Virus genome (UHGV): UHGV-1363143
Reading direction: 5' to 3' (one strand)
Source: a virus
Length of the DNA: 64,000 nt
The position numbers were made by a program, and so were the translations under genes. Every line of letters starts with the position of its first letter. Positions within the stretch are counted from its first letter, which is position 1. The notes beneath the pieces were generated by a model. That model saw nothing but the letters and a program-made list of their open reading frames with translations, had not been told where the DNA came from and did not search any database. Below are positions 1 through 64,000 of the stretch, piece after piece.

Positions 1-1443
1 ACTATAAACTGGGATAAGCCAAGCGATCCAGATGGTAATATACCTACAATTAATTTATGGTTAAGTAAGGATGGAGCAGATTATGTTAAAGTGCTCAGCA
101 ATTCATCTGCAACAAGCTATACACAAAATATTGCTAATGATGCAGAAGGTACCCAATATAAGTTTAAAATATACTCATATGATGGGTTGGTAGAAAGTGC
201 CGTTACTACATCTTCGACTTATGTAAAAAATACAAAACCAACTAAACCTACTCAAATATTTCCTAATGAGGGATTTGCTTTAGGAAGTACCTTAATCTCA
301 TGGAATAAGTCTACAGATCCTGAAGGTAGAGGAATAGACCATTATATAGTTTATATAAATGACATAAAAGTAGGGACATCAAAAACAACTTCCTATACAT
401 GGATAATGCCAGATTCGGATCCATCTGAAAAAGAATATACTGTTTCAATTGAAGCTGTCGATGTAGATGGTAAAAGCAGTGATAGAGGATATGCCACAGG
501 TTCATTTAAAAAAGCTAAGCCTCCAGCAGCTCCAGCATGGATAAAGCCTCAAGATACCTATTTTGAAAATAATATCCCTTTAACTTGGGAGAATATTTCA
601 AGTAATGGAGTATCGGTAACTTATGAATTATCATATAGAATTAATGGTGGGCAATGGATCGTTCTAACAAACACATTGAGATCTCCTCAATATACTCATA
701 GCATTACAGAAATAACTAGAGGAAATAGTATTGAATATAGAATAAAATGTAGCAACACATTTGGACAATCATCTCCTTATGCATATAGTAAAGTATATTA
801 CAGAAATAGAATTCCACTAGCACCTACTATTTCGTATCCACTTAAAAACTCTAAAGTTCATGATAGTACGCCAAGAATAGCATTCACTATTCATAAGGAA
901 CTAGATTCACAAAAACAAACGATTTATGTGAAATGCGGAGGTAAGGTATACAATAGTATAACTCATGCAAGTATGTTTTCTAAAAAAGCTGGTTCATACT
1001 CTACAGAAGAAAAAGTAGTGTTCACATGTGATGAGCTTTCAAATGGTTCTCAAACTATAGTAATTTATGTTAATGATGGTTTAATAAATAGCCCTGAGAG
1101 TTCTAGAACATTCGCTGTAGAGAATAGTACTTTAAATGCACTTAAGAGTGATCGAATCACAGCAGAGCTATTTAATACTATGAGAACGCAAATTAACACT
1201 ATAAGAAAAGCTTACGGATTAAGTGAATATGTTTATGATACCAAAATAACTATAGGAGCTTTGATAAGATTTAAGTATATCGAAGAAATGAGATCTGCAA
1301 TATTGGATGTCAGAAATGTAATCAATGATTATGATTCAAGTAATCCAGACAAATTAAATACAACATGGGAGAATTCAGGGAAAGATAAATTGATAAATGC
1401 ATCTATAGTTCAGCAAATCATAGATATCATAAAAAACACATAA
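1..1443 (+). CDS. FN3-repeat tail fibre / receptor-binding protein (5' partial; frame is open from the window start)
   Basis: Frame 1 is open from nt 1 (TINWDKPSDPDG...). It carries repeated W-x-K/N-S-x-DPxG ... Y-x-V units typical of fibronectin type III repeats in phage fibres. The track ORF 91..1443 lies in the same frame. Confidence 0.55.
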   Translation, partial: TINWDKPSDPDGNIPTINLWLSKDGADYVKVLSNSSATSYTQNIANDAEGTQYKFKIYSYDGLVESAVTTSSTYVKNTKPTKPTQIFPNEGFALGSTLISWNKSTDPEGRGIDHYIVYINDIKVGTSKTTSYTWIMPDSDPSEKEYTVSIEAVDVDGKSSDRGYATGSFKKAKPPAAPAWIKPQDTYFENNIPLTWENISSNGVSVTYELSYRINGGQWIVLTNTLRSPQYTHSITEITRGNSIEYRIKCSNTFGQSSPYAYSKVYYRNRIPLAPTISYPLKNSKVHDSTPRIAFTIHKELDSQKQTIYVKCGGKVYNSITHASMFSKKAGSYSTEEKVVFTCDELSNGSQTIVIYVNDGLINSPESSRTFAVENSTLNALKSDRITAELFNTMRTQINTIRKAYGLSEYVYDTKITIGALIRFKYIEEMRSAILDVRNVINDYDSSNPDKLNTTWENSGKDKLINASIVQQIIDIIKNT

Positions 1444-1483
1444 GAATCAGATTTTTAATGTTATAAATTTAATCTTAAGATAG

Positions 1484-1516
1484 CCGCACTATAAAATTAG
1501 TGCGGTTTTAATTTTG
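1484..1516 (+). terminator. rho-independent terminator
   Basis: Stem CCGCACTA-TAAAAT-TAGTGCGG followed by TTTTAATTTT. Confidence 0.6.
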
Positions 1517-1580
1517 GCATGGATAGGGCGTTTTTAGAAAGTAATATAAAAATAGATTCAAACTTTAAAGAGGTGATTAA

Positions 1581-4500
1581 ATGTTCAGTGGAAACAGACG
1601 TTTTAATGGTAGACAGGGCGAGCAAATATACAACGAAGAATTGTATACCCTGTATGAACTATTAAAGCATTTTTTAGATGTTCCTTCTAATCCAGATCCT
1701 AAATTTGGACCACAGTCAGGATTAGAAAAGCCTGGTGCACTATGGTTAGATCGTCAGAACTATCCAGGCTATGGTCACTTAATGTATAGAGATAGTGATC
1801 AAGTATGGAAGCCAATGTTTGACGACTGGTTCAAGATAATTAAAGAAATAAGGAATCCTGATGGTGAACCTGAAGATGCAAAAGAAGGTCAGTTATGGAT
1901 TAACGATAGTGGAGTACTACATTGGTATAATGGCTCAATGTTTGTTCCTATAAAGTCTAAGATGGCGGACGCAGTTGAATTTGATTCTAATTCATTTGAA
2001 AACTTTTTAATTATAGATCCTTTAAAAATGACAGGCGGATATATAGTTGAGAATTTATCAAAATTAGCTCAGGTTGCAAATGGAATAAACGAGTGGAAGC
2101 CCAATACTTTATATCAGATAGGTGATTTAGTTTATCACACAGACTATGAAAATGAAACTAAATTTTATCAATATGTAGATACATTTAATGATTGGTGTGA
2201 TGAGCCACATACAAGCGAACTGACTTTTGAAGAAGAACTTGACTCAGGATTTCTAGTAGCTATTGATTTAAAAGCTCAATATCTTATACCTTCTGAAGTT
2301 TTAGATAAAGTGTTTATTGATGGATATTACACAGGTGATGATGTTTATGAGAAATTATCAGATGTATGTATTCAAATATCTTTAAGTTTATACCAAGACA
2401 AGATAGTAGCAGCAGTCCATGTTAATCCAGTTGCATTAAAAAATATTAGAAAAAGAATAGTAAGAATTGAAAAAGATCCTACTGTATATAACGAATACGG
2501 GATGATTAAAGTTGGTCCAGACAATACAGAGTATTATGGATTCATTAATGGATTTGGTCAATTCTTAAATAAAGGCGAAGACTATATAATTAAGGCCAAT
2601 GGTATTCAATTAATAGGAGACGCATTAGAAATATACGATTTTGTTTATTGTGTTACTTATGATTTTGAAACCAGAATTAAAAACCCAGGAGCCTTATATA
2701 GAGGAAGAATTAAGCTTTCAAATCAAACTTGCATTTGGATAGGGCAAATAGAACCTACAGATAAATTAGTTGTATTTACCCAAGGTTTATGTTTAGAAGA
2801 TTTCTACTATAACTATGATGTATATGATTCATCAGGATTAGTTAAATTTAATGGTTACGATAGTGATGGGAAAATTACAGATGATCCTACTAAAATGGTT
2901 AAACCATTATTTGAAAGTAAAACTGATGTTGCAATTATGAGATTTGATAAGAAAACTAATGTAGGTGTATTCACACCAGATATGCTTGAGAATGAAAAGG
3001 TGGATCCAGCAGAAACACAAAATGAAGGTACTTATTTAAAAGATGGTAAATCAAGATTTATAGCGTCTATTGAAATACCAACAGATTTTATTCAGCCTTT
3101 AATATTTGTACAAGGTCCAAACTTAAATCTAACTCTAGGAGATTACACTATTGAAGATGGTAAAGGAATAATAAAAGATGCTATACCAGGAAGTGCTTAC
3201 TACATCGTAGATGCAGTTAGAAAAGATGGATTTAATATGTTTGTAGAAGAAGGCGTTGTTAATTCTGAAGGAGTAATTCCTATAACAGATCCTGAAATAT
3301 TATCAGGAGAATGCCAACCATTATTATTTGTAGAAGGATTCTATATCTCAGTAAGAGATTTTGATACATCAGATCCTACTTGTTTACAAATATATGGACT
3401 TTCCGAAGGTCAAGATTATGTTCTATTAAAAGATAAAAATGATGAAAGATATCAACTTTTATTTGATGGAGAAATATCGTTCACAACTATACCTATGGCT
3501 TCAGACATAGATGATGCTTTAGTTTATATAGGTAACACAGTGATCGTCGATGGTGCTGCGTGTACTACAACATCTAATAATACAGATTACGCAGTAAGTA
3601 ATGAAATTAGACTCATAATTTCTGAGGGTAAACAAGAGTGGTGCTCATACAATGCTGGTAATAAAGCTTGGTATCCAATAAAGGATGAAGATTATATTGT
3701 AATGCTGGATGCATCTAGTTCAGGATATACAGTTGATACAAAGACAATAAATATCCTTCAAAACTTCGGTGAAGTTGACTGTACTTATTATGCATACAGA
3801 TTTGCTGATAATATCGAAATGCCATTAATCAAAGGATACACAAGTAGCTATATTGAACAGGGAGATGAATTATTCTACAAAATAGATTTTAGACATTCAT
3901 ACCCTATGGGCGAAAATGCTTTATCTGTATGGATGAATGGAGTTAAACAGAATATTAAAGAACATTATATTGTAGAAAAGAAAGATGAAAACGGAAGCGA
4001 AGAGAAAATAGTTCAAGGATTCCTTTTACCTAAACCAACAGATATACATGGCAATGAATTAGAAAAGAACCCAACTTGTTTCTATATCATAGAAAGACCT
4101 GAAGCTGGAGAAATAAAGTCATGTGTTGTAGAAGAATTAAAAGAGCCTGTTGGAATAAATACTTATATAACAAGTGAAGCGATATTAGCTCCAGGAGTAC
4201 CAAGGGTATTTATTGATGGTTACAGACAACCTCAAAATGCTTACATGATAAATAATATGAATACTATAACTTTAATTGAACCAGTATTAACAGAGGCTAA
4301 AAATACGGTAATGGTAACTAATGAATATGGCGAGAACAAGTTCGTAGAAGTTGATTCTAAGTCCATTGTTACTGTTGAAGTTAGAAGAGATTATAGATTA
4401 AAAGAAAAAACAGTTGAACTTACCGCAGAAACACTTGAATATATGCTTCAAGGAGCTACAGCTGTATTTGATCCTGGAATGATATTTGCAAAAGATCAAA

Positions 4501-4676
4501 AGCTTCCTAGTGAATTATTTATATCTAAATTAAGTGAAATAAATATATTTATCAATGGAGCTGCTTACGGAAAAGACTTTACTAAGATGAAAGATCAGGA
4601 TGCTATAGTGCTTACTAATTTAAATATAGTTAAGTTATTACAACCTGGCGATAAAATAACTTTTGAATGGAGATGA
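1581..4676 (+). CDS. large virion structural protein (tail/baseplate, 1031 aa)
   Basis: Long ORF with an RBS (AAAGAGGTG); position within the tail module; no recognisable enzymatic motif. Confidence 0.5.
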   Translation: MFSGNRRFNGRQGEQIYNEELYTLYELLKHFLDVPSNPDPKFGPQSGLEKPGALWLDRQNYPGYGHLMYRDSDQVWKPMFDDWFKIIKEIRNPDGEPEDAKEGQLWINDSGVLHWYNGSMFVPIKSKMADAVEFDSNSFENFLIIDPLKMTGGYIVENLSKLAQVANGINEWKPNTLYQIGDLVYHTDYENETKFYQYVDTFNDWCDEPHTSELTFEEELDSGFLVAIDLKAQYLIPSEVLDKVFIDGYYTGDDVYEKLSDVCIQISLSLYQDKIVAAVHVNPVALKNIRKRIVRIEKDPTVYNEYGMIKVGPDNTEYYGFINGFGQFLNKGEDYIIKANGIQLIGDALEIYDFVYCVTYDFETRIKNPGALYRGRIKLSNQTCIWIGQIEPTDKLVVFTQGLCLEDFYYNYDVYDSSGLVKFNGYDSDGKITDDPTKMVKPLFESKTDVAIMRFDKKTNVGVFTPDMLENEKVDPAETQNEGTYLKDGKSRFIASIEIPTDFIQPLIFVQGPNLNLTLGDYTIEDGKGIIKDAIPGSAYYIVDAVRKDGFNMFVEEGVVNSEGVIPITDPEILSGECQPLLFVEGFYISVRDFDTSDPTCLQIYGLSEGQDYVLLKDKNDERYQLLFDGEISFTTIPMASDIDDALVYIGNTVIVDGAACTTTSNNTDYAVSNEIRLIISEGKQEWCSYNAGNKAWYPIKDEDYIVMLDASSSGYTVDTKTINILQNFGEVDCTYYAYRFADNIEMPLIKGYTSSYIEQGDELFYKIDFRHSYPMGENALSVWMNGVKQNIKEHYIVEKKDENGSEEKIVQGFLLPKPTDIHGNELEKNPTCFYIIERPEAGEIKSCVVEELKEPVGINTYITSEAILAPGVPRVFIDGYRQPQNAYMINNMNTITLIEPVLTEAKNTVMVTNEYGENKFVEVDSKSIVTVEVRRDYRLKEKTVELTAETLEYMLQGATAVFDPGMIFAKDQKLPSELFISKLSEINIFINGAAYGKDFTKMKDQDAIVLTNLNIVKLLQPGDKITFEWR

Positions 4677-4682
4677 TGAGAC

Positions 4683-6686
4683 ATGGCTTATACAATTAAA
4701 CCAAGTATAGGAATGCTACCTATAGAAGATATGGACAAAGTTATGGTAGCACAAGGCTTTATAAAAGGTCTTGCCGCTAACGATATAGAAGAAGTTACTC
4801 AAGAGAAAGATCCTGTTACAGGAGCAGTAAAAACTCCAGGTATAACAGATCCCTCAAGAATAGCTATATGTGCAGGAAAAAGAAATTCTAATGGAACAAT
4901 TGATAGAGAAACAATTAAAAATGCACTTAACCTTAATGGTAAAGGAGCAGACGAATTTCTTGATAAAGAAGACAAGGATGAAATAAGCGAAGTAATAAGC
5001 TTAATTAATAAAGCTCACTCAGATGAAATTCAGTTACTTAGAGATGAATTATATCATTTAAAAGCTGAGTTAGTTAAGACTGGTACTGTAGAAGACACAT
5101 TGGTTGCTGATGGTTATATTGATGGATTTAAACATTCTAACGTCAAATATAACACAGCTAAAACTGACCTTGAAACTGTTAATGGATTAATAGTTAGACA
5201 AGTTGAAAATATCTTTGATAAAAATGACTGGTTAATAGTTAGAAAAGATAAAGCAGATGTTCAAAGTAATACTTTAGCCACAGTCACTAAAGAAACAGGG
5301 AACGACCTTCAATTAGATATTGGTACTGCTAATCTTTCAGAAGAAAGAACAGTATTATTCAAATCACTTGGAGAATATAACAGAGGAACATATTCATTCA
5401 GTAAAGTATCTCATGGAACCCCTAGCTCAAAGGAAAACTATACTATGCTTAATGATGATAGTAATATTTATAAGCACAAGATTGATAGTAGTTATACTGG
5501 ATTCGCTACAGTTATAAAAATTCCAAATAGATGCGCAGGATTTTTAACTAAGTTCTCTGTACACGGAAAAGCATTTGGTAATCCAGGTTCTCTAACTTGT
5601 CATGTAATAAAAGGCTCATATGAATATATAAATCAATTAGCTAAAACTAATGGATTATCTCAAGCAGCGACAGATGGAAATTTACTTGCAAAGTCATCAC
5701 CTGTAAATGCAAATATAAAAGATGATGAAATAGTATTTGATTTCACAAAATTAGATTACGATGTAAATGATTCTACATCAACTTTATATCCTGAAGTTGA
5801 AGGAACAGAATACTGCTTTGTAATTGAAGCTGATAATGTAAACTCACAAGATTACTGGCAACTAGAATTTGGCCATAAAAAGAATGCACCAATGGATTTA
5901 CAAACTAACAATAAAACTTTTAAGTTCTATAATAAAGACTTAATTTCTGTCACTGAAAATTCATTTGTTGAAATGGCAGATATAGATATGTTATACATGG
6001 CTATAACTAGACCTAAAATGCAGGAAGATGAAGTTCCTTACTCTACTGGACTTTATACAACTTTAAACCCAATTAAACTTTCTGCACCAATCAAAGCTTC
6101 AAGAGCTAGACTTACTTTAGAAGTTAATAAGGAAGGTAACTTTGTAACAGTAGACCAAGGTGTAATAAGAGCAGAACTAGATACAATAGAATTTAGAAAT
6201 TTTGATGGTTCTTATGCAGAACAAACAGTTTTAGGTGGAGGAGACCATGTAATTATAGGCAATAATATTGCAAAGGTTAAAACATCAACACCTAATACAG
6301 TTACTATTGATAAGAACATTTATGTATTACCAATGACACCAATATATAGATGCGGATATTCTGCTCAAATAAAAACACACTTAATTGAAGAAGCTGAAGA
6401 TGGATCACCTACAATAGTTCCTGGTTCGGAAAGAATATATCCATTAGAGCTAGTAGCTGTAATCCCAAGTGGTAGGGAAGATAGTTCATCAGTATCCGAT
6501 AGATTAATATTTGAAGTTAATATAGATAATTCAGCTAAAGAAATATCTTACTTCAATGAAGCTGAACTTCAAGTAAAGTGGAATAGTTTCTTAGCATCAA
6601 ATATAATCCATTCTCAAGCATCAAAGGGTAATGATTATGTTGGTAGAATTCATAGCTTAAGTTTAGCATTTGATAAAATAGTTTAA
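4683..6686 (+). CDS. virion structural protein (667 aa)
   Basis: Long ORF tightly packed after the previous gene. Confidence 0.5.
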   Translation: MAYTIKPSIGMLPIEDMDKVMVAQGFIKGLAANDIEEVTQEKDPVTGAVKTPGITDPSRIAICAGKRNSNGTIDRETIKNALNLNGKGADEFLDKEDKDEISEVISLINKAHSDEIQLLRDELYHLKAELVKTGTVEDTLVADGYIDGFKHSNVKYNTAKTDLETVNGLIVRQVENIFDKNDWLIVRKDKADVQSNTLATVTKETGNDLQLDIGTANLSEERTVLFKSLGEYNRGTYSFSKVSHGTPSSKENYTMLNDDSNIYKHKIDSSYTGFATVIKIPNRCAGFLTKFSVHGKAFGNPGSLTCHVIKGSYEYINQLAKTNGLSQAATDGNLLAKSSPVNANIKDDEIVFDFTKLDYDVNDSTSTLYPEVEGTEYCFVIEADNVNSQDYWQLEFGHKKNAPMDLQTNNKTFKFYNKDLISVTENSFVEMADIDMLYMAITRPKMQEDEVPYSTGLYTTLNPIKLSAPIKASRARLTLEVNKEGNFVTVDQGVIRAELDTIEFRNFDGSYAEQTVLGGGDHVIIGNNIAKVKTSTPNTVTIDKNIYVLPMTPIYRCGYSAQIKTHLIEEAEDGSPTIVPGSERIYPLELVAVIPSGREDSSSVSDRLIFEVNIDNSAKEISYFNEAELQVKWNSFLASNIIHSQASKGNDYVGRIHSLSLAFDKIV

Positions 6687-6737
6687 TTTGATAGATAGTG
6701 GGGGAGAGATCCCCCTTATACCAAGGGAGGAAATAAC

Positions 6738-8150
6738 ATGGCTCACGGAGTACGTAAAGTCAATGAGTTTATAGTAAGAGACGGTAGAGCATTAATAATG
6801 ACACAAAACGTTGCATCCAGTACATCTCAAACTCAATGGGATAGCATAGCAGATGGAACATTATATATTGCTCCGACTAATGGAGATATTAAATATAAGA
6901 GTAAAGGCAGTGCACCTAAAGCATGGACCAGATTCTTACCAGGAAATTTATTTATAGATCAAGATATAACTGGGAATTTCTTAAAAGATAAAACAGTTAC
7001 AGAAATTAAAATGGCAGATAGTTCTGTAAGCACTAGGTCAATCATTAATAGAAATGTTACATCCCCTAAAATTGCATTAGGTGCAATTCTTACAGAGCAT
7101 TTTCAAGAAAATAGTTTAGACGGCAAAGTAATAAAAGATAACACTTTGAATGGAAACAAATTAATTAATTTATCTTTAGAAGGAATTAAATTAAAAGACA
7201 GAACTATTGATGGTGTCAAATTAAAACAACTCACTATTACAGATGCTGAATTAGCAAGTAATTCTGTAATCACTAGAGTAATCAAAGATTTAAATGTAAC
7301 TGAATCTAAATTAGCTAATGATTCCGTTAGTACCAGAACCATTAAAGATCTAAATGTAACAACTCCTAAATTAGCAGACTTGTCCGTAACTAATCCTAAG
7401 ATAGGAGAAAAGGCAGTAGACTGGAAGAACGTAAATGATGATGCAATTAGGACAAGTCATATTCTAAACCTAAATGTAACGGAACCAAAATTAGCTAACA
7501 ATGCAGTTATTACTAGGGTTATAAAAGACTTAAGTGTAACTACTCCTAAGTTAGCAAATGATGCAGTTACTACTCTTAAGATTCTAAACAAAAATGTTAC
7601 CTTAGCAAAACTTGAAGATAGTGTTCAATCTGTAATTAGAAATGCAGTAGTGCATGATGGAGATTACGCTACAGTCAATGCAAATCTAAGAGTTAAAGGA
7701 AATATAGTTGCAGATCCTAATAATTTAACTAAGACCATTTCAGGATTCAAAGTTTATAATCCATTATTCGCTGATTACGCAGAAGGATTTGTAGTAACTG
7801 AACCAGTTGAAGAAGGACATATAGTTGAAATAGATAAATATGGCTGTGTAAAAAAAGCCGAAGCTTATTCTAGAAAAATAGTAGGAATAGTTTCTGAAAG
7901 GTATGGTATGTGTTTAGATGCCGATGAAGAAGATATAAAGAGTGGTGCTAAAACAGCAGTAGGACTTATTGGTAAGGTTCCTGTACAAGTTGTAGGTAAA
8001 GTTAGTGCTGGAGATTTTATTATATCTTCAGGAGATGGAATAGGTATGGCAACTAAGAAACATTTTGTAGGTTCGATAGTTGGTAAGGCCTTAGAAGATA
8101 AAGATACTTACGGACTAGGATCAGTCTTATGTTTAATACAGCCTATGTAA
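6738..8150 (+). CDS. tail fibre protein with ~22-aa tandem beta-helix-like repeats
   Basis: RBS GGGAGGAAATAACATG. The repeat unit (V)IKDLNVT(E/T)PKLA(N/D)xSV(S/T)TR recurs at least 5 times. Confidence 0.6.
   Translation: MAHGVRKVNEFIVRDGRALIMTQNVASSTSQTQWDSIADGTLYIAPTNGDIKYKSKGSAPKAWTRFLPGNLFIDQDITGNFLKDKTVTEIKMADSSVSTRSIINRNVTSPKIALGAILTEHFQENSLDGKVIKDNTLNGNKLINLSLEGIKLKDRTIDGVKLKQLTITDAELASNSVITRVIKDLNVTESKLANDSVSTRTIKDLNVTTPKLADLSVTNPKIGEKAVDWKNVNDDAIRTSHILNLNVTEPKLANNAVITRVIKDLSVTTPKLANDAVTTLKILNKNVTLAKLEDSVQSVIRNAVVHDGDYATVNANLRVKGNIVADPNNLTKTISGFKVYNPLFADYAEGFVVTEPVEEGHIVEIDKYGCVKKAEAYSRKIVGIVSERYGMCLDADEEDIKSGAKTAVGLIGKVPVQVVGKVSAGDFIISSGDGIGMATKKHFVGSIVGKALEDKDTYGLGSVLCLIQPM
7100..7620 (+). 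repeat. in-frame ~66-nt tandem coding repeats within the fibre gene
   Basis: Recurrent ...aaagatttaaatgtaac(t)...cctaaattagc... units read directly from the sequence. Confidence 0.6.
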
Positions 8151-8152
8151 TA

Positions 8153-8182
8153 AAGCCAGTAATACTGGCTTTTTCTTTTGTG
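8153..8182 (+). terminator. rho-independent terminator
   Basis: AAGCCAGTAATACTGGCTT followed by TTTTCTTTT. Confidence 0.65.
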
Positions 8183-8220
8183 CTTTAAGTGCAATCTATA
8201 AAGTAATAGAACAAAAAGAG

Positions 8221-9168
8221 GTGATACAAATGGATATAAAAAATATGTTTGACTTCGAATCCAAAATAGATTTTCTGCTGAAGTCTTACGATGAAAATAT
8301 AATTGATAATATAAAACATCAAGAAAGCTTTTTAGATAGTGAAACTGCTAATGAGAACTTTTCTAAAATTGAAAACTATCTAAATGATATGTATGAAAAG
8401 GTTAGAGTCCTAGAAGAAGTTATTGACTATGCAAAGATATATGTTAATAACGAGATTGATACAACAATAACTGAATGTAGAGATTTGTTAAGTGAAATAG
8501 AAAATATGAATGACAATATATTTAATGATTCTAAGAATTTTAAAGTAATAAATGTTTCTTTAGCTAATAACGATGTTGAACAATCTCCCGATAGAGATGG
8601 AACTTCTCTAAAGACATGTGAAATATACAATAATGTTATTTCATTGTCAGGTACTATAAAGAACACCATTGATATAAAGGATGTATCAGTTAAAAGAGAA
8701 GAACAAGCTTATGAAAGTAATTACAAAGAACTACTAGACGGAGAACCATACAGAGTCCATTACTTACTTGATGCAATATGTAAAAATGGAGTTTCAGAAA
8801 CAATAAGATTTGACTTTAGCGAACCTAGAGAAATTAATTCTATCAAAGTTAAATTATCTAATTGTAAGATCACCGACATAATATATATGCATGAAGATAA
8901 TACAGAAACTATTGATTCTGATATTTCAAAAGGAGTTATTCCTGTTAGAACAGTCAAGGGAATTAAGTTGGCATTAAACAGCACCAATTATTCTCCTAAA
9001 TCTCTTTCAGTATCAACTACAGAAAACAATAAGTTTGAAGACCTAGATAAAGCATGGAAGGAATACCATGAAGAAGTAAAGGAAAAAGATTATATATATT
9101 CTAAAGGTGAATATAAAAATCAAATGTGCAATTACTTAGAAGAAATTTATTTAAAGGAGGTTAAATAA
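8221..9168 (+). CDS. hypothetical acidic/coiled-coil structural-module protein
   Basis: ORF with RBS AAAGAGGTGATACAAATG. Confidence 0.5.
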   Translation: MIQMDIKNMFDFESKIDFLLKSYDENIIDNIKHQESFLDSETANENFSKIENYLNDMYEKVRVLEEVIDYAKIYVNNEIDTTITECRDLLSEIENMNDNIFNDSKNFKVINVSLANNDVEQSPDRDGTSLKTCEIYNNVISLSGTIKNTIDIKDVSVKREEQAYESNYKELLDGEPYRVHYLLDAICKNGVSETIRFDFSEPREINSIKVKLSNCKITDIIYMHEDNTETIDSDISKGVIPVRTVKGIKLALNSTNYSPKSLSVSTTENNKFEDLDKAWKEYHEEVKEKDYIYSKGEYKNQMCNYLEEIYLKEVK

Positions 9169-9833
9169 TGTCTAAATTGCCATATTCAGATTATGCAGAC
9201 AATTTAGTATCAACTTTAAATACAGATGCTAAAGCTCCAACACCACCTTCTTCTCCTAAGCCTGATACAGAAAATTCTACAGATACAATAGTATCTAAAA
9301 AATATTCATATCATTTTGGTATTGATTCAATCAATTTTTCGCAAGTAAGAATAGAACAAAATATGTGTTTCATAAGCGAAAATATTGAAGTGGGTTATTT
9401 ACAAGAAGATGAATATATTCAATTAACTTCTGAATTTAATACTGGCGAAAATGGCTCGATAGAATTTTATATATTAGATGGTTCAGAAGCTAAGTCCATC
9501 TTACCTATAGGAACAGAAGTAGTACTTAATGAAAAGATATTTTTTGGACTTAGGCCAAGATTCTCTATAAATAATAATGAGCCAATTACTATAAAGAAGA
9601 ATGGAGTAGTTGTTGATGTAAGCTTAGAACAAGCTATTAATAGTAATGAAGATGGATATACAGTAAGCTATTCTCCATTAGATGCTCATGACTTGATTGT
9701 AAAAAATGATGTTGTAAAAGTTAAAGCTATTCTTAGAACTTACAATAAGAATACTGAAGCACCATCTATAAAAAGATTGGCGATAAAAAAATATGGGAGG
9801 AACTCTTTATGGAAAGACAGTACAATCAATTAA
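9168..9833 (+). CDS. hypothetical structural-module protein
   Basis: ORF with RBS AAGGAGG; its start overlaps the upstream stop. Confidence 0.5.
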   Translation: MSKLPYSDYADNLVSTLNTDAKAPTPPSSPKPDTENSTDTIVSKKYSYHFGIDSINFSQVRIEQNMCFISENIEVGYLQEDEYIQLTSEFNTGENGSIEFYILDGSEAKSILPIGTEVVLNEKIFFGLRPRFSINNNEPITIKKNGVVVDVSLEQAINSNEDGYTVSYSPLDAHDLIVKNDVVKVKAILRTYNKNTEAPSIKRLAIKKYGRNSLWKDSTIN

Positions 9834-11185
9834 AAAAAGAGGAGTATGCTAGAAATCTAGCTCTTAACGGCTATGTAGATAGGGCCAAAGAAATTATTCT
9901 TCAAGATGATTATGAACCAATTCTTAAGCCTGTAGAAATACATCCTGAAACAGAAATAAGTAAAGATGATATTAATCAAGTATTTGATGATATAAGCGCA
10001 GATTTAGATATTGTAAATAGTAATTTATCTATAACATCTGCAAAGTTTAAAAATATGCTAGAAACAACTAGATTAAAATTAAATGATATTAAAAGAATTT
10101 TAAGAACCGAAAAGGAAAGGCAAGAAGATATAAATATACTTTGCAATAAATACAGTGACTTTTCAAATGTAATTCTTATTTCTAATGAAAATTCATCTGG
10201 AGATCTATCTTATGATAAAAGCACATTTTCTATTAAAACCTCTAACTCAAAAGTAGTTAAAGGAGAAATTGTAGAGATAATAGGAAATGGATATGAAGGA
10301 AACAATTATGTTTACAAGAATAACGATTTTGTAAGCAATGTAAGTAATAGTTCCAATAAGGATTACATAACTGACGATAGTCTTATAACTTACTACGAAT
10401 ATTCAAGAATCACAGCAAGCAACTCTGAAAAGGAAGTTTTTCCTTTAGTAAATTTTGATTCCATAATGGCAAGATGCTCTATATTAATTAAAGCAAATGA
10501 CTTAATAAATACAATAGAAATGACAATGGAAACTGATGACGTGATTTTAGAATCATTAAGTACATCAATTGATGGTAAGACTTTTGTTCAATCTGAATTA
10601 AGAGACGTAGCAATAAATAGTAAGAAAGCACGTTTTGATACAAATGATTATATATTTGGATCAGGAATACTTTCATTCCAGGATTGTAACTATGTGAAGC
10701 TAGTTTTAAGAGCTGGTAAAAATTCAAATGATTCTATTGCTTTTATGAAAAAGGATTCCAATAATGTTGAAACACTTATGAAGCTCAAGACAGCTAAAAG
10801 AAGTGTCATAAGAATTAATAATATAGCTCTTGGAAGAAAGACATATGAATTATCTGGACAACTAGTATTTAACGATTTTATAACGGATCCAGTTAAATCT
10901 ATAGCAGTATTTGCAAATGAATACGTGGCTGACGAAATAGATTTAAGAAATAGTATTAAATATAATCTAACCATAAACGGTTTAGATTATGAAATAATCC
11001 CAATTAACTCTCAATATAATGGCAAGAAGATAATTAGAACTACTAGCCACACCATCCCTGCTGAACATGTTCATTATATAAATGAAAGCATTAAAAGTGC
11101 TACTTTGACAATCAATATGAAGAGTTCAAAACAATATACTAGCCCTTTTATTTCTGACTTGAAAGTACTTATTGGAGGTGAGTAA
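9809..11185 (+). CDS. hypothetical structural-module protein (458 aa)
   Basis: ORF with its own RBS GGGAGG 9 nt upstream of the ATG. Confidence 0.5.
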   Translation: MERQYNQLKKEEYARNLALNGYVDRAKEIILQDDYEPILKPVEIHPETEISKDDINQVFDDISADLDIVNSNLSITSAKFKNMLETTRLKLNDIKRILRTEKERQEDINILCNKYSDFSNVILISNENSSGDLSYDKSTFSIKTSNSKVVKGEIVEIIGNGYEGNNYVYKNNDFVSNVSNSSNKDYITDDSLITYYEYSRITASNSEKEVFPLVNFDSIMARCSILIKANDLINTIEMTMETDDVILESLSTSIDGKTFVQSELRDVAINSKKARFDTNDYIFGSGILSFQDCNYVKLVLRAGKNSNDSIAFMKKDSNNVETLMKLKTAKRSVIRINNIALGRKTYELSGQLVFNDFITDPVKSIAVFANEYVADEIDLRNSIKYNLTINGLDYEIIPINSQYNGKKIIRTTSHTIPAEHVHYINESIKSATLTINMKSSKQYTSPFISDLKVLIGGE

Positions 11186-12379
11186 ATGTTTAAGGACATT
11201 GAACTTAAATTGAATTATCATAAAGAAAGAATAATAACTAACTTCATAAAGAGAGGCATATATCCTGATAATAGATTGATACAATCTCAATTAAATGATA
11301 TAGAGCTAAGACTTTCTATTTTTAAAAATCCTAAAATAAAAGAAGGTTCTCAATTTAACACTGACATAATTAATGATTCGATTAAATACATCTATGATGA
11401 TTTAGCTATATTATATAAATTGCTATATGAAGTTACAGTAACTGAGTACAATAGATTGAGTTACTATATTAACTCTCACTTAAGAGAGTTGGAAGATACA
11501 GCTCAAATGTATTTAAAGCGTGCCAACTTAGAAAGCTATAGCACAGCATTAGGTAAATCAATTTTATTTAAACATAATGACTTTGAAATAGATAAGAAAG
11601 ATAATAATACAGTAATAAATCTAGGAAAGATTTCAATATCAGACGCTACTAAAATAGCCTGTATAGGAAATATAAATAATGTAGAGCACAATAATGTTGT
11701 ATTTAAGTTCAGGGAATCAGGAGTTGATAATCCTGCCACAGTATCATGTAATTCATATTCATACAATAGGGACTTCGTAGTGTTCCCTGGAGAATTAGAA
11801 AAAAAAGAATATGAAATAAGTATTAGTGAATCTCAAAAAATCAATAGTACTTTAGAATTGCCTATAGTTGCAACTGATCCTAACAATGGAAAATTCATAA
11901 CATTAGCTGGAAAAGATAAAATTCTATATAAGATGGCAAATGAGAATGGTGAAATAATAGAAGAAAAGCCAATAGCTATTAATGCTTTAAGTTTTAAAAG
12001 TCATTCGTATATAGACTTTTATATTGTTGGTGGTTCTAGTGTTACATTCAGATTTAATAAAAAACCTCTAGCAACTAACTTCAACACAAATGTAAATAGA
12101 ATCGAGAACTTAGATTACATTCATCATTTCTTTATAGAGTGTGATGAAGACTTTAGTTTCGATTTTGAATTAGAAAGAGGCTCTGTATATGCAATTAAAG
12201 AGAATACTTTAATTAATCAAGAGAAGTTTTATTATAGTGGGCAAGTAGACGTTAAGGATTTTATGATAGTACATTTTCTATCAAAGGAACCTAAGGAATA
12301 CGATGCAACTGTAGAGATCTATAATACATCAATATCAGAAGATGATATAGAGAGCATAATGATTAAAAAGATAGGATAG
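11186..12379 (+). CDS. hypothetical structural-module protein (397 aa)
   Basis: ORF with RBS GGAGGTGAGTAAATG. Confidence 0.5.
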   Translation: MFKDIELKLNYHKERIITNFIKRGIYPDNRLIQSQLNDIELRLSIFKNPKIKEGSQFNTDIINDSIKYIYDDLAILYKLLYEVTVTEYNRLSYYINSHLRELEDTAQMYLKRANLESYSTALGKSILFKHNDFEIDKKDNNTVINLGKISISDATKIACIGNINNVEHNNVVFKFRESGVDNPATVSCNSYSYNRDFVVFPGELEKKEYEISISESQKINSTLELPIVATDPNNGKFITLAGKDKILYKMANENGEIIEEKPIAINALSFKSHSYIDFYIVGGSSVTFRFNKKPLATNFNTNVNRIENLDYIHHFFIECDEDFSFDFELERGSVYAIKENTLINQEKFYYSGQVDVKDFMIVHFLSKEPKEYDATVEIYNTSISEDDIESIMIKKIG

Positions 12380-12389
12380 GTGAAATTGT

Positions 12390-12641
12390 ATGATAACTTA
12401 TAATCATAAATATAGGGGACCATTTGAATATGAAAAATTTGCGCTTAATATTCTATCTTTTCACAATGCCATCAATTCTTTAGAAACTATTGAAATCCAA
12501 GGCACTAATGAAGAGATAGCTACATTAATGTCTATGAGTGATGACATTAATAATATTTTCAATTCCTTTACTGGAAAGAACGGCATATGTGAAAAAAGTT
12601 TCTTACTTGGACTAAAGGAAAGGAAGTGTATTAAATTATGA
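12390..12641 (+). CDS. hypothetical small protein
   Basis: ORF tightly spaced in the module. Confidence 0.4.
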   Translation: MITYNHKYRGPFEYEKFALNILSFHNAINSLETIEIQGTNEEIATLMSMSDDINNIFNSFTGKNGICEKSFLLGLKERKCIKL

Positions 12642-13792
12642 TACCAAGAATGACAAGTCATGAATTAAACAACATACTTATAGAGGCAAATTCAAAGCTT
12701 TCAGGAGTAATTACTGATATAAAATATCTTAAGAATGATATGAGTAAAAAGCTAAAGATATTAAGATATGAATCGGAATATATGGAATATCAAATGGCAG
12801 ATTTGAAGAGAATACACAAGGAAACTTCTAAACCATCAGTTCCAGGACAAAACAACAAGGTATTTGTATTACCTGATCAATCTCTTTCAAACTCGTATGA
12901 ACAATACGGATGTACAATAACTCCTAAATTTAAAAGTGTTCCTGTTAATGTATTTAACATAATGACCACAGCTACAAGTGAAGCTTTCTATAGAGATATA
13001 GCAGAAGTATCTATTAATAATGTAGTTAAGGAAGAATATAAGAATATATTAAAACACGATAGCTTGAAGGAGAAAGAATTATTCTTTGAAGAAATTGATG
13101 GAGATAATCCAGCGATGAATATAAGCATTGTATTAGACAAAACAAAAGTTTTAGGTAATTCACTATTTAATATGATAGAGTTAGACATGTTCTTAAATGG
13201 TTCTTACACAATAGAATATATAAGACTTTTTACTGAAGATGTAGTAAACAATGATGAAATAACTAGTAAGTATGATGAATTTACTAACATTAAAGAAGCT
13301 GGAAAAATGAGATTAGTATTTAATAAAGAATACTCATTCAATAGAGTAGATATTAAAATAATTCCTAAATTCAATACTCAGGTTAATGGAGTGATGAAAT
13401 CACCTATAGGAATAAAACATATATACTTCTACAATGCGAAATTCTTATCCAATTCATATGCTATAGCTGAAATAGAATCAGAAGAATTTATTGATAAAAT
13501 AGATAATGAATTTACACTGATAAAACCAAATGAATCTATAGAATTAAATGCTGATTCAGAAAATATTCAATTCTATTTAAGTTATACAACTGATCCTTCA
13601 ACAGGCGAACCTATATTAAGCTCACCACAAGAAACAAGCAAGCCTGACAACACAAAAACAATAAGTGTTAACGTTAAGAAGATATATGCAAAGATACCAT
13701 TAAAAATACTTTTATCTTCTGATAAAAATTCTGATGTAAATAATCAATCTATAATAGGATTTGTATTTAATATATCATCAAAAATATTATAA
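12638..13792 (+). CDS. hypothetical structural-module protein (384 aa)
   Basis: ORF with a 4-nt start/stop overlap against the upstream gene. Confidence 0.5.
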   Translation: MIPRMTSHELNNILIEANSKLSGVITDIKYLKNDMSKKLKILRYESEYMEYQMADLKRIHKETSKPSVPGQNNKVFVLPDQSLSNSYEQYGCTITPKFKSVPVNVFNIMTTATSEAFYRDIAEVSINNVVKEEYKNILKHDSLKEKELFFEEIDGDNPAMNISIVLDKTKVLGNSLFNMIELDMFLNGSYTIEYIRLFTEDVVNNDEITSKYDEFTNIKEAGKMRLVFNKEYSFNRVDIKIIPKFNTQVNGVMKSPIGIKHIYFYNAKFLSNSYAIAEIESEEFIDKIDNEFTLIKPNESIELNADSENIQFYLSYTTDPSTGEPILSSPQETSKPDNTKTISVNVKKIYAKIPLKILLSSDKNSDVNNQSIIGFVFNISSKIL

Positions 13793-13796
13793 AAAT

Positions 13797-13826
13797 AGCT
13801 CCCAGCACACAAGCTAGGGAGCATTT
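13797..13826. terminator. bidirectional terminator between convergent genes
   Basis: GCTCCCAGC-acacaa-GCTAGGGAGC hairpin flanked by A/T runs; the + and - strand genes end on either side of it. Confidence 0.6.
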
Positions 13827-13994
13827 CTACTTTTCAAGTTGATCTTTATATTTTTCAAGCAATAATTCCACTGCTTCATCAAGAAGTTTTGATCGTGGAA
13901 TTCTTGTATTTTCTTTTAAAATATTTAGCTTTTCGTATAAATCATTGTGAATAGCATCACCAAGTTTAGTTCTATTAACAAGTTTTCCGGCCAA
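13827..13994 (-). CDS. ribbon-helix-helix (CopG/Arc-like) transcriptional regulator, 55 aa (not in ORF track)
   Basis: The minus-strand ORF translates to LAGKLVNRTKLGDAIHNDLYEKLNILKENTRIPRSKLLDEAVELLLEKYKDQLEK. It has an RBS AAGGAAGGTG and a TTG start. The fold pattern is beta-strand, helix, RxxRS, helix. Its own promoter (TTGCAA, 17 bp, TATATT) lies upstream. Confidence 0.55.
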   Translation of the reverse strand: MAGKLVNRTKLGDAIHNDLYEKLNILKENTRIPRSKLLDEAVELLLEKYKDQLEK

Positions 13995-14044
13995 TATAGT
14001 CACCTTCCTTTAACTTTTCATAATATAAATATAGCACACATTTT

Positions 14045-14100
14045 TATTACTTGCAAGTGCTATGAACTCCTTGCAACTACTAGGAGTTTGTGTTATAATT
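14045..14100. promoter_or_regulatory. divergent promoter pair with an operator-like near-palindrome
   Basis: Plus strand: TTGCAA (14071-76), a 17-bp spacer and TATAAT (14094-99). Minus strand: TTGCAA (14051-56), 17 bp and TATATT. The spacer carries AACTACTAGGAGTT, which is 12 of 14 palindromic. Confidence 0.6.
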
Positions 14101-14130
14101 TATTTACACATTAAGAAAGGAAGAGAGTAC

Positions 14131-14748
14131 ATGGAATTAATAGATTTTTATTATTATAACTTAGGTGAAGAACCTAATAAAAGCGAAAAAACAATAACTG
14201 AAAATACATTCGGATTCTTAAAGGATAATAATTATACAGATAGCGATATTATGAGAATGCTAAAAGATTTTCCAGCTAAGATGGCATTAACACCGGATGA
14301 TCTTCCAGAATATCTTTGGGAAGGAAGTTTGACCAAGAGAAATGTTTTCTATTATCACAATGAACTTCACATAACATCCCCAGCTCCATACTGGGATTTT
14401 GAAAATGATAAGATTGTATCCAGTAGGTTTTTCTTAGAAATGAAAATAAAATATAGTATAGATGATTTAATTAAATATTTTTATAAAAGCTTTCCTATGG
14501 ATGGAAGCTTAGTAGATAGCAAAAAAGATAAAGGCTCTATGGAGTATCTCCTTAACAAATATAAGAACATTGATTTTATTGAGCCATTAGATTTTATATT
14601 ATATCTAATTGATGAAGCTGTTAATAATGAAACAGAGATTATTGAAATCATCGAATTAAAAAGATTTGAAAAGGCAACATTTGAATACTTAAAAATAAAA
14701 ACTTTAAATGCTGCTGTGGAGAAAATGAATAAAATAATTTGGAGGTAA
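14131..14748 (+). CDS. hypothetical early protein (206 aa; the track start 14062 lies in the promoter)
   Basis: RBS AAGGAAGAG 7 nt upstream of ATG 14131. The upstream extension would overlap the -35/-10 elements. Confidence 0.5.
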   Translation: MELIDFYYYNLGEEPNKSEKTITENTFGFLKDNNYTDSDIMRMLKDFPAKMALTPDDLPEYLWEGSLTKRNVFYYHNELHITSPAPYWDFENDKIVSSRFFLEMKIKYSIDDLIKYFYKSFPMDGSLVDSKKDKGSMEYLLNKYKNIDFIEPLDFILYLIDEAVNNETEIIEIIELKRFEKATFEYLKIKTLNAAVEKMNKIIWR

Positions 14749-14752
14749 CACA

Positions 14753-15766
14753 ATGGACTGGTACATTGAATGCGGTGGAATATATGACATAAACAATCAA
14801 AAAATATTTGGTAGAAAGGTTTTTGTTAAGCCAGCAGAATTAGATACTACAATTAAAAAACGTTTCAAGAATATTGATGTTTACTCTACTAATTTCTTGT
14901 ACAATACTGAAGATCAGAATGAGAGCGATTTAATCGGACCTTTGTATATAGACTTGGATGGAGAAATACATGATGAAGAAAGCTACAATAAAGTAAAACA
15001 AGATACCTTAACTGCTATAAGTTATTTAACTACAAACCTTAAGGTACCTAAAGAATACATAAGAATATACTTTAGTGGAAATAAAGGATTTCACCTAATA
15101 GTTCCTTATACTGTATTTGGAATTACTCCTTGTAAGGATTTAAATGATAAATATAAGATGATAGCTTTAGACATAAAGAAATATTCATTAAATCAAACAA
15201 TAGATACAAGAATATATGACAAGAAGAGATTAATAAGACTTCCTCATTCAATAAATGGAAAGACAGGTCTTTATAAGGTTCCTCTTACTGAAGATGTCCT
15301 TAGAATTTCTACTTATGCAAGCATGAAGCTATATGCAAGTAAAGATAGAAAAGTTGAATATACAGAAACTAAGCTAGTGGAAGATGCTAAGAGAGCATTT
15401 ATAGAAGCTACAAAAGTTAAACCTAAGATAAAGAAAAACGTAAATACATCATACATTAATCCTAATTATGAGATACCACTATGTATAAAATATATTTATG
15501 CAAAAGGATCTGTGCAAGGAGCTAGAAATAACACCTTAATGATATTAGCTTCTTCGTTACTACAAAAAGGCATGGAACTAGAAGAATGTATTGATACACT
15601 AGTCGAATGGGATGAAGAGAAAAATGAGCCATCAATGGGTGAAAAGGAAGTAGAGACAACTGTTAGAAGTGCATATAGAAACCTAATAGATGGCAGAAGA
15701 TACGGCTGTGCATCAGTAATGGAATTAGGAATGTGCGTAGGAAAGCAATGCAAATTATACAAGTAA
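14753..15766 (+). CDS. archaeo-eukaryotic-type primase-polymerase (AEP) with a PriCT-like C-terminal domain
   Basis: LYIDLDGE (DxD motif), GNKGFHLIV (sxH motif) and RLIRLPHSINGKTG motifs. Confidence 0.7.
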   Translation: MDWYIECGGIYDINNQKIFGRKVFVKPAELDTTIKKRFKNIDVYSTNFLYNTEDQNESDLIGPLYIDLDGEIHDEESYNKVKQDTLTAISYLTTNLKVPKEYIRIYFSGNKGFHLIVPYTVFGITPCKDLNDKYKMIALDIKKYSLNQTIDTRIYDKKRLIRLPHSINGKTGLYKVPLTEDVLRISTYASMKLYASKDRKVEYTETKLVEDAKRAFIEATKVKPKIKKNVNTSYINPNYEIPLCIKYIYAKGSVQGARNNTLMILASSLLQKGMELEECIDTLVEWDEEKNEPSMGEKEVETTVRSAYRNLIDGRRYGCASVMELGMCVGKQCKLYK

Positions 15767-15781
15767 CGGAGGAGAATAATA

Positions 15782-16855
15782 ATGAACGACACTTTAGCAA
15801 AAGAATTAGAATTACATAACATAGATGAAATAACACCAATAAGTAATGAAGAAGAAAAAGAAATTTCAATGGAAGATTTCTTTGCAACATCCACTGCTGA
15901 CTTAGAAGCATTTGATACTAATGCTTGGAGCAAGGGAGATGGATTAACTTTACCAAACTATCCATATATAACTGAACAATTAGAAGGTTTAGATTCAGGC
16001 CTATATTTATTCGCTGGTAAATCTAATCATGGTAAATCAGCTGCAATGATGAACATAATGGAAGATGCATGTTCACATGAACCTAATAAGTTGTATGGAC
16101 TATATTACTCGCTAGATGATAGTAAGAATGAAATAATTCCAAGACTTATTGCTATGGATCAACGTATTCCAATAGGGGTTGCTGCTAAACCTCAAAGATA
16201 TCAAAATATGATAGATAACATGGAAGAAGGTTCTGCACAATATATTGAAATGCTTGAAAAAAGACAAGCAGGTTTAGATAAACTTAAAGCTAATGTAAAT
16301 AAATTAAAGATAGAGGATTCAAGTAAGATTAAAAATGCTGATGATATCCATGAACATATAAAGATGGTATTAACTTATCTTAGAGCAATAGATCCTGAAT
16401 ACAGAATATTAATTGCTATAGACTCTATCAATGACGTTAGATTAACATATACTCCTAAAGATAACGATGTATTAGCAGAAGTAGCTAGAGTAGTTAAAGG
16501 ATGGACTGTAGAATTTGATTGCCCTATATTTGCTAGTACACATATAAGAAAGCTAAATGGTAATAGAAGACCTACTATAGAGGACTTAAAGGATTCTACT
16601 GTATTGGTATATGAAGCTTCTGTAGTTTGGATAGTATTTAATGATGTATCTGAAAACAAACAAGCAGCCAAGATATTCCAAGTTAATCCTAATACTGATA
16701 TGAAACTTCCTATCTTAGAAATAGATTGGGCTAAGAATAAGAAATCTTCATACAAAGGAAGGAGCTTTTGCTACTTTAGACCAGAATACTCTAAAACTAT
16801 TGAGTGCGATGAAGAAGCTATTAAAAGATATTCTGCGTTAGTTTATGAGGCCTAA
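15782..16855 (+). CDS. DnaB-like/RecA-fold replicative helicase
   Basis: Walker A motif LFAGKSNHGKS and a DnaB C-terminal-like layout; positioned after the primase. Confidence 0.65.
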   Translation: MNDTLAKELELHNIDEITPISNEEEKEISMEDFFATSTADLEAFDTNAWSKGDGLTLPNYPYITEQLEGLDSGLYLFAGKSNHGKSAAMMNIMEDACSHEPNKLYGLYYSLDDSKNEIIPRLIAMDQRIPIGVAAKPQRYQNMIDNMEEGSAQYIEMLEKRQAGLDKLKANVNKLKIEDSSKIKNADDIHEHIKMVLTYLRAIDPEYRILIAIDSINDVRLTYTPKDNDVLAEVARVVKGWTVEFDCPIFASTHIRKLNGNRRPTIEDLKDSTVLVYEASVVWIVFNDVSENKQAAKIFQVNPNTDMKLPILEIDWAKNKKSSYKGRSFCYFRPEYSKTIECDEEAIKRYSALVYEA

Positions 16856-16915
16856 ATTATAGTTTTTTAAAAAAATAACATAATATAAAACCAGTAGAAT
16901 ATAGGAGGAATGATT

Positions 16916-17323
16916 ATGGCACTTTATAGTAGAGAACAAACTAAAAGCTTCTTTTCAGAAATAGCACATGAACAAGATGTGTGTTTATATTGTGAAAAGG
17001 CTATATCCGAAAAATTAAATACTGGTAAAATTAATCGTGATGAAATGCACAAAGAACTAAAGCTTCTTAAAGGCAAACTTACTGGTAAGAGAGTTATGAA
17101 ATTCAGATATGTAGGACACGATTTCTGTATATGTCCTGAATGCGTAAGCAATATAAATGCAGAAATCAATCCTGCACCTAAAGAGGAAAATCCTGTGCCT
17201 AAAGAGCAAGAAGTAGTATCAGATGATAGTTCAGCTGAAGCAACTGATGTAGAGCCAGTTACTGAAACTGTAAAGCCTGATAGCAAAGGTAAAGGAAAGG
17301 GAAAGTCTAATGCGTCCAAATAG
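16916..17323 (+). CDS. zinc-finger protein with a Lys/Gly-rich C-terminal tail
   Basis: CLYCEK...CICPEC motifs and a ...KGKGKGKS tail. RBS AGGAGG at ATG 16916. Confidence 0.45.
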   Translation: MALYSREQTKSFFSEIAHEQDVCLYCEKAISEKLNTGKINRDEMHKELKLLKGKLTGKRVMKFRYVGHDFCICPECVSNINAEINPAPKEENPVPKEQEVVSDDSSAEATDVEPVTETVKPDSKGKGKGKSNASK

Positions 17324-17570
17324 ACAAAAGACAGTACATGATGTAAGGGGCAGTAGAATTAAATGTATTAATTTTCAAAAATGCCCTTTATGCTATGGAT
17401 GCAGAAGATATAGCTCTATAGATCCTGAATGTAGAATCTGCTTACTAGAAAATAAAAAGCAAAATATATGTAATGTAAATCTTCATAGAGATGAAGTTAC
17501 AGCAAAGATGATAACTAAAGGAAATATATTATTACAAGGTAGCTTAGACTTTAAAAGCATGCCTGTTTAG
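17310..17570 (+). CDS. small Cys-rich (zinc-binding) protein
   Basis: CPLCYGC...CRIC motifs. Confidence 0.45.
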   Translation: MRPNRQKTVHDVRGSRIKCINFQKCPLCYGCRRYSSIDPECRICLLENKKQNICNVNLHRDEVTAKMITKGNILLQGSLDFKSMPV

Positions 17571-17582
17571 GAGGAACAATTA

Positions 17583-18056
17583 ATGATCAACTTTGAAGAG
17601 TTACACCAAAACCAAGCAATGTATATTGATAAAATTAAGATAAGTCCATTAAAGAATTTTGTTATAAGTTCTTTAGCTCAATTTAGTACAACTACTAAAT
17701 TAAAGAAAGCTAATAAAGTAGCTGATATAGTATGGCAAAAGTTTGAGCATTTAGGATATATAACTGCAACTGCTCAACAACAATTCGTTGATATAACTAT
17801 CGCTGGATGTTTACTTCATAACTTATTCTATTCAGAAGATGATATATCAACAATATTAAAACATAGAACTAAGTTAGCTGAAATAGCTAAAGATACAGAA
17901 ATTGATGAAAGACTACTTGCTTTGGTTTATGAAATAATTGAATCGCAGTTAGGTGAAAATCATCCTATTCAAAAATTAAAGCCAACTACTAATAGTCCAA
18001 GCTACACATTCGCAGAAGCAGTATGGCAAGTTAATGGATATAAAGCAAGAGTTTAA
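17583..18056 (+). CDS. hypothetical protein
   Basis: ORF with RBS AGGAGG. Confidence 0.45.
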   Translation: MINFEELHQNQAMYIDKIKISPLKNFVISSLAQFSTTTKLKKANKVADIVWQKFEHLGYITATAQQQFVDITIAGCLLHNLFYSEDDISTILKHRTKLAEIAKDTEIDERLLALVYEIIESQLGENHPIQKLKPTTNSPSYTFAEAVWQVNGYKARV

Positions 18057-18061
18057 TTACA

Positions 18062-18090
18062 GGCCACACTAAAAAGTGTGGCTATTTTAG
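18062..18090 (+). terminator. rho-independent terminator
   Basis: GCCACACTaaaaAGTGTGGC followed by TATTTT. Confidence 0.55.
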
Positions 18091-18102
18091 AAGGTGAGTT
18101 AA

Positions 18103-18768
18103 ATGAGTAAGTATGTTATAAGTGATATACACGGAATGTATGATAAATTCTTAGCTATACTAGAACTTATAAACTTCTCAGATAAAGATGAGCTTTACAT
18201 ACTTGGGGATGTAATGGATAGAGGTCCAAAGCCCCTAGAGATAATTGATTATATTATAAATCACAAAAACATTCATCTTATAAAAGGTAATCATGAAGCT
18301 ATGTTTACTGAATACTTTGAAGAAGGTTCTCTAAATTTATGGTATATGAATGGTGGCAATGCTACTCATTCACAAATAGTACAAAGAGATTACCTTTATG
18401 AAGAGAGTTTATATAAATATATCAAAAAACTTCCATACTATATGGTTATAGATAAGTTTATCCTAACTCATGCTGGATTTTTCTTTCCTGAAAATCATAA
18501 TGATATGACTATTGAAGAGTTCTTGAGTTGGCAAGATGAAGATACTAGCCTATGGAGTAGAAGTAATATACACTCTACTAAATCCTTTAAAGACTATAAA
18601 ATAGTGTGTGGTCATACACCAGTTCAAAGTATAAATAATAACTATGATGATGTTAAGATGATTCATACACCTGGTCATATTTATATCGACTGTGGTTGTT
18701 GTTTTACTAAGGCTAATGGTAAGTTAGCATGTTTATGTTTAGATGATATGAAAGAATACTACGTATAA
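18103..18768 (+). CDS. Ser/Thr protein phosphatase (lambda-PPase/calcineurin-like metallophosphoesterase)
   Basis: DIHG, GDVMDRGP and GNHE motifs. Confidence 0.8.
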   Translation: MSKYVISDIHGMYDKFLAILELINFSDKDELYILGDVMDRGPKPLEIIDYIINHKNIHLIKGNHEAMFTEYFEEGSLNLWYMNGGNATHSQIVQRDYLYEESLYKYIKKLPYYMVIDKFILTHAGFFFPENHNDMTIEEFLSWQDEDTSLWSRSNIHSTKSFKDYKIVCGHTPVQSINNNYDDVKMIHTPGHIYIDCGCCFTKANGKLACLCLDDMKEYYV

Positions 18769-18779
18769 ATCAAGGAGGT

Positions 18780-19064
18780 TTGTTTATGGGAAGCATTATA
18801 GATAAATACTGGAATGGATATAAATTCACTTATATGGGTGACTTAGAGTTAAGTATCTTTGGTCAGGACATTATCCCAGGCAAACCTTTCTATGTTCCTA
18901 GAAAGACAGCACATGCAATATTAAACAATATAACTCTAGAAGAAAGATTTAATTTTATATATGAAAAAGTATTATTAAGTAATTATATGAGAGGAGATCT
19001 ATCTCGCTCAGAAGTAATTAGGATAGTTAACGAAAGGAGTCCTAAGAACAATGAATTTAACTGA
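18780..19064 (+). CDS. hypothetical protein
   Basis: ORF with RBS AAGGAGG. Confidence 0.45.
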   Translation: MFMGSIIDKYWNGYKFTYMGDLELSIFGQDIIPGKPFYVPRKTAHAILNNITLEERFNFIYEKVLLSNYMRGDLSRSEVIRIVNERSPKNNEFN

Positions 19065-19752
19065 TGAACAATTATTTGATTATATATCATGTCCTGCTTA
19101 CTATGATATGAAACACAATAAGAGATTGGGATACCAAGAAGGACCTACAATGCAAAAACTGCTTGATCATGTGGCAAGATATTTCTATACAAACCTACTT
19201 AATAAAAAGATATGCTCAATGGACGAGCTTAAAAAGAAATGGGACTCAGTATGTAGTAACAATAAAGAGTATATTAATAGCAAAAGAAATATTGAAGGAA
19301 TGAACTACATTATCAATTTTGCTAGATGGGCCTCCAACAATAAAATAATGCTGGCTGACTTTGATAGCTCATATACAGTATCAGTAGATGATATTCAGGT
19401 ACATGGAACTATTGGACCTGTCGCAGTACTACCTGGGAGAAAGTGCGAATTGCTTGTAAATAGATTTAGCAATAGAGAACCAGACCAATATGATATTGAT
19501 AGAAAGCTTAAGTATACATTAGATTGTTATGCTTTTAAAAATGCATACCAGCATGATATTGACGCAGTTAAAGTTGTACATTTTAAGAATAATAAAGAGT
19601 TCTTAACTCATAGAACGCAGACAGATTATGATAGGCTAATATCTACTATAAGAGGCGTTGCTAATGGAATATCTGCTGAAGCTTACTATCCTAGAGAAAG
19701 CGTATTTTGTAGCACATGTGAGATGAAACCATATTGCAAATACTGGAGCTAA
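19051..19752 (+). CDS. Cas4/RecB-like PD-(D/E)xK nuclease with a 4Fe-4S Cys cluster
   Basis: An N-terminal YISCPAYY motif plus a C-terminal C-x2-C-x5-C (CSTCEMKPYC) motif. Confidence 0.6.
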   Translation: MNLTDEQLFDYISCPAYYDMKHNKRLGYQEGPTMQKLLDHVARYFYTNLLNKKICSMDELKKKWDSVCSNNKEYINSKRNIEGMNYIINFARWASNNKIMLADFDSSYTVSVDDIQVHGTIGPVAVLPGRKCELLVNRFSNREPDQYDIDRKLKYTLDCYAFKNAYQHDIDAVKVVHFKNNKEFLTHRTQTDYDRLISTIRGVANGISAEAYYPRESVFCSTCEMKPYCKYWS

Positions 19753-19850
19753 TTTATATTTATATGTTAAATAGATAAAAAGATAAGTAATAGAATTGGT
19801 ACGGAAGGCGAAACGCCACAAGCACCATTGAATCAAGGAGTGAGTTTAAA

Positions 19851-20006
19851 ATGTCAATTACTATAAAAGAATTTGATGGTTATAATTTAAAGGAAGAGGT
19901 GAACTCAATGGCTAAAAAGTGTGCCCCAAAAAAGAAGGAAGCTTGCGCTCCTACTAAGAAGAAAAACACTAAAGAAGCTTGCAAGACTAAAAAGAAAAAG
20001 AAATAA
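19851..20006 (+). CDS. small Lys-rich basic protein (51 aa, not in ORF track)
   Basis: ATG with RBS AAGGAG. The sequence is ...AKKCAPKKKEACAPTKKKNTKEACKTKKKKK. A second in-frame ATG also has an RBS. Confidence 0.35.
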   Translation: MSITIKEFDGYNLKEEVNSMAKKCAPKKKEACAPTKKKNTKEACKTKKKKK

Positions 20007-20019
20007 TTCTAAGGATAGA

Positions 20020-20060
20020 CTATTGCTAGTAATTTCTAGTAGTAGTCTTTTCTTTTTTAA
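20020..20060 (+). terminator. rho-independent terminator
   Basis: AGACTATTGCTAG...CTAGTAGTAGTCT stem followed by TTTTCTTTTTT. Confidence 0.55.
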
Positions 20061-20143
20061 AAACATAATATTTAAACAAGAGTGAATAAGAGAACTTTAT
20101 TAGAAATTCAGTTCTCTATCGTTTAAATAGGATGGTGTAAAAC

Positions 20144-20695
20144 ATGGCTTACAAAAGAAGATTTACCCGTAAGAAGAAGACAACTGATGATAAGAAATCA
20201 GAAGTCAAAAAGATGGGTAAGATTAAACATAAGATTACTGAAGTAGACGGTATCAAGTTCCATAGCAAGATGGAATCAGATTACTATATATACTTAAAAG
20301 ATTTAAAAGCTCAAGGAATTGTAAAGAGTTTTAAACTACAACCTGAATTCATATTGCAAGACAAATTTATTGTTGTAGATGGAGTGGTATATGAAGGATC
20401 TCATGAAGACTTTAATAAGCTCAAGCGTAAGACCAAGGCTCCAACAGTACAAGCAATTAAATATATATCAGACTTCGAAGTAGAATATACTAATGGAGAA
20501 GTGAGGATAGTAGACACCAAAGGGCAAGAGACAGCAGACTTCAAGATTAAGAAAAAGATGTTTGCATATAAATACCCACATCTTACTTTAGATGTAATAA
20601 TACTAGATAAAGAAAAAGGCTGGATACCTTATGATGAATACCAAAAGGACAAGAGATTAAGAGCTAAAGAAAAGAAATTAAGAGGTGCATCATAA
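20144..20695 (+). CDS. DUF1064-family phage protein (replication-module associated)
   Basis: ...KITEVDGIKFHSKMESDYYIYLKDLKAQGIVKSFKLQPEFIL resembles the DUF1064 signature (recalled, not searched). Confidence 0.45.
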   Translation: MAYKRRFTRKKKTTDDKKSEVKKMGKIKHKITEVDGIKFHSKMESDYYIYLKDLKAQGIVKSFKLQPEFILQDKFIVVDGVVYEGSHEDFNKLKRKTKAPTVQAIKYISDFEVEYTNGEVRIVDTKGQETADFKIKKKMFAYKYPHLTLDVIILDKEKGWIPYDEYQKDKRLRAKEKKLRGAS

Positions 20696-21579
20696 TGGCA
20701 AACTACGACAATGAAAATCAAAGACTTGAAGAAAAACAAGAAGAATGGTCCGATATTGAAGAATATGTAATGATTTATAAAAAACAATTTGAACCTGGAG
20801 CTACTAGCAAAGATATAAGAGAAGCTAAAGACGCTGCTCAAGAACTGGTGGCAAGATTCAATCCTTTATTTAAAAAATATATAATGCTATTCAAAACTGG
20901 CCAAATAGATTTTAAAGATTCAGATGTAAAAACATTCATCAGTACATTTATAGATGATCCAAGATTACATAGAGCTTTAAAAAGACAGAAAAGTAGAACT
21001 GAATACAGGTCAGACATCTATAAGAAATTCGGTTTCGTTCTTGAAACCTACGGACAACTCCCAGAAGAAGATATACTTATCGACATGCAGATGTTATTAT
21101 TAATACTTGCTAAAAGATATAAGCAAGTTGGTAAAAACTTCTGTGCCTACGTACACAACTGCTTCAGATATGAAGTAAGTAGACATATCAAGAAATACAT
21201 CAAGAATCCATTAAACATTTCATACAAAAACACATCATACGAAGACACAAGCAATGGACAAGGTGATACTAATATCACTATGATTCATGAAGATCTATAC
21301 TACGAGCCACACAACGGAATTCCAAATATGACTTGGATAAATGGCGAAACATGTTCTGAAATTTTCTCTTTATTAAATCCACTTGAAAGAAAGATTATCG
21401 TCAAATACTATGCAGAAGAATACAATGACAAGCAAATAGCTGATGCATTAGGATTACATATAAATACTGTTAATCAAAAGCGTAGACAAGCTATTGCAAA
21501 ATTAGCTAAAGACCTTAACATAAACTTAGATTCTGTTAAGCGTAATAGACATAGTGGAAGACAATCAAATAGCTTTTAA
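20695..21579 (+). CDS. sigma-70-family alternative sigma factor (TcdR/UviA-like or ECF-like)
   Basis: A region-2-like LETYGQLPEEDILIDMQMLLLILAKRY segment and a region 4.2 HTH, KQIADALGLHINTVNQKRRQAIAKLAK. Confidence 0.7.
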   Translation: MANYDNENQRLEEKQEEWSDIEEYVMIYKKQFEPGATSKDIREAKDAAQELVARFNPLFKKYIMLFKTGQIDFKDSDVKTFISTFIDDPRLHRALKRQKSRTEYRSDIYKKFGFVLETYGQLPEEDILIDMQMLLLILAKRYKQVGKNFCAYVHNCFRYEVSRHIKKYIKNPLNISYKNTSYEDTSNGQGDTNITMIHEDLYYEPHNGIPNMTWINGETCSEIFSLLNPLERKIIVKYYAEEYNDKQIADALGLHINTVNQKRRQAIAKLAKDLNINLDSVKRNRHSGRQSNSF

Positions 21580-21643
21580 CTTGTTTCATGCATAATATTA
21601 CGCCATTGTCATTTTGACAACATCGTTAGAAAGGATAGATATT

Positions 21644-21976
21644 ATGGAAAAATTCAATAAGATAAATATCTTAGGAACAGTATATGAGTTCAAAATTACA
21701 AAGAGGGAAAATGATCCTAATCTAGATAATAATGATGGATATTGTGATTCCTCTACTAAGACTATAGTTGTTGAGGATATGATTCCTGAAAAGTATTCTA
21801 AAGCGAACTTAGAAGAATATACAAAACAAGTAGTTAGACATGAAATGATTCATGCATTCTTATCAGAAAGCGGTCTTGCGGCTTGTAGCTGGGCAGATAA
21901 CGAGGAAATGGTAGATTACTTTGCTATACAACTACCTAAGATAGTTAAAGCAATGAAATTGATGGATGTATTATAG
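21644..21976 (+). CDS. HExxH zinc-metallopeptidase-like protein (SprT/ImmA-like)
   Basis: HEMIHAF motif. The start was moved to MEKFNK, which has a GGA-rich RBS. Confidence 0.45.
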   Translation: MEKFNKINILGTVYEFKITKRENDPNLDNNDGYCDSSTKTIVVEDMIPEKYSKANLEEYTKQVVRHEMIHAFLSESGLAACSWADNEEMVDYFAIQLPKIVKAMKLMDVL

Positions 21977-21992
21977 AAAGGATTGATGATAG

Positions 21993-22259
21993 ATGAAAGA
22001 GTTAACTATTAATAATTTGGAAAATTGTTTTATTGCAGCCAAAAAAAATGGAGCAAGATTTGTAGGAGTTAAGATATCTATGAAGGGATTCCCAGTTCCA
22101 GAAGTAATCATAAATGAATATCCTAACTTCGATAAAAAGCTAGAGTATTATAAAGGGGCATATAATACAGACCTAACATTAAAAGCTACAGATGCTATCA
22201 AAATAATAGGATTTACTTATGGAGACAGCTATAAAGAAATCCAAAAGGACTTAATCTAA
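21993..22259 (+). CDS. hypothetical protein
   Basis: ORF. Confidence 0.4.
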   Translation: MKELTINNLENCFIAAKKNGARFVGVKISMKGFPVPEVIINEYPNFDKKLEYYKGAYNTDLTLKATDAIKIIGFTYGDSYKEIQKDLI

Positions 22260-22339
22260 AATGAAAGAATTAATTAAAAGATTTATAGGCTTTTGGATGC
22301 TCCCTCCAAAAACAATGAAAGATCTTATATACGTATAAT

Positions 22340-22372
22340 AAAAACAGCTTATTAGGCTGTTTTATTTTTTTA
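22340..22372 (+). terminator. rho-independent terminator
   Basis: ACAGCttattagGCTGT followed by TTTATTTTTTT. Confidence 0.6.
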
Positions 22373-22406
22373 CATTCCTTTTAATCTTTTTTCAAAAACT
22401 CCCAGT

Positions 22407-22442
22407 AACTACTTGCAACTCCTAGCAGTTTGTAGTAAAATA
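22407..22442 (+). promoter_or_regulatory. second copy of the conserved early promoter/operator motif
   Basis: AACTACTTGCAACTCCTAGCAGTTTGTAGTAAAAT is 29 of 35 identical to 14065-14099. It has a TTGCAA -35, a 17-bp spacer and a TAAAAT -10. Confidence 0.55.
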
Positions 22443-22499
22443 TATTTACAGAAATGAATTACATAATATATTAATAGATTCAACAAAGGATGTGAGTGA

Positions 22500-24230
22500 A
22501 TGATTTGGAAGCAAAATAGAGAAATTACTTCTGAATATATAGAAGAACTTGCTAGAGAATTTGAAACAAATGAATTACTAGTAAGAATACTACTTAACAG
22601 AAAAAACGATAAAGAGTTTGCAAGAATAGCTCTTAGGGATTTATACGAAGCTATCATTCCTGCTGAAAGACTAGTAAATGGTCAAGCAGTAGCAGATGTA
22701 ATAGCAAGACATATTAGAAATGGTAGTAAAATTTACATTCACGCTGACTATGATGCAGACGGCTTAAATAGCGGATTCATTATGTATGAAACAATTAAAG
22801 AAGTTATTGAAGTCGCTCAAAGTAATGCTTACGTAGAAGTTTACTTCCCTGAAAGAATTAATGGATATGGATTATCGTTTGATTTTGCTAACAATCTAAT
22901 ACAAACAAAAGGTGATGAAGATATATTAGTAATTACTGTAGACAATGGAATTGCTCAAGTAGAGCAAGTGGAATTACTTATGAATAATGGTATTGAAGTA
23001 GTTGTCACTGACCATCACATGAGTAAAGAAGATGGTATTCCTAATTGCTTAATCTGTGATCCACATAATGAATATATAGAACAAGACGATACATTTAAAC
23101 ATTTATGTGGTGCTGGTGTAGCATTTAAAGTTTGTGAATTACTTCAAAAGAACTTTGGATATCACGATATGTATAGATTTGTTACTAATGTAGCAATAGC
23201 TACTATAACAGATGTTATGCCATTAAATGCAGAGAATATGGCCTTTGTAAGATATGGATTAGATATTATTAATTCAGAATACTGTCCTGTAGGAATTAAA
23301 GCTATGAAAGAGTTCTTAGGAATAACAGTTATGAACTCAGCAAACATAGCTTGGGAAATAGGTCCAAGACTTAATGCCTGTGGCCGTATGAATAATACTA
23401 AGATAGGTGGAGCCTTATTAATGGAAACTGACTATCATATGGCAGTAGACCTTGTAAATGAAATTGAATTAATAAATGAATCTAGAAAAGAGAAAACCAA
23501 AGAAGCTGAAGAACAATTATCATCAATGAACTTTGACAATGACTATGTATGCATTATTAAACTTGAAGAGTTGCCAGAAGGTATAGTCGGAATAATTGCT
23601 GGAAGAGCTGCTGAAAGATTTGGTAAACCATCAATAGTTGTAACTGAATCAGAAGATGGAATATGTAAAGGATCTGCTAGAAGCATTTCAGGATTAGATT
23701 TACATTATCTATTCAACATAGAAGTTTCTAAAGGTAATATAGAAAACTTCGGTGGACATAGTGAAGCAGCTGGTATCTCATTTAGAGAAGATAAGCTAGA
23801 AGAATTAAAAGCTAGTTTAAACGAATCAATACAGAATCTAGCGTTATCACAACAACATGACTTAAGTGTTGTAGAAGAAGAACCAGTATTAATGATTGAT
23901 GAATGTATTGAAATAAAACATTTAAATCAGAATACTTTCAACTTAATAAATGAACTACCTTATGATAAAGATACATTTGCTAAGCCAGTTTTTGCATTAG
24001 TTGACTGTGAGGTTAAAGACTTTGTACCAACTAAGACTAAACCCGAAAACTTATGGCTAACAGTTAAGCAAGGTAAACAGACTGTTAAGTTATGGTGCCA
24101 AGGAATGACAGAAGTTTATAAATCAAAAGGTTGTCCTAAAGTAATACATTTAGCTGGCTACATTGAAAAGAACTTTATGTCAGGCAGACCATATATTCTA
24201 AAAGTAATAGATATAGCTGATGCTTCATAG
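22500..24230 (+). CDS. recJ: RecJ-like ssDNA exonuclease (DHH/DHHA1)
   Basis: IHADYDADGLNSG, VVVTDHH and GGHSEAAG motifs. Confidence 0.8.
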   Translation: MIWKQNREITSEYIEELAREFETNELLVRILLNRKNDKEFARIALRDLYEAIIPAERLVNGQAVADVIARHIRNGSKIYIHADYDADGLNSGFIMYETIKEVIEVAQSNAYVEVYFPERINGYGLSFDFANNLIQTKGDEDILVITVDNGIAQVEQVELLMNNGIEVVVTDHHMSKEDGIPNCLICDPHNEYIEQDDTFKHLCGAGVAFKVCELLQKNFGYHDMYRFVTNVAIATITDVMPLNAENMAFVRYGLDIINSEYCPVGIKAMKEFLGITVMNSANIAWEIGPRLNACGRMNNTKIGGALLMETDYHMAVDLVNEIELINESRKEKTKEAEEQLSSMNFDNDYVCIIKLEELPEGIVGIIAGRAAERFGKPSIVVTESEDGICKGSARSISGLDLHYLFNIEVSKGNIENFGGHSEAAGISFREDKLEELKASLNESIQNLALSQQHDLSVVEEEPVLMIDECIEIKHLNQNTFNLINELPYDKDTFAKPVFALVDCEVKDFVPTKTKPENLWLTVKQGKQTVKLWCQGMTEVYKSKGCPKVIHLAGYIEKNFMSGRPYILKVIDIADAS

Positions 24231-24260
24231 TGTCAGCTACCTACAAAAGGAGAAGTATAA

Positions 24261-24626
24261 ATGAATATATTTGATAGAAAAGAGAACCTTAAACTCAAGA
24301 GAATTATTCATTTATCTACAAGTAAATCTTTAAGTGTAAATCCATTTACAATAGAACTAGAACTAACATTTTCATTTAGTACTGTAGCAAATACTCCTGA
24401 AGAATATTTTTATAGTATCAATAAAGAAGATGTAGCTTACTACTTTCCTATGATAAGGAACTATAGCTTATCAAACTTTGATGCAATATCTAGAGAAATA
24501 TCCTATGGAACAGATACAGACTCATTATTTACAATAACCTATGCGGCAAGCAACCCTCTAGCCCATAGACAAGTTAGAAAAATTAGGGATGAGATAGGGA
24601 GGATATCTTATGAATATATTCGATAG
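24261..24626 (+). CDS. hypothetical protein (paralogous N-terminus, MNIFDRKE...)
   Basis: ORF with RBS AAAGGAGAAG. Confidence 0.45.
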   Translation: MNIFDRKENLKLKRIIHLSTSKSLSVNPFTIELELTFSFSTVANTPEEYFYSINKEDVAYYFPMIRNYSLSNFDAISREISYGTDTDSLFTITYAASNPLAHRQVRKIRDEIGRISYEYIR

Positions 24627-25113
24627 AAAAGAGCTTAAGTTAAAGCAGAATATAGCAAACTTTGCTACCGATATAAGAAAGGCTCCTACATATAACCCAA
24701 TTAATTTTGCTATTGAAATGGATATAAATGTTGAGATATTAAAAGGATTAGATTACTGGTCAATTCCTGTAGAACCGATACTAGAATACATTGGGCCAGG
24801 CAAGATAAAAAGTGTTAAATTAGAATTGGAGTCTATGACTATACTAAGTGTAGCACTAGGAGAAACTAAAACAAGACAAGCAAGATTAAGATACGTAGGT
24901 GAGTACGAAGAAAAACCACGAAGAGAAGCAATATATATAGGCACATCTCAAACTACCAACTGGGAAGAATTCTTAAGACCTCAAGTTCTTACATCAGCTC
25001 CTATATATACTGATGAAAGTGTAAGGGGTGCAAGAGGCACAAGAGGCACAAGAGGTCTAGAATGGAGATTTGAAGATCATACTTATGGATTAGGATTGAA
25101 TGACGAAGAATAA
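24610..25113 (+). CDS. hypothetical protein (paralogous N-terminus; C-terminal GARGTRGTRG triplet repeat)
   Basis: ORF with RBS GGGAGG. Contains a 9-nt x3 tandem caagaggca repeat. Confidence 0.45.
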   Translation: MNIFDRKELKLKQNIANFATDIRKAPTYNPINFAIEMDINVEILKGLDYWSIPVEPILEYIGPGKIKSVKLELESMTILSVALGETKTRQARLRYVGEYEEKPRREAIYIGTSQTTNWEEFLRPQVLTSAPIYTDESVRGARGTRGTRGLEWRFEDHTYGLGLNDEE

Positions 25114-25128
25114 CTGGAGGATAATTTT

Positions 25129-28100
25129 ATGAAAAACTTTACTCATATACACGTACATGATTATTTTAGCTTCTTAGATGGATACGGCTCACCTGCAAGT
25201 AAAGCAAAGAGAGCTAAAGAACTAGGAATGACAGCAATAGCTACAACTAACCATAATCACTTAGGAGGTTGTGTAGAATTCCAAAAAGCTTGCTTTGATG
25301 AAGGAATTAAGCCAATACTTGGAGTAGAACTTTATTACACAGAAGATACTTCTATATTAAGTAAAGATTCAAAAGTAAGGTATCAATTAGCTTTAGATGC
25401 AGCCACTGAGGCTGGAATAGTAATACCACCAAAGGCTAAGAAGAAAGATATAGCAGAATTAATAGCTCCATATGAATATAATACAAAGCAACACCACATT
25501 ATATTCTTAGCAAAGAATCAAACTGGCTGGAAAAACTTAATTAAGCTACAATCAGAAGCTGCTAAGGTATGCACTTATAATGGAAGATTCCTATGTGATG
25601 ATGATATGATACTTAAATATAGAGAAGGTCTAATAATGACTACTGCTTGCTTAGGTAACATAGTAAATCAATATTTTATTAAAGGCAAAGTAAAAGAAGC
25701 ATATAATCAACTAGATAAATGGCATACTATATTCGGTGAAGATTTTTACATTGAAATACAACCTTTAAATCAAGGCGATCAAGCATTATGCAACTATTAT
25801 TTAATTGAATATGCAAAAACTCATAATATTAAGATTATAGCAACTAATGATTCGCACTATACTTATGAAACCGATATAGATGACCATGATACATTATTAT
25901 GTATAGGGTTAGGTAAATTAAAAGAAGACAAGGATAGGATGAAATACGCTCCTGAATTTTGGTTAAGAAGTTATGAAGAAATGCAAACTGCATTTACAGC
26001 ACAATATTTAAACAGTCCTCTTTTAAGAGAAAAGATGTCTTTGGAAGAATACTTAGCTGTTACAGAACTTGCACTAGATAATACTAACTTAATAGCTGAT
26101 AAAGTAGAAGCAAATATAAAGCTTGGTTCGGACAAGCCAATACTTCCAAAACTTGATATACCAAACGGATTTACATCAGAACAATACTTAACTCTATTAT
26201 CATACAAAGGTTTATTTAAATACTTATCAAAACATAAAGAATTAAACATACAAGAATACTTAAATAGATTAGCCTTTGAATTAAATGTAATCAACACTAA
26301 AGGATATGCTGACTACATGCTTATAGTTAAAGACATAGTTGACTGGTGCCAGGAAAATGATATTCCAGTAGGTCCAGGTAGAGGAAGTGCAAGTGGTTCA
26401 TTATGCCTATTCGTTAATGGAATTACTAAGTGTATAGATCCTATAAAATATGGATTACTATTTTCAAGATTCTTAACTATGGATAGAACAGCTTTACCTG
26501 ATATTGACACTGACTTCTCATATTTAAACAGACAAGAAGTTATTCAATATTTAAGAGATAAATATGGAGAAGACTGTGTATCGTTCATAGGAACTTATAC
26601 TGAATTAGGTGTAAAGAATGGACTTAAAGATGTTGGTAGAGTTCTTAATATAGATTTTACTACAATGAATGCATTATCTAAAAAGATAGATGAATGGACA
26701 GGAGAAGCTCCTTCAATTAAATTCAAAGATTTAGATAAGCTTGCTAATGGTAATGCTATGGATAAAGAAATCTATGAAGAATTTAAAGAAACTGAAAACC
26801 AATACTCAGAATTATTTAGATTAGCTAGAGCATTTGAAGGCACACCAAGAAACCAAGGTGTTCATGCTTCAGGAATATTGGTTACTCCAATGCCAATAAA
26901 TGATATGTTTCCTACAAGAGTTGATAAAGAAGGAAACTTAGTTACATTATACACTGGACCACAAGCTGAAATGGTTGGTGGAGTTAAGTTGGATATACTA
27001 GGACTTAAAACTCTTGATGTATTAGATTTAACAATTAAAGCAGTTAGCCCTGAAGCAACAGTATATCAATTATACGATATTGTAGATGGTCATTTAGATG
27101 ATGAGGAAATGTTCTCAGCATTATGCAGAAAAGAAACTGAAGGTATCTTCCAATTAGAATCAGCTTTATTTAAAGGAATGATTTCAGACATGCTACCAGA
27201 TAAGTTGGATGATATAACTCTTATTACTTCATTCGGTAGACCTGGACCATTGAGTGCTGGACTTCATACTGAATTTGCGAATAGAAAGAAAGGCGAAAGT
27301 GAAGCAAGAGAACCACTTCCTAATACATGGGATATAGTAGAGGATAGCTTAGGTGTATTAGCTTACCAAGAACATACAATGAGAATAGCTCAAAGAGTAG
27401 CTGGATTTGATGATAACCAAGCGGACTCATTCCTTAGAAAGGCTCAAGCAAAGAAAAAGAGAGCATTACTAGACCTATGTAATCAATGGTTTGTATATGG
27501 AAAGATTAATGAAGAGCCACCAACTGGATATGATTATGAAAACAAGAACCAACCTTATTATGATCCAACAGCTAAATATGGCTCAGAAATTAAGGGTGGA
27601 ATAGCAAATGGATATAACGAACAAGATCTTATAGATTATAACCATATGATAGATGGATTCTGCTCATACCTATTTAATAAGAGTCATGCATGTGCATATT
27701 CATTTATAAGTGTTTGTACAATGTACTTAAAGACTTATTATAGACCTCAATTCATGGCTGCATTATTAAGCTTACAATCTAAGCCAGAAAAGATAGACTT
27801 ATATTGCAAGGTTGCACAAGGATATGGAATAGAAATGGCAGCACCAAATATAAACCTATCTAATGAACACTTTACTGCAATAGATAATAAAATCCTATAT
27901 GGATTAGGCTCAATAAAGGGAGTAGGGGCTACAGCAATTCCAACACTAATAGCATGCAGACCTTATACAGATGTTGCGGATGCATATGAGAAAGCTGGTA
28001 AAAAAGCATTCAATAAAAAGATTGGTGAATCTTTAATAAAAGCTGGAGCATTTGAGTTCCAAGATGAAAACAGAAACAAAGTTCTTAATATCTTCCAAGA

Positions 28101-28560
28101 TGTTAGAAAAGCCAAAAAGGAAGAAAGATTCGATGAAGAAGCTTATAATGAAGCACTTTGTATTGAATATGAGAAGAATACTCTTGGTAGTGCAATAACT
28201 TACAGACCATATTGGGATACAGTACAAGCTGGAGAAGTAGTTAATGTAACTATGACTCTTAAATCAGTAAGAGAGAAGATAGATAAGAACGGTAATATGA
28301 TGGCGTTCATAAATGTTGACATAGAAAACACAGACTTAAAAGGAGTTGTGTTTGCAAGCACTTACTGTAAGAATGTAGATGTTTTTGATATGAACTTAAA
28401 TACAGAGGTCTATGCTACAATTAAGAAAGATGATAAAGGCGGCTTTATAGTAAATAGAATATTAAAGACTCCACCTAAAACAAAAATAAATACTCCAAAA
28501 GAAGTTACTGATAATATGATTGGGACATTCGATAAGTTATTATCAAGAGTAGCAAGCTAG
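25129..28560 (+). CDS. dnaE: DNA polymerase III alpha subunit, DnaE-type (copy 1)
   Basis: PHP N-terminus HIHVHDYFSFLDGYG, GPGRGSASGSL...DPIKYGLLFSRFL, and catalytic PDIDTDF. Confidence 0.85.
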   Translation: MKNFTHIHVHDYFSFLDGYGSPASKAKRAKELGMTAIATTNHNHLGGCVEFQKACFDEGIKPILGVELYYTEDTSILSKDSKVRYQLALDAATEAGIVIPPKAKKKDIAELIAPYEYNTKQHHIIFLAKNQTGWKNLIKLQSEAAKVCTYNGRFLCDDDMILKYREGLIMTTACLGNIVNQYFIKGKVKEAYNQLDKWHTIFGEDFYIEIQPLNQGDQALCNYYLIEYAKTHNIKIIATNDSHYTYETDIDDHDTLLCIGLGKLKEDKDRMKYAPEFWLRSYEEMQTAFTAQYLNSPLLREKMSLEEYLAVTELALDNTNLIADKVEANIKLGSDKPILPKLDIPNGFTSEQYLTLLSYKGLFKYLSKHKELNIQEYLNRLAFELNVINTKGYADYMLIVKDIVDWCQENDIPVGPGRGSASGSLCLFVNGITKCIDPIKYGLLFSRFLTMDRTALPDIDTDFSYLNRQEVIQYLRDKYGEDCVSFIGTYTELGVKNGLKDVGRVLNIDFTTMNALSKKIDEWTGEAPSIKFKDLDKLANGNAMDKEIYEEFKETENQYSELFRLARAFEGTPRNQGVHASGILVTPMPINDMFPTRVDKEGNLVTLYTGPQAEMVGGVKLDILGLKTLDVLDLTIKAVSPEATVYQLYDIVDGHLDDEEMFSALCRKETEGIFQLESALFKGMISDMLPDKLDDITLITSFGRPGPLSAGLHTEFANRKKGESEAREPLPNTWDIVEDSLGVLAYQEHTMRIAQRVAGFDDNQADSFLRKAQAKKKRALLDLCNQWFVYGKINEEPPTGYDYENKNQPYYDPTAKYGSEIKGGIANGYNEQDLIDYNHMIDGFCSYLFNKSHACAYSFISVCTMYLKTYYRPQFMAALLSLQSKPEKIDLYCKVAQGYGIEMAAPNINLSNEHFTAIDNKILYGLGSIKGVGATAIPTLIACRPYTDVADAYEKAGKKAFNKKIGESLIKAGAFEFQDENRNKVLNIFQDVRKAKKEERFDEEAYNEALCIEYEKNTLGSAITYRPYWDTVQAGEVVNVTMTLKSVREKIDKNGNMMAFINVDIENTDLKGVVFASTYCKNVDVFDMNLNTEVYATIKKDDKGGFIVNRILKTPPKTKINTPKEVTDNMIGTFDKLLSRVAS

Positions 28561-28566
28561 ACATTA

Positions 28567-28596
28567 AGACTAGGTTTTTCTTCCTAGTCTTTTGTT
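28567..28596 (+). terminator. rho-independent terminator
   Basis: AGACTAGGtttttcttCCTAGTCT followed by TTTGTT. Confidence 0.6.
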
Positions 28597-28654
28597 ATAT
28601 CAATATCACTCACACGTAATATTTATTATGAAATACGATTAAGGAGTGATAATT

Positions 28655-30022
28655 ATGGCTTTAATAAAAGGAAAGCAAATAGAATCCATAATCGCTTCTC
28701 AAGTTATAGAAACAGATGATAAAAAATTTGTATCTCAAGCTGAGAAAGATGAATGGAACAATAATAGTGGTAATGGATTGACAGATGAAATACTTGCCAA
28801 AATTAACAAAGCTGACGAACTAAAACATAGTCATGATAATAAAGAAATTATTGATAAATTCTCTTTAGTAGATGGTGTTCTTTTATTTGATGGAAAAGAA
28901 ATCGAAGGATCTGCTGGAGAACCAGGACAAGATGGTAAATCAGCTTATGACATCTGGCTTGAAGAAGGTAACACTGGAACTGTAGAAAAATTTCTACAAT
29001 CTCTTATAGGACCACAAGGTAATACAGGGAATGACGGTAATAGTATAGAGCTTAGAAAAACTGCCACTAGTATCGAATGGAGACAAGTTCCACATAAAAT
29101 TATAACTGCAGATTTTAATGCAAGTAAAACTATGATGACAGCAAAATCAAGTGATATCCTAGAAAAAGTAGTTATAAATTCTTTTCCAAGAAAAGCTAAA
29201 TATGCTCAAATAAAAACAATAACTGTTTACGGAGCAGATAAGGATGGAAAAGATCTAATAAACTCAAATCCTTCTATATCTACAGCTCCTCCTGGAGTGA
29301 CGTTCCCTGAGTTTGGTGGATTTGATCCTGTTACATCAGAAAAAATAGATTTAACTATCAATCCTGAAATAATAGGTAATGCAAGTATAAAAACTATAAT
29401 GGAAACTTATTTGCCAGACTTGCAAAAGTATAATCCAGAAGTAACTCATGTAAATAAGTTTTGTTTATGGGTTCATTTTTTAGATGAAAACAATGAAGAT
29501 ATTAAATTTGTTACAGCTTACTGTCATATAACAGATAGTAGAACTGGCACAAAAACAATAGATGTAGATAGTGAATGGAAAGAATTAATACCATTAGCAG
29601 CTATCACTGGTAAAGATGGAGAACAAGGTCCTCAAGGGCCACAAGGAGAGATTCCTAATATAGATCACTTAGCAACTAAAGAATATGTAACTGAAGCTAT
29701 TAATAAAATAAATGGAAACAATCATAGCCATACAAACAAAGAAGATGTTTTAGATAAATTATCTGTTGTTGATGGAAAACTTAATTTTGATAATATTCCA
29801 ATCCAATCAGAGATAGCTTCAATAAATACATCAGATATTCAAGAATACGCAGCTTCATTAATAAACGGTGAAGAACAGCTATTAATAACTAGGGAAGATG
29901 GTTCTATATATTTTACTAACGGAAAAGGTTCATATATACAATGCGGTGTTTCAAAAGAAAAGTACGACAAACTCGAACAAAGATTAATAGAATTAGAGAA
30001 TATTATTAAGGCAGCCAACTAA
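28655..30022 (+). CDS. collagen-like-repeat tail-fibre-like protein
   Basis: G-x-x runs (GSAGEPGQDGKS, GPQGNTGNDGNS, GKDGEQGPQGPQGE) and an MALIKGKQI fibre-like N-terminus. RBS AAGGAG. Confidence 0.55.
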   Translation: MALIKGKQIESIIASQVIETDDKKFVSQAEKDEWNNNSGNGLTDEILAKINKADELKHSHDNKEIIDKFSLVDGVLLFDGKEIEGSAGEPGQDGKSAYDIWLEEGNTGTVEKFLQSLIGPQGNTGNDGNSIELRKTATSIEWRQVPHKIITADFNASKTMMTAKSSDILEKVVINSFPRKAKYAQIKTITVYGADKDGKDLINSNPSISTAPPGVTFPEFGGFDPVTSEKIDLTINPEIIGNASIKTIMETYLPDLQKYNPEVTHVNKFCLWVHFLDENNEDIKFVTAYCHITDSRTGTKTIDVDSEWKELIPLAAITGKDGEQGPQGPQGEIPNIDHLATKEYVTEAINKINGNNHSHTNKEDVLDKLSVVDGKLNFDNIPIQSEIASINTSDIQEYAASLINGEEQLLITREDGSIYFTNGKGSYIQCGVSKEKYDKLEQRLIELENIIKAAN

Positions 30023-30035
30023 AGGCTGCTTTTTC
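30008..30035 (+). terminator. rho-independent terminator overlapping the stop codon
   Basis: GCAGCCaactaaaGGCTGC followed by TTTTTC. Confidence 0.55.
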
Positions 30036-30105
30036 ATTAGTTTGTTTTTGAACTTTTGCATAATATAGTTATATATGAAAAAAAATAAAAAACGGAGGAT
30101 ATAAT

Positions 30106-31242
30106 ATGTTGAAGCGTAGAGATTTTAAAGTATACCGCTTCAAGACAATGAACAAAACTATTATATACGTAGGCTACACAGGAAAAGCTATTATAGAAAG
30201 ATTCCTTGAACATGCTAAAGATAAATACTGGATAAACGAAGTTGTTGAAGTGGAAGAGTGCACTATAGAAAATGAGGCACAAGCAAGGTTAGTAGAGATG
30301 TACTACATAAACTCTCTTAAACCTATATTTAATGCAAAGGATAAGTTTGCAGGAGCTATCCTAAGTAAATTAAGACCTCAGGAGAAGAAATTTACTCATA
30401 GTTTTTATGTATTAAATGGGACTGCTACAACTTGTGTAGCTAGAACTAATGACGATTATACATTAGTAAATTTTATTCAAGTTGTTGATACTCATATAGG
30501 TATGTATTACGATTCATACTTAAACCTATATTATTCAGCAAATGATATATGTAAAGCTCTAGACATCAAATCAAAAGATTTAATTAATTTGGCTAAAAAT
30601 AATGATATGTTTATCAAGACTTCATACGATTACGTGCATAAAGGAAAAGATAAAACATCAGATTTATATTTATGTACTTATGAAGCAATAGATAGTATTT
30701 TGGCATTATCAAATAGTGAATTTAAAGCTCAATGTAGAAATAGATTATCCATCTCAAGAAGATGTGCTGATATAGCTGTTATTTATAAAAATCCAGAAGA
30801 AGCTCTTTCTGTTAAGACAACTTATGATGAGCAACTAAGATTCTTATCTGGTAATAGATATGAAGATTCAAACATAAAAAGAAGATTAGTATTTAAGGCA
30901 CTTAACTGTGATAGAGGAATGGAAGTTGTAGTACATTCATATAACCAACAAATGAATACCTATGATATAAAATTCCCAGCAGAAATATTGGCCTGCGATA
31001 TTTTCTCTATGGTAGAAGATTTAAGTAACGAATACAATCTTTCTTATAAAGACGTATTCTCAGAATTCAATGAATTTCTGATTAAATATAAAAACCTTAA
31101 CTTTTGGCAAATCAACAATTCTACAAAAAAGAAGTTTAAAGACTTCTCATTACAATCTCATTTTATAGTAGCCTTAAATAAAGATCTACTATATAATCAT
31201 TTCTTAGAATTCTATAATAAAAATATTGAGAATGCGGCTTAA
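30106..31242 (+). CDS. free-standing GIY-YIG homing endonuclease
   Basis: The N-terminus has KVYRF...IIYVGYTG...R...H...YYINSLKPIFN, the GIY-YIG core with the catalytic Arg/His/Asn spacing. Confidence 0.7.
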   Translation: MLKRRDFKVYRFKTMNKTIIYVGYTGKAIIERFLEHAKDKYWINEVVEVEECTIENEAQARLVEMYYINSLKPIFNAKDKFAGAILSKLRPQEKKFTHSFYVLNGTATTCVARTNDDYTLVNFIQVVDTHIGMYYDSYLNLYYSANDICKALDIKSKDLINLAKNNDMFIKTSYDYVHKGKDKTSDLYLCTYEAIDSILALSNSEFKAQCRNRLSISRRCADIAVIYKNPEEALSVKTTYDEQLRFLSGNRYEDSNIKRRLVFKALNCDRGMEVVVHSYNQQMNTYDIKFPAEILACDIFSMVEDLSNEYNLSYKDVFSEFNEFLIKYKNLNFWQINNSTKKKFKDFSLQSHFIVALNKDLLYNHFLEFYNKNIENAA

Positions 31243-31276
31243 ATGGCACTCGCACGCTACTCAGTTAAAAAAAAGT

Positions 31277-31298
31277 GGACCAGGTGAAATCCTGGTCC
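31277..31298. terminator. bidirectional terminator at the point where + and - strand transcription converge
   Basis: GGACCAGGtgaaatCCTGGTCC flanked by AAAAAAAA and TTTTTG. Confidence 0.65.
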
Positions 31299-31325
31299 TT
31301 TTTGTGTACTACAAATACTATTAAT

Positions 31326-31502
31326 TTATTTTATAGTTATTTCATTATTATTAATAGTTAATTCAATTGCAGTTAAACAGTTATCACAATCATGGATAAC
31401 CTTTTTATTCATTTCTCTAATAGTAATAGTATCGCCTTCATAATACATAAGATTACATTCTGGGCATTGAAAAGTGTTTTTTATTATCTTTGTCTCACTC
31501 AT
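31326..31502 (-). CDS. small zinc-ribbon protein (~58 aa, not in ORF track; ends accurate to +/-1 nt)
   Basis: Minus strand: MSETKIIKNTFQCPECNLMYYEGDTITIREMNKKVIHDCDNCL... with an RBS AAGGAG. Confidence 0.4.
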   Translation of the reverse strand: MSETKIIKNTFQCPECNLMYYEGDTITIREMNKKVIHDCDNCLTAIELTINNNEITIK

Positions 31503-31562
31503 GCGTTGTCTCCTTTATACTCTTTTAAATTAAGTACTGTAGCACACATTAGTGAGATGCAT

Positions 31563-31835
31563 TTAAACTCTGCTTAAAAAATCCATAGCACTTTCTAAAC
31601 ATTCTATATCATAACGTTTATTCTTATCTTCTATAGTCTCTGGAAAACCAGTATAGTCTTCTACACTATCTGAAATTGATCTAATTAATTGTTGTAAGTA
31701 ATATATAGTTACACTCTTGTGTTTTGAATATAAAATAGGTTTATTTTTTTCAGCTTTATAAGCACCCCTATATTCTCCAACTTTAAATGCAAGTATTGTT
31801 ATAAATAATAAAAAAATAATATCAAATATCATCAA
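31563..31835 (-). CDS. small membrane protein
   Basis: The N-terminus is hydrophobic (IFDIIFLLFITILAF). Confidence 0.45.
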   Translation of the reverse strand: MMIFDIIFLLFITILAFKVGEYRGAYKAEKNKPILYSKHKSVTIYYLQQLIRSISDSVEDYTGFPETIEDKNKRYDIECLESAMDFLSRV

Positions 31836-31844
31836 TTTGACTCC

Positions 31845-32138
31845 TTAATATCTGTTGCGAGATGATTCGCAATACTTATTTAATTCTTTTTTAAAGCTAT
31901 CATAATTTTCATTAGATCTCTTTTCAATATCCTTTTCCATAAGAAATATCTTATTTGCTAGAAACTCAGCAATCATATGATTCACTTCTCTTTTAGCATG
32001 ATTAACGAAGCTATCTTGATTCGTTGATTCTTTTATTAGTCTATTTTTTTCTTCTTTCATTATAACTAGTATTTCTTCTCTGCACATATCATAATTATAA
32101 ATTTTAGCTGAATTATTATTTAAATCCATTCCTATCAT
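31845..32138 (-). CDS. hypothetical protein
   Basis: ORF. Confidence 0.4.
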   Translation of the reverse strand: MIGMDLNNNSAKIYNYDMCREEILVIMKEEKNRLIKESTNQDSFVNHAKREVNHMIAEFLANKIFLMEKDIEKRSNENYDSFKKELNKYCESSRNRY

Positions 32139-32141
32139 ATT

Positions 32142-32306
32142 TTATTTCTCCTTATCTTTAATTACTGCATAATCAAGTCCACAAGTTGGACATGTAGCAA
32201 ACATTATTAGTTCATTATTTACTTTTTCATAATAAGATACCTTTAAAGGCTTATTGCAAAAAAGGGCACAACGTAATCTCTTAAGTTTAATTATAAATTC
32301 TATCAT
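32142..32306 (-). CDS. small Cys-containing protein (54 aa, not in ORF track)
   Basis: MIEFIIKLKRLRCALFCNKP...ATCPTCGLDYAVIKDKEK. Confidence 0.35.
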   Translation of the reverse strand: MIEFIIKLKRLRCALFCNKPLKVSYYEKVNNELIMFATCPTCGLDYAVIKDKEK

Positions 32307-32314
32307 ATTATCTC

Positions 32315-32515
32315 CTAATCATACTCTGGTTCACCATATTCATACTTATCACAAGTTTCTGTATTAATACGATCTTCATAGTTATTCTTAGAACAAACGC
32401 CAGTGCAAGTTCCAACTAAAATAAAGTGAACACATCTACCACATTGACCTTCACTGGCAAAATTACCACTTATATGAAACAAAACAAAATCACACTCCTT
32501 ACAAAAGCAAAACAA
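32315..32515 (-). CDS. small Cys-rich protein
   Basis: CKECD...CGRCVH...CTGVC...C motifs. Confidence 0.4.
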   Translation of the reverse strand: MFCFCKECDFVLFHISGNFASEGQCGRCVHFILVGTCTGVCSKNNYEDRINTETCDKYEYGEPEYD

Positions 32516-32547
32516 GGAAAAGGGCAGAAGAACCCAAAACCAAGATT

Positions 32548-32585
32548 ATTAATAGCTAAAAAGACGTACCCACAACAAAGCAGGC
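32548..32585 (-). terminator. minus-strand terminator
   Basis: GACGTACC...GGCACGTC hairpin in a GC-rich patch, preceded on the + strand by AAAAAG. Confidence 0.4.
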
Positions 32586-32596
32586 ACGTCCAAAAA

Positions 32597-33853
32597 CTAC
32601 ATTGCAGTGTCTAAGTATTCTTCATTATCACTATCTTCGATATCATGATCTTCAATATTACTTATTTCAAACTTCTTAGGCATATTTGAATATCTATATT
32701 TTTTATATAGCCATTCAACACCTTTTGGAGTTACCTTTACAGTAATTCTGCTTGATTCATTATCTTCGTCAATAGGTTTAACTTCAAATAATCCTTGGCC
32801 TATAAATCTTTGATATGGAGTATTTCTATCTTCTCCGCTAGAAATTAAAACGCCATCTCTTCTTAACCATGCTAATAATGTATTTCTACCTATTATAGTT
32901 TTAGAAGTCGCTGTTCTTGGTATAGCTACCATTTTAGCAGCGGCAGAGAAGCTATATAATCCATCACTATTTATAAAGTCTTCATAGGCCATAAGCTTTG
33001 GAGCATTATCAACCTTTTCTCTCAATAATGCTTCTTTTTCTTCTTTTTCTTTTTTATAGTTTTCAAAAAGTTGTATAGCTGCATCTGGATCATTTAAGAA
33101 CTTCTCAACAGTAGAACCAGTAGCATAGAATCCATGTTGTCTTATATCAGGTAAAACTTCATCAAATACCCAAGATTCAAATTTTTGAGCAGCAGGTAAT
33201 TTAGATCCTGTTATTAATCTATAAATATCACCTTGAGGTATAATGATCATAGATTGTTTTCCACCTTTTGAAAGGATGTCGTGTTTCACGACTCCCTTAC
33301 AATGTCTAGCTATTGCATCTCTGTAATTGCTGTATCCAAGCGCCTTCGCAACGTCTTTTGCTACAGCATATTCTTTGTGGTTTATAGCTACAAACCTTAC
33401 TGTACCAAATATTTCATTTTCCTTAAGAATAACCTTACTTGGTTTACTGTCTAGTTTTATAACTTCAGTACTAACCATTATCTTCTTAGGTTTATTTGTT
33501 TTACGAGTTCTAGTTTTAGTCGCATTAGATTCAATAGAACCAACGCTACTAAGATATTCTATTATTTCAATAGTAGTATCATTAACTCTCATTCCTGATA
33601 CTATTTTAATTGCAGCTTCAACTGTTATATCATAATTTATAACAGGTCTACCTATAGTACTTTTATTAACTACAGTTGTAACATAATCTTTATTTGCTAT
33701 AAGATTTTCAGATTTAATCTTAGCTCTAATCCAAGTAGGGAAGTCCCTTCTTATATTTAAGCTACCATACAATTCTCTTGCATCTAGCATTTTTTCATTT
33801 CCTTCATTAAATATTTTTATAGTTCCTTCTTTTCTCATAATCAATTCCTCCAT
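32597..33853 (-). CDS. phage antirepressor (Bro-N domain plus KilAC/ANT C-terminal domain)
   Basis: FGTVRFVAINHKEYAVAKDVAKALGYSNYRDA is Bro-N; the C-terminal ...AAAKMVAIPRTATSKTIIGRNTLLAWLR is KilAC-like. Confidence 0.7.
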   Translation of the reverse strand: MEELIMRKEGTIKIFNEGNEKMLDARELYGSLNIRRDFPTWIRAKIKSENLIANKDYVTTVVNKSTIGRPVINYDITVEAAIKIVSGMRVNDTTIEIIEYLSSVGSIESNATKTRTRKTNKPKKIMVSTEVIKLDSKPSKVILKENEIFGTVRFVAINHKEYAVAKDVAKALGYSNYRDAIARHCKGVVKHDILSKGGKQSMIIIPQGDIYRLITGSKLPAAQKFESWVFDEVLPDIRQHGFYATGSTVEKFLNDPDAAIQLFENYKKEKEEKEALLREKVDNAPKLMAYEDFINSDGLYSFSAAAKMVAIPRTATSKTIIGRNTLLAWLRRDGVLISSGEDRNTPYQRFIGQGLFEVKPIDEDNESSRITVKVTPKGVEWLYKKYRYSNMPKKFEISNIEDHDIEDSDNEEYLDTAM

Positions 33854-33939
33854 ATTCTTTGTATTTTTATATTATGTTGCGTTTTTAAAAAAGAATAATA
33901 AAAAGTCGATACTCTCCGAAAAAAGTACCGACTTTATCA

Positions 33940-34098
33940 TTATTTCTTAGTAAGAGTAATATCATATCCACAAAAAATTGCTATGACTAAAATCACAACA
34001 ATTAGCCATACTGCAATATCTAAGAATACAGCTCCTCCTTTGTAAGAGATTTCAAGACTCCAAATAGCTTCTAATATTATGTCAAACAAGTTATACAT
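33940..34098 (-). CDS. small membrane protein (52 aa, not in ORF track)
   Basis: MYNLFDIILEAIWSLEISYKGGAVFLDIAVWLIVVILVIAIFCGYD... with an RBS AAGGAG. Confidence 0.35.
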   Translation of the reverse strand: MYNLFDIILEAIWSLEISYKGGAVFLDIAVWLIVVILVIAIFCGYDITLTKK

Positions 34099-34110
34099 AG
34101 CTGTCTCCTT

Positions 34111-35325
34111 TTAGTGGGCCTTATAGTTATATATAGGCTTTATTATTTCAATATCATCTACAGTGTCAACTATGTTTTCTAGAATTTCTTCTATTGGTTT
34201 ATAAGCCATAGGAGCTTCATCAAGAGTTGATTCACATACAGAAGAAGAGTAGATATCTTTCATTGTATCTTTAAACTCTTCTATATTTAATAACTCTTTA
34301 GCTTGACTTCTAGAATATAATCTTCCTGCTCCATGTGGAGCAGAGTAGTTCCATTCTGGATTACCTTTTCCTACAGCTATAATAGATCCATCTCTCATGT
34401 TGATAGGAATCAACACGACTTCGCCATCAGCAGCACTAATTGCTCCTTTTCTTAATATAGGATAACATCCTGTTTTAGAAGTAACATCACAATCAACTTC
34501 AATATAGTTATGAATAGTGTGAAAAGATCTACCTGTTTTTAATTCCATTTTTTCAATAATAATATCCGCTATAGCTTCTCTATTCATTTGAGCATACCAT
34601 TGAGCTATTTTCATATCATGAAGATAGTCATCATAGTTTTTTCCTGCAAGATAACATAATGAATCTGGTATTTTAGGTCCATCTAAGAGCTTTAAAGCTA
34701 CTTGAAGTTCTTTTTCTCTTCCTTCAAGTTTGTATTGAGAGATTATTTTAGCTTTCTCATGTTTATTATCGTTTATAGTTTTAATAGCTAATTTTTGATA
34801 ATACTCAGCTACTTGCTTACCTAGATATCTAGAACCAGAATGAACCACTAAATATAAGTTGCCGTTAGCATCTTTATTTAGCTCTATAAAATGATTTCCG
34901 CCTCCTAGAGTACCTATTGACTTTCTAGCTCTATCTAAATTAATTTGAGACTTGCAAAGTAATTCATTTAAATTTACATACCTATTATAATTATGATCTT
35001 TACTCCTTATGCTCTGCCCTGAAGGAATATATTTTTTAATAACTTCATCTAAAGCTTTTAAATCAATTTCCTTATCTTTTAGTTGTACGCAGAACATTCC
35101 ACATCCTATGTCTACACCTACTAAGTTAGGAACGACTTTACCATGTAAAGTCATTGTTGTTCCTATAGTACATCCAGCACCAGCATGAGTATCAGGCATT
35201 ATTGCAATGTTTGAATCTTTAGCGAACTCTTGATTACACAATTCGATTATTTGAGAGATTGCTAAAGATTCTATATTATCTGTAAATACTTTTGCTTCAT
35301 TATATTTTCCTTGTAATTTAATCAT
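34111..35325 (-). CDS. rtcB: RtcB RNA 3'-phosphate ligase
   Basis: MPDTHAGAG, GVDIGCGM, GGGNHFIE, HSGSRYLG and PHGAGR motifs. Confidence 0.85.
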   Translation of the reverse strand: MIKLQGKYNEAKVFTDNIESLAISQIIELCNQEFAKDSNIAIMPDTHAGAGCTIGTTMTLHGKVVPNLVGVDIGCGMFCVQLKDKEIDLKALDEVIKKYIPSGQSIRSKDHNYNRYVNLNELLCKSQINLDRARKSIGTLGGGNHFIELNKDANGNLYLVVHSGSRYLGKQVAEYYQKLAIKTINDNKHEKAKIISQYKLEGREKELQVALKLLDGPKIPDSLCYLAGKNYDDYLHDMKIAQWYAQMNREAIADIIIEKMELKTGRSFHTIHNYIEVDCDVTSKTGCYPILRKGAISAADGEVVLIPINMRDGSIIAVGKGNPEWNYSAPHGAGRLYSRSQAKELLNIEEFKDTMKDIYSSSVCESTLDEAPMAYKPIEEILENIVDTVDDIEIIKPIYNYKAH

Positions 35326-35343
35326 ATATATCCTCCTAAGATA

Positions 35344-38300
35344 TTAATTTAATGATTGTACTAATATTTGATAAGTCCATAATATTCTAGCGAAATATTC
35401 ATATCTAACTTGAGGATATGGTATTATTCCACTTTCAGAAACATACTGCTTAATGTATGGAGCAAATTCTCCACCTGTCATAGGGGATAGGGAATATTTT
35501 TTAATTGTATTTGAAACTGTTCCTTGTCCACTATTATATCCGTAAAGAGTAATTGGCCATGTTCCCCATTCTTTACCTCTTAACGCCATTATGTCCTTAC
35601 GTTTACCCATTAAGTGATCTATTGATCCACTTACTTGAGTCTTGAAGTATTCAGTTGCTTCTGCTGAACCAGGTTTTACATTAGTAGATAATGATGCTCC
35701 ACCTGAGCCTGGAGCTAATTGTAGAAGTCCTGGATCTGGTCCACCAGCATGAGGATTACCACCAGCTTCGACTCCTGACAATGCCAGCATCATGTATGGA
35801 TCAATCTCTACTCCATATTGTTTACTCTTTTCTGCACATACACTTGCAAAGATAGGTGCATAGTTCCACTTTTGATTATTAGTGATAACTCCGTTTGCCC
35901 AACTTTGAGCTCTAGATTTAATATTATCTCTTAAATCACTTGGAAGCTTTTGAATATCTGGATCAAATGAATCTGCAGCTGTTGCCGATATAGCATTTTT
36001 ATCTGCTTCAACAAGTTCTTTAGGTCTACCAAAAGCAAATATTCTTTTATCCCAATTCTTTGTAGGAGATTTTTTAAGATGCTCAGTTATAGGTGCATTA
36101 TTAGTAGAAGCGTGAATGTATTCTCCGTTTCCTATATATATACCTACATGTCCTATTTGACTTAAAGAAGCTTTAGCTAATTCTTCTTGAGTGCTTGGTT
36201 TTGGCTCTTGTGAAGTAAACCATACTAAATCTCCAGGCAATGCTTTATCTTCTTCAGTATGAGGTATAATGATTCCTCCAGTAGAAGGCAAGCATAATGG
36301 ATATTCAGATGATGTATTACCAGCTATACTTGTTAAACCAGCATGTTTATATGCAGCTTCTGCAAAAGAAGAACAGTCCCAATAATGAATGCCATTTACG
36401 GCATTGTCATTATGACTATATCGTGTCGGACCATTAGCGCTATTGGTATTCATAGTATATCTACCTTTACCGTCTTTACATAGCTTAAGTCCATTTTCAA
36501 CATATTCAACTATTTTCTTTCTTATTGCAGCCCCGCCTCCATATAGTCCAGAAACACTTAAATCGCTTTCAGTACCGAAGTCCTCAAAGCTATAATTATT
36601 AGAATCATATTTTAGAGTTTCATATGCTTCTGTTTCTTCAACTACATTTTTGAATTCATCTTCTATAACAGGTTCATTTTCTTTTTCGACTACAGGTTTA
36701 ACTGCTTGGATTCCTTCTGTTTTGTATTCCGCAACATTATGTCTTTGTGCTTCAAGTGGAGTAGGGTTCCAATCCATTTTAAAACCTTCCTCAAAAATCT
36801 CATTAAAAGGCTTAGGTGGAGTAGCTTCAGTATTTAACTTAGCTGGTTCTCTTTCGACATGCATTTCTTCGGTTCTTGTGAAGTCTATATATTCTCCCAT
36901 ACTCATATAGCTCATTTGAATATCATCTAATACTTGAGCAACATTAGCTCCAGTATCGTCTAATATAGCATATACTTGACCAAGTATAGGTTCATATCTA
37001 GTACATGATAAGCATTGGTCTAAAGTCATACTTTGACCATCATTAATTCTGTCATTATGAAGACATCTTATACATTTATATTTACCATAAACATCTTGAC
37101 CTCCATAATATACACAATTAACTTGCATTCTAGATGCTGTCCTAAATAAATTTCTCATTACAGTTGAAAGAATATTTTCTAGTTTAACTAGTCTTCTTTC
37201 AGTTCTTTTGGCCATAGTAATGATTTCATCTTGTACCATAGCAAAATTCTTTGCTACCTCAGGCCCAATGATTGAGTCTGGGTGATTACAGTCATGTAAA
37301 TTAAATGCTACTTCATCAATCTTTACTTTAGGCATATGACTTTCTAACTCTTTTATCTTGTCGTCAGTAGGGAATGGATCGTTATTATTTACAGGTTTCC
37401 CTTCAATTTTTTTAACAGCACCAACATAATCTTTTATGTTAAAGGCTTTCTCACGATTATCAAATTCCTCAACAGACAATGGAACAGAGTTAGATTGAAT
37501 AGGTTTACTCTCTGTACTAGAGTTTAATAAAGTAATAGTTCCTCCAGGGGGAACTGCTAGATCAGGGTATATTGGTTCAACCTCAAGATTATTAGGAGTT
37601 ACTTTACCTGTTAAGGTATCAAAAGCTCTGCTACAATGACTAGATGAAGGAGGGGCATTTTCAACAACAGAATAAGTAAAAACATTATTTTGTTTTGTAG
37701 TAAAGTCTTTAATATCTCCTGGATCATTTGATTTGAATTGAACTATTTTTTCAATATCTCTATGATCTGGTTCAAAGCCTTTAGCATACTTATCCGCATC
37801 TTGTCCATATTTCAAATAGAATTTCCTAACTTCTTCGTCAGTATATGAAGTGTCAGCATTTTCAAGATCTTCATCCTCATAATCCTCATCCTTTATAGCC
37901 TTATATGTATCTTCTAATAATTCAATAAAGTGTCTCCATTTATCTTTTTCAAGTAAATATAGTGGGGAAGGGGATCTATTTAAATCAAATGCTCTCATCA
38001 CATCATCTGGTGAAAGTTCATTCTTTATTAAATAATCAGCAATGAATTTAATAGTTTTTCTTTCTATATCTTCATACTTAGAATCTTTAGGAATTACTAT
38101 TAATATTGATATAGATTCTTCATTTGCCTTGTTATTATAAAGTGCCCTATTAATAAAAGTATTTTTTCCTTCTATAATGTGTTGTGTTTGCTTGTTATCT
38201 GGAACACAATTCATAATATCCTTATCATCAATAATAAAATGATATCCTTTTTCAGATTTAAACTCGTCATCATCAGCTATAATTATTGCACTTTTAGTAA

Positions 38301-38448
38301 ATACAGTGTCTTCCTTATATTCAAATAAATCTGACCTGCAATGAATAGTAATACCTTTTACTTTTTCAAGATCTTTAAGTTTTTTTATTTGTGATTCATC
38401 TGCAATACTATCTGTAATTTCTATATCAATCATTGCTAACGCCTCCAT
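35344..38448 (-). CDS. 1034-aa multidomain peptidoglycan hydrolase (N-terminal amidase_2-like, NlpC/P60 peptidase, C-terminal SLT lytic transglycosylase)
   Basis: EKGYHFIIDD is amidase_2-like. HYWDCSSF...IGHVGIYIG gives the NlpC/P60 Cys/His pair. LALSGVEAGGNP...GLLQL is the SLT domain. Confidence 0.7.
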   Translation of the reverse strand: MEALAMIDIEITDSIADESQIKKLKDLEKVKGITIHCRSDLFEYKEDTVFTKSAIIIADDDEFKSEKGYHFIIDDKDIMNCVPDNKQTQHIIEGKNTFINRALYNNKANEESISILIVIPKDSKYEDIERKTIKFIADYLIKNELSPDDVMRAFDLNRSPSPLYLLEKDKWRHFIELLEDTYKAIKDEDYEDEDLENADTSYTDEEVRKFYLKYGQDADKYAKGFEPDHRDIEKIVQFKSNDPGDIKDFTTKQNNVFTYSVVENAPPSSSHCSRAFDTLTGKVTPNNLEVEPIYPDLAVPPGGTITLLNSSTESKPIQSNSVPLSVEEFDNREKAFNIKDYVGAVKKIEGKPVNNNDPFPTDDKIKELESHMPKVKIDEVAFNLHDCNHPDSIIGPEVAKNFAMVQDEIITMAKRTERRLVKLENILSTVMRNLFRTASRMQVNCVYYGGQDVYGKYKCIRCLHNDRINDGQSMTLDQCLSCTRYEPILGQVYAILDDTGANVAQVLDDIQMSYMSMGEYIDFTRTEEMHVEREPAKLNTEATPPKPFNEIFEEGFKMDWNPTPLEAQRHNVAEYKTEGIQAVKPVVEKENEPVIEDEFKNVVEETEAYETLKYDSNNYSFEDFGTESDLSVSGLYGGGAAIRKKIVEYVENGLKLCKDGKGRYTMNTNSANGPTRYSHNDNAVNGIHYWDCSSFAEAAYKHAGLTSIAGNTSSEYPLCLPSTGGIIIPHTEEDKALPGDLVWFTSQEPKPSTQEELAKASLSQIGHVGIYIGNGEYIHASTNNAPITEHLKKSPTKNWDKRIFAFGRPKELVEADKNAISATAADSFDPDIQKLPSDLRDNIKSRAQSWANGVITNNQKWNYAPIFASVCAEKSKQYGVEIDPYMMLALSGVEAGGNPHAGGPDPGLLQLAPGSGGASLSTNVKPGSAEATEYFKTQVSGSIDHLMGKRKDIMALRGKEWGTWPITLYGYNSGQGTVSNTIKKYSLSPMTGGEFAPYIKQYVSESGIIPYPQVRYEYFARILWTYQILVQSLN

Positions 38449-38788
38449 TATAAGAACTATATAAGTCTTGTATCATTTCATTTTCTTCATCAGGTCGAGG
38501 ATCATACTTCCCAGCAACCTTTCTGTCTAGAATAGTGCTTCCTAACATTTGTCTAGTTGCATCTCGAAGCATTCTCTTATAATCAGCTTCACTTTGAGCA
38601 GCATTGATTCTTGAGTAATCCCATGTTTCTTCTTTCTGTTTATCTTTCAATTCCTTATAAACAGTGGCTTTTATTCTAACTCCATCTACATCATCTATGT
38701 AGTAGTAGTCACCTGGTCCTATCAGTTCACCTGATACATCACACTTCATTAACTCATTAAAGCGAGTGTTTCTTTTTAACCATAACAT
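38426..38788 (-). CDS. hypothetical protein
   Basis: ORF. Confidence 0.45.
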   Translation of the reverse strand: MLWLKRNTRFNELMKCDVSGELIGPGDYYYIDDVDGVRIKATVYKELKDKQKEETWDYSRINAAQSEADYKRMLRDATRQMLGSTILDRKVAGKYDPRPDEENEMIQDLYSSYNGGVSND

Positions 38789-38799
38789 TTTTTGTCCTC

Positions 38800-39239
38800 C
38801 TTCAATGTAATTTATATCATACTATAAATTATGTTTTATTTTGCAATTTAAGCTACAATATATATTACGTTGTATATCATAATATATATTACATTTAATA
38901 TAACAACATATATTAGATTATAAAATGCAATATATAATATGTTTCCTATTAGCTTATATAATAGAAAAAACCCACAACTTAAATTAGTTGCAGGTCATTC
39001 AGGAGATTCGATTTTGTTATTTTCATGGTACATATTGAACAGTTTAATGTCATATTCAGGACTATGTACGTGGGAGCACCAACCGTTCAGTGCCCCCTAT
39101 ATTTACGGAGGTAATATATGAAAAAGAAAAACTGTAAGGGTAGGGAATACAATGGGTACAGGAGGTGTTTGTTCCATGTATCCCTGAGGAAGTTTTACAT
39201 TTATATATTATGTTATCTATGAATAATAGACTACTAATC
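38800..39239. other. non-coding region: AT-rich direct repeats plus a GC-rich structured island (candidate attP, origin or ncRNA)
   Basis: ATATATATTAC direct repeats around 38860-38900. At 39060-39190 a GC-rich segment carries nested hairpins (GGGAGCAC...GTGCCCCC; AGGGAATACAATGG...CCATGTATCCCT). Confidence 0.35.
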
Positions 39240-39437
39240 TTAAAGTTTTTCAACAATTTTATTTAAGAAATTTGAAATTTCATCACATTCCAAAACTATA
39301 GAATTACATACATTCTTTTGATTATTTCCAACGTCTTCGGATAATTTAGCGAATGCAGTAGATATTCTATTTAGTGTTTTTATATATTCATTTATTTTTT
39401 TATATTCAAGATTTTTTAATAAAATATACTTACTCAT
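39240..39437 (-). CDS. hypothetical small protein
   Basis: ORF with RBS GGAGG. Confidence 0.4.
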   Translation of the reverse strand: MSKYILLKNLEYKKINEYIKTLNRISTAFAKLSEDVGNNQKNVCNSIVLECDEISNFLNKIVEKL

Positions 39438-39506
39438 ATTGCATTCCTCCTAGTGTATTTACTATATTAATACACATAAAAAAAGCACTAATACAATAGT
39501 GCTTAA

Positions 39507-40472
39507 TTAATAATTTAATGGATTTAATTTAACAGTTTCTCTTAATTGCTCTTCATCAACATGAGTATATATTTGAGTAGTCGCAACACTTTCATGCCCT
39601 AAGATAAGCTGTAAGCTTCTAATATCAGCTCCATTTTTATACATTAGGGTAGCAGCAGTATGTCTTAGTTTATGAACAGAATACTTCTGTGATAATCCAG
39701 CTTTCTCTAAAGCATTGTTTACAATGTCTTCGACAGCCCTTTTACTTATTCTTCTTTTCTGTTCACTAATAAATAATGCATCCTTACTATCTTCTTTAAT
39801 TTCTTTCTCTATCTTTTTTCTAACCTTTTTATAGCTTTTTATAGCATCTAAGCAAGCATCATTCAGATAGACAAATCTCTGTTTATTACCTTTACCAGTT
39901 ACAACAAGAGTGTCACCTTTAATAGAAGATATATTGATTCCACACAGTTCAGATAATCTCATTCCAGTGTTAAGAAAAACAGTAATAATACATCTATCTC
40001 TTATTGTGTTTCTGCTATCAACTGAATTTATCAGTGTTCTGCTTTCTAAAACAGTTAGATAGATAGGTAATTTCTTTCTAATCTTTGGACTCTCAAGTTC
40101 GGTCCCTAAATCATAATCCAGGTATTTAGCTTTATTATGACAATATTTAAAGAAAGACTTTAGGCAAGCTACCTTTCTAGCTCTTGTAGTTCCTTCATTC
40201 TTTCTGTTATTTTCAAGATATTCTAAAAAACTATAAATATCAGCTAAGTCTATTTCTTTAAGAAAAGAAATATCTACATCCATAATAGAGATCTCGTGGA
40301 AAGGAGTAATTTCATCAACTTTGCCATAATATATTTTTAAAAATCTAAAAAATAAAATCAAATCATTCTTATAAGCATCTACAGTTTGCTTACTTGCACC
40401 TCTAATAGAAGAGAGGTAGCTTAAATAACCTTTAATTACTTTTGGGACATTGGTTTTTGGCTTGCGTATCAA
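39507..40472 (-). CDS. int: tyrosine recombinase / phage integrase
   Basis: The C-terminus carries HKLRHTAATLMYKNGADIRSLQLILGHESVATTQIYTHV, giving the R...HxxR...Y catalytic residues. Confidence 0.85.
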   Translation of the reverse strand: MIRKPKTNVPKVIKGYLSYLSSIRGASKQTVDAYKNDLILFFRFLKIYYGKVDEITPFHEISIMDVDISFLKEIDLADIYSFLEYLENNRKNEGTTRARKVACLKSFFKYCHNKAKYLDYDLGTELESPKIRKKLPIYLTVLESRTLINSVDSRNTIRDRCIITVFLNTGMRLSELCGINISSIKGDTLVVTGKGNKQRFVYLNDACLDAIKSYKKVRKKIEKEIKEDSKDALFISEQKRRISKRAVEDIVNNALEKAGLSQKYSVHKLRHTAATLMYKNGADIRSLQLILGHESVATTQIYTHVDEEQLRETVKLNPLNY

Positions 40473-40538
40473 TAAAACCCCCTCCTTATCTATATGATAA
40501 TATCATTGTAAATAAAAAACAAGTAGGAGAGTAGAGTA

Positions 40539-41231
40539 TTAACTAGCAACACTTTCTTTATCTTCTTTTTTCTTATAAAGTTTTTTTGGCCATCCATTAA
40601 TCATAAAAGCAGGAGTATACCATATATCCTTACATTCTACCAAAAGACTATTACCTAATATAACATAAGCAGGTATTCCTAGTAAACTAAGTTGTATGTA
40701 AGTCATCATAACACAAGTTCTGTCAATATCCTGTGCGGTAATAAGAAGATGTTTTTGACAATCAAATCCAGCTTCCTCCATAGCTTCAGCAAATGCTATG
40801 CACATACCACCGCCTCCTGAGCATGGCTCATTCATTGTTATATATCCTTTTTTATTTATTAACTTTGACATTCCATCTTTATCTACTGTCATTTTTGCCA
40901 TCATTTGGCTTATACTGTAAGGAGTGAAGAATTGACCTCCACATTTCTTACCAAGATCCATTTGCATATAAACTTCACCAAGTAAATCTGTTTTCTTTGC
41001 ATTAAGTCCTTTAGCTAGCTCAGCAAGTATTTCTACAAATGTATAGAAATCTTCTTTAGAATATTTTGATTGAACTTCATAGAAATATTTTTCTCTTTCC
41101 TCAGAATGAATAAAATCAACTTGATTACTTAATGAAACTGAAGCAATAACTAAAAAATCATAAAATACACTAGACATATCATATTTGTATCTGAACTTTT
41201 CAAATAATTTAATAATCTTTTTAGAATACAT
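40539..41231 (-). CDS. degenerate/truncated N6-adenine DNA methyltransferase-like protein
   Basis: GQFFTPYSI and NEPCSGGGGM (motif I) are present, but motif IV reads YTPAF instead of NPPF/DPPY and the ORF ends soon after. Confidence 0.45.
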   Translation of the reverse strand: MYSKKIIKLFEKFRYKYDMSSVFYDFLVIASVSLSNQVDFIHSEEREKYFYEVQSKYSKEDFYTFVEILAELAKGLNAKKTDLLGEVYMQMDLGKKCGGQFFTPYSISQMMAKMTVDKDGMSKLINKKGYITMNEPCSGGGGMCIAFAEAMEEAGFDCQKHLLITAQDIDRTCVMMTYIQLSLLGIPAYVILGNSLLVECKDIWYTPAFMINGWPKKLYKKKEDKESVAS

Positions 41232-41471
41232 AATTTCCTCCTAATTATTTGTTTTTGTATGTAAAAAAGCCTTGCAACCCGCATTATATCTAGGTTTACA
41301 AGACTTTTAAAATGGTGTTATAACTCTTCGTAAAATAACAATTTCACGCAGAGTTTCTAATGGATAATAAAAAGACTTTTACAATAATTAGCCAACATCA
41401 AATTCTGACGCTCTTCGCATTTTTAAAACAATTCAAATGTACAAATATTAGTCTGAAATAATTCTAGAAAT

Positions 41472-42254
41472 TTATTTTCTGTCAGAATCGGTGCTGTTAA
41501 ATATATTCTTTTTAACCATTAATTTTATTATTCTAGTTAGATACTCATTAGCTTGTGAGTCGAATTCTTTTTCTTTATAAATTGGTCCATAGATTTCCAT
41601 TGTAGTTTGCAAAGTGCGTTCAGCATATTGTAAAAATCTATCTTTTGGAATTGTACCATTTTTTATTCCTAAAAGAAGTCCTCTCATTGGATCTTTATTC
41701 TCATACCATAATGCTGCTTTAAAATCTGTAAAATTATTGTCAGCATATCTTTTTATAAAATTTAGAGATCTAATTGCATGCATAGCTTCTTTTGTATCGT
41801 ATCCAAACTTTTCAACTAAATGTTTTGTTCCTGAAGTTCCTTTTTCTAAGTTCTTCATTCTTTGATTAAAAGTTCCTATACATGTGCTATATAAATTTGA
41901 TAAATTCATTCTAGCGATATGATCTCTCATTTTATATAATTCTTCAACCAGGTCCTGAGTAATCTTATGAGTACCAGTACCTAGTATTAATTCTTCTGTA
42001 AATAGTAATTCTAGAAAATTAGTATTAGCCTTAAAAAATAAGTTTGGTAATTTTCTAATATCGTGAACATCTAGGTCAATTTCATCACCTATATGCATTT
42101 TACTGTATTTTATGTTCTCATACATATCATCAAATGTCGGTAATACAAATACCTTATAGTCTTTATCACTACCAGCTGTATTAAGATTATAATTATGAGA
42201 ACCGACTAAAGCTCTAAAAGCTTCTTTTCTTCCTTCGTGTAATAGTCTGTCCAT
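41472..42254 (-). CDS. Pol-beta-superfamily nucleotidyltransferase (RlaP-like, RNA-repair associated)
   Basis: VGSHNYNLNTAGSDKDYKVFV is the GS...D.D motif; a downstream DLDVHD provides a third acidic residue. Confidence 0.55.
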   Translation of the reverse strand: MDRLLHEGRKEAFRALVGSHNYNLNTAGSDKDYKVFVLPTFDDMYENIKYSKMHIGDEIDLDVHDIRKLPNLFFKANTNFLELLFTEELILGTGTHKITQDLVEELYKMRDHIARMNLSNLYSTCIGTFNQRMKNLEKGTSGTKHLVEKFGYDTKEAMHAIRSLNFIKRYADNNFTDFKAALWYENKDPMRGLLLGIKNGTIPKDRFLQYAERTLQTTMEIYGPIYKEKEFDSQANEYLTRIIKLMVKKNIFNSTDSDRK

Positions 42255-42265
42255 ATTCTCACCTT

Positions 42266-42688
42266 TTATACCTTTACAACTTCCACATTATTTAATTTGA
42301 ATAAATCAAATGCATATTCATCTACTCTGTAGTCATTTTTATAAACTACTTTAGTTATGCCTGCTGCTATTATGCTTTTTGTACAATTTAAACAAGGGAA
42401 ATGTGTTACATATAATGTAGTTCCTTTTAAAGCAACTCCTTCTCTTGCACAATATGTTATTGCATTAATTTCAGCATGTATTGTTGCAATGCAATGTCCA
42501 TCTCTAAGAGTATGTCCTACATCATCACAATGAGGATTGTTAGCAACGCTACCATTATATCCAGTACTTACAATTCTATTATCTGAATTAACAATTACTG
42601 CACCAACACTTGCTCTATCACAAGTTGAGCGTGTAGCTAGTTTTTCAGCCAATTCCATAAAATACTCTGACCAAGGTTGTCTAGCCAT
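42266..42688 (-). CDS. dCMP (deoxycytidylate) deaminase
   Basis: HAEINAI...PCLNC, the zinc-binding CDA motifs. Confidence 0.8.
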   Translation of the reverse strand: MARQPWSEYFMELAEKLATRSTCDRASVGAVIVNSDNRIVSTGYNGSVANNPHCDDVGHTLRDGHCIATIHAEINAITYCAREGVALKGTTLYVTHFPCLNCTKSIIAAGITKVVYKNDYRVDEYAFDLFKLNNVEVVKV

Positions 42689-42803
42689 ACTTATGCCTCC
42701 TTATTCTTTAATGCTATATATTACGCAAAAAAATATAATAAAACTAATAGATACGATACATCTATATAAAATGCGACAGTATAAACTGCCGCATATAACA
42801 TCT

Positions 42804-43169
42804 CTATATTTTCTTTTTAAATGTATTAAAATCTATAAACATTTCAGGATCATTATGTTCATCATATCTATTTGGTATAGTGTAGCCATATCCAACATAT
42901 ACTTCTTCTCCAACAATGGATTCAAGTATAACTTTTGAAGAATGACTATATTTCTTATCAATCCTAATTGTAAATCCTAGTTTATTAATAGCTTCTTCTA
43001 ATTCATTATCAAATGAAATTCCTCGCCTACTATTTTCAGTATCAGTACCATAACAATATTTAGTTTTAATTTCCTCTAAGTATAGAGTTTCATTAGGTTG
43101 CTCAGCATTAAGCTGTTCAATAATTTCAAGTATTTGTTCATTTACGTTTTTTGAATTAAAGTCTATCAT
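42804..43169 (-). CDS. hypothetical protein
   Basis: ORF. Confidence 0.4.
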   Translation of the reverse strand: MIDFNSKNVNEQILEIIEQLNAEQPNETLYLEEIKTKYCYGTDTENSRRGISFDNELEEAINKLGFTIRIDKKYSHSSKVILESIVGEEVYVGYGYTIPNRYDEHNDPEMFIDFNTFKKKI

Positions 43170-43230
43170 ATCACATTACCTCTATCTTTCTTGCGTATAA
43201 AATAAAAGGGAGCTTTCGCTCCCTAAATTG

Positions 43231-43386
43231 TTATTCTTCAAAGTATTTTTCAAACATTGATGTCATTAAATTAATCCATTTATCAACGTCTTCTTTGGTT
43301 TTAAAGTCTGGCCAATGGCCAGGTACTACCTTTATGTCGTTTTTCTTACATTGCTCAAAGAAATACTTCTTTAATTCATTAGTCAT
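43231..43386 (-). CDS. small protein (51 aa, not in ORF track)
   Basis: MTNELKKYFFEQCKKNDIKVVPGHWPDFKTKEDVDKWINLMTSMFEKYFEE, with a GGGAGCgaaaGCTCCC hairpin plus T-run downstream. Confidence 0.3.
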   Translation of the reverse strand: MTNELKKYFFEQCKKNDIKVVPGHWPDFKTKEDVDKWINLMTSMFEKYFEE

Positions 43387-43410
43387 TAGATCCTCCTACG
43401 TTGTATAATC

Positions 43411-43746
43411 TTAGCATTTTAAATATACTTTTAAGCATTTACTCAAATGATTTTCATAAAATTTTACTGTACATATATGAACGCACCAGTCACAAAAAAT
43501 TATAAACTTGCCATTATGATTTTCACGTAAGTATTCTTTTGCTAACCTTATGAATTCTTTTTGCACCATATATATCTCATTATGAGACAGTTCATCTTCT
43601 AAATCCTGATTGCTTATAAAGTTAATACATTTTTCATCCGTGAATTTGTTGTTTTCAACTATGTCTTTTAATTCATCTAGTTGTTCATTAATATAGTCAT
43701 CAAATAATTCAACATTAAACATGTTCAGATTCCTCCTATACTGCAT
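43411..43746 (-). CDS. hypothetical protein
   Basis: ORF. Confidence 0.4.
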   Translation of the reverse strand: MQYRRNLNMFNVELFDDYINEQLDELKDIVENNKFTDEKCINFISNQDLEDELSHNEIYMVQKEFIRLAKEYLRENHNGKFIIFCDWCVHICTVKFYENHLSKCLKVYLKC

Positions 43747-46700
43747 ACGGCCTATATAAGTTAGCTACATGTTGCTTACCACTAAATATAGACTTCATCA
43801 ATTTAGTAGTTGAAGTAGGTCTACTCTTCTTAACTACTTCTCTTGATAAATAGTCTAAATGTTGTCTTACGAAAGTTTCTACTAATAGTTCAGCTAAAAG
43901 TTTTCTATCTCTTTCAGCCTTAGTTCCCATAATTACACTGTCATTAGTAGATCTCTTTCCTGTAAATACTTCAGCTTCAACTGTATGTTTAATACCTTCA
44001 ACAACTGAACTTGCTATTTGAGATAATAAATCTTCATTATCTGCCATAGCTCTTAATCCTTCTTCTGAGAACTTACCTTCTAACGCCATAGAAGCTTGTA
44101 ACTTACTAGCCATTAATGACATGGCTTGCTCTTGGATAGTTTCTTTATAGAACATAAAGTAAACTTCTATATCTTTAGTTTGAGATAATCTCCAAGATCT
44201 TCTACTAGCTTGTCTCATTGTGAATATATTATATCCCATTTGATAGAATACAATAGTAGTAAAATCTAATAAATCTAAACCAGTTTTAACTAAGTTAGGA
44301 TTACACATTAGTACATCTATATCATTCTTTGCTAATTGTTCTTCCACCCATCTTTCTCTATTTTTAGCTTTAACTTTAGAAGTTAAATCAACTGCTTTAA
44401 TTCCTTCTTCATTTAAAGCGTCAATTAATTTAGATGCAACATCAGTCTTATTAGTCCATTCATAATAAACTAGCACTTTTTCACCAGCAGCTTTCTTTTC
44501 CTTAACTAAATTAATAAGAGCTCTTTCTTTATTTCTTAATCCCTTATCTAGTTCTCTAGGAGTACAAAGAACGTCAGCTGTATCAGGATGTATTATTGGA
44601 ACACAATTATATGGCATATCAGGATAAGTAGATAATGATTGCAATAAAGCACCCATTGTCTTCATTCCTCCGCCACCGCCCCAAGAGCATAAGCTTCTTA
44701 GGTTATTTTCTAATTCTTGATAAGATGCATTTAACTCTGCGTCCATATCAACTGGTAATGGATATTCAGTATACTCTGGTAATCCTTCGGCCATATCTGC
44801 TATAGAAACAAATACTGCATTTTCAAGTAAGAATTTAGTGAATACTAGTGGAGATACTCCTGGTAATCTCTTTTCAGAGCCACTCTTAATCTTATCTCCC
44901 CTTCTTCCATTTCTACCTCTTTCATGTTCAGATGTTCTCTTAACAACACCATAAGTTCTTTGGAATGCTGCTTCATCAGAGTACTCAAACCCTTCTGCTT
45001 TCATTACTTCTGGCATAGTTCTATAAAGAATATAGAATAAACCATCAGCATATCCATTTAATAAAGTACCAGTTAATCCGATTACTTTATTAGCTGCCAT
45101 TGCTAAATCTCCCATAGCTTGTCCTTGTAAAGAGTCGCCCTTATATTCATGTAATTCGTCTGCTATAAAGTAATCTACATGTCCTTTAAGTCTTTCTCTA
45201 ACATATTTAGCTATAGAATATTTCCTTACTCCATTTGCAGATGAAGAAATATTGCCAGTTTCTTTTAATTCATCTTTCTTCTCCATTAACTTTAGTAAGA
45301 AACCTTGTTCTTTCTTATTTAAAGTTTCTCTTCTTGAGAAGTAATCATTATACATTTCTTCAAAATGACTCTTCATTATCCATCCTTCAGAACCTAACTT
45401 AACCCATTTAGAATCTTTCTCAAATTTATTAAGTGGTGTCCATAGCTTAGCATTACAAGGCACTCTAACGTCCCTGTTTTTTTCAGAATCAAATTTTAAT
45501 ACACTATTGCCACATACAATATTATAAGCATACTCTTTTAGAAAGTCTTTTTCAGTTAATCTTTCTCTTACCTTATATCTGTTTCTTCCTTCACCTTTGT
45601 AAACTTCTTTAAATAAAGTTTTACCACATTCAGGACATACAAAACATTCTTTTGATTTAGACCAAATTGCTGCAGGTCTTTTTTCATAGCTAAACTTTGC
45701 ATTTTCTTTTGATAAAATTATAAATGAATGTTCTTTCTTATACTTATCTTTAATTGTATCTTCAAGTGCCATTAATTCAGATATATTTTCTACTATATAT
45801 CCTTTAGCATTAGGCACTAATCTTTCTACTTCTCTTTGCCACTTTTCAACTAAGTGTCCAGGACACATTATAATAGTAGAACTTCCTGCCTTTTTTCCGT
45901 AATGAGCATAAGCCATTCCTGCACCTAATAGTGTTTTACCGACACCCATCTCCCCTACTACTATTGTAGTTTTATTCTTATTCATATTATTAACTACAGC
46001 TTGTATAACAGCTTTTTGAGCTTCATATATTTCTATTCCACCATAATAACATGAATCATCATAGTTATTTACATACTCTGAATATGTATCTTGATGTGGA
46101 TCAAACTTAGGTACAAATGCTCTTTGTATTTTTTCTGCAAGTATATCTCCAAATACATTTAAATACATATCTAATCCAGTAACTTCAGTCATTACTTCTG
46201 AAACGGTATTGTTGTTATTGATACTTAATACTCCACTTCTTAATCCATTTTGAACGATATCTAGTAAGCCGCTTCTAGACACAGAAAACTTTAAACATTG
46301 AAAAGGAGTATTTTCATAACAATGATATACTGTTATTCTTCTAATACAGCCTAAAGATCTTAAATTGCTTAATATGTATGGAACCCATTCTCTTAATATT
46401 GGTACAGATGTGTTACCATATATTTTATCATATAAGATTTCTTCTAATTCATCTTCATTTCTATAAAATACATAGAATGTGTATAGTTCATTTGTGTCTG
46501 TTCTATTAATAACATCTTTTTTCTTTATAACCATGTATGAGAAGTCACTTCCATTTTGTTTTTCCTTCTCAATATCGAATTGCCCTTGAATAGTAGCATG
46601 ACATCTACCTTCAACATAACAGTTAACTCTTTTCTTAAGAGCTTTAGAAACGTTCTTTAAAAGTTTATCAGATGCTACAATAGAACCGAATACAAATTCA

Positions 46701-46783
46701 GATGACTGTCTATCAATAGCAACAGCTTCATAGTGCATAAAACTACTATTATCTATAGTTATTCTTCCAAAATTCTTTGCCAT
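43736..46783 (-). CDS. SF2 DNA helicase (SNF2/DEAH-like) with a zinc-finger insert
   Basis: GEMGVGKT (motif I), DELHEY (motif II), QASRRSWR (motif VI) and CFVCPECGK. Confidence 0.75.
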   Translation of the reverse strand: MAKNFGRITIDNSSFMHYEAVAIDRQSSEFVFGSIVASDKLLKNVSKALKKRVNCYVEGRCHATIQGQFDIEKEKQNGSDFSYMVIKKKDVINRTDTNELYTFYVFYRNEDELEEILYDKIYGNTSVPILREWVPYILSNLRSLGCIRRITVYHCYENTPFQCLKFSVSRSGLLDIVQNGLRSGVLSINNNNTVSEVMTEVTGLDMYLNVFGDILAEKIQRAFVPKFDPHQDTYSEYVNNYDDSCYYGGIEIYEAQKAVIQAVVNNMNKNKTTIVVGEMGVGKTLLGAGMAYAHYGKKAGSSTIIMCPGHLVEKWQREVERLVPNAKGYIVENISELMALEDTIKDKYKKEHSFIILSKENAKFSYEKRPAAIWSKSKECFVCPECGKTLFKEVYKGEGRNRYKVRERLTEKDFLKEYAYNIVCGNSVLKFDSEKNRDVRVPCNAKLWTPLNKFEKDSKWVKLGSEGWIMKSHFEEMYNDYFSRRETLNKKEQGFLLKLMEKKDELKETGNISSSANGVRKYSIAKYVRERLKGHVDYFIADELHEYKGDSLQGQAMGDLAMAANKVIGLTGTLLNGYADGLFYILYRTMPEVMKAEGFEYSDEAAFQRTYGVVKRTSEHERGRNGRRGDKIKSGSEKRLPGVSPLVFTKFLLENAVFVSIADMAEGLPEYTEYPLPVDMDAELNASYQELENNLRSLCSWGGGGGMKTMGALLQSLSTYPDMPYNCVPIIHPDTADVLCTPRELDKGLRNKERALINLVKEKKAAGEKVLVYYEWTNKTDVASKLIDALNEEGIKAVDLTSKVKAKNRERWVEEQLAKNDIDVLMCNPNLVKTGLDLLDFTTIVFYQMGYNIFTMRQASRRSWRLSQTKDIEVYFMFYKETIQEQAMSLMASKLQASMALEGKFSEEGLRAMADNEDLLSQIASSVVEGIKHTVEAEVFTGKRSTNDSVIMGTKAERDRKLLAELLVETFVRQHLDYLSREVVKKSRPTSTTKLMKSIFSGKQHVANLYRPYAV

Positions 46784-47011
46784 AATATTTTACCTCTTTC
46801 TTTTCATTTCGTATGTAAGGCTCAATTAAGAGCCACTATTAAGACTTCTTAAAAAATGAATGACCTTTAATAAATGTTTTTTAGGAATTTTAATTTCCAT
46901 AGTCATTAATTCATTGTTTTCTTCCTTTGCAAAGTTTAGAGCTATATCTTCTAACTTCCTGAATTTTTCTAATTCTTTTTTATCCATAGATACTTCTCCA
47001 TCACTTCATAT

Positions 47012-47440
47012 TTACTTTATTTTATCCCAAGATAAATTTACGCCACATTGAGAGCAATTAGATTCTCCTTTAGCTACTTGGTGCTTGTTATTAAGAGCAT
47101 CACATATAGGACAAGAATATTTTTTATATTCATCTCCATAATCATGCTCTACCGGATATATCTTTGTAATCCTTTGATATGCAAACTCGCCTTCAGTTAC
47201 TGTACCTCTAGTACTTCTTCTAAGCTCCTTTGTCCTTTCTCTTAATCTTTCTATATATAAATCTTTTTGAACTAGCATACTATCTCTTTTAGATAAAGCT
47301 TGTTCAAGATCTTTAATTTGTTTATCATACCAATCTGCATTATTTCTATAATAATTATTTGTAAATAAAACTTTATCTGCTGTAGATGAAGCAATTTTAT
47401 TTATTTGTTCATCGCTTAAAGTCACATTGATTCCTATCAC
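47012..47440 (-). CDS. coiled-coil protein with a C-terminal zinc ribbon
   Basis: CPICD...CSQCG. Confidence 0.45.
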   Translation of the reverse strand: MIGINVTLSDEQINKIASSTADKVLFTNNYYRNNADWYDKQIKDLEQALSKRDSMLVQKDLYIERLRERTKELRRSTRGTVTEGEFAYQRITKIYPVEHDYGDEYKKYSCPICDALNNKHQVAKGESNCSQCGVNLSWDKIK

Positions 47441-47458
47441 TTTATCACCTCATAGTTT

Positions 47459-47668
47459 CTATAAATTATTGCTTTTAATATGTTCTTGAACTTCTTTTGG
47501 AAAACTACTTATATCATCAGTCCAGTATCCACAATTAATCCCATAGTGATATAATTCATACTTCCCACAACAATCACATTTAGATAGTCCCTGTTGATAA
47601 AAAGGAAGAGAAAAGCCTAAGACTCTTCTCTTATGAAATCCGAAGAAGCATTTGATTTTTTGAATCAT
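47459..47668 (-). CDS. small Cys-containing protein
   Basis: ORF with CDCCGK. Confidence 0.35.
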   Translation of the reverse strand: MIQKIKCFFGFHKRRVLGFSLPFYQQGLSKCDCCGKYELYHYGINCGYWTDDISSFPKEVQEHIKSNNL

Positions 47669-48165
47669 ATTTTCTTCTCCTTGTTAGATATTTTTTCTGT
47701 ATCTATAAATTGATACTCATATCCATTTTCTTTAAATATCTTACTAGCATTAGTTACTCTAAAAGCTCCTGGCTCTACTTCAAAAAAAGTATCTGCATCA
47801 GTTTCTGCAAAAACTTGGGTAAGATATAATTTATTGCAGTAAGGCATGAATATTTTATATATTTCTGCCCCACCTATTATGAAGATCTCTTCTTCACTAT
47901 CATTATTTAAAATAATATTTATATCATTTATATAAGTTACATTTTCAGTAGATTCTTTTGGAGTTCTTGATAAAACAATATTTTTTCTATTAGGCAAACC
48001 ATCTTTAAAAGGTAAACTTTCAAAAGTCTTTCTTCCCATTACAACTGTTTTATCAGTAGTGATTTCTTTAAATCTTTTTAAATCACCTGGAATATGCCAT
48101 AATAGTTTATTATCTTTTCCTATGCCACCATTTGAATCAACTGCTACAATTATATTAATGTTCAT
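47665..48165 (-). CDS. folA: dihydrofolate reductase
   Basis: NIIVAVDSNGGIGKDNKLLWHIPGDLKRFKEIT...VVMGRKTFESL. Confidence 0.85.
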   Translation of the reverse strand: MNINIIVAVDSNGGIGKDNKLLWHIPGDLKRFKEITTDKTVVMGRKTFESLPFKDGLPNRKNIVLSRTPKESTENVTYINDINIILNNDSEEEIFIIGGAEIYKIFMPYCNKLYLTQVFAETDADTFFEVEPGAFRVTNASKIFKENGYEYQFIDTEKISNKEKKI

Positions 48166-48177
48166 AAACTCACCTCA

Positions 48178-48900
48178 TTAGCTATTAAGCCATCTATTGT
48201 CTAGATAGCAGAATCCATATACTGCTAGACATATTACTGGAATCCATATTGCCCAGAAAATAACCTTACCGAAATTAGAACTTAAATTATCAACTGTTTC
48301 GTTGATTGTAGAATCTGCATATATAGGAACTCCACTTTCTCCAATGTTTCCGTCCTTTAGTTTGGTGTATATGGTACCTGTTATTTTTGTAGGTACTCCA
48401 TAGTATTTATACCTTACATGTGAAGATGTTTTTATTGTAGTTATATGTGGTGCATAAGGCATTGCGAATTGAGAAACATTAAACTTTACATCTAAGAATG
48501 TAGCTTCTTTTGCAGATAGATCCTCTGAACCTGCATAGTCCCAGGTCCAATAAGTTTCAGTTTTAGTTTTCGTCTTACCTTTAGAATCAGTATAAGTTAC
48601 TGTTCTTGTATGCATAGTATATACTTCTTTTACTTTTTCAACATATAAATATTCTCCATCTATCTCAGGATAAGATACTGTATCAATAGCTACTAAATCT
48701 CCATATACAAAGGCATTACCAACATTGGTATCCATAGCATATCTAAATAATTCATTATTATCTATTTTAAGAGCTTTATTATACTCCTCGTTTTTATCCA
48801 TTTGTATTTCTGATATTCTTCCTGATACTAGAAATCCTAATACTAACATTATTGCTGCGATTGCGATACTAAGTATAATCTCTCTTTTAGTGATCTCCAT
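48178..48900 (-). CDS. membrane protein (N- and C-terminal transmembrane helices), LemA partner
   Basis: Hydrophobic helices at both ends. Confidence 0.45.
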   Translation of the reverse strand: MEITKREIILSIAIAAIMLVLGFLVSGRISEIQMDKNEEYNKALKIDNNELFRYAMDTNVGNAFVYGDLVAIDTVSYPEIDGEYLYVEKVKEVYTMHTRTVTYTDSKGKTKTKTETYWTWDYAGSEDLSAKEATFLDVKFNVSQFAMPYAPHITTIKTSSHVRYKYYGVPTKITGTIYTKLKDGNIGESGVPIYADSTINETVDNLSSNFGKVIFWAIWIPVICLAVYGFCYLDNRWLNS

Positions 48901-48903
48901 ATA

Positions 48904-49449
48904 CTACTCTCCAAATAAATTTTGAGGTGCGTCAGATGGTGCATTGTAATCTAAGTAATCAAATTCAACTAATTCATATCCTAAGAATCCAAGTATTTGC
49001 TTACTAGGGAACTTTTTAACATATCTGTTATATTCTTTGATTTGTTTGTTATAATTGCTTCTATATTCTGCAATCATATTTTCTGTAATACTAAGTTCAT
49101 TCATTAATTGCTTATAGTTGGTGTTAGACTTTAGTTCTGGATAAGCTTCAGCAGCAGCGTTGATCATTGTAGTTACTTCTCCAATATCACCTTTTCCATT
49201 ATTTCTAGCTTCAACAACATTTTGTAAAGTTTCTGCTTCATGCTTGTCATATTGCTTTACTGTATCAACTAAATTGTAAACTAAGTCAACTCTTCTCTTT
49301 TCTTGAACTTTAATATCAGAATCAGCTACTCTTATTTGTTCTTCAAGGCCTATTGCTTTGTTTTGTACAGAATTAAATGCAAATACTCCTAGAATAACTA
49401 ATGCTAAGATAGTAGCTACAATAACTAAAATTGTTTTTAAATTTTTCAT
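48904..49449 (-). CDS. LemA-family membrane protein
   Basis: N-terminal transmembrane helix and a LemA-like helical body (...AAAEAYPELKSN...YN.FP). Confidence 0.6.
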   Translation of the reverse strand: MKNLKTILVIVATILALVILGVFAFNSVQNKAIGLEEQIRVADSDIKVQEKRRVDLVYNLVDTVKQYDKHEAETLQNVVEARNNGKGDIGEVTTMINAAAEAYPELKSNTNYKQLMNELSITENMIAEYRSNYNKQIKEYNRYVKKFPSKQILGFLGYELVEFDYLDYNAPSDAPQNLFGE

Positions 49450-49468
49450 AATTTTAACCTTCCTTTGC

Positions 49469-50312
49469 TTATATTCCTAATTCGAACTTTAGTTGAGGTT
49501 TAACAGGTTCATAATCTATTAGTTCAAAATCATCGACTGTGAAATCATAGAAATTATCCTTACCTTCTTTTAAGATTAATTTAGGCGACTTATTACTAGG
49601 TGTTCTAGAAAGCATGTCCATTGCTTGTTCAGTATGTCTATCATAAATATGAAGATTATCCACTACATGCATGAACATACCTGGCTTTAAACCAACATGT
49701 CTTGCTACCATCATCATTAATGCTACATATTGCATTTTATTTATATGACCAGCTACAAGATAATCATTTGATCTTTGAGTAAGAGTCATATCTAAATACT
49801 GACCTCTAACAGTCCAAACAGTCATAAATGCACAAGGATTTAAGCCTTTGGTTTCTTCAAAATCTGAGTATTGATATAGATTCATGATATGTCTTCTAGT
49901 GTATGGTTCATTTTTTAAACCATCTAATAGCTTATTCATTAAGTCATATTTCTTTACTGTAGCTCCATATCTTTGACCTATGGTTCTAGTATTATCTACT
50001 TCCCATGAATCCCACCAAGTAATACCATACTTGTTAGCTAATAAATCTAAATCATTCGATTGCTCTTGGTAGATCCATAAAATCTCGCCAATAGCTTTCT
50101 TAATATAAATAGGTCTTAATGTAGTAATAGGAAATTCTCCTTTACTAATATCATATTTCTCAACTATTTGATTGATAAATATTGTATGAGCTGGTTCTCC
50201 ATCCTCATATACTGGTCTTACCTTGTGACCTTCTGTACTTGTACCTTCTGATAATATTTTTAATATATTATCTAAAGTATACTTATCTGCTTTTGTTATG
50301 TTATTTTGCATC
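49469..50312 (-). CDS. thyA: thymidylate synthase (ThyA family; atypical active-site residues)
   Basis: ...NPCAFMTVW...TQRSNDYLVAGH...HIYDRH. The start was moved to MQNNITK, which has an RBS AAGGAG. Confidence 0.7.
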
Positions 50313-50531
50313 TTTATTCTCCTTGCTATATATTTCAATAATATCTTCATCAGTAAAATCAACACTAGCTAAGTGCTCGCCATTTAATACTTCTCCTTTA
50401 TACCTTATTAGATTCTTTAAATCATAATCATAACTATCTAGAACCTTGGAGATTTCTATTACTTTTACAAAGACTGCATTCATTGATCTAGTATTCACTT
50501 GGACAATATCTAAAACTGAAATATCTTTCAT
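50301..50531 (-). CDS. hypothetical small protein
   Basis: ORF. Confidence 0.4.
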   Translation of the reverse strand: MKDISVLDIVQVNTRSMNAVFVKVIEISKVLDSYDYDLKNLIRYKGEVLNGEHLASVDFTDEDIIEIYSKENKDAK

Positions 50532-50543
50532 ACACTCACCTCC

Positions 50544-50774
50544 TTAAAGATAATGTCTATATATTTTTACATTGCTCCAAAATTCTATATATGAAATCTC
50601 ATCAAGGAACTTTTTAGTAAAATCATTTATTTCATTAAAGGGTAACGGTATTTTATCAATAATTAATTGGGCATCTATATTGCTGGAGTCTAGTAATTTA
50701 ATACCTTCTCCAGCAACTATGCAATCCCATCTTTTATCTAAAACTTGTACATAATTCACTTCTCTTATTGTCAT
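50544..50774 (-). CDS. hypothetical small protein
   Basis: ORF. Confidence 0.4.
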   Translation of the reverse strand: MTIREVNYVQVLDKRWDCIVAGEGIKLLDSSNIDAQLIIDKIPLPFNEINDFTKKFLDEISYIEFWSNVKIYRHYL

Positions 50775-50777
50775 TTT

Positions 50778-51638
50778 TTATTTTCCCATCATCAATTTGT
50801 GAGATTTTATAACATTTTCACATAATGCTATAACTGTTAATGTTCCAGTATGTCCATAACCACTAGCTATATTGATATTAGAATAATGATTTAAGATATC
50901 TTCTTTATCAAAATCTCCTACACCAGGTATTCCATCTACTCTATCCATAGAGCAATCAATAATTGTTTCTACAAAAGATCCATCAATATCGCAACTGTTA
51001 AACATTTTTCTTTTGCCACATCCAGTTACAATAATATCTGTTTCTTCCAATCCCTTTTCCTTTTCATATTCTGCACTTTTAGTATGAAGAACGGTTGGTG
51101 TCATATTCTTTTGTAACGCTAATTGCATTAAAGGTTTACCTATCAAATTACTTCTATTGAATATAGCAATAGACTTACCAGTTAAATCTCCATGTACATA
51201 CTCAAGTAGCTTAATAACCCCTAGAGCAGTACATGGTACTAACGCTTTATCACTTCCTGAAACTAATAATCCTTTTTGTTCATTAGTAAATCCATCTACA
51301 TCTGCATTTGTAGGAATTAACTTTGCTATATCTTCTTCAGTTAACTGAGGGAATGGTAATTGAACTATAATTGAATATCCTTCATGTTTACTTATGATAT
51401 TTTCTAAAGTAAATAGTAATTCTTCTTTAGTTCTTCCACTCCATTTAACTTCTGCCAGTGCTACTTCAATACCTAACTCATTTGCTACTTTCATTTTATT
51501 AGAAACGTATTTCTTACTTGGCTCATAGTAACGTTCAGCCATAATAATCAATAGTTTAGGTGTAGATTTGAGATGCTTAATCTCTATCCTAAGTTGCTCT
51601 TTCCATTGTTCTGCGAATGCTTTAGTGTTAATTTCCAT
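50778..51638 (-). CDS. folD: bifunctional 5,10-methylene-THF dehydrogenase/cyclohydrolase (FolD)
   Basis: FolD-like N-terminus (AFAEQWKEQL...PKLLIIMAE...) and ...NRSNLIGKPL...VLHTKS...DIIVTGCGK. Confidence 0.7.
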   Translation of the reverse strand: MEINTKAFAEQWKEQLRIEIKHLKSTPKLLIIMAERYYEPSKKYVSNKMKVANELGIEVALAEVKWSGRTKEELLFTLENIISKHEGYSIIVQLPFPQLTEEDIAKLIPTNADVDGFTNEQKGLLVSGSDKALVPCTALGVIKLLEYVHGDLTGKSIAIFNRSNLIGKPLMQLALQKNMTPTVLHTKSAEYEKEKGLEETDIIVTGCGKRKMFNSCDIDGSFVETIIDCSMDRVDGIPGVGDFDKEDILNHYSNINIASGYGHTGTLTVIALCENVIKSHKLMMGK

Positions 51639-51659
51639 GTCAATTACTCCTTAAATGTT

Positions 51660-51890
51660 TTATTTACTTTTTAATTTTTGACCACAATATACGCAGTAGA
51701 ATATTCCATCTATTGCAGATGTAACTCTACCGCATTTGCATATACCAGTATCACTTTCTTCGTCATATTTACTTAATTTATAAGTTGAATCTTTATCAAT
51801 TAATGCTTTTAACCATTCTTTTGATTCTTCATCCATAATGCGATTATCATTAATTGTTGTAATAGTATTTCTGACTCCTATATCAGTCAT
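51660..51890 (-). CDS. small zinc-ribbon protein
   Basis: CKCG...CVYCG. Confidence 0.4.
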   Translation of the reverse strand: MTDIGVRNTITTINDNRIMDEESKEWLKALIDKDSTYKLSKYDEESDTGICKCGRVTSAIDGIFYCVYCGQKLKSK

Positions 51891-51920
51891 AGATTTTAAT
51901 TCCTTTCATTAAATAAATTT

Positions 51921-53291
51921 CTAAGCAAGTACTTTAAACTCTCCATTTGGAAGAAGTACATTAATCTCAACTTTATTCACAGTAGTTTCAGTAATTTCAA
52001 CACCTTTATCAGTGTCAGTTTCAGTTTCAACTGTTTGTTTTGAAACTCTACCTTTAATAAGATGACTATGGCCATCTCCTTCATCTACTATTCCATCTAG
52101 ACATCCTGATGTTAAAACTAATCCAAGTTGTCCAATATTAAATGGTAGAAGAGGATTCTTGATAGTTTCATCTAACTTCTCAACTCTTTGATTTGCCCAC
52201 ATCTTATCCATTAAAGAAGATTTTTCAATAATTTGTTCAACTTCTTCTAAGTCCAATGCAGATCCTTTAAATAAATCAATATAGACACTTGATCTTGGTA
52301 AAACATATTCTGTATCAAGTTCTTCAATATTTGCTATTCTTGAAAATTCAAATAATCTTCTTAATTTTGCATACTCTTCTTCTCTAGGTTCTTTGACAGA
52401 TTCCTTTTGGCCAATAATATGAACTAGTCCAAGGTTAGAAAATCCAATACCTTCAGCTTTTATTATTTGAATATTTTTTAAATGTTTACTAAGCATTGAA
52501 CAAATATCTTTGAATAATCTAGTGTAAGGCATTGTTATTACCATTACTCCGTCTGTTCTAAGGTATTTGAACATATCTGCTATATAGCTTTTTTCAATTC
52601 TTTTATTAGCAAAGATATCTTCTTCATCTATTTCTAAGTGAAGTTTCGGTTGAACATATAAGATATCAAATGCATTGTTTTGTATTCTTGAACCTCTCAA
52701 AATACCTTTTACTACCTTATGCATATTTGACTTAGCTCTAGATAACATTACATCATTCGCTTCATTACCATAGGCCAACACTTTGTTTGGAATAATATTA
52801 AATGGATCTATATTTGCTCCATCATAACAATCAGGATAAAACAAAGTTATATCCCTATTTCCTGTTGGAATTATCTTTCTAGATATTTCATACAAAGAAG
52901 AGCTATTGCTTATATCATTCTGTTGCCTATTACTATAAGCTTGGTGCCATTGCAAAGCATATCTGTTAAAATCTGCGGATGAAAAATCTTTAAGCATTAT
53001 CGTGTCAAATTCTTCACATATTGTAGTTAATGCTCTTTTAAATGCGTGCACATCCTCAGCTGTTTGTGCATTGCTTATTTCTAAAAGTATATTTCTATAT
53101 TTAGAATGGAATAAATCTCTTCCAGTAGTAAAATATGCTTCACCTGTTGCCAAAGCTATGTCATATGCTAATGCGTAAAACTTATTTTTGTATGTAAGTA
53201 AGCTATCTGGTTTTGTATCAAGTTTAACTTGATCATTTAAAGTTTTCATTCTTACGATATTGTCTCTGATTGTATATAAACTAAATAACAT
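51921..53291 (-). CDS. hypothetical protein (456 aa)
   Basis: Long ORF with no confident motif. Confidence 0.5.
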   Translation of the reverse strand: MLFSLYTIRDNIVRMKTLNDQVKLDTKPDSLLTYKNKFYALAYDIALATGEAYFTTGRDLFHSKYRNILLEISNAQTAEDVHAFKRALTTICEEFDTIMLKDFSSADFNRYALQWHQAYSNRQQNDISNSSSLYEISRKIIPTGNRDITLFYPDCYDGANIDPFNIIPNKVLAYGNEANDVMLSRAKSNMHKVVKGILRGSRIQNNAFDILYVQPKLHLEIDEEDIFANKRIEKSYIADMFKYLRTDGVMVITMPYTRLFKDICSMLSKHLKNIQIIKAEGIGFSNLGLVHIIGQKESVKEPREEEYAKLRRLFEFSRIANIEELDTEYVLPRSSVYIDLFKGSALDLEEVEQIIEKSSLMDKMWANQRVEKLDETIKNPLLPFNIGQLGLVLTSGCLDGIVDEGDGHSHLIKGRVSKQTVETETDTDKGVEITETTVNKVEINVLLPNGEFKVLA

Positions 53292-53339
53292 TTTTGTACC
53301 TCCATTTTTCCATTAAGCGTCATAAATAAAGCACTTTTT

Positions 53340-53390
53340 TATATTATGCTTTTTAAAAAAATAAAAAGACCGGATTTACTCCGATCTTTA
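53340..53390 (-). terminator. minus-strand rho-independent terminator
   Basis: On the minus strand: AAAGATCGGAgtaaaTCCGGTCTTT followed by TTATTTTTTTT. Confidence 0.5.
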
Positions 53391-53394
53391 AAAT

Positions 53395-56300
53395 TTATGC
53401 AATAAATTGTTGAAGGATTAAAGAATCCCTATCTCTTTTTGCTTTAATTGTAATAACTTGATTGTTTTTCATATATTTTGTATTTCCTTTATATATTGTA
53501 CTGAATACAGTACTATCAATGTATCCTGATGTAGTTTCTAAAGTTAAGAAGGCCATTGGATTATTATTCTTATCTTTTATCTTCTTAACTCTTCTAACTA
53601 TAGCTTGTAATTGACATACTTCTCCATGTCTAACTCCTTCAAATGAAAATGGTTCAAAATATTGAACTGGATTACTTGTTATAGGTACTTCATATAACAC
53701 AGATTCTATGTCTTGAAGACTAGCTTCTGATTTAAATATCATATCTTTTGAAATTTTAATCTCGGCCAAAGGTTCTTCCTTTCTAGCTTCACAATATTCT
53801 TTATATACTGCTAGTCTATTTTCTTCAAAACATTCAAAAGCTCCTCCAAAAATAGAAACCACAAATGCCTTCTTATTGAATTTACTTGTAACCTTGTCCA
53901 TAGTATCTTTTAAAGAGCTTAATGGTCTTGCAGCGTCTAATGCATCATATGCAACTTTACCTAAGCCTTTAGCTGCAACGAATCCTATTCTTAATTGGTT
54001 ATCTTCTATTGAGAATGGCCATAATGATTTATTTATATCTAATCCTAAGAATCTTATTCCTACTCTTCTACATTCTTGTATTGTTTCAGATATAGATTCT
54101 TTTCTATCATATGCATTTGTTAAAGAGTTCTTCATCCACTCTAACGGATGATATGTCTTTAAGTAAGCTGTGTAATAGCATAATAATGCATAAGCAACTG
54201 CATGAGATTTATTAAAACTATACTTACCAGTATCAAGCATTATATCCCATATTCTAGTTGCTACATCTTCAGGAACTCTATTCTTATTAGCAAGTTCTCT
54301 ATATTCGGTTTCTGCAGCTGCTAATTTTTCTTGTTTCTTTTTAGCAGCAAACTTCATTACTTGGAATGCTCTTTCTAGATCCATACCAAAGTTAACAAGT
54401 ATTTGCATCATTTGTTCTTGATATAAAAGAACACCATTGGTACTAGCTGTAACAGAATCATAGAATGGATGTATAAGTTCAATTTCTCTTTTACCTTCAA
54501 CTACTTGCATATATACTTCATCTAGTTTAGAAGATATGCATGGTCCACGAACTAATGCTAAACAAGCAGCTAGTTCTTCTATTGTTCTAGGTTTTAATCT
54601 ATCCATTCTCTTTTTATAAGTTTCTGATGATATTTGGAATAACGTAGTAGTATTTTTAGATCCTATCGTATCCCAAACATAAGGATTATTTAACCATACA
54701 TCATCATCAAAATCAGCTTCGAAATTAATATCTATTTCTGTAGCTGAAGTTACGTCAAGAGTTGCTAATGATAAATAATCATACTTAATGGCACCTGCAT
54801 ATTCAGCATCTGATAAATTTAATGCTGTGGCCATCATGCCATCGTCTTTTCTATTTTTGATTAATGGGACGTATTCTTTTAAAGGAATAGGACTAATAAG
54901 AGTACCAGCAGCATGTATGCTAGTTGTTTTAGATAAGTTTTCTAATTTCATAGCAGCTTCGAACCATTCTTCATGTTCAGCTTTAATAGTTCTTAATTCT
55001 TCGCTAATTTCAAGAGCTTCTTCAATAGACAAATCAGTTTGCTTTTCTCCATCTTCATCATTGTAATATACTTGAGGAATCAATTTAGCAGTATACTCTG
55101 CAAAATCGCTCTCTATATTGAAAATTCTAGCAGTATCTTTAATAGCAGAACGAGCCTTTCTTATAGTAAAAGTACTAACAAGAGCACAACATTCCTTACC
55201 ATATTTATTAAGAGTATATTCAAACAGTTCCATTCTTCTGTTACTAGCAACATCTAGGTCTACATCTGGAACAGAACCCTTTCTATGAATAGAAATAAAT
55301 CTTTCAAATAATAATCCATACTTAATAGGATCTACTTTTGTTATCCCTATTAGATATGCAATTAAACTTCCTCCTATCGAACCTCTGCCTGGTCCCATTG
55401 GAATATGTTTCTTTTTTGCATAATCATAAATATCTTTAATGATTAATAAATATCCACTAAATCCTACTTCTTTTAAAGTTTCAAGCTCATATTGAGCTCT
55501 ATCATAATAAACTGATGGATCTTTTAATCTATAACTTATTTCATTTAATTTATCTATAGATATTTTTGCAAGATATTCATCCTCATTATATCCCTCTGGT
55601 ATATCTGCTTTAGGCATTTTTATTTTACCATCATACAAATTAGATAAATCTATTTGTGAAGCTATTCTAACTGTATTATCAATAGCTTCTTCTACTATTT
55701 CTCTATCTAGATAAGGAAATAATTCTACTATTTCCTCATGATTCATTAAATAATAACATTTATCAGGATAAATCATAGCGTCATCATGCTTTTTCTTTTG
55801 GGCCATCTTTACATGTTGATCATGTGCTATATAGTCCTCTGCATTTAAATAATGAATGTCGTTAGTTACAACCAGCTTTGTGCAGGTTTCTTTAGCTAAT
55901 TCCACTAATAATTTATTAACTGTTATCTGATCTTCAAAATCACCTGGCTGAATTTCAAGATAAAAGTCAGCAAATATTTCTTTATATTCTTCAATTAATT
56001 TAATTATTTCTTTGTATCTTATATTAATATAATCATCTATAATATCTTCTTGAGATATTTCTATTGGATCTATTCCTGCAGTCTTTAAAACATTGTTGAT
56101 ATTATCCATATGCATTTCTAAGCCTTCAATACCATCATTACTCACTTTAACTATATCCATAATCATTTTAGGTATTCTACCACCTAAACATGCAGATAAA
56201 GCTATTAAGTTTGAACCGTGTTCTCTTAATACTGATATATCTGTACGTGGTTTGTAGTAATATCCATTGAATTGTGAGTCTGCTGATATATGTAAAAGGT

Positions 56301-56583
56301 CTTTATAACCTTGTTTGTTCTTAGCTAATAATACTAAATGATAATACCCTTTTTGTTTTTCAGTACGGTCATTGCACTCATAGGCTTCTAATCCTATTAA
56401 TGGCTTGACACCATGTTCATTGCACTCTTTGTAAAATTCAATTACATTGGCCATAGAACCATGGTCAGTAATAGACAATGCTTCTATGCCTATATTCTTG
56501 GCTTTCTTCACAGCATCCTTAGTTTTTAGTATGCTGTCACCAATTGAACCTTTCGCATAGTGCATGTGTAAAGGTATATACAT
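53395..56583 (-). CDS. dnaE: DNA polymerase III alpha subunit, DnaE-type (copy 2, divergent paralog)
   Basis: PHP domain (PLHMHYAKGSIGDS), GPGRGSIGGSLIAYLIGITKVDPIKYGLLFERF, and catalytic PDVDLDV. Confidence 0.85.
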   Translation of the reverse strand: MYIPLHMHYAKGSIGDSILKTKDAVKKAKNIGIEALSITDHGSMANVIEFYKECNEHGVKPLIGLEAYECNDRTEKQKGYYHLVLLAKNKQGYKDLLHISADSQFNGYYYKPRTDISVLREHGSNLIALSACLGGRIPKMIMDIVKVSNDGIEGLEMHMDNINNVLKTAGIDPIEISQEDIIDDYINIRYKEIIKLIEEYKEIFADFYLEIQPGDFEDQITVNKLLVELAKETCTKLVVTNDIHYLNAEDYIAHDQHVKMAQKKKHDDAMIYPDKCYYLMNHEEIVELFPYLDREIVEEAIDNTVRIASQIDLSNLYDGKIKMPKADIPEGYNEDEYLAKISIDKLNEISYRLKDPSVYYDRAQYELETLKEVGFSGYLLIIKDIYDYAKKKHIPMGPGRGSIGGSLIAYLIGITKVDPIKYGLLFERFISIHRKGSVPDVDLDVASNRRMELFEYTLNKYGKECCALVSTFTIRKARSAIKDTARIFNIESDFAEYTAKLIPQVYYNDEDGEKQTDLSIEEALEISEELRTIKAEHEEWFEAAMKLENLSKTTSIHAAGTLISPIPLKEYVPLIKNRKDDGMMATALNLSDAEYAGAIKYDYLSLATLDVTSATEIDINFEADFDDDVWLNNPYVWDTIGSKNTTTLFQISSETYKKRMDRLKPRTIEELAACLALVRGPCISSKLDEVYMQVVEGKREIELIHPFYDSVTASTNGVLLYQEQMMQILVNFGMDLERAFQVMKFAAKKKQEKLAAAETEYRELANKNRVPEDVATRIWDIMLDTGKYSFNKSHAVAYALLCYYTAYLKTYHPLEWMKNSLTNAYDRKESISETIQECRRVGIRFLGLDINKSLWPFSIEDNQLRIGFVAAKGLGKVAYDALDAARPLSSLKDTMDKVTSKFNKKAFVVSIFGGAFECFEENRLAVYKEYCEARKEEPLAEIKISKDMIFKSEASLQDIESVLYEVPITSNPVQYFEPFSFEGVRHGEVCQLQAIVRRVKKIKDKNNNPMAFLTLETTSGYIDSTVFSTIYKGNTKYMKNNQVITIKAKRDRDSLILQQFIA

Positions 56584-56599
56584 TGTTCTCTCCTCCTGA

Positions 56600-56632
56600 A
56601 GTCAAATAAAAAAGACCAGTTAATACTGGTCT
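56600..56632. terminator. bidirectional hairpin terminator
   Basis: AAAAAGACCAGTtaatACTGGTCTTT. Confidence 0.55.
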
Positions 56633-56638
56633 TTAAAT

Positions 56639-57130
56639 TTATAATATATTATCTAATTCTTTAAATTTATCAAAAATATTAAATTCACAGGCACCATCTA
56701 AGAATTGATAGTTACTGCCATTATCTGTTGTAACATATAAATATTTTACGTCTTTCATCACAAAAGCATTAAGGTCATCAGTCAATTCTTTTGACTCTAT
56801 TATATCTTTATTAGGACCATAATATCTTTTATATGTAGATTTTAGTCCGTCTATCATTGCTCTAAGTGGAACTTTAGCTGGATTATCGTCATATTCTAAA
56901 TCTTCATTTACTGCTTTTAAATCTTTATATCTTTCTTTGTCGATTTTAAGTAAATCGCCTTCCCAAAACAATTCTATTTTCCCAAGAAAAAGTCTACTAA
57001 GTTTTCCACTTCTTTCTTTGGCTATATATATTTTTTCATACGGAACTGTTGTTGTAGACAATCCATAATCAATTATATCCTCACTTCTCAATCTTTTATT
57101 ACCAAATTTTATAAAGCTCAAAATAGCCAC
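56639..57130 (-). CDS. hypothetical protein
   Basis: ORF. Confidence 0.45.
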   Translation of the reverse strand: MAILSFIKFGNKRLRSEDIIDYGLSTTTVPYEKIYIAKERSGKLSRLFLGKIELFWEGDLLKIDKERYKDLKAVNEDLEYDDNPAKVPLRAMIDGLKSTYKRYYGPNKDIIESKELTDDLNAFVMKDVKYLYVTTDNGSNYQFLDGACEFNIFDKFKELDNIL

Positions 57131-57149
57131 CCTCTCATTTGTGTTTTTA

Positions 57150-57300
57150 TATAATTTATTGTATATTTATTTGAAATTGTGCTATAATATTAGTAAGGAA
57201 AGGTCAAGTGTTACATTTGACCTATGGCTTATGATATGTTAAAGATTAAAGTAGCTTAACTTGGTGAGTGTGGGCTACTTTTTTCTTTTTGTATCTTTAT
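57150..57300 (+). ncRNA. candidate small RNA or regulatory leader
   Basis: An extended -10 promoter TGcTATAAT (57180-88) is followed by a perfect hairpin GGTCAAgtgttacatTTGACC and then a terminator AGTAGC...GCTACT plus TTTTTTCTTTTT. No + strand ORF is present. Confidence 0.25.
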
Positions 57301-57439
57301 CTTCAGTTACAGACAATTCAGCTGTAACACCATCTATACTTCTATCAACTTTCGTTGAGAATTTCTTTCCAAATACAATCGAAACTATAGCAACTATAGT
57401 TACACTGATTATAAGTAAAGCTTGTATAAATTCTGACAT
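57275..57439 (-). CDS. holin-like small transmembrane protein (start moved to MSEF)
   Basis: MSEFIQALLIISVTIVAIVSIVFGKKF..., then a charged tail. RBS GAAGGTGG. Confidence 0.4.
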   Translation of the reverse strand: MSEFIQALLIISVTIVAIVSIVFGKKFSTKVDRSIDGVTAELSVTEDKDTKRKK

Positions 57440-57562
57440 GGATACCACCTTCTTCCCGTCATTAAAATTGCCATAGAGCAATTTGTAACACTCGACCTAA
57501 ATGAAGAAGGATAACTTATCATAAGTTTCCTTACTGAATTATTATACCATAATTGGTATAAG

Positions 57563-58324
57563 CTAAGCTATGTTAACTTTTAAACTTTCTGTTTCTATTG
57601 TTGTTGCATTAAACATATGCAGATCTCCAGTTATTTTATTAAATCCTATAATATTATTTAAAATATTAAAAGTAGTAACTGCACTGGTTATGTTTGCACC
57701 TATGTTTTGAATATTTTCTAACATGATTTCACCACAGCTTGCTGTAGGTTCTTTTATTTCCTCGTCTTCAAGTATTTGAGGAAAGTAAGTACTAGCAGAT
57801 GGAAGTACCACTTCATCACGAGTTCTATAAGCTATTACAGTTTGTCCTGTAAGTTCATCTAAGCTACCACTATTACCAGTATCAATTGCAATAATTCCTG
57901 GGCAATTATGATTAGTAAATTCAAAATCATTAAATGCTTGGTCAATATATTTCCTAGCTTCATTATTATCTACACATGAAACTATTATATTTGTTGTTCC
58001 ATAAGATCTATCTAATAATTTTAAAACATCTTCTTTAGATGATATGTACTTATCGACATAGGATATTTCCATTCCAAATACTGCAGAATACCTATCAGAT
58101 AAAACTTCAGCTTTTAATTTTCCCACATCACTTTCTAAGAATTTTTGTGTTCTTAAATTTTTTTCTTCTACTCTATCACCATCAACTAATATAACTTTAT
58201 GTTTCATATTATAAACCTTGTTATTTCCTATTAGCTGACTTAAAAATGAAATAAGGTGAGAACCAGTCCCACCTACACCTACCACTATTATATTATAAGA
58301 TGAATTCTTTTTAAGCTCTATCAT
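57563..58324 (-). CDS. ThiF/MoeB-family E1-like adenylyltransferase
   Basis: VVGVGGTGS (Rossmann fold), VDGDRVEEKNLRTQ, and EPTASCGEIM (the MoeB/ThiF Cys motif). Confidence 0.8.
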   Translation of the reverse strand: MIELKKNSSYNIIVVGVGGTGSHLISFLSQLIGNNKVYNMKHKVILVDGDRVEEKNLRTQKFLESDVGKLKAEVLSDRYSAVFGMEISYVDKYISSKEDVLKLLDRSYGTTNIIVSCVDNNEARKYIDQAFNDFEFTNHNCPGIIAIDTGNSGSLDELTGQTVIAYRTRDEVVLPSASTYFPQILEDEEIKEPTASCGEIMLENIQNIGANITSAVTTFNILNNIIGFNKITGDLHMFNATTIETESLKVNIA

Positions 58325-58346
58325 TATATTGCCTCCTTACAAGCCT

Positions 58347-58913
58347 TTAGCCTTTAGTTTGGAATTTAAGAAGAACTTCCAATGTTCCAGTAGATTCATC
58401 AAAGTCATAGAATACCTTATCTTTCTTAAAGTTTGGAAAATTATATTCTGTAACTAATTTAACTCTGATATCTTCAAATTTTGCATTGGTATCTTCTTCG
58501 ATATATATTTCTCTACCGAATACTTTAACAATCCTTGGACCATCATATTTAGGTTCTTTTGGTTTTGAACTCTTCTTCTTAGAAGATTTCTTTGCTTCAG
58601 TTTTAGTTCCATCAGGATTTCTATCCTTATCATATTCAACTAAATGATCTATAGCAAAGGCTATTGCATCACATGCATTAGTAAATGCATTTGGATTTAA
58701 TGTAGAATATCCACATTCATTATCTGCAGGAGTTAGAACATCAAATCTTCCATCTCCCCATTCCATTACTCCTATCGTTAAATTTTTATATTTAATTTCT
58801 CTATTTTCTCTAAAGAAAGCCTCAAACTGCTCTCTAGTCATAGACTCTGTAATATTTGTATCCTCCTCATCATGAAGATCGCTTATATAATTAATTGTAT
58901 TTTCTGTTGTCAT
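58347..58913 (-). CDS. protein with a C-terminal ubiquitin-like (beta-grasp) domain ending in Gly
   Basis: The last ~67 aa (RIVKVFGREIYIEEDTNAKFEDIRVKLVTEYNFPNFKKDKVFYDFDESTGTLEVLLKFQTKG) align to ubiquitin and follow a Lys/Ser linker. The stop codon lies 21 nt before the E1 ATG, with a shared RBS. Confidence 0.5.
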   Translation of the reverse strand: MTTENTINYISDLHDEEDTNITESMTREQFEAFFRENREIKYKNLTIGVMEWGDGRFDVLTPADNECGYSTLNPNAFTNACDAIAFAIDHLVEYDKDRNPDGTKTEAKKSSKKKSSKPKEPKYDGPRIVKVFGREIYIEEDTNAKFEDIRVKLVTEYNFPNFKKDKVFYDFDESTGTLEVLLKFQTKG

Positions 58914-58931
58914 AACATCTCTCTCCTATTC

Positions 58932-59633
58932 TTATCTTAAATTATCTAAAAAGCTTTGATATGTTGGTGTATTGTATGATTGCACTAAAATATTATTATC
59001 AAACGAAGAACCTTCCATTAATTCTAAAAGTTCTTTATATGAAAATGGACTAGAATTACTTCCAATGTACCCATCATTATTATTTGTCATTGATAAAAAC
59101 ATTTCAGGAATCATTACTATATTGCTTAAATCATTTAATTCAAAATCACTTAATGTATTCCCTCCAAGGCATACACTTTTTGTATCGAATACATTACTGT
59201 AAGGGTATCTATATATAGGCATGTCCATAGTTATAGGACCATTTTGCACACATCCTATTCTTAACGAAACGCATTTATTATTACATACTTTAATAGCATA
59301 TAAAGTTCTAGGCATAGCTACTTTCTTGTATACTTTTTTCGCAAGTTTCATATCTGCAGGAACTTGTTCTCTCAATAAAACATACCATTTAGATTTACTA
59401 GAGAATATTTCTTTGACTTGAATTGTAGATATCATATGATCTCCTGGTAGTATATCTGATACTTGAACGTTAGCTGATGAGTTATCAAAATTATCTTCTG
59501 TAGTGGAACAATTTAATAGTGATAATAAAGTTTCAAAACTTATATTTTTATTTGTCTTAACTCCATTTTCATTTTCAACAATAACTTTACAGTAATTACT
59601 ATCATTCAATTCTATGATTGTTCTCTCGCTCAT
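58932..59633 (-). CDS. candidate E2-like (UBC-like) protein
   Basis: YPYSNVFDTKSVCLGG resembles the HPN...G.ICL E2 active-site segment. Confidence 0.3.
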   Translation of the reverse strand: MSERTIIELNDSNYCKVIVENENGVKTNKNISFETLLSLLNCSTTEDNFDNSSANVQVSDILPGDHMISTIQVKEIFSSKSKWYVLLREQVPADMKLAKKVYKKVAMPRTLYAIKVCNNKCVSLRIGCVQNGPITMDMPIYRYPYSNVFDTKSVCLGGNTLSDFELNDLSNIVMIPEMFLSMTNNNDGYIGSNSSPFSYKELLELMEGSSFDNNILVQSYNTPTYQSFLDNLR

Positions 59634-60238
59634 TAAGCTACCTCCTTTTCATTTAAAGTTTGTACATTTAATTGTTTTTCATAAAATTCTACTTTTTCCC
59701 TAATCTCTTCTAAAAAGATACAATATGTTTCAAAAAACATATCTATCATAAAATATTCTTCTGGAACAATTATATAAATATAATCATTAAAAATAATCTG
59801 TACATCTGTTACTGTGCTTTCTTCACACATACAGCAATTTTCTGTAAATAATTGAATAAATTTATTTATAAAATCATTGTTATTTAACTTATACTTTATA
59901 AGTTTATCAATATCAGGATTTTCTATTTTCACGGTTAATCCATTTATACAGTCTTTATCATAAGTAGAATATGGTATCTTACCACCTATAGAAATCAATT
60001 CATCTTTCATATACTCATTAGTGCCACAGTAACCAGTTCCTATTGAAGTACCCAAAAGTCCTCCAAGGAATTCTACTTGATCTATGCCTCCATATCCATC
60101 TTCATCAGCCCTTGTATCTATTGTTATATAAGTGCCTTCTTCGTAGATATATCCTAATTTTTTTATTCTCATGCAATTACCTAACATAACTAATTTCCCA
60201 AATAATCTATCTATTTCATCTTCATTAATATCAATCAT
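59633..60238 (-). CDS. hypothetical protein (no His residues; CCMCEE cluster)
   Basis: ORF. Confidence 0.45.
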   Translation of the reverse strand: MIDINEDEIDRLFGKLVMLGNCMRIKKLGYIYEEGTYITIDTRADEDGYGGIDQVEFLGGLLGTSIGTGYCGTNEYMKDELISIGGKIPYSTYDKDCINGLTVKIENPDIDKLIKYKLNNNDFINKFIQLFTENCCMCEESTVTDVQIIFNDYIYIIVPEEYFMIDMFFETYCIFLEEIREKVEFYEKQLNVQTLNEKEVA

Positions 60239-60247
60239 GATTCCCTC

Positions 60248-60547
60248 CTAAAATAAATCAGCTTGTAATGCCTTTTTTTGTGTTTTAGTAGATCTAGCTA
60301 ACCCATTCATTTTTGATGTAGCTGCCATTGAATGTAATAATATTGGATCATTTGTAACCATATCTATTGCCTTATCTAATGTTTCGTCTGTTAAGTTCAT
60401 TATTGTGGCTGCTTCGCAGTCTATGTAATCTGATATTATTGAAATAAGTTCATGTGCTTTTATTTCAACATCAGTTAAAACTTTTTCTTGTTTTATGTTC
60501 TTAATTGAATCATTAAATTTATCAATATTAAATTCTAGTTTTATCAT
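60248..60547 (-). CDS. hypothetical protein
   Basis: ORF. Confidence 0.4.
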   Translation of the reverse strand: MIKLEFNIDKFNDSIKNIKQEKVLTDVEIKAHELISIISDYIDCEAATIMNLTDETLDKAIDMVTNDPILLHSMAATSKMNGLARSTKTQKKALQADLF

Positions 60548-60577
60548 ACTTACCTCCTTAAAACAAAAAGAGCAAGC

Positions 60578-60871
60578 CTAAGCTTGCTCCTTCTTATTTA
60601 CATAAAGATCTAATACTAATTCATTTTTCTTATTCCTAGAAACTAATATAGTTGCCTTTTCTGTTTTTGTAGGTTTATAATCATCCTCATATTTTGTTAT
60701 AAATATTACTTCAGCCCCTTTTTCATTATCTATAATATTAGCTAGAGGCTGAAAGTCAATCTTGCCAAGGTCAAAGTCAAATGATGCTATAACTTCATCA
60801 TTGACTTTAATCTCTTCGACATAATGAGTCTTATTTTTAAGCCTAATCAAAGTTACAACTATATTATCCAT
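60578..60871 (-). CDS. hypothetical protein
   Basis: ORF. Confidence 0.4.
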   Translation of the reverse strand: MDNIVVTLIRLKNKTHYVEEIKVNDEVIASFDFDLGKIDFQPLANIIDNEKGAEVIFITKYEDDYKPTKTEKATILVSRNKKNELVLDLYVNKKEQA

Positions 60872-62762
60872 TTATGATTTCCTTTAACTCATCTAATGAA
60901 TTGATTATAGGAGTACCTAAATCTGTAGCTTTGGTGTACTTAGTAGTACCTTCCTCACCAGGACTAGCTAATAAATAACTTGTCTTAGAAGAGACAGAGC
61001 CACTAGTCTTATGTCCAGCATCCTTAATCATTTGTTCGATTTCTTTTCTAGGAATATCAAATGAACCTGTAATAACAAATGTCTTAATATCTGAATTAGA
61101 AATTTTTTTAGCTACTGTAGTTACATCTAAAGGTCTTACTCCAGCATCCCATAGCATTCCAAATCTTTCTGCTCCATATTTATTAAGATTCTCTATCATT
61201 TTAGGTCCTATTTTTTCAATAGAAGCTATAGTTTTATAACCCGTCTTTACTTCATTTATTAAATTAGGCAAAGTACGAATAGTATTAGCTATATCTTCGC
61301 TAGCAGACTTTCCTATTAAAGGTATGTTAGCTGCTAAAATGAATCTCTTTAATTCAGTTTGTTTTGCTTTTTGAATACTGTTATATAATTTTTCAGCACT
61401 CTTTTCAGCAAACCCTGGTAGATTTAATATATCTTCTTTATGAAAATATAATGGCGTTGTGAAATCATACTCATATTCTTTTTCTTCACAATAATTCATT
61501 ATCTTTATAATAGTTTCTTTTGATAATCCAGTTATATTTAAAGCTTCTCTTGATGAAAGTTTGATTGTTTTACCTAATTCTTGAGCGTCACATTCTTCCC
61601 CAGTGCAATATAATATATTATTTTTAAATTCTGTAGGGGCTCCACATACTGGACACTTCTTAGGAGGTATTATTGGAAAAGTATCTCTAGTTACCTTAGG
61701 TTCACCTTTTATTATTTTAGGTATAACATCATTAGCTTTAACTACAAATACTCTCTCATTAATTCTGATATTAAGGGCGTTAATAATGCTAATATTGTGT
61801 AATGTAGCTCTATTAATTGTAGATCCTAATATTCTAATTGGTTCAATTTCTCCAACGGGTGCAATTATACCAGTTTTCCCTACTTGCCAAGTAACAGATT
61901 TAAGCGTAGTCCATTCACCTTGGGCTTCAAACTTAACAGCTATCGCACCATTAGGATGATGTCTAGTAAATCCAAATTTCTTACTTCCATCATGCTTTAT
62001 GACTAACCCATCAATATCATAATCTAAAGAATCCCTATATTTATCTTCATAAGTTAATATATAATCTAATGCTTCTTCTTCAGTCTCTGGCTTAAAATTA
62101 TCTACAGTATTCCAGCCTAACATTTGTAAAGACATAATTTGATTACTTGAATCATTTGATTCTTCAGTTCTAATCATATTGTAAGCAAAAGCTTTTAATC
62201 CTTTTACTTTATTAATATCAAGTTGTCTAAGCATACCAGCTGCAGCATTACGAGTATTATCAAATGGTTTTTCTCCATTTTTTATTTTTTCTTCATTTAA
62301 CTTATTAAATTCAGATTTTAACATTACAACTTCTGATCTTATAGGAACTTGAACATTACTAAATTCGCCTATTCCATCGACATTCGTTACTTTTAATGTA
62401 ACTACTTCACCAATTTCTCCGTTTCCTCTAGTCACATGTTCTCCACTTGGATATGATACTAAAGTTAATCCATCCATTTTAGGCTGTATAGTAACAGGCC
62501 ATAACCTATGGATATGAGATTTTAATTCATCAATCTTTGTAATTTGGCACTTATCTAATGAAGATATATTTGTTGTATGTTGATATTTAACGCTAGTTTC
62601 ACTAGCTTCTCCTGGCACATAATCATATTCTTCAAGACCAGTTAATTCTAAGTATCTTGCTTTAAGTGCATCATATTCAAAATCTGATATCTCAGGAGAA
62701 TCTTGATTATAATATAAGTTATCATGATAATCTAATAACTTTTTTATTTCATTGGCATTCAT
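60864..62762 (-). CDS. ligA: NAD+-dependent DNA ligase (LigA)
   Basis: KMDGLTL (KxDG adenylation motif), a Cys4 zinc finger CPVCG...CTGEEC, and a C-terminal BRCT-like domain. Confidence 0.85.
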   Translation of the reverse strand: MNANEIKKLLDYHDNLYYNQDSPEISDFEYDALKARYLELTGLEEYDYVPGEASETSVKYQHTTNISSLDKCQITKIDELKSHIHRLWPVTIQPKMDGLTLVSYPSGEHVTRGNGEIGEVVTLKVTNVDGIGEFSNVQVPIRSEVVMLKSEFNKLNEEKIKNGEKPFDNTRNAAAGMLRQLDINKVKGLKAFAYNMIRTEESNDSSNQIMSLQMLGWNTVDNFKPETEEEALDYILTYEDKYRDSLDYDIDGLVIKHDGSKKFGFTRHHPNGAIAVKFEAQGEWTTLKSVTWQVGKTGIIAPVGEIEPIRILGSTINRATLHNISIINALNIRINERVFVVKANDVIPKIIKGEPKVTRDTFPIIPPKKCPVCGAPTEFKNNILYCTGEECDAQELGKTIKLSSREALNITGLSKETIIKIMNYCEEKEYEYDFTTPLYFHKEDILNLPGFAEKSAEKLYNSIQKAKQTELKRFILAANIPLIGKSASEDIANTIRTLPNLINEVKTGYKTIASIEKIGPKMIENLNKYGAERFGMLWDAGVRPLDVTTVAKKISNSDIKTFVITGSFDIPRKEIEQMIKDAGHKTSGSVSSKTSYLLASPGEEGTTKYTKATDLGTPIINSLDELKEIING

Positions 62763-62773
62763 TATTAGTCCTC

Positions 62774-63220
62774 CTATCTTACTGACACTGAACCACCAGC
62801 ATCTATGTCTCCTTTATGAGATCCACTTATAATTACTGAACCTCCACAGTCTATATTTCCTGTAACATCTCCTTTGGCTGTAACACTACCGCCACAATCA
62901 ATGTATCCTCCTAATTTGCCACCTATAGTTACACTACCACCGCAATCAATACCATTTATCACATCGCCTGTGACTTCTACTGAACCATTGCATTGAATAC
63001 TTTCTACATTACCTTCAATGATTACGTTTATGATTGTATTGCTGTTAATTCCATCAATATCATTGATTTCTTTTCCATCAACAATAATCTTACCATTACT
63101 AATGGATACATTATTGCCTGCAACACTAATTGTTTTGCCATTAATAGATACTTTATGCATATTTCCATTGCTAATAATACATTGACTATTTCCATTTATA
63201 AAATTCTTAAAAAAGCCCAT
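62774..63220 (-). CDS. bactofilin-like beta-helical repeat protein
   Basis: Repeated ...G.V.G.IDCGGSV... units (GGSVTIGGKLGGYIDCGGSVTAKGDVTGNIDCGGSVIISG). Confidence 0.55.
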   Translation of the reverse strand: MGFFKNFINGNSQCIISNGNMHKVSINGKTISVAGNNVSISNGKIIVDGKEINDIDGINSNTIINVIIEGNVESIQCNGSVEVTGDVINGIDCGGSVTIGGKLGGYIDCGGSVTAKGDVTGNIDCGGSVIISGSHKGDIDAGGSVSVR

Positions 63221-63468
63221 TAATTTTCTTTCCCTTCGAATATACTTTCTAGTCTAGGAACTGAATCTATCATTGCTTCTTCAAAATCAACTAAGTGTTC
63301 TAACTCTAGAGGGATTGAGCCACTTAATATAGTTCCAACTAAAGCAAAGAATTCATGTCCAAATTCTTCTGGATCTTGATCTGTATTGAAGTATAAATCA
63401 TAAAAAAGTTGAATTAATATTTCCTTTTCTTCAGCTGTTAAATCTGTATACACTGTTCTATTTCCCAT
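63220..63468 (-). CDS. hypothetical acidic small protein
   Basis: ORF. Confidence 0.4.
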   Translation of the reverse strand: MGNRTVYTDLTAEEKEILIQLFYDLYFNTDQDPEEFGHEFFALVGTILSGSIPLELEHLVDFEEAMIDSVPRLESIFEGKEN

Positions 63469-63479
63469 TGCTATTCCTC

Positions 63480-63698
63480 CTAATATTTATGTAAATCTGA
63501 ATTCATTATGTCACATAAATATATTTCTGAATTATTTTCTTTAAGGATTTCGCCATCTTTAATTATAGCTGCGCAATCATCAACTCTTTCAATATTATAA
63601 TTTGAATGACATTTATCTATTGCTTCACTTAAATTAGAAGCTTCAACTTCCATATCTATTGATTTTATAATCAATCCTTTTAATTGATATTTAGGCAT
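63480..63698 (-). CDS. hypothetical small protein
   Basis: ORF. Confidence 0.4.
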   Translation of the reverse strand: MPKYQLKGLIIKSIDMEVEASNLSEAIDKCHSNYNIERVDDCAAIIKDGEILKENNSEIYLCDIMNSDLHKY

Positions 63699-63844
63699 TA
63701 TTCATCTTCCTCCTCTAATTCCTCTCTACATTGAGTAAAGTATTCTGTAACTAGATCATCTATCTTTGTTAATATATCTCTATCCTTTGAACCAGAAGAT
63801 ATTAATAATTCATTAATTTGTGATAATACGTCATGTGGATCCAT
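63698..63844 (-). CDS. small acidic protein (48 aa, not in ORF track)
   Basis: MDPHDVLSQINELLISSGSKDRDILTKIDDLVTEYFTQCREELEEEDE. Its stop overlaps the downstream start (TAATG). Confidence 0.3.
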   Translation of the reverse strand: MDPHDVLSQINELLISSGSKDRDILTKIDDLVTEYFTQCREELEEEDE

Positions 63845-63846
63845 TT

Positions 63847-64000
63847 ATTTCACCTCATATTTTCCTATAGTTATTTCGACTAAATCATATTCATCTTGCA
63901 AAATATAACTATATATTTTTTCATTTGCATTTAATTTTTCTTCATCTTTATATTCAGATTGTCCAAATTCTTTTTGAGCTTTGTCTCTAATTTCTATTGC
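63847..64000 (-). CDS. hypothetical protein, 5' end beyond the window (3' partial in view)
   Basis: The open minus-strand frame runs to the window edge. Confidence 0.35.

What the first reader, a model, noticed from the sequence alone, without database searches (positions are those of the whole stretch)
57563..59633. Phage-borne ubiquitin-like conjugation cassette: E2-like gene, Ubl-tailed protein and ThiF/MoeB E1, translationally coupled
Three co-oriented genes are packed with 18-22 nt gaps.

(i) The E1 gene (57563-58324) has a GxGxxG Rossmann fold (VVGVGGTGS), the D-x-D-R-V-E-x-x-N-L-x-R-Q adenylation motif and the PTASCGEIM cysteine motif of MoeB/ThiF/E1 enzymes.

(ii) The gene immediately upstream (58347-58913) encodes an acidic N-terminal domain, a KKSSKKKSSKPK linker and a C-terminal ~67 aa that align position by position with the ubiquitin beta-grasp fold. 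RIVKVFGREIYIEE aligns with MQIFVKTLTGKTITLEV, and TLEVLLKFQTKG with TLHLVLRLRGG. The protein ends in Gly, and its stop codon lies 21 nt before the E1 start codon.

(iii) The gene before that (58932-59633) carries YPYSNVFDTKSVCLGG, which resembles the HPN...C active-site region of E2 enzymes.

No sulfur-transfer partners (ThiG, MoaE, rhodanese) are nearby, so this looks like protein conjugation rather than thiamine or molybdopterin chemistry. A phage-encoded Ubl/E1/E2 set, placed between a holin-like gene and DNA ligase, could modify virion or host proteins. It could equally be a counter-measure to host Ubl-conjugation defences.
Basis: partly seen in the sequence, partly recalled or inferred. 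Interest (0 to 1): 0.85.

Follow-up and report, generated by a model that had tools for sequence, protein, structure and literature searches.

The report
Phage ubiquitin-like tagging cassette (PRTRC-related)
A giant gut phage carries three adjacent genes (an E2-like enzyme, a protein ending in a ubiquitin-like tail, and an E1 activating enzyme) that look like a stripped-down relative of a bacterial ubiquitin-style tagging system, predicted in 2006 but never tested.

Summary
Three co-oriented minus-strand genes, 18 and 22 nt apart, encode:
- a Prok-E2_D-family E2-like protein (58932-59633);
- a 188-aa protein whose last ~65 residues model as a beta-grasp and end in an invariant Lys-Gly-stop (58347-58913);
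- a ThiF-type E1 (57563-58324).

A fourth, fast-evolving 201-aa gene overlaps the E2 start.

E1 and E2 are closest to the PRTRC system (Iyer/Burroughs/Aravind 2006, operon type 6d). That system is known only from computation. This cassette lacks its JAB peptidase, alpha-helical protein, protein E and any recognisable Prok_Ub, and the E1 scores below the PRTRC cut-off. It is a relative, not a member.

The Ubl has no Pfam model. It defines about 70 clusters, and 68 of 72 end exactly in [KR]G. The domain is always C-terminal and follows a Lys-rich linker and unrelated N-terminal domains. It is almost always linked to this E1 and E2 type, in roughly 240-kb gut phages and in 110-256 kb Firmicutes plasmids. 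These include the inducible jumbo phage-plasmid pBtic235.

The most likely function is E3-less, peptidase-less covalent conjugation of the tailed protein. The target and the biological role are unknown. The predicted E2 structure did not independently recover a UBC fold.

The parts
59633..60238 (-). 201-aa ORF of unknown function. Its stop overlaps the E2 start (TAATG). It may be an accessory, adaptor or substrate protein.
   Evidence: It keeps its position in relatives L004, L005 and L007. It evolves faster than its neighbours, with dN/dS 0.27. It has no family hit. It shows no similarity to the equally placed ~180-aa genes of the plasmid cassettes or to PRTRC A, E or F.
58932..59633 (-). E2-like protein of the Prok-E2_D family, 233 aa.
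   Evidence: Pfam PF14460 at 24.5 bits, against a cut-off of 25. All 24 family members hit it, best E-value 5e-10. hhalign against PRTRC protein B gives P=1e-4 over the active-site loop. The AF2 model has pLDDT 78.6, with topology helix, beta-meander, loop, then three helices.
59169..59204 (-). Putative E2 active-site loop, P144-Y-S-N147 ... C155. The Cys155 codon is 59171-59169.
   Evidence: P144, N147, C155 and G157 are invariant across 26 sequences, including canonical PRTRC B (phage Dina) and the Salmonella phage Arash homolog. C and P are conserved in the plasmid and WH1 homologs as well.
58614..58856 (-). N-terminal globular domain of the Ubl-tailed protein (about residues 20-100), of unknown function.
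   Evidence: AF2 pLDDT is 84-91, with helix, four strands, then helix. It is conserved only within the close subfamily. N-terminal regions of the wider family fall into many unrelated groups. It has no Pfam hit in any of 25 members and no similarity to PRTRC_E.
58545..58613 (-). Lys-rich, low-confidence linker (about residues 101-123, KKSSKKKSSKPKEPK).
   Evidence: pLDDT is below 50 at residues 108-116. Across 65 representative clusters, the 30 residues before the Ubl are 30% Lys against 10% elsewhere, and 61 of 65 have at least 20% Lys.
58350..58544 (-). C-terminal ubiquitin-like beta-grasp domain (residues 124-188). It ends in Lys187-Gly188 followed by the stop codon. The Gly188 codon is 58352-58350.
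57563..58324 (-). ThiF-type E1-like adenylating enzyme, 253 aa. The candidate catalytic Cys197 codon is 57736-57734.
   Evidence: Pfam ThiF at 2.6e-17. The best NCBIfam model is PRTRC_ThiF at 1.1e-27, but its 97 bits fall below the 144.75 cut-off. G16/G18/G19/G21, D50, N56, Q60, K71, D119, R124 and S196-C197 are invariant in nine homologs. It aligns to the active adenylation domain of Uba1.
56611..56634 (-). Terminator-like hairpin, the first one downstream of the cassette. It may mark the end of the transcription unit.
   Evidence: consensus scan only. No terminator-like site was found between the ligase gene and this point, except one inside the E1 ORF.

Best explanation
This is a minimal ubiquitin-like conjugation pathway carried by a jumbo phage. 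It is evolutionarily related to the PRTRC / 'operon type 6d' E1-E2-JAB-Ubl systems of plasmids, ICEs and some phages.

**Inferred mechanism, none of it tested.**
1. The 253-aa E1, probably a homodimer like ThiF/MoeB, uses ATP and Mg to adenylate the free C-terminal Gly188 of the 188-aa protein.
2. The acyl group passes as a thioester to E1 Cys197, then to Cys155 of the Prok-E2_D protein.
3. The E2, without an E3, transfers it to a lysine of a target, forming an isopeptide bond.

**How it differs from a classical Ubl.** The gene ends exactly after Lys-Gly, so no JAB peptidase is needed to expose the glycine. With none encoded nearby, the modification is probably not reversed by the system itself. 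The Ubl is the tail of a larger protein, so what gets attached is the whole protein, including its N-terminal domain. The conserved Lys-rich linker just before the Ubl is a plausible acceptor for self-linking into chains, or a nucleic-acid or enzyme docking element.

**Likely biological role.** The cassette sits in the replication module here and next to replication genes on phage-plasmids. PRTRC is linked by name to ParB plasmid functions. Together these point to replicon establishment or maintenance, or to manipulation of host proteins. They do not point to virion assembly.

**Shown versus inferred.** Shown: gene content, family membership, fold of the Ubl, invariant residues, genomic linkage and purifying selection. 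Inferred: every chemical step, the target and the biological role.
For: **E1.**
- Family assignment and invariant catalytic residues.

**E2.**
- All 24 of 24 family members hit Prok-E2_D.
- The profile matches PRTRC B across the Cys loop.
- P, N and C are invariant, with the 8-residue Asn-to-Cys spacing I recall for UBC enzymes.

**Ubl.**
- The C-terminal [KR]G is the last residue in 68 of 72 clusters found by an exhaustive profile search.

**Linkage.**
- 13 of 14 independent Ubl loci have this E1 type within 3 kb.
- All 11 loci with upstream sequence have the E2_D-like gene (loci).

**Bridge to PRTRC.**
- In Alicyclobacillus plasmid p1 the same Ubl (...KAHKKG) is fused directly to a JAB domain. 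That protein gives weak Prok_Ub (5.7e-4) and clear Prok-JAB (2.3e-8) hits.
- Canonical Prok_Ub also ends ...G[TRA]KG, followed by an extension or the stop.

**Selection.** dN/dS is 0.08-0.12, like DnaE.

**Precedent.** Bil, Bub and type II CBASS operons perform real E3-less conjugation, and Bil/Bub Ubls carry diverse N-terminal domains (PMC11601603).
Against: - No biochemical data exist for any PRTRC-type system.
- In this phage lineage the canonical Arg of NLxRQ is displaced (NLRTQ, and NLKTQ in L005). This could alter ATP handling.
- The Ubl ends in Lys-Gly, not Gly-Gly. It has no significant sequence match to Prok_Ub or any Pfam model.
- No target, E3 or peptidase is identifiable. Only 64 kb of a roughly 240-kb genome was seen.
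Confidence: 0.7

Rival explanations
1. Sulfur-carrier system. The E1 adenylates the Gly terminus so that it can be converted to a thiocarboxylate, as with ThiS, MoaD, TtuB or Urm1. The thiocarboxylate then donates sulfur for a cofactor, tRNA or phage DNA modification.
For: - The E1 is the size of ThiF/MoeB and hits their models weakly, at 2e-11 to 7e-5.
- The phage carries many nucleotide-metabolism genes nearby.
Against: - Scores are far below the ThiF and MoeB equivalog cut-offs (44 against 159, 22 against 376).
- There is no rhodanese domain on the 253-aa E1.
- No ThiG, MoaE, cysteine desulfurase or other partner lies within 10 kb either side.
- The cassette is obligatorily linked to an E2-like protein with an invariant Cys.
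- The Ubl is a tail on variable larger proteins with Lys-rich linkers. That feature has no role in sulfur transfer.
- The E1-like enzymes of the JAB/E2-type operons described in 2006 never carry a rhodanese domain (PMC1779556).
Confidence: 0.07
2. Counter-defence device. The cassette does conjugate, or at least binds. Its purpose is to interfere with host Ubl-based immunity (Bil, Bub, type II CBASS) or other defences. It could do so by tagging and inactivating a host defence protein, or by competing for host E1/E2 components.
For: - The N-terminal domains and the upstream 201-aa partner evolve fast or are swapped between lineages, as expected in an arms race.
- Host Ubl systems do target phage proteins (PMC11601603).
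- The E1 shows weak similarity to Cap2 and BilD E1 domains.
Against: - The same cassette type sits on large resident plasmids and phage-plasmids of many Firmicutes, and PRTRC sits on plasmids and ICEs. This suggests a general mobile-element function.
- There are no PADLOC hits for the E2 or the Ubl.
- In pBtic235 the three genes are absent from the list of genes induced by mitomycin C, although their neighbours are induced. That is a weak hint against a purely lytic-cycle role.
Confidence: 0.12
3. Peptide or protein C-terminal modification without conjugation. The E1-like enzyme would act like MccB and other ThiF-like enzymes of secondary metabolism. It would convert the C-terminus into a modified group, with the E2-like protein acting only as a scaffold.
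For: - MccB is among the few solved structures that match the E1 by sequence, at 3.5e-4.
- ThiF-like enzymes are versatile carboxylate activators (PMC12596934, listed, not read).
Against: - The substrate is a folded 65-residue beta-grasp with a conserved Gly end, not a short peptide with a variable core.
- The best E1 model is PRTRC_ThiF.
- The invariant Cys residues in both E1 and E2 fit a thioester relay.
Confidence: 0.04
4. Decaying remnant. The cassette would be an inactive leftover of a PRTRC-like system that has lost its JAB and other parts.
For: - Four of the seven PRTRC components are missing.
- The window E2 scores just under the Pfam cut-off.
- The Arg of NLxRQ is displaced.
Against: - Purifying selection is strong, equal to that on DnaE.
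- Catalytic residues are invariant.
- The same reduced architecture recurs in many divergent lineages.
- The Ubl reading frame ends precisely at the Gly in 68 of 72 clusters.
Confidence: 0.04

Closest known systems
PRTRC system (ParB-related, ThiF-related cassette; NCBIfam TIGR03736 and partners). This equals operon type 6d of Iyer, Burroughs and Aravind 2006. An annotated example is in Ralstonia phage Dina.
   Same: - The E1 is closest to PRTRC_ThiF.
- The E2 belongs to the same Pfam family as PRTRC protein B, Prok-E2_D, with the same P..N...C loop.
- Both have a small beta-grasp ending ...KG.
- Both are carried by mobile elements, including phages.
- The function of both is predicted only.
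   Different: - There is no JAB/DUF2016 protein A, no alpha-hel2 protein F and no recognisable protein E.
- The E1 scores below the PRTRC equivalog cut-off.
- The Ubl is not detected by the Prok_Ub model. It is fused behind an N-terminal domain and a Lys-rich linker, and ends at the Gly with no extension.
- In place of the downstream His described for the type-6d E2, this family has Asn.
- Gene order is E2, Ubl, E1, rather than E, C, F, B, A, ThiF.
E2_D / JAB / ThiF triads in isolated large phages (Bacillus phage vB_BceM_WH1, Salmonella phage Arash), and the Ubl-JAB fusion cassette of Alicyclobacillus plasmid p1.
   Same: - The E1 and E2_D types and the gene order are the same, with the middle gene between E2 and E1.
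- The Alicyclobacillus middle protein contains the same Ubl family (A4 HMM 4e-6) ending KKG.
   Different: - Their middle protein is 313-460 aa and carries a JAB peptidase. Here it is 188 aa and stops at the Gly.
- The Ubl profile does not detect a Ubl in WH1 or Arash.
Bil (BilABCD) and Bub operons: bacterial E1, E2, Ubl and peptidase systems shown to conjugate. Type I Bil tags a phage tail protein.
   Same: - Both have separate E1, E2 and Ubl genes and no E3.
- The Ubl may carry diverse N-terminal domains (PMC11601603).
   Different: - Those are host defence systems, whereas this one is phage-encoded.
- PADLOC gives only weak partial E1 matches (BilD 1.3e-5) and nothing for the E2 or Ubl.
- The E2 family differs (Prok-E2_D).
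- There is no deubiquitinase.
Type II CBASS Cap2/Cap3.
   Same: The E1 adenylation core resembles the Cap2 E1 domain weakly (3.7e-6). Both are inferred or shown to use an E3-less thioester relay.
   Different: - Cap2 is an E2-E1 fusion of about 600 aa that conjugates the CD-NTase C-terminus.
- There is no CD-NTase, effector or Cap3 here.
ThiF/ThiS and MoeB/MoaD sulfur-carrier pairs.
   Same: Both pair a roughly 250-aa Rossmann E1 with a beta-grasp protein that has a C-terminal Gly.
   Different: - Scores are far below the equivalog cut-offs and there are no partner enzymes.
- An E2-like protein is present.
- The terminus is Lys-Gly rather than Gly-Gly.
- No CxxC zinc motifs are visible in the E1 alignment.
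Lambda/T1 tail assembly protein I (Ubl) with the TAPK JAB peptidase.
   Same: Both are phage-encoded beta-grasp domains with a conserved C-terminal Gly (PMC1779556).
   Different: That system has no E1 or E2 and lies in the tail module. This cassette lies in the replication module and has an E1 and an E2.

Membership tests
E1-like adenylating enzymes (ThiF/MoeB/Uba; Pfam PF00899) | Match to the family model above the curated cut-off | tested here: met
   63.2 bits against a cut-off of 28.1, covering residues 5-250.
E1-like adenylating enzymes (ThiF/MoeB/Uba; Pfam PF00899) | Nucleotide-binding GxGxxG, ATP/Mg ligands (Asp after strand 2, NLxRQ, Lys, VDN Asp) | tested here: met
   G16/G18/G19/G21, D50, N56, Q60, K71 and D119 are invariant in 9 homologs. 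They align to the active Uba1 domain. One exception: the Arg of NLxRQ is shifted by one position in this phage lineage (NLRTQ).
E1-like adenylating enzymes (ThiF/MoeB/Uba; Pfam PF00899) | Catalytic Cys forming a thioester with the Ubl (for conjugating E1s) | not testable with these tools
   S196-C197 is invariant in all nine homologs, including canonical PRTRC ThiF. Thioester chemistry needs an experiment.
PRTRC system | E1 reaches the PRTRC_ThiF (TIGR03736) equivalog cut-off | tested here: not met
   It is the best model at 1.1e-27, but 97 bits is below the 144.75 cut-off.
PRTRC system | Protein B = Prok-E2_D family E2-like protein with a conserved Cys | tested here: met
   The window protein scores 24.5 bits against a cut-off of 25. 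All 24 of 24 family members match, best E-value 5e-10. Plasmid homologs reach 25.3 and 26.1 bits. hhalign against PRTRC B gives P=1e-4. The Cys is invariant.
PRTRC system | Protein C = Prok_Ub (PF14454) small Ubl | tested here: inconclusive
   None of 50 family members has a Pfam hit. hhalign gives P=0.003, in register but at only 10% probability. A fused homolog in Alicyclobacillus hits Prok_Ub at 5.7e-4. Both families share the ...KG terminus.
PRTRC system | Protein A = DUF2016 + Prok-JAB peptidase adjacent to the E1 | tested here: not met
   No JAB was found in the 64-kb window by HMM, phmmer or motif search. The position is occupied by the Ubl-tailed protein. The rest of the roughly 240-kb genome was not seen.
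PRTRC system | Proteins E (PRTRC_E) and F (alpha-hel2) | tested here: not met
   There are no Pfam hits. hhalign of the N-terminal domain and of the 201-aa protein against E, F and A gives probabilities of 0.5% or less.
PRTRC system | Associated ParB-family protein | not tested
   Not searched specifically. None appears among the Pfam annotations of the 20 kb around the cassette in a 95%-identical relative.
UBC/E2 superfamily | Active-site loop with Asn and a Cys about 8 residues downstream | tested here: met
   N147 and C155-L156 are present. P, N and C are invariant across 26 sequences. In two plasmid homologs the Asn is replaced by His. The comparison with HPN-x8-C of classical E2s rests on my own knowledge.
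UBC/E2 superfamily | UBC fold (helix, four-strand meander, active-site loop, helices) | tested here: inconclusive
Ubiquitin-like beta-grasp modifiers | Beta-grasp fold | tested here: met
Ubiquitin-like beta-grasp modifiers | Free C-terminal glycine available for adenylation | tested here: met
   Gly188 is the last codon. It is invariant in 25 of 25 close homologs, and 68 of 72 clusters end in [KR]G. It is not a di-glycine.
Ubiquitin-like beta-grasp modifiers | Isopeptide conjugation to target lysines | not testable with these tools
   This needs biochemistry or mass spectrometry.
Known anti-phage Ubl systems (Bil, type II CBASS, 6A-MBL) as modelled in PADLOC/NCBIfam | Matches to the system's E2, Ubl and peptidase models | tested here: not met
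   Only partial, weak E1 matches were found (Cap2 3.7e-6, BilD 1.3e-5, 6A-MBL cap2_3 2.4e-4). There was nothing for the E2, the Ubl or the neighbours.
ThiS/ThiF and MoaD/MoeB sulfur-carrier pathways | E1 reaches the ThiF/MoeB equivalog scores, and partner enzymes (ThiG, MoaE, rhodanese) are nearby | tested here: not met
   The scores are 43.7 against 159, 40.9 against 275 and 22.4 against 376. No such families lie within 10 kb either side in the near-identical locus L007.

The most novel reading that the evidence does not exclude
The Ubl-tailed proteins may be 'ligatable effectors'. The constant module is a Lys-rich linker, a beta-grasp and a terminal Lys-Gly. It would let a dedicated E1/E2 pair covalently graft a fast-evolving, lineage-specific N-terminal domain onto host or replicon proteins, or polymerise it through the linker lysines. 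Jumbo phages and phage-plasmids of Firmicutes would use this to establish or maintain their replicon, or to disarm the host. This would be a ubiquitin-like system in which the payload, not the tag, is the functional part, and it would be the first virus-encoded complete E1-E2-Ubl cascade in bacteria.
Probability: 0.25. Interest if true: 0.85.

Novelty: new variant of a known kind. Interest (0 to 1): 0.6.

Why it matters
Bacterial ubiquitin-like conjugation has so far been demonstrated only for host defence systems: type II CBASS, Bil and Bub (PMC11601603). The PRTRC / type-6d branch has been predicted since 2006 but never tested, and it lives on mobile elements.

This cassette is a compact three-gene version of that branch, possibly four genes. 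It needs no peptidase, which makes it an attractive minimal system for reconstitution.

It also reveals a sizeable Ubl family of about 70 clusters at 50% identity that Pfam does not annotate. The family has a distinctive architecture: a variable N-terminal domain, a Lys-rich linker, then a Ubl ending in Lys-Gly.

A homologous cassette is present on pBtic235, an inducible, plaque-forming jumbo phage-plasmid of Bacillus thuringiensis israelensis. The question 'what does a mobile element do with its own ubiquitin-like system?' could therefore be tested genetically there.

Tried and rejected
**Searches that found nothing.**
- DNA search of the 4.3-kb region against GenBank phages: no match.
- tblastn of the Ubl-tailed protein and of a family consensus against GenBank phages: no match.
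- IMG/VR scans with three remote family members: no confirmed relative.

**Sequence link from the Ubl to Prok_Ub.** A single sequence and a 12-sequence profile gave only P=0.02 and P=0.003. A profile search of PDB sequences gave nothing.

**N-terminal domain as a fused PRTRC protein E.** Rejected at the sequence level, with hhalign probability 0.1%. The architectural analogy remains: a small domain, a basic low-complexity linker, then the Ubl gene or domain.

**The 201-aa upstream protein.**
- It shows no similarity to PRTRC A, E or F.
- It shows no similarity to the equally placed genes of six plasmid cassettes.
- Those plasmid genes also do not match each other.

**JAB peptidase in the window.** None was found. 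The regex hits in 28643-30019 are a repeated HSHxNKE motif in a protein with no family match.

**Literature.** I found no functional study of PRTRC or Prok-E2_D. The jumbo-phage comparative survey by the Aravind group does not mention ThiF, JAB or Ubl.

**pBtic235 RNA-seq supplement.** It gives only a weak hint: the three genes are missing from the mitomycin-induced list.


Full report
**1. What is in the sequence**

All genes in the right half of the window run on the minus strand. In transcription order the region reads:
- NAD-dependent DNA ligase (60864-62762);
- two small ORFs;
- a 201-aa ORF (59633-60238);
- a 233-aa ORF (58932-59633);
- a 188-aa ORF (58347-58913);
- a 253-aa ORF (57563-58324);
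- a 68-aa ORF with one hydrophobic stretch, then a 163-aa ORF;
- a terminator-like hairpin (56634-56611);
- a DnaE-type polymerase.

The 201-aa ORF ends in TAATG, overlapping the start of the 233-aa ORF. The next two gaps are 18 and 22 nt, and each holds a GGAG/GGAGG ribosome-binding site. The one exception is that the adenylation motif reads NLRTQ, not NLxRQ.

The window is phage DNA. It encodes tail-fibre proteins, a tail protein with a lysin domain, RecJ, a helicase, two polymerases, RtcB and an antirepressor. Close relatives of the cassette proteins lie on metagenomic contigs of 226-249 kb. One source names them Caudoviricetes.

The genes are under purifying selection. Against a roughly 95%-identical relative, dN/dS is 0.08 (E1), 0.10 (Ubl protein) and 0.12 (E2). 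DnaE gives 0.075 and the 201-aa ORF gives 0.27.

**2. The E1**

The 253-aa protein matches Pfam ThiF at 63 bits against a cut-off of 28. Among NCBIfam models the best by far is PRTRC_ThiF, at 1.1e-27. ThiF, MoeB, Uba1, TcdA and SAMP-E1 models follow at 1e-11 to 1e-4. All of them, PRTRC_ThiF included, fall below their curated cut-offs.

It aligns to the active adenylation domain of Uba1. I aligned it with eight homologs of 23-63% identity. These were two phage relatives, three Firmicutes plasmids, Bacillus phage WH1, Salmonella phage Arash and the canonical PRTRC ThiF of Ralstonia phage Dina. The invariant residues are the four Rossmann glycines, D50, N56, Q60, K71, V118-D119, R124 and S196-C197.

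The invariant Cys is the natural candidate for an E1 thioester. The Arg of NLxRQ is displaced by one position in the jumbo-phage lineage only.

**3. The E2-like protein**

The window protein hits Pfam Prok-E2_D at 24.5 bits, just under the cut-off of 25. All 24 aligned family members hit that model at E-values of 0.01 or better, the best at 5e-10. A profile comparison with PRTRC protein B from twelve Burkholderiales loci aligns the loop YrYPySNVFDTrsVCLG with aPyFNVw..G.ICtGN at P=1e-4.

P144, N147, C155 and G157 are invariant across 26 sequences, including Dina protein B and the Arash homolog. The Pro and Cys also hold in seven plasmid and phage homologs. Asn147 and Cys155 are eight residues apart and are followed by Leu. 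As I recall it, that is the spacing in the HPN...CL loop of classical E2 enzymes.

The E2 assignment therefore rests on family membership and on the published profile analyses of that family (PMC1779556). It does not rest on an independent fold match.

**4. The Ubl-tailed protein**

No Pfam, NCBIfam, PHROG or PADLOC model matches it. The AlphaFold model has pLDDT 78 and shows:
- a disordered acidic N-terminus;
- a confident small alpha/beta domain (residues 27-95);
- a low-confidence Lys-rich linker;
- a b-b-a-b-b domain at residues 127-182.

An exhaustive profile search of 1.84 billion representative proteins found 73 clusters. In nearly all of them the match runs to the last residue of the protein. 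Of the 72 I inspected, 68 end in KG or RG. Their N-terminal regions fall into many mutually unrelated groups. The 30 residues before the Ubl average 30% lysine against 10% elsewhere.

So the constant module is a Lys-rich linker, a beta-grasp and a terminal Lys-Gly. The part in front of it varies.

**5. Relatives and the link to PRTRC**

*PRTRC and related phage triads.*
- Ralstonia phage Dina carries a fully annotated PRTRC system. Its order is E, C (Prok_Ub), F (alpha-hel2), B (Prok-E2_D), A (DUF2016 + Prok-JAB), ThiF.
- Bacillus phage vB_BceM_WH1 and Salmonella phage Arash have an E2_D-like gene, a 412-460-aa JAB protein and a ThiF gene in that order.

*The Ubl family.*
- It is absent from GenBank phages at tblastn sensitivity.
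- It hits 38 large (110-256 kb), non-mobilizable plasmids of Bacillus, Paenibacillus, Lysinibacillus, Clostridium, Thermoanaerobacterium and others.
- In eight plasmid loci and eight metagenomic loci that I inspected, the arrangement recurs: [~180-aa gene] - [E2_D-like] - [Ubl-tailed protein] - [ThiF-type E1].
- 13 of 14 independent Ubl loci have the E1 within 3 kb. All 11 loci with upstream sequence have the E2_D-like gene.

*The bridging case.* In Alicyclobacillus plasmid p1 the middle gene encodes linker - Ubl (...KAHKKG) - JAB in one polypeptide. It hits both Prok_Ub (5.7e-4, sub-threshold) and Prok-JAB (2.3e-8). Canonical Prok_Ub proteins also end ...G[TRA]KG, followed either by an extension or by the stop codon.

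*What this suggests.* Where a JAB is present, the Ubl carries something after the Gly. Where the ORF stops at the Gly, as here, no JAB is found nearby. This fits the processing role proposed for JAB in these systems (PMC1779556).

Direct sequence evidence that this Ubl is a Prok_Ub homolog is weak (P=0.003, in register).

**6. Mechanism**

The best-supported reading is an E3-less thioester relay:
1. E1 adenylates Gly188.
2. The acyl group moves to E1 Cys197.
3. It moves on to E2 Cys155.
4. It ends on a lysine of a target.

The relay attaches the whole 188-aa protein. Three related operon families (type II CBASS, Bil, Bub) have been shown to conjugate in this way, and Bil/Bub Ubls also carry diverse N-terminal domains (PMC11601603). 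No PRTRC-type system has been tested.

The conserved Lys-rich linker could supply acceptor lysines for self-linking. It could also bind nucleic acid or the enzymes. I cannot distinguish these possibilities.

Several observations point to a replicon-level or host-manipulation role rather than virion assembly:
- The cassette sits in the replication and nucleotide-metabolism module here.
- It sits next to dnaN, dnaX/holB, helicase, primase or SbcC-like genes on the plasmids.
- By name, the PRTRC family is linked to ParB.

This is inference. In pBtic235 the three genes are missing from the list of mitomycin-induced genes, although 240 pBtic235 genes are induced, including the flanking ones (PMC9700832). 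That is only a weak hint that expression is not tied to lytic induction.

**7. Rivals**

- *Sulfur-carrier chemistry.* This is disfavoured by the low ThiF/MoeB scores, the absence of partners within 10 kb either side, the obligatory E2 partner and the fusion architecture.
- *Counter-defence role.* This is possible and is compatible with the same chemistry. The fast turnover of the N-terminal domains and of the upstream gene would fit it. The wide presence on resident plasmids argues for a more general function.
- *MccB-like terminal modification, or a decaying remnant.* Both are unlikely, given the folded substrate, the two invariant cysteines and the strong purifying selection.

**8. Novelty and score**

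The kind of system was described computationally in 2006 and is annotated as PRTRC in some phage genomes. The finding is therefore not categorically new.

What is new:
- a reduced E2-Ubl-E1 architecture without a JAB;
- a Ubl family with no Pfam model and a distinctive shape: variable head, Lys-rich linker, KG-terminated tail;
- its spread through uncultured gut jumbo phages and Firmicutes phage-plasmids, including the experimentally tractable pBtic235. The published pBtic235 sequence NZ_CP051859.1 carries a cassette of the same type, 100% identical to the pBTHD789-2 locus I inspected.

I rate it a new variant of a known kind, with interest 0.6. It is a good entry point to an untested branch of prokaryotic ubiquitin-like signalling. 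A specialist who knows the Aravind-lab predictions and the Bil/Bub work would not be very surprised by it.

Noticed in passing
window 25129-28560 (+) and 53395-56583 (-): The window encodes two large replicative-type polymerases. One is a 1143-aa protein matching phrog_405 'DNA polymerase' at 5e-261. The other is a 1062-aa DnaE-like protein whose relatives carry PHP and DNA_pol3_alpha domains.
   Followed up: partly
L007/L008 4754-8047; L005 9433-12977; L004 5977-7996: Mobile insertions differ between relatives. In L007/L008 the NAD-ligase is split by a LAGLIDADG endonuclease gene, whereas it is intact in the window (60864-62762). In L005 DnaE is split into 813-aa and 287-aa ORFs. In L004 an HNH endonuclease and about five small genes sit between the E2 and Ubl genes.
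   Followed up: no
window 62774-63220 (-): A 148-aa protein with repeated (D/I)CGGSV units gives a weak, sub-threshold Bactofilin hit (E-value 1e-3, 19.8 bits against a cut-off of 27.9). It lies immediately upstream of the ligase gene.
   Followed up: partly
window 34111-35325 (-) and 32597-33853 (-): An RtcB RNA ligase (2e-65) lies next to an AntA/Bro-N/KilAC antirepressor. RtcB in a phage suggests repair of cleaved tRNA. The antirepressor hints at interaction with resident prophages or at a temperate lifestyle.
   Followed up: no
window ~30000-32000: GC skew and AT skew change sign where gene orientation switches from the plus to the minus strand, and cumulative GC skew peaks near 30 kb.
   Followed up: no
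pBtic235, NZ_CP051859.1 26198-28263 (homologous cassette; L023 4956-7021): In the published RNA-seq tables, the E2, Ubl and E1 genes are absent from the mitomycin-C differential-expression list. The flanking genes (25642-26196 and 28544-31111) are induced 8- to 24-fold. The cause could be low counts or induction-independent expression.
   Followed up: partly
pBtic235, NZ_CP051859.1 819-2364: pBtic235 carries a second ThiF-family gene directly followed by a 'reverse transcriptase-like protein'. This is unrelated in position to the E2-Ubl-E1 cassette.
   Followed up: no
L029 5842-9298 (Paenibacillus lautus pAZOPL1); L020 1038-2113: The cassette E1 gene appears interrupted. In L029 two E1 fragments flank a reverse-transcriptase gene, which looks like a group II intron. 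In L020 the E1 is split into 49-aa and 233-aa ORFs.
   Followed up: no
L002 410-1000 (Ralstonia phage Dina PRTRC protein E): The low-complexity region of canonical PRTRC protein E contains an AT-hook-like KRGPGRPPK motif. This suggests DNA binding. It parallels the basic linker in front of the Ubl in the window protein.
   Followed up: no
window 28646-30022 (+): A 458-aa protein with no family hit contains two copies, about 300 residues apart, of an HSHxNKE...(F/L)SxVD motif.
   Followed up: no
L003 1519-4539 (Salmonella phage Arash): The E2_D-like protein (gp248c) and the ThiF-like protein (gp246c) are annotated 'structural protein' in the GenBank record. If that annotation rests on virion proteomics, these enzymes may be packaged. 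No paper on this phage was found in the library.
   Followed up: partly
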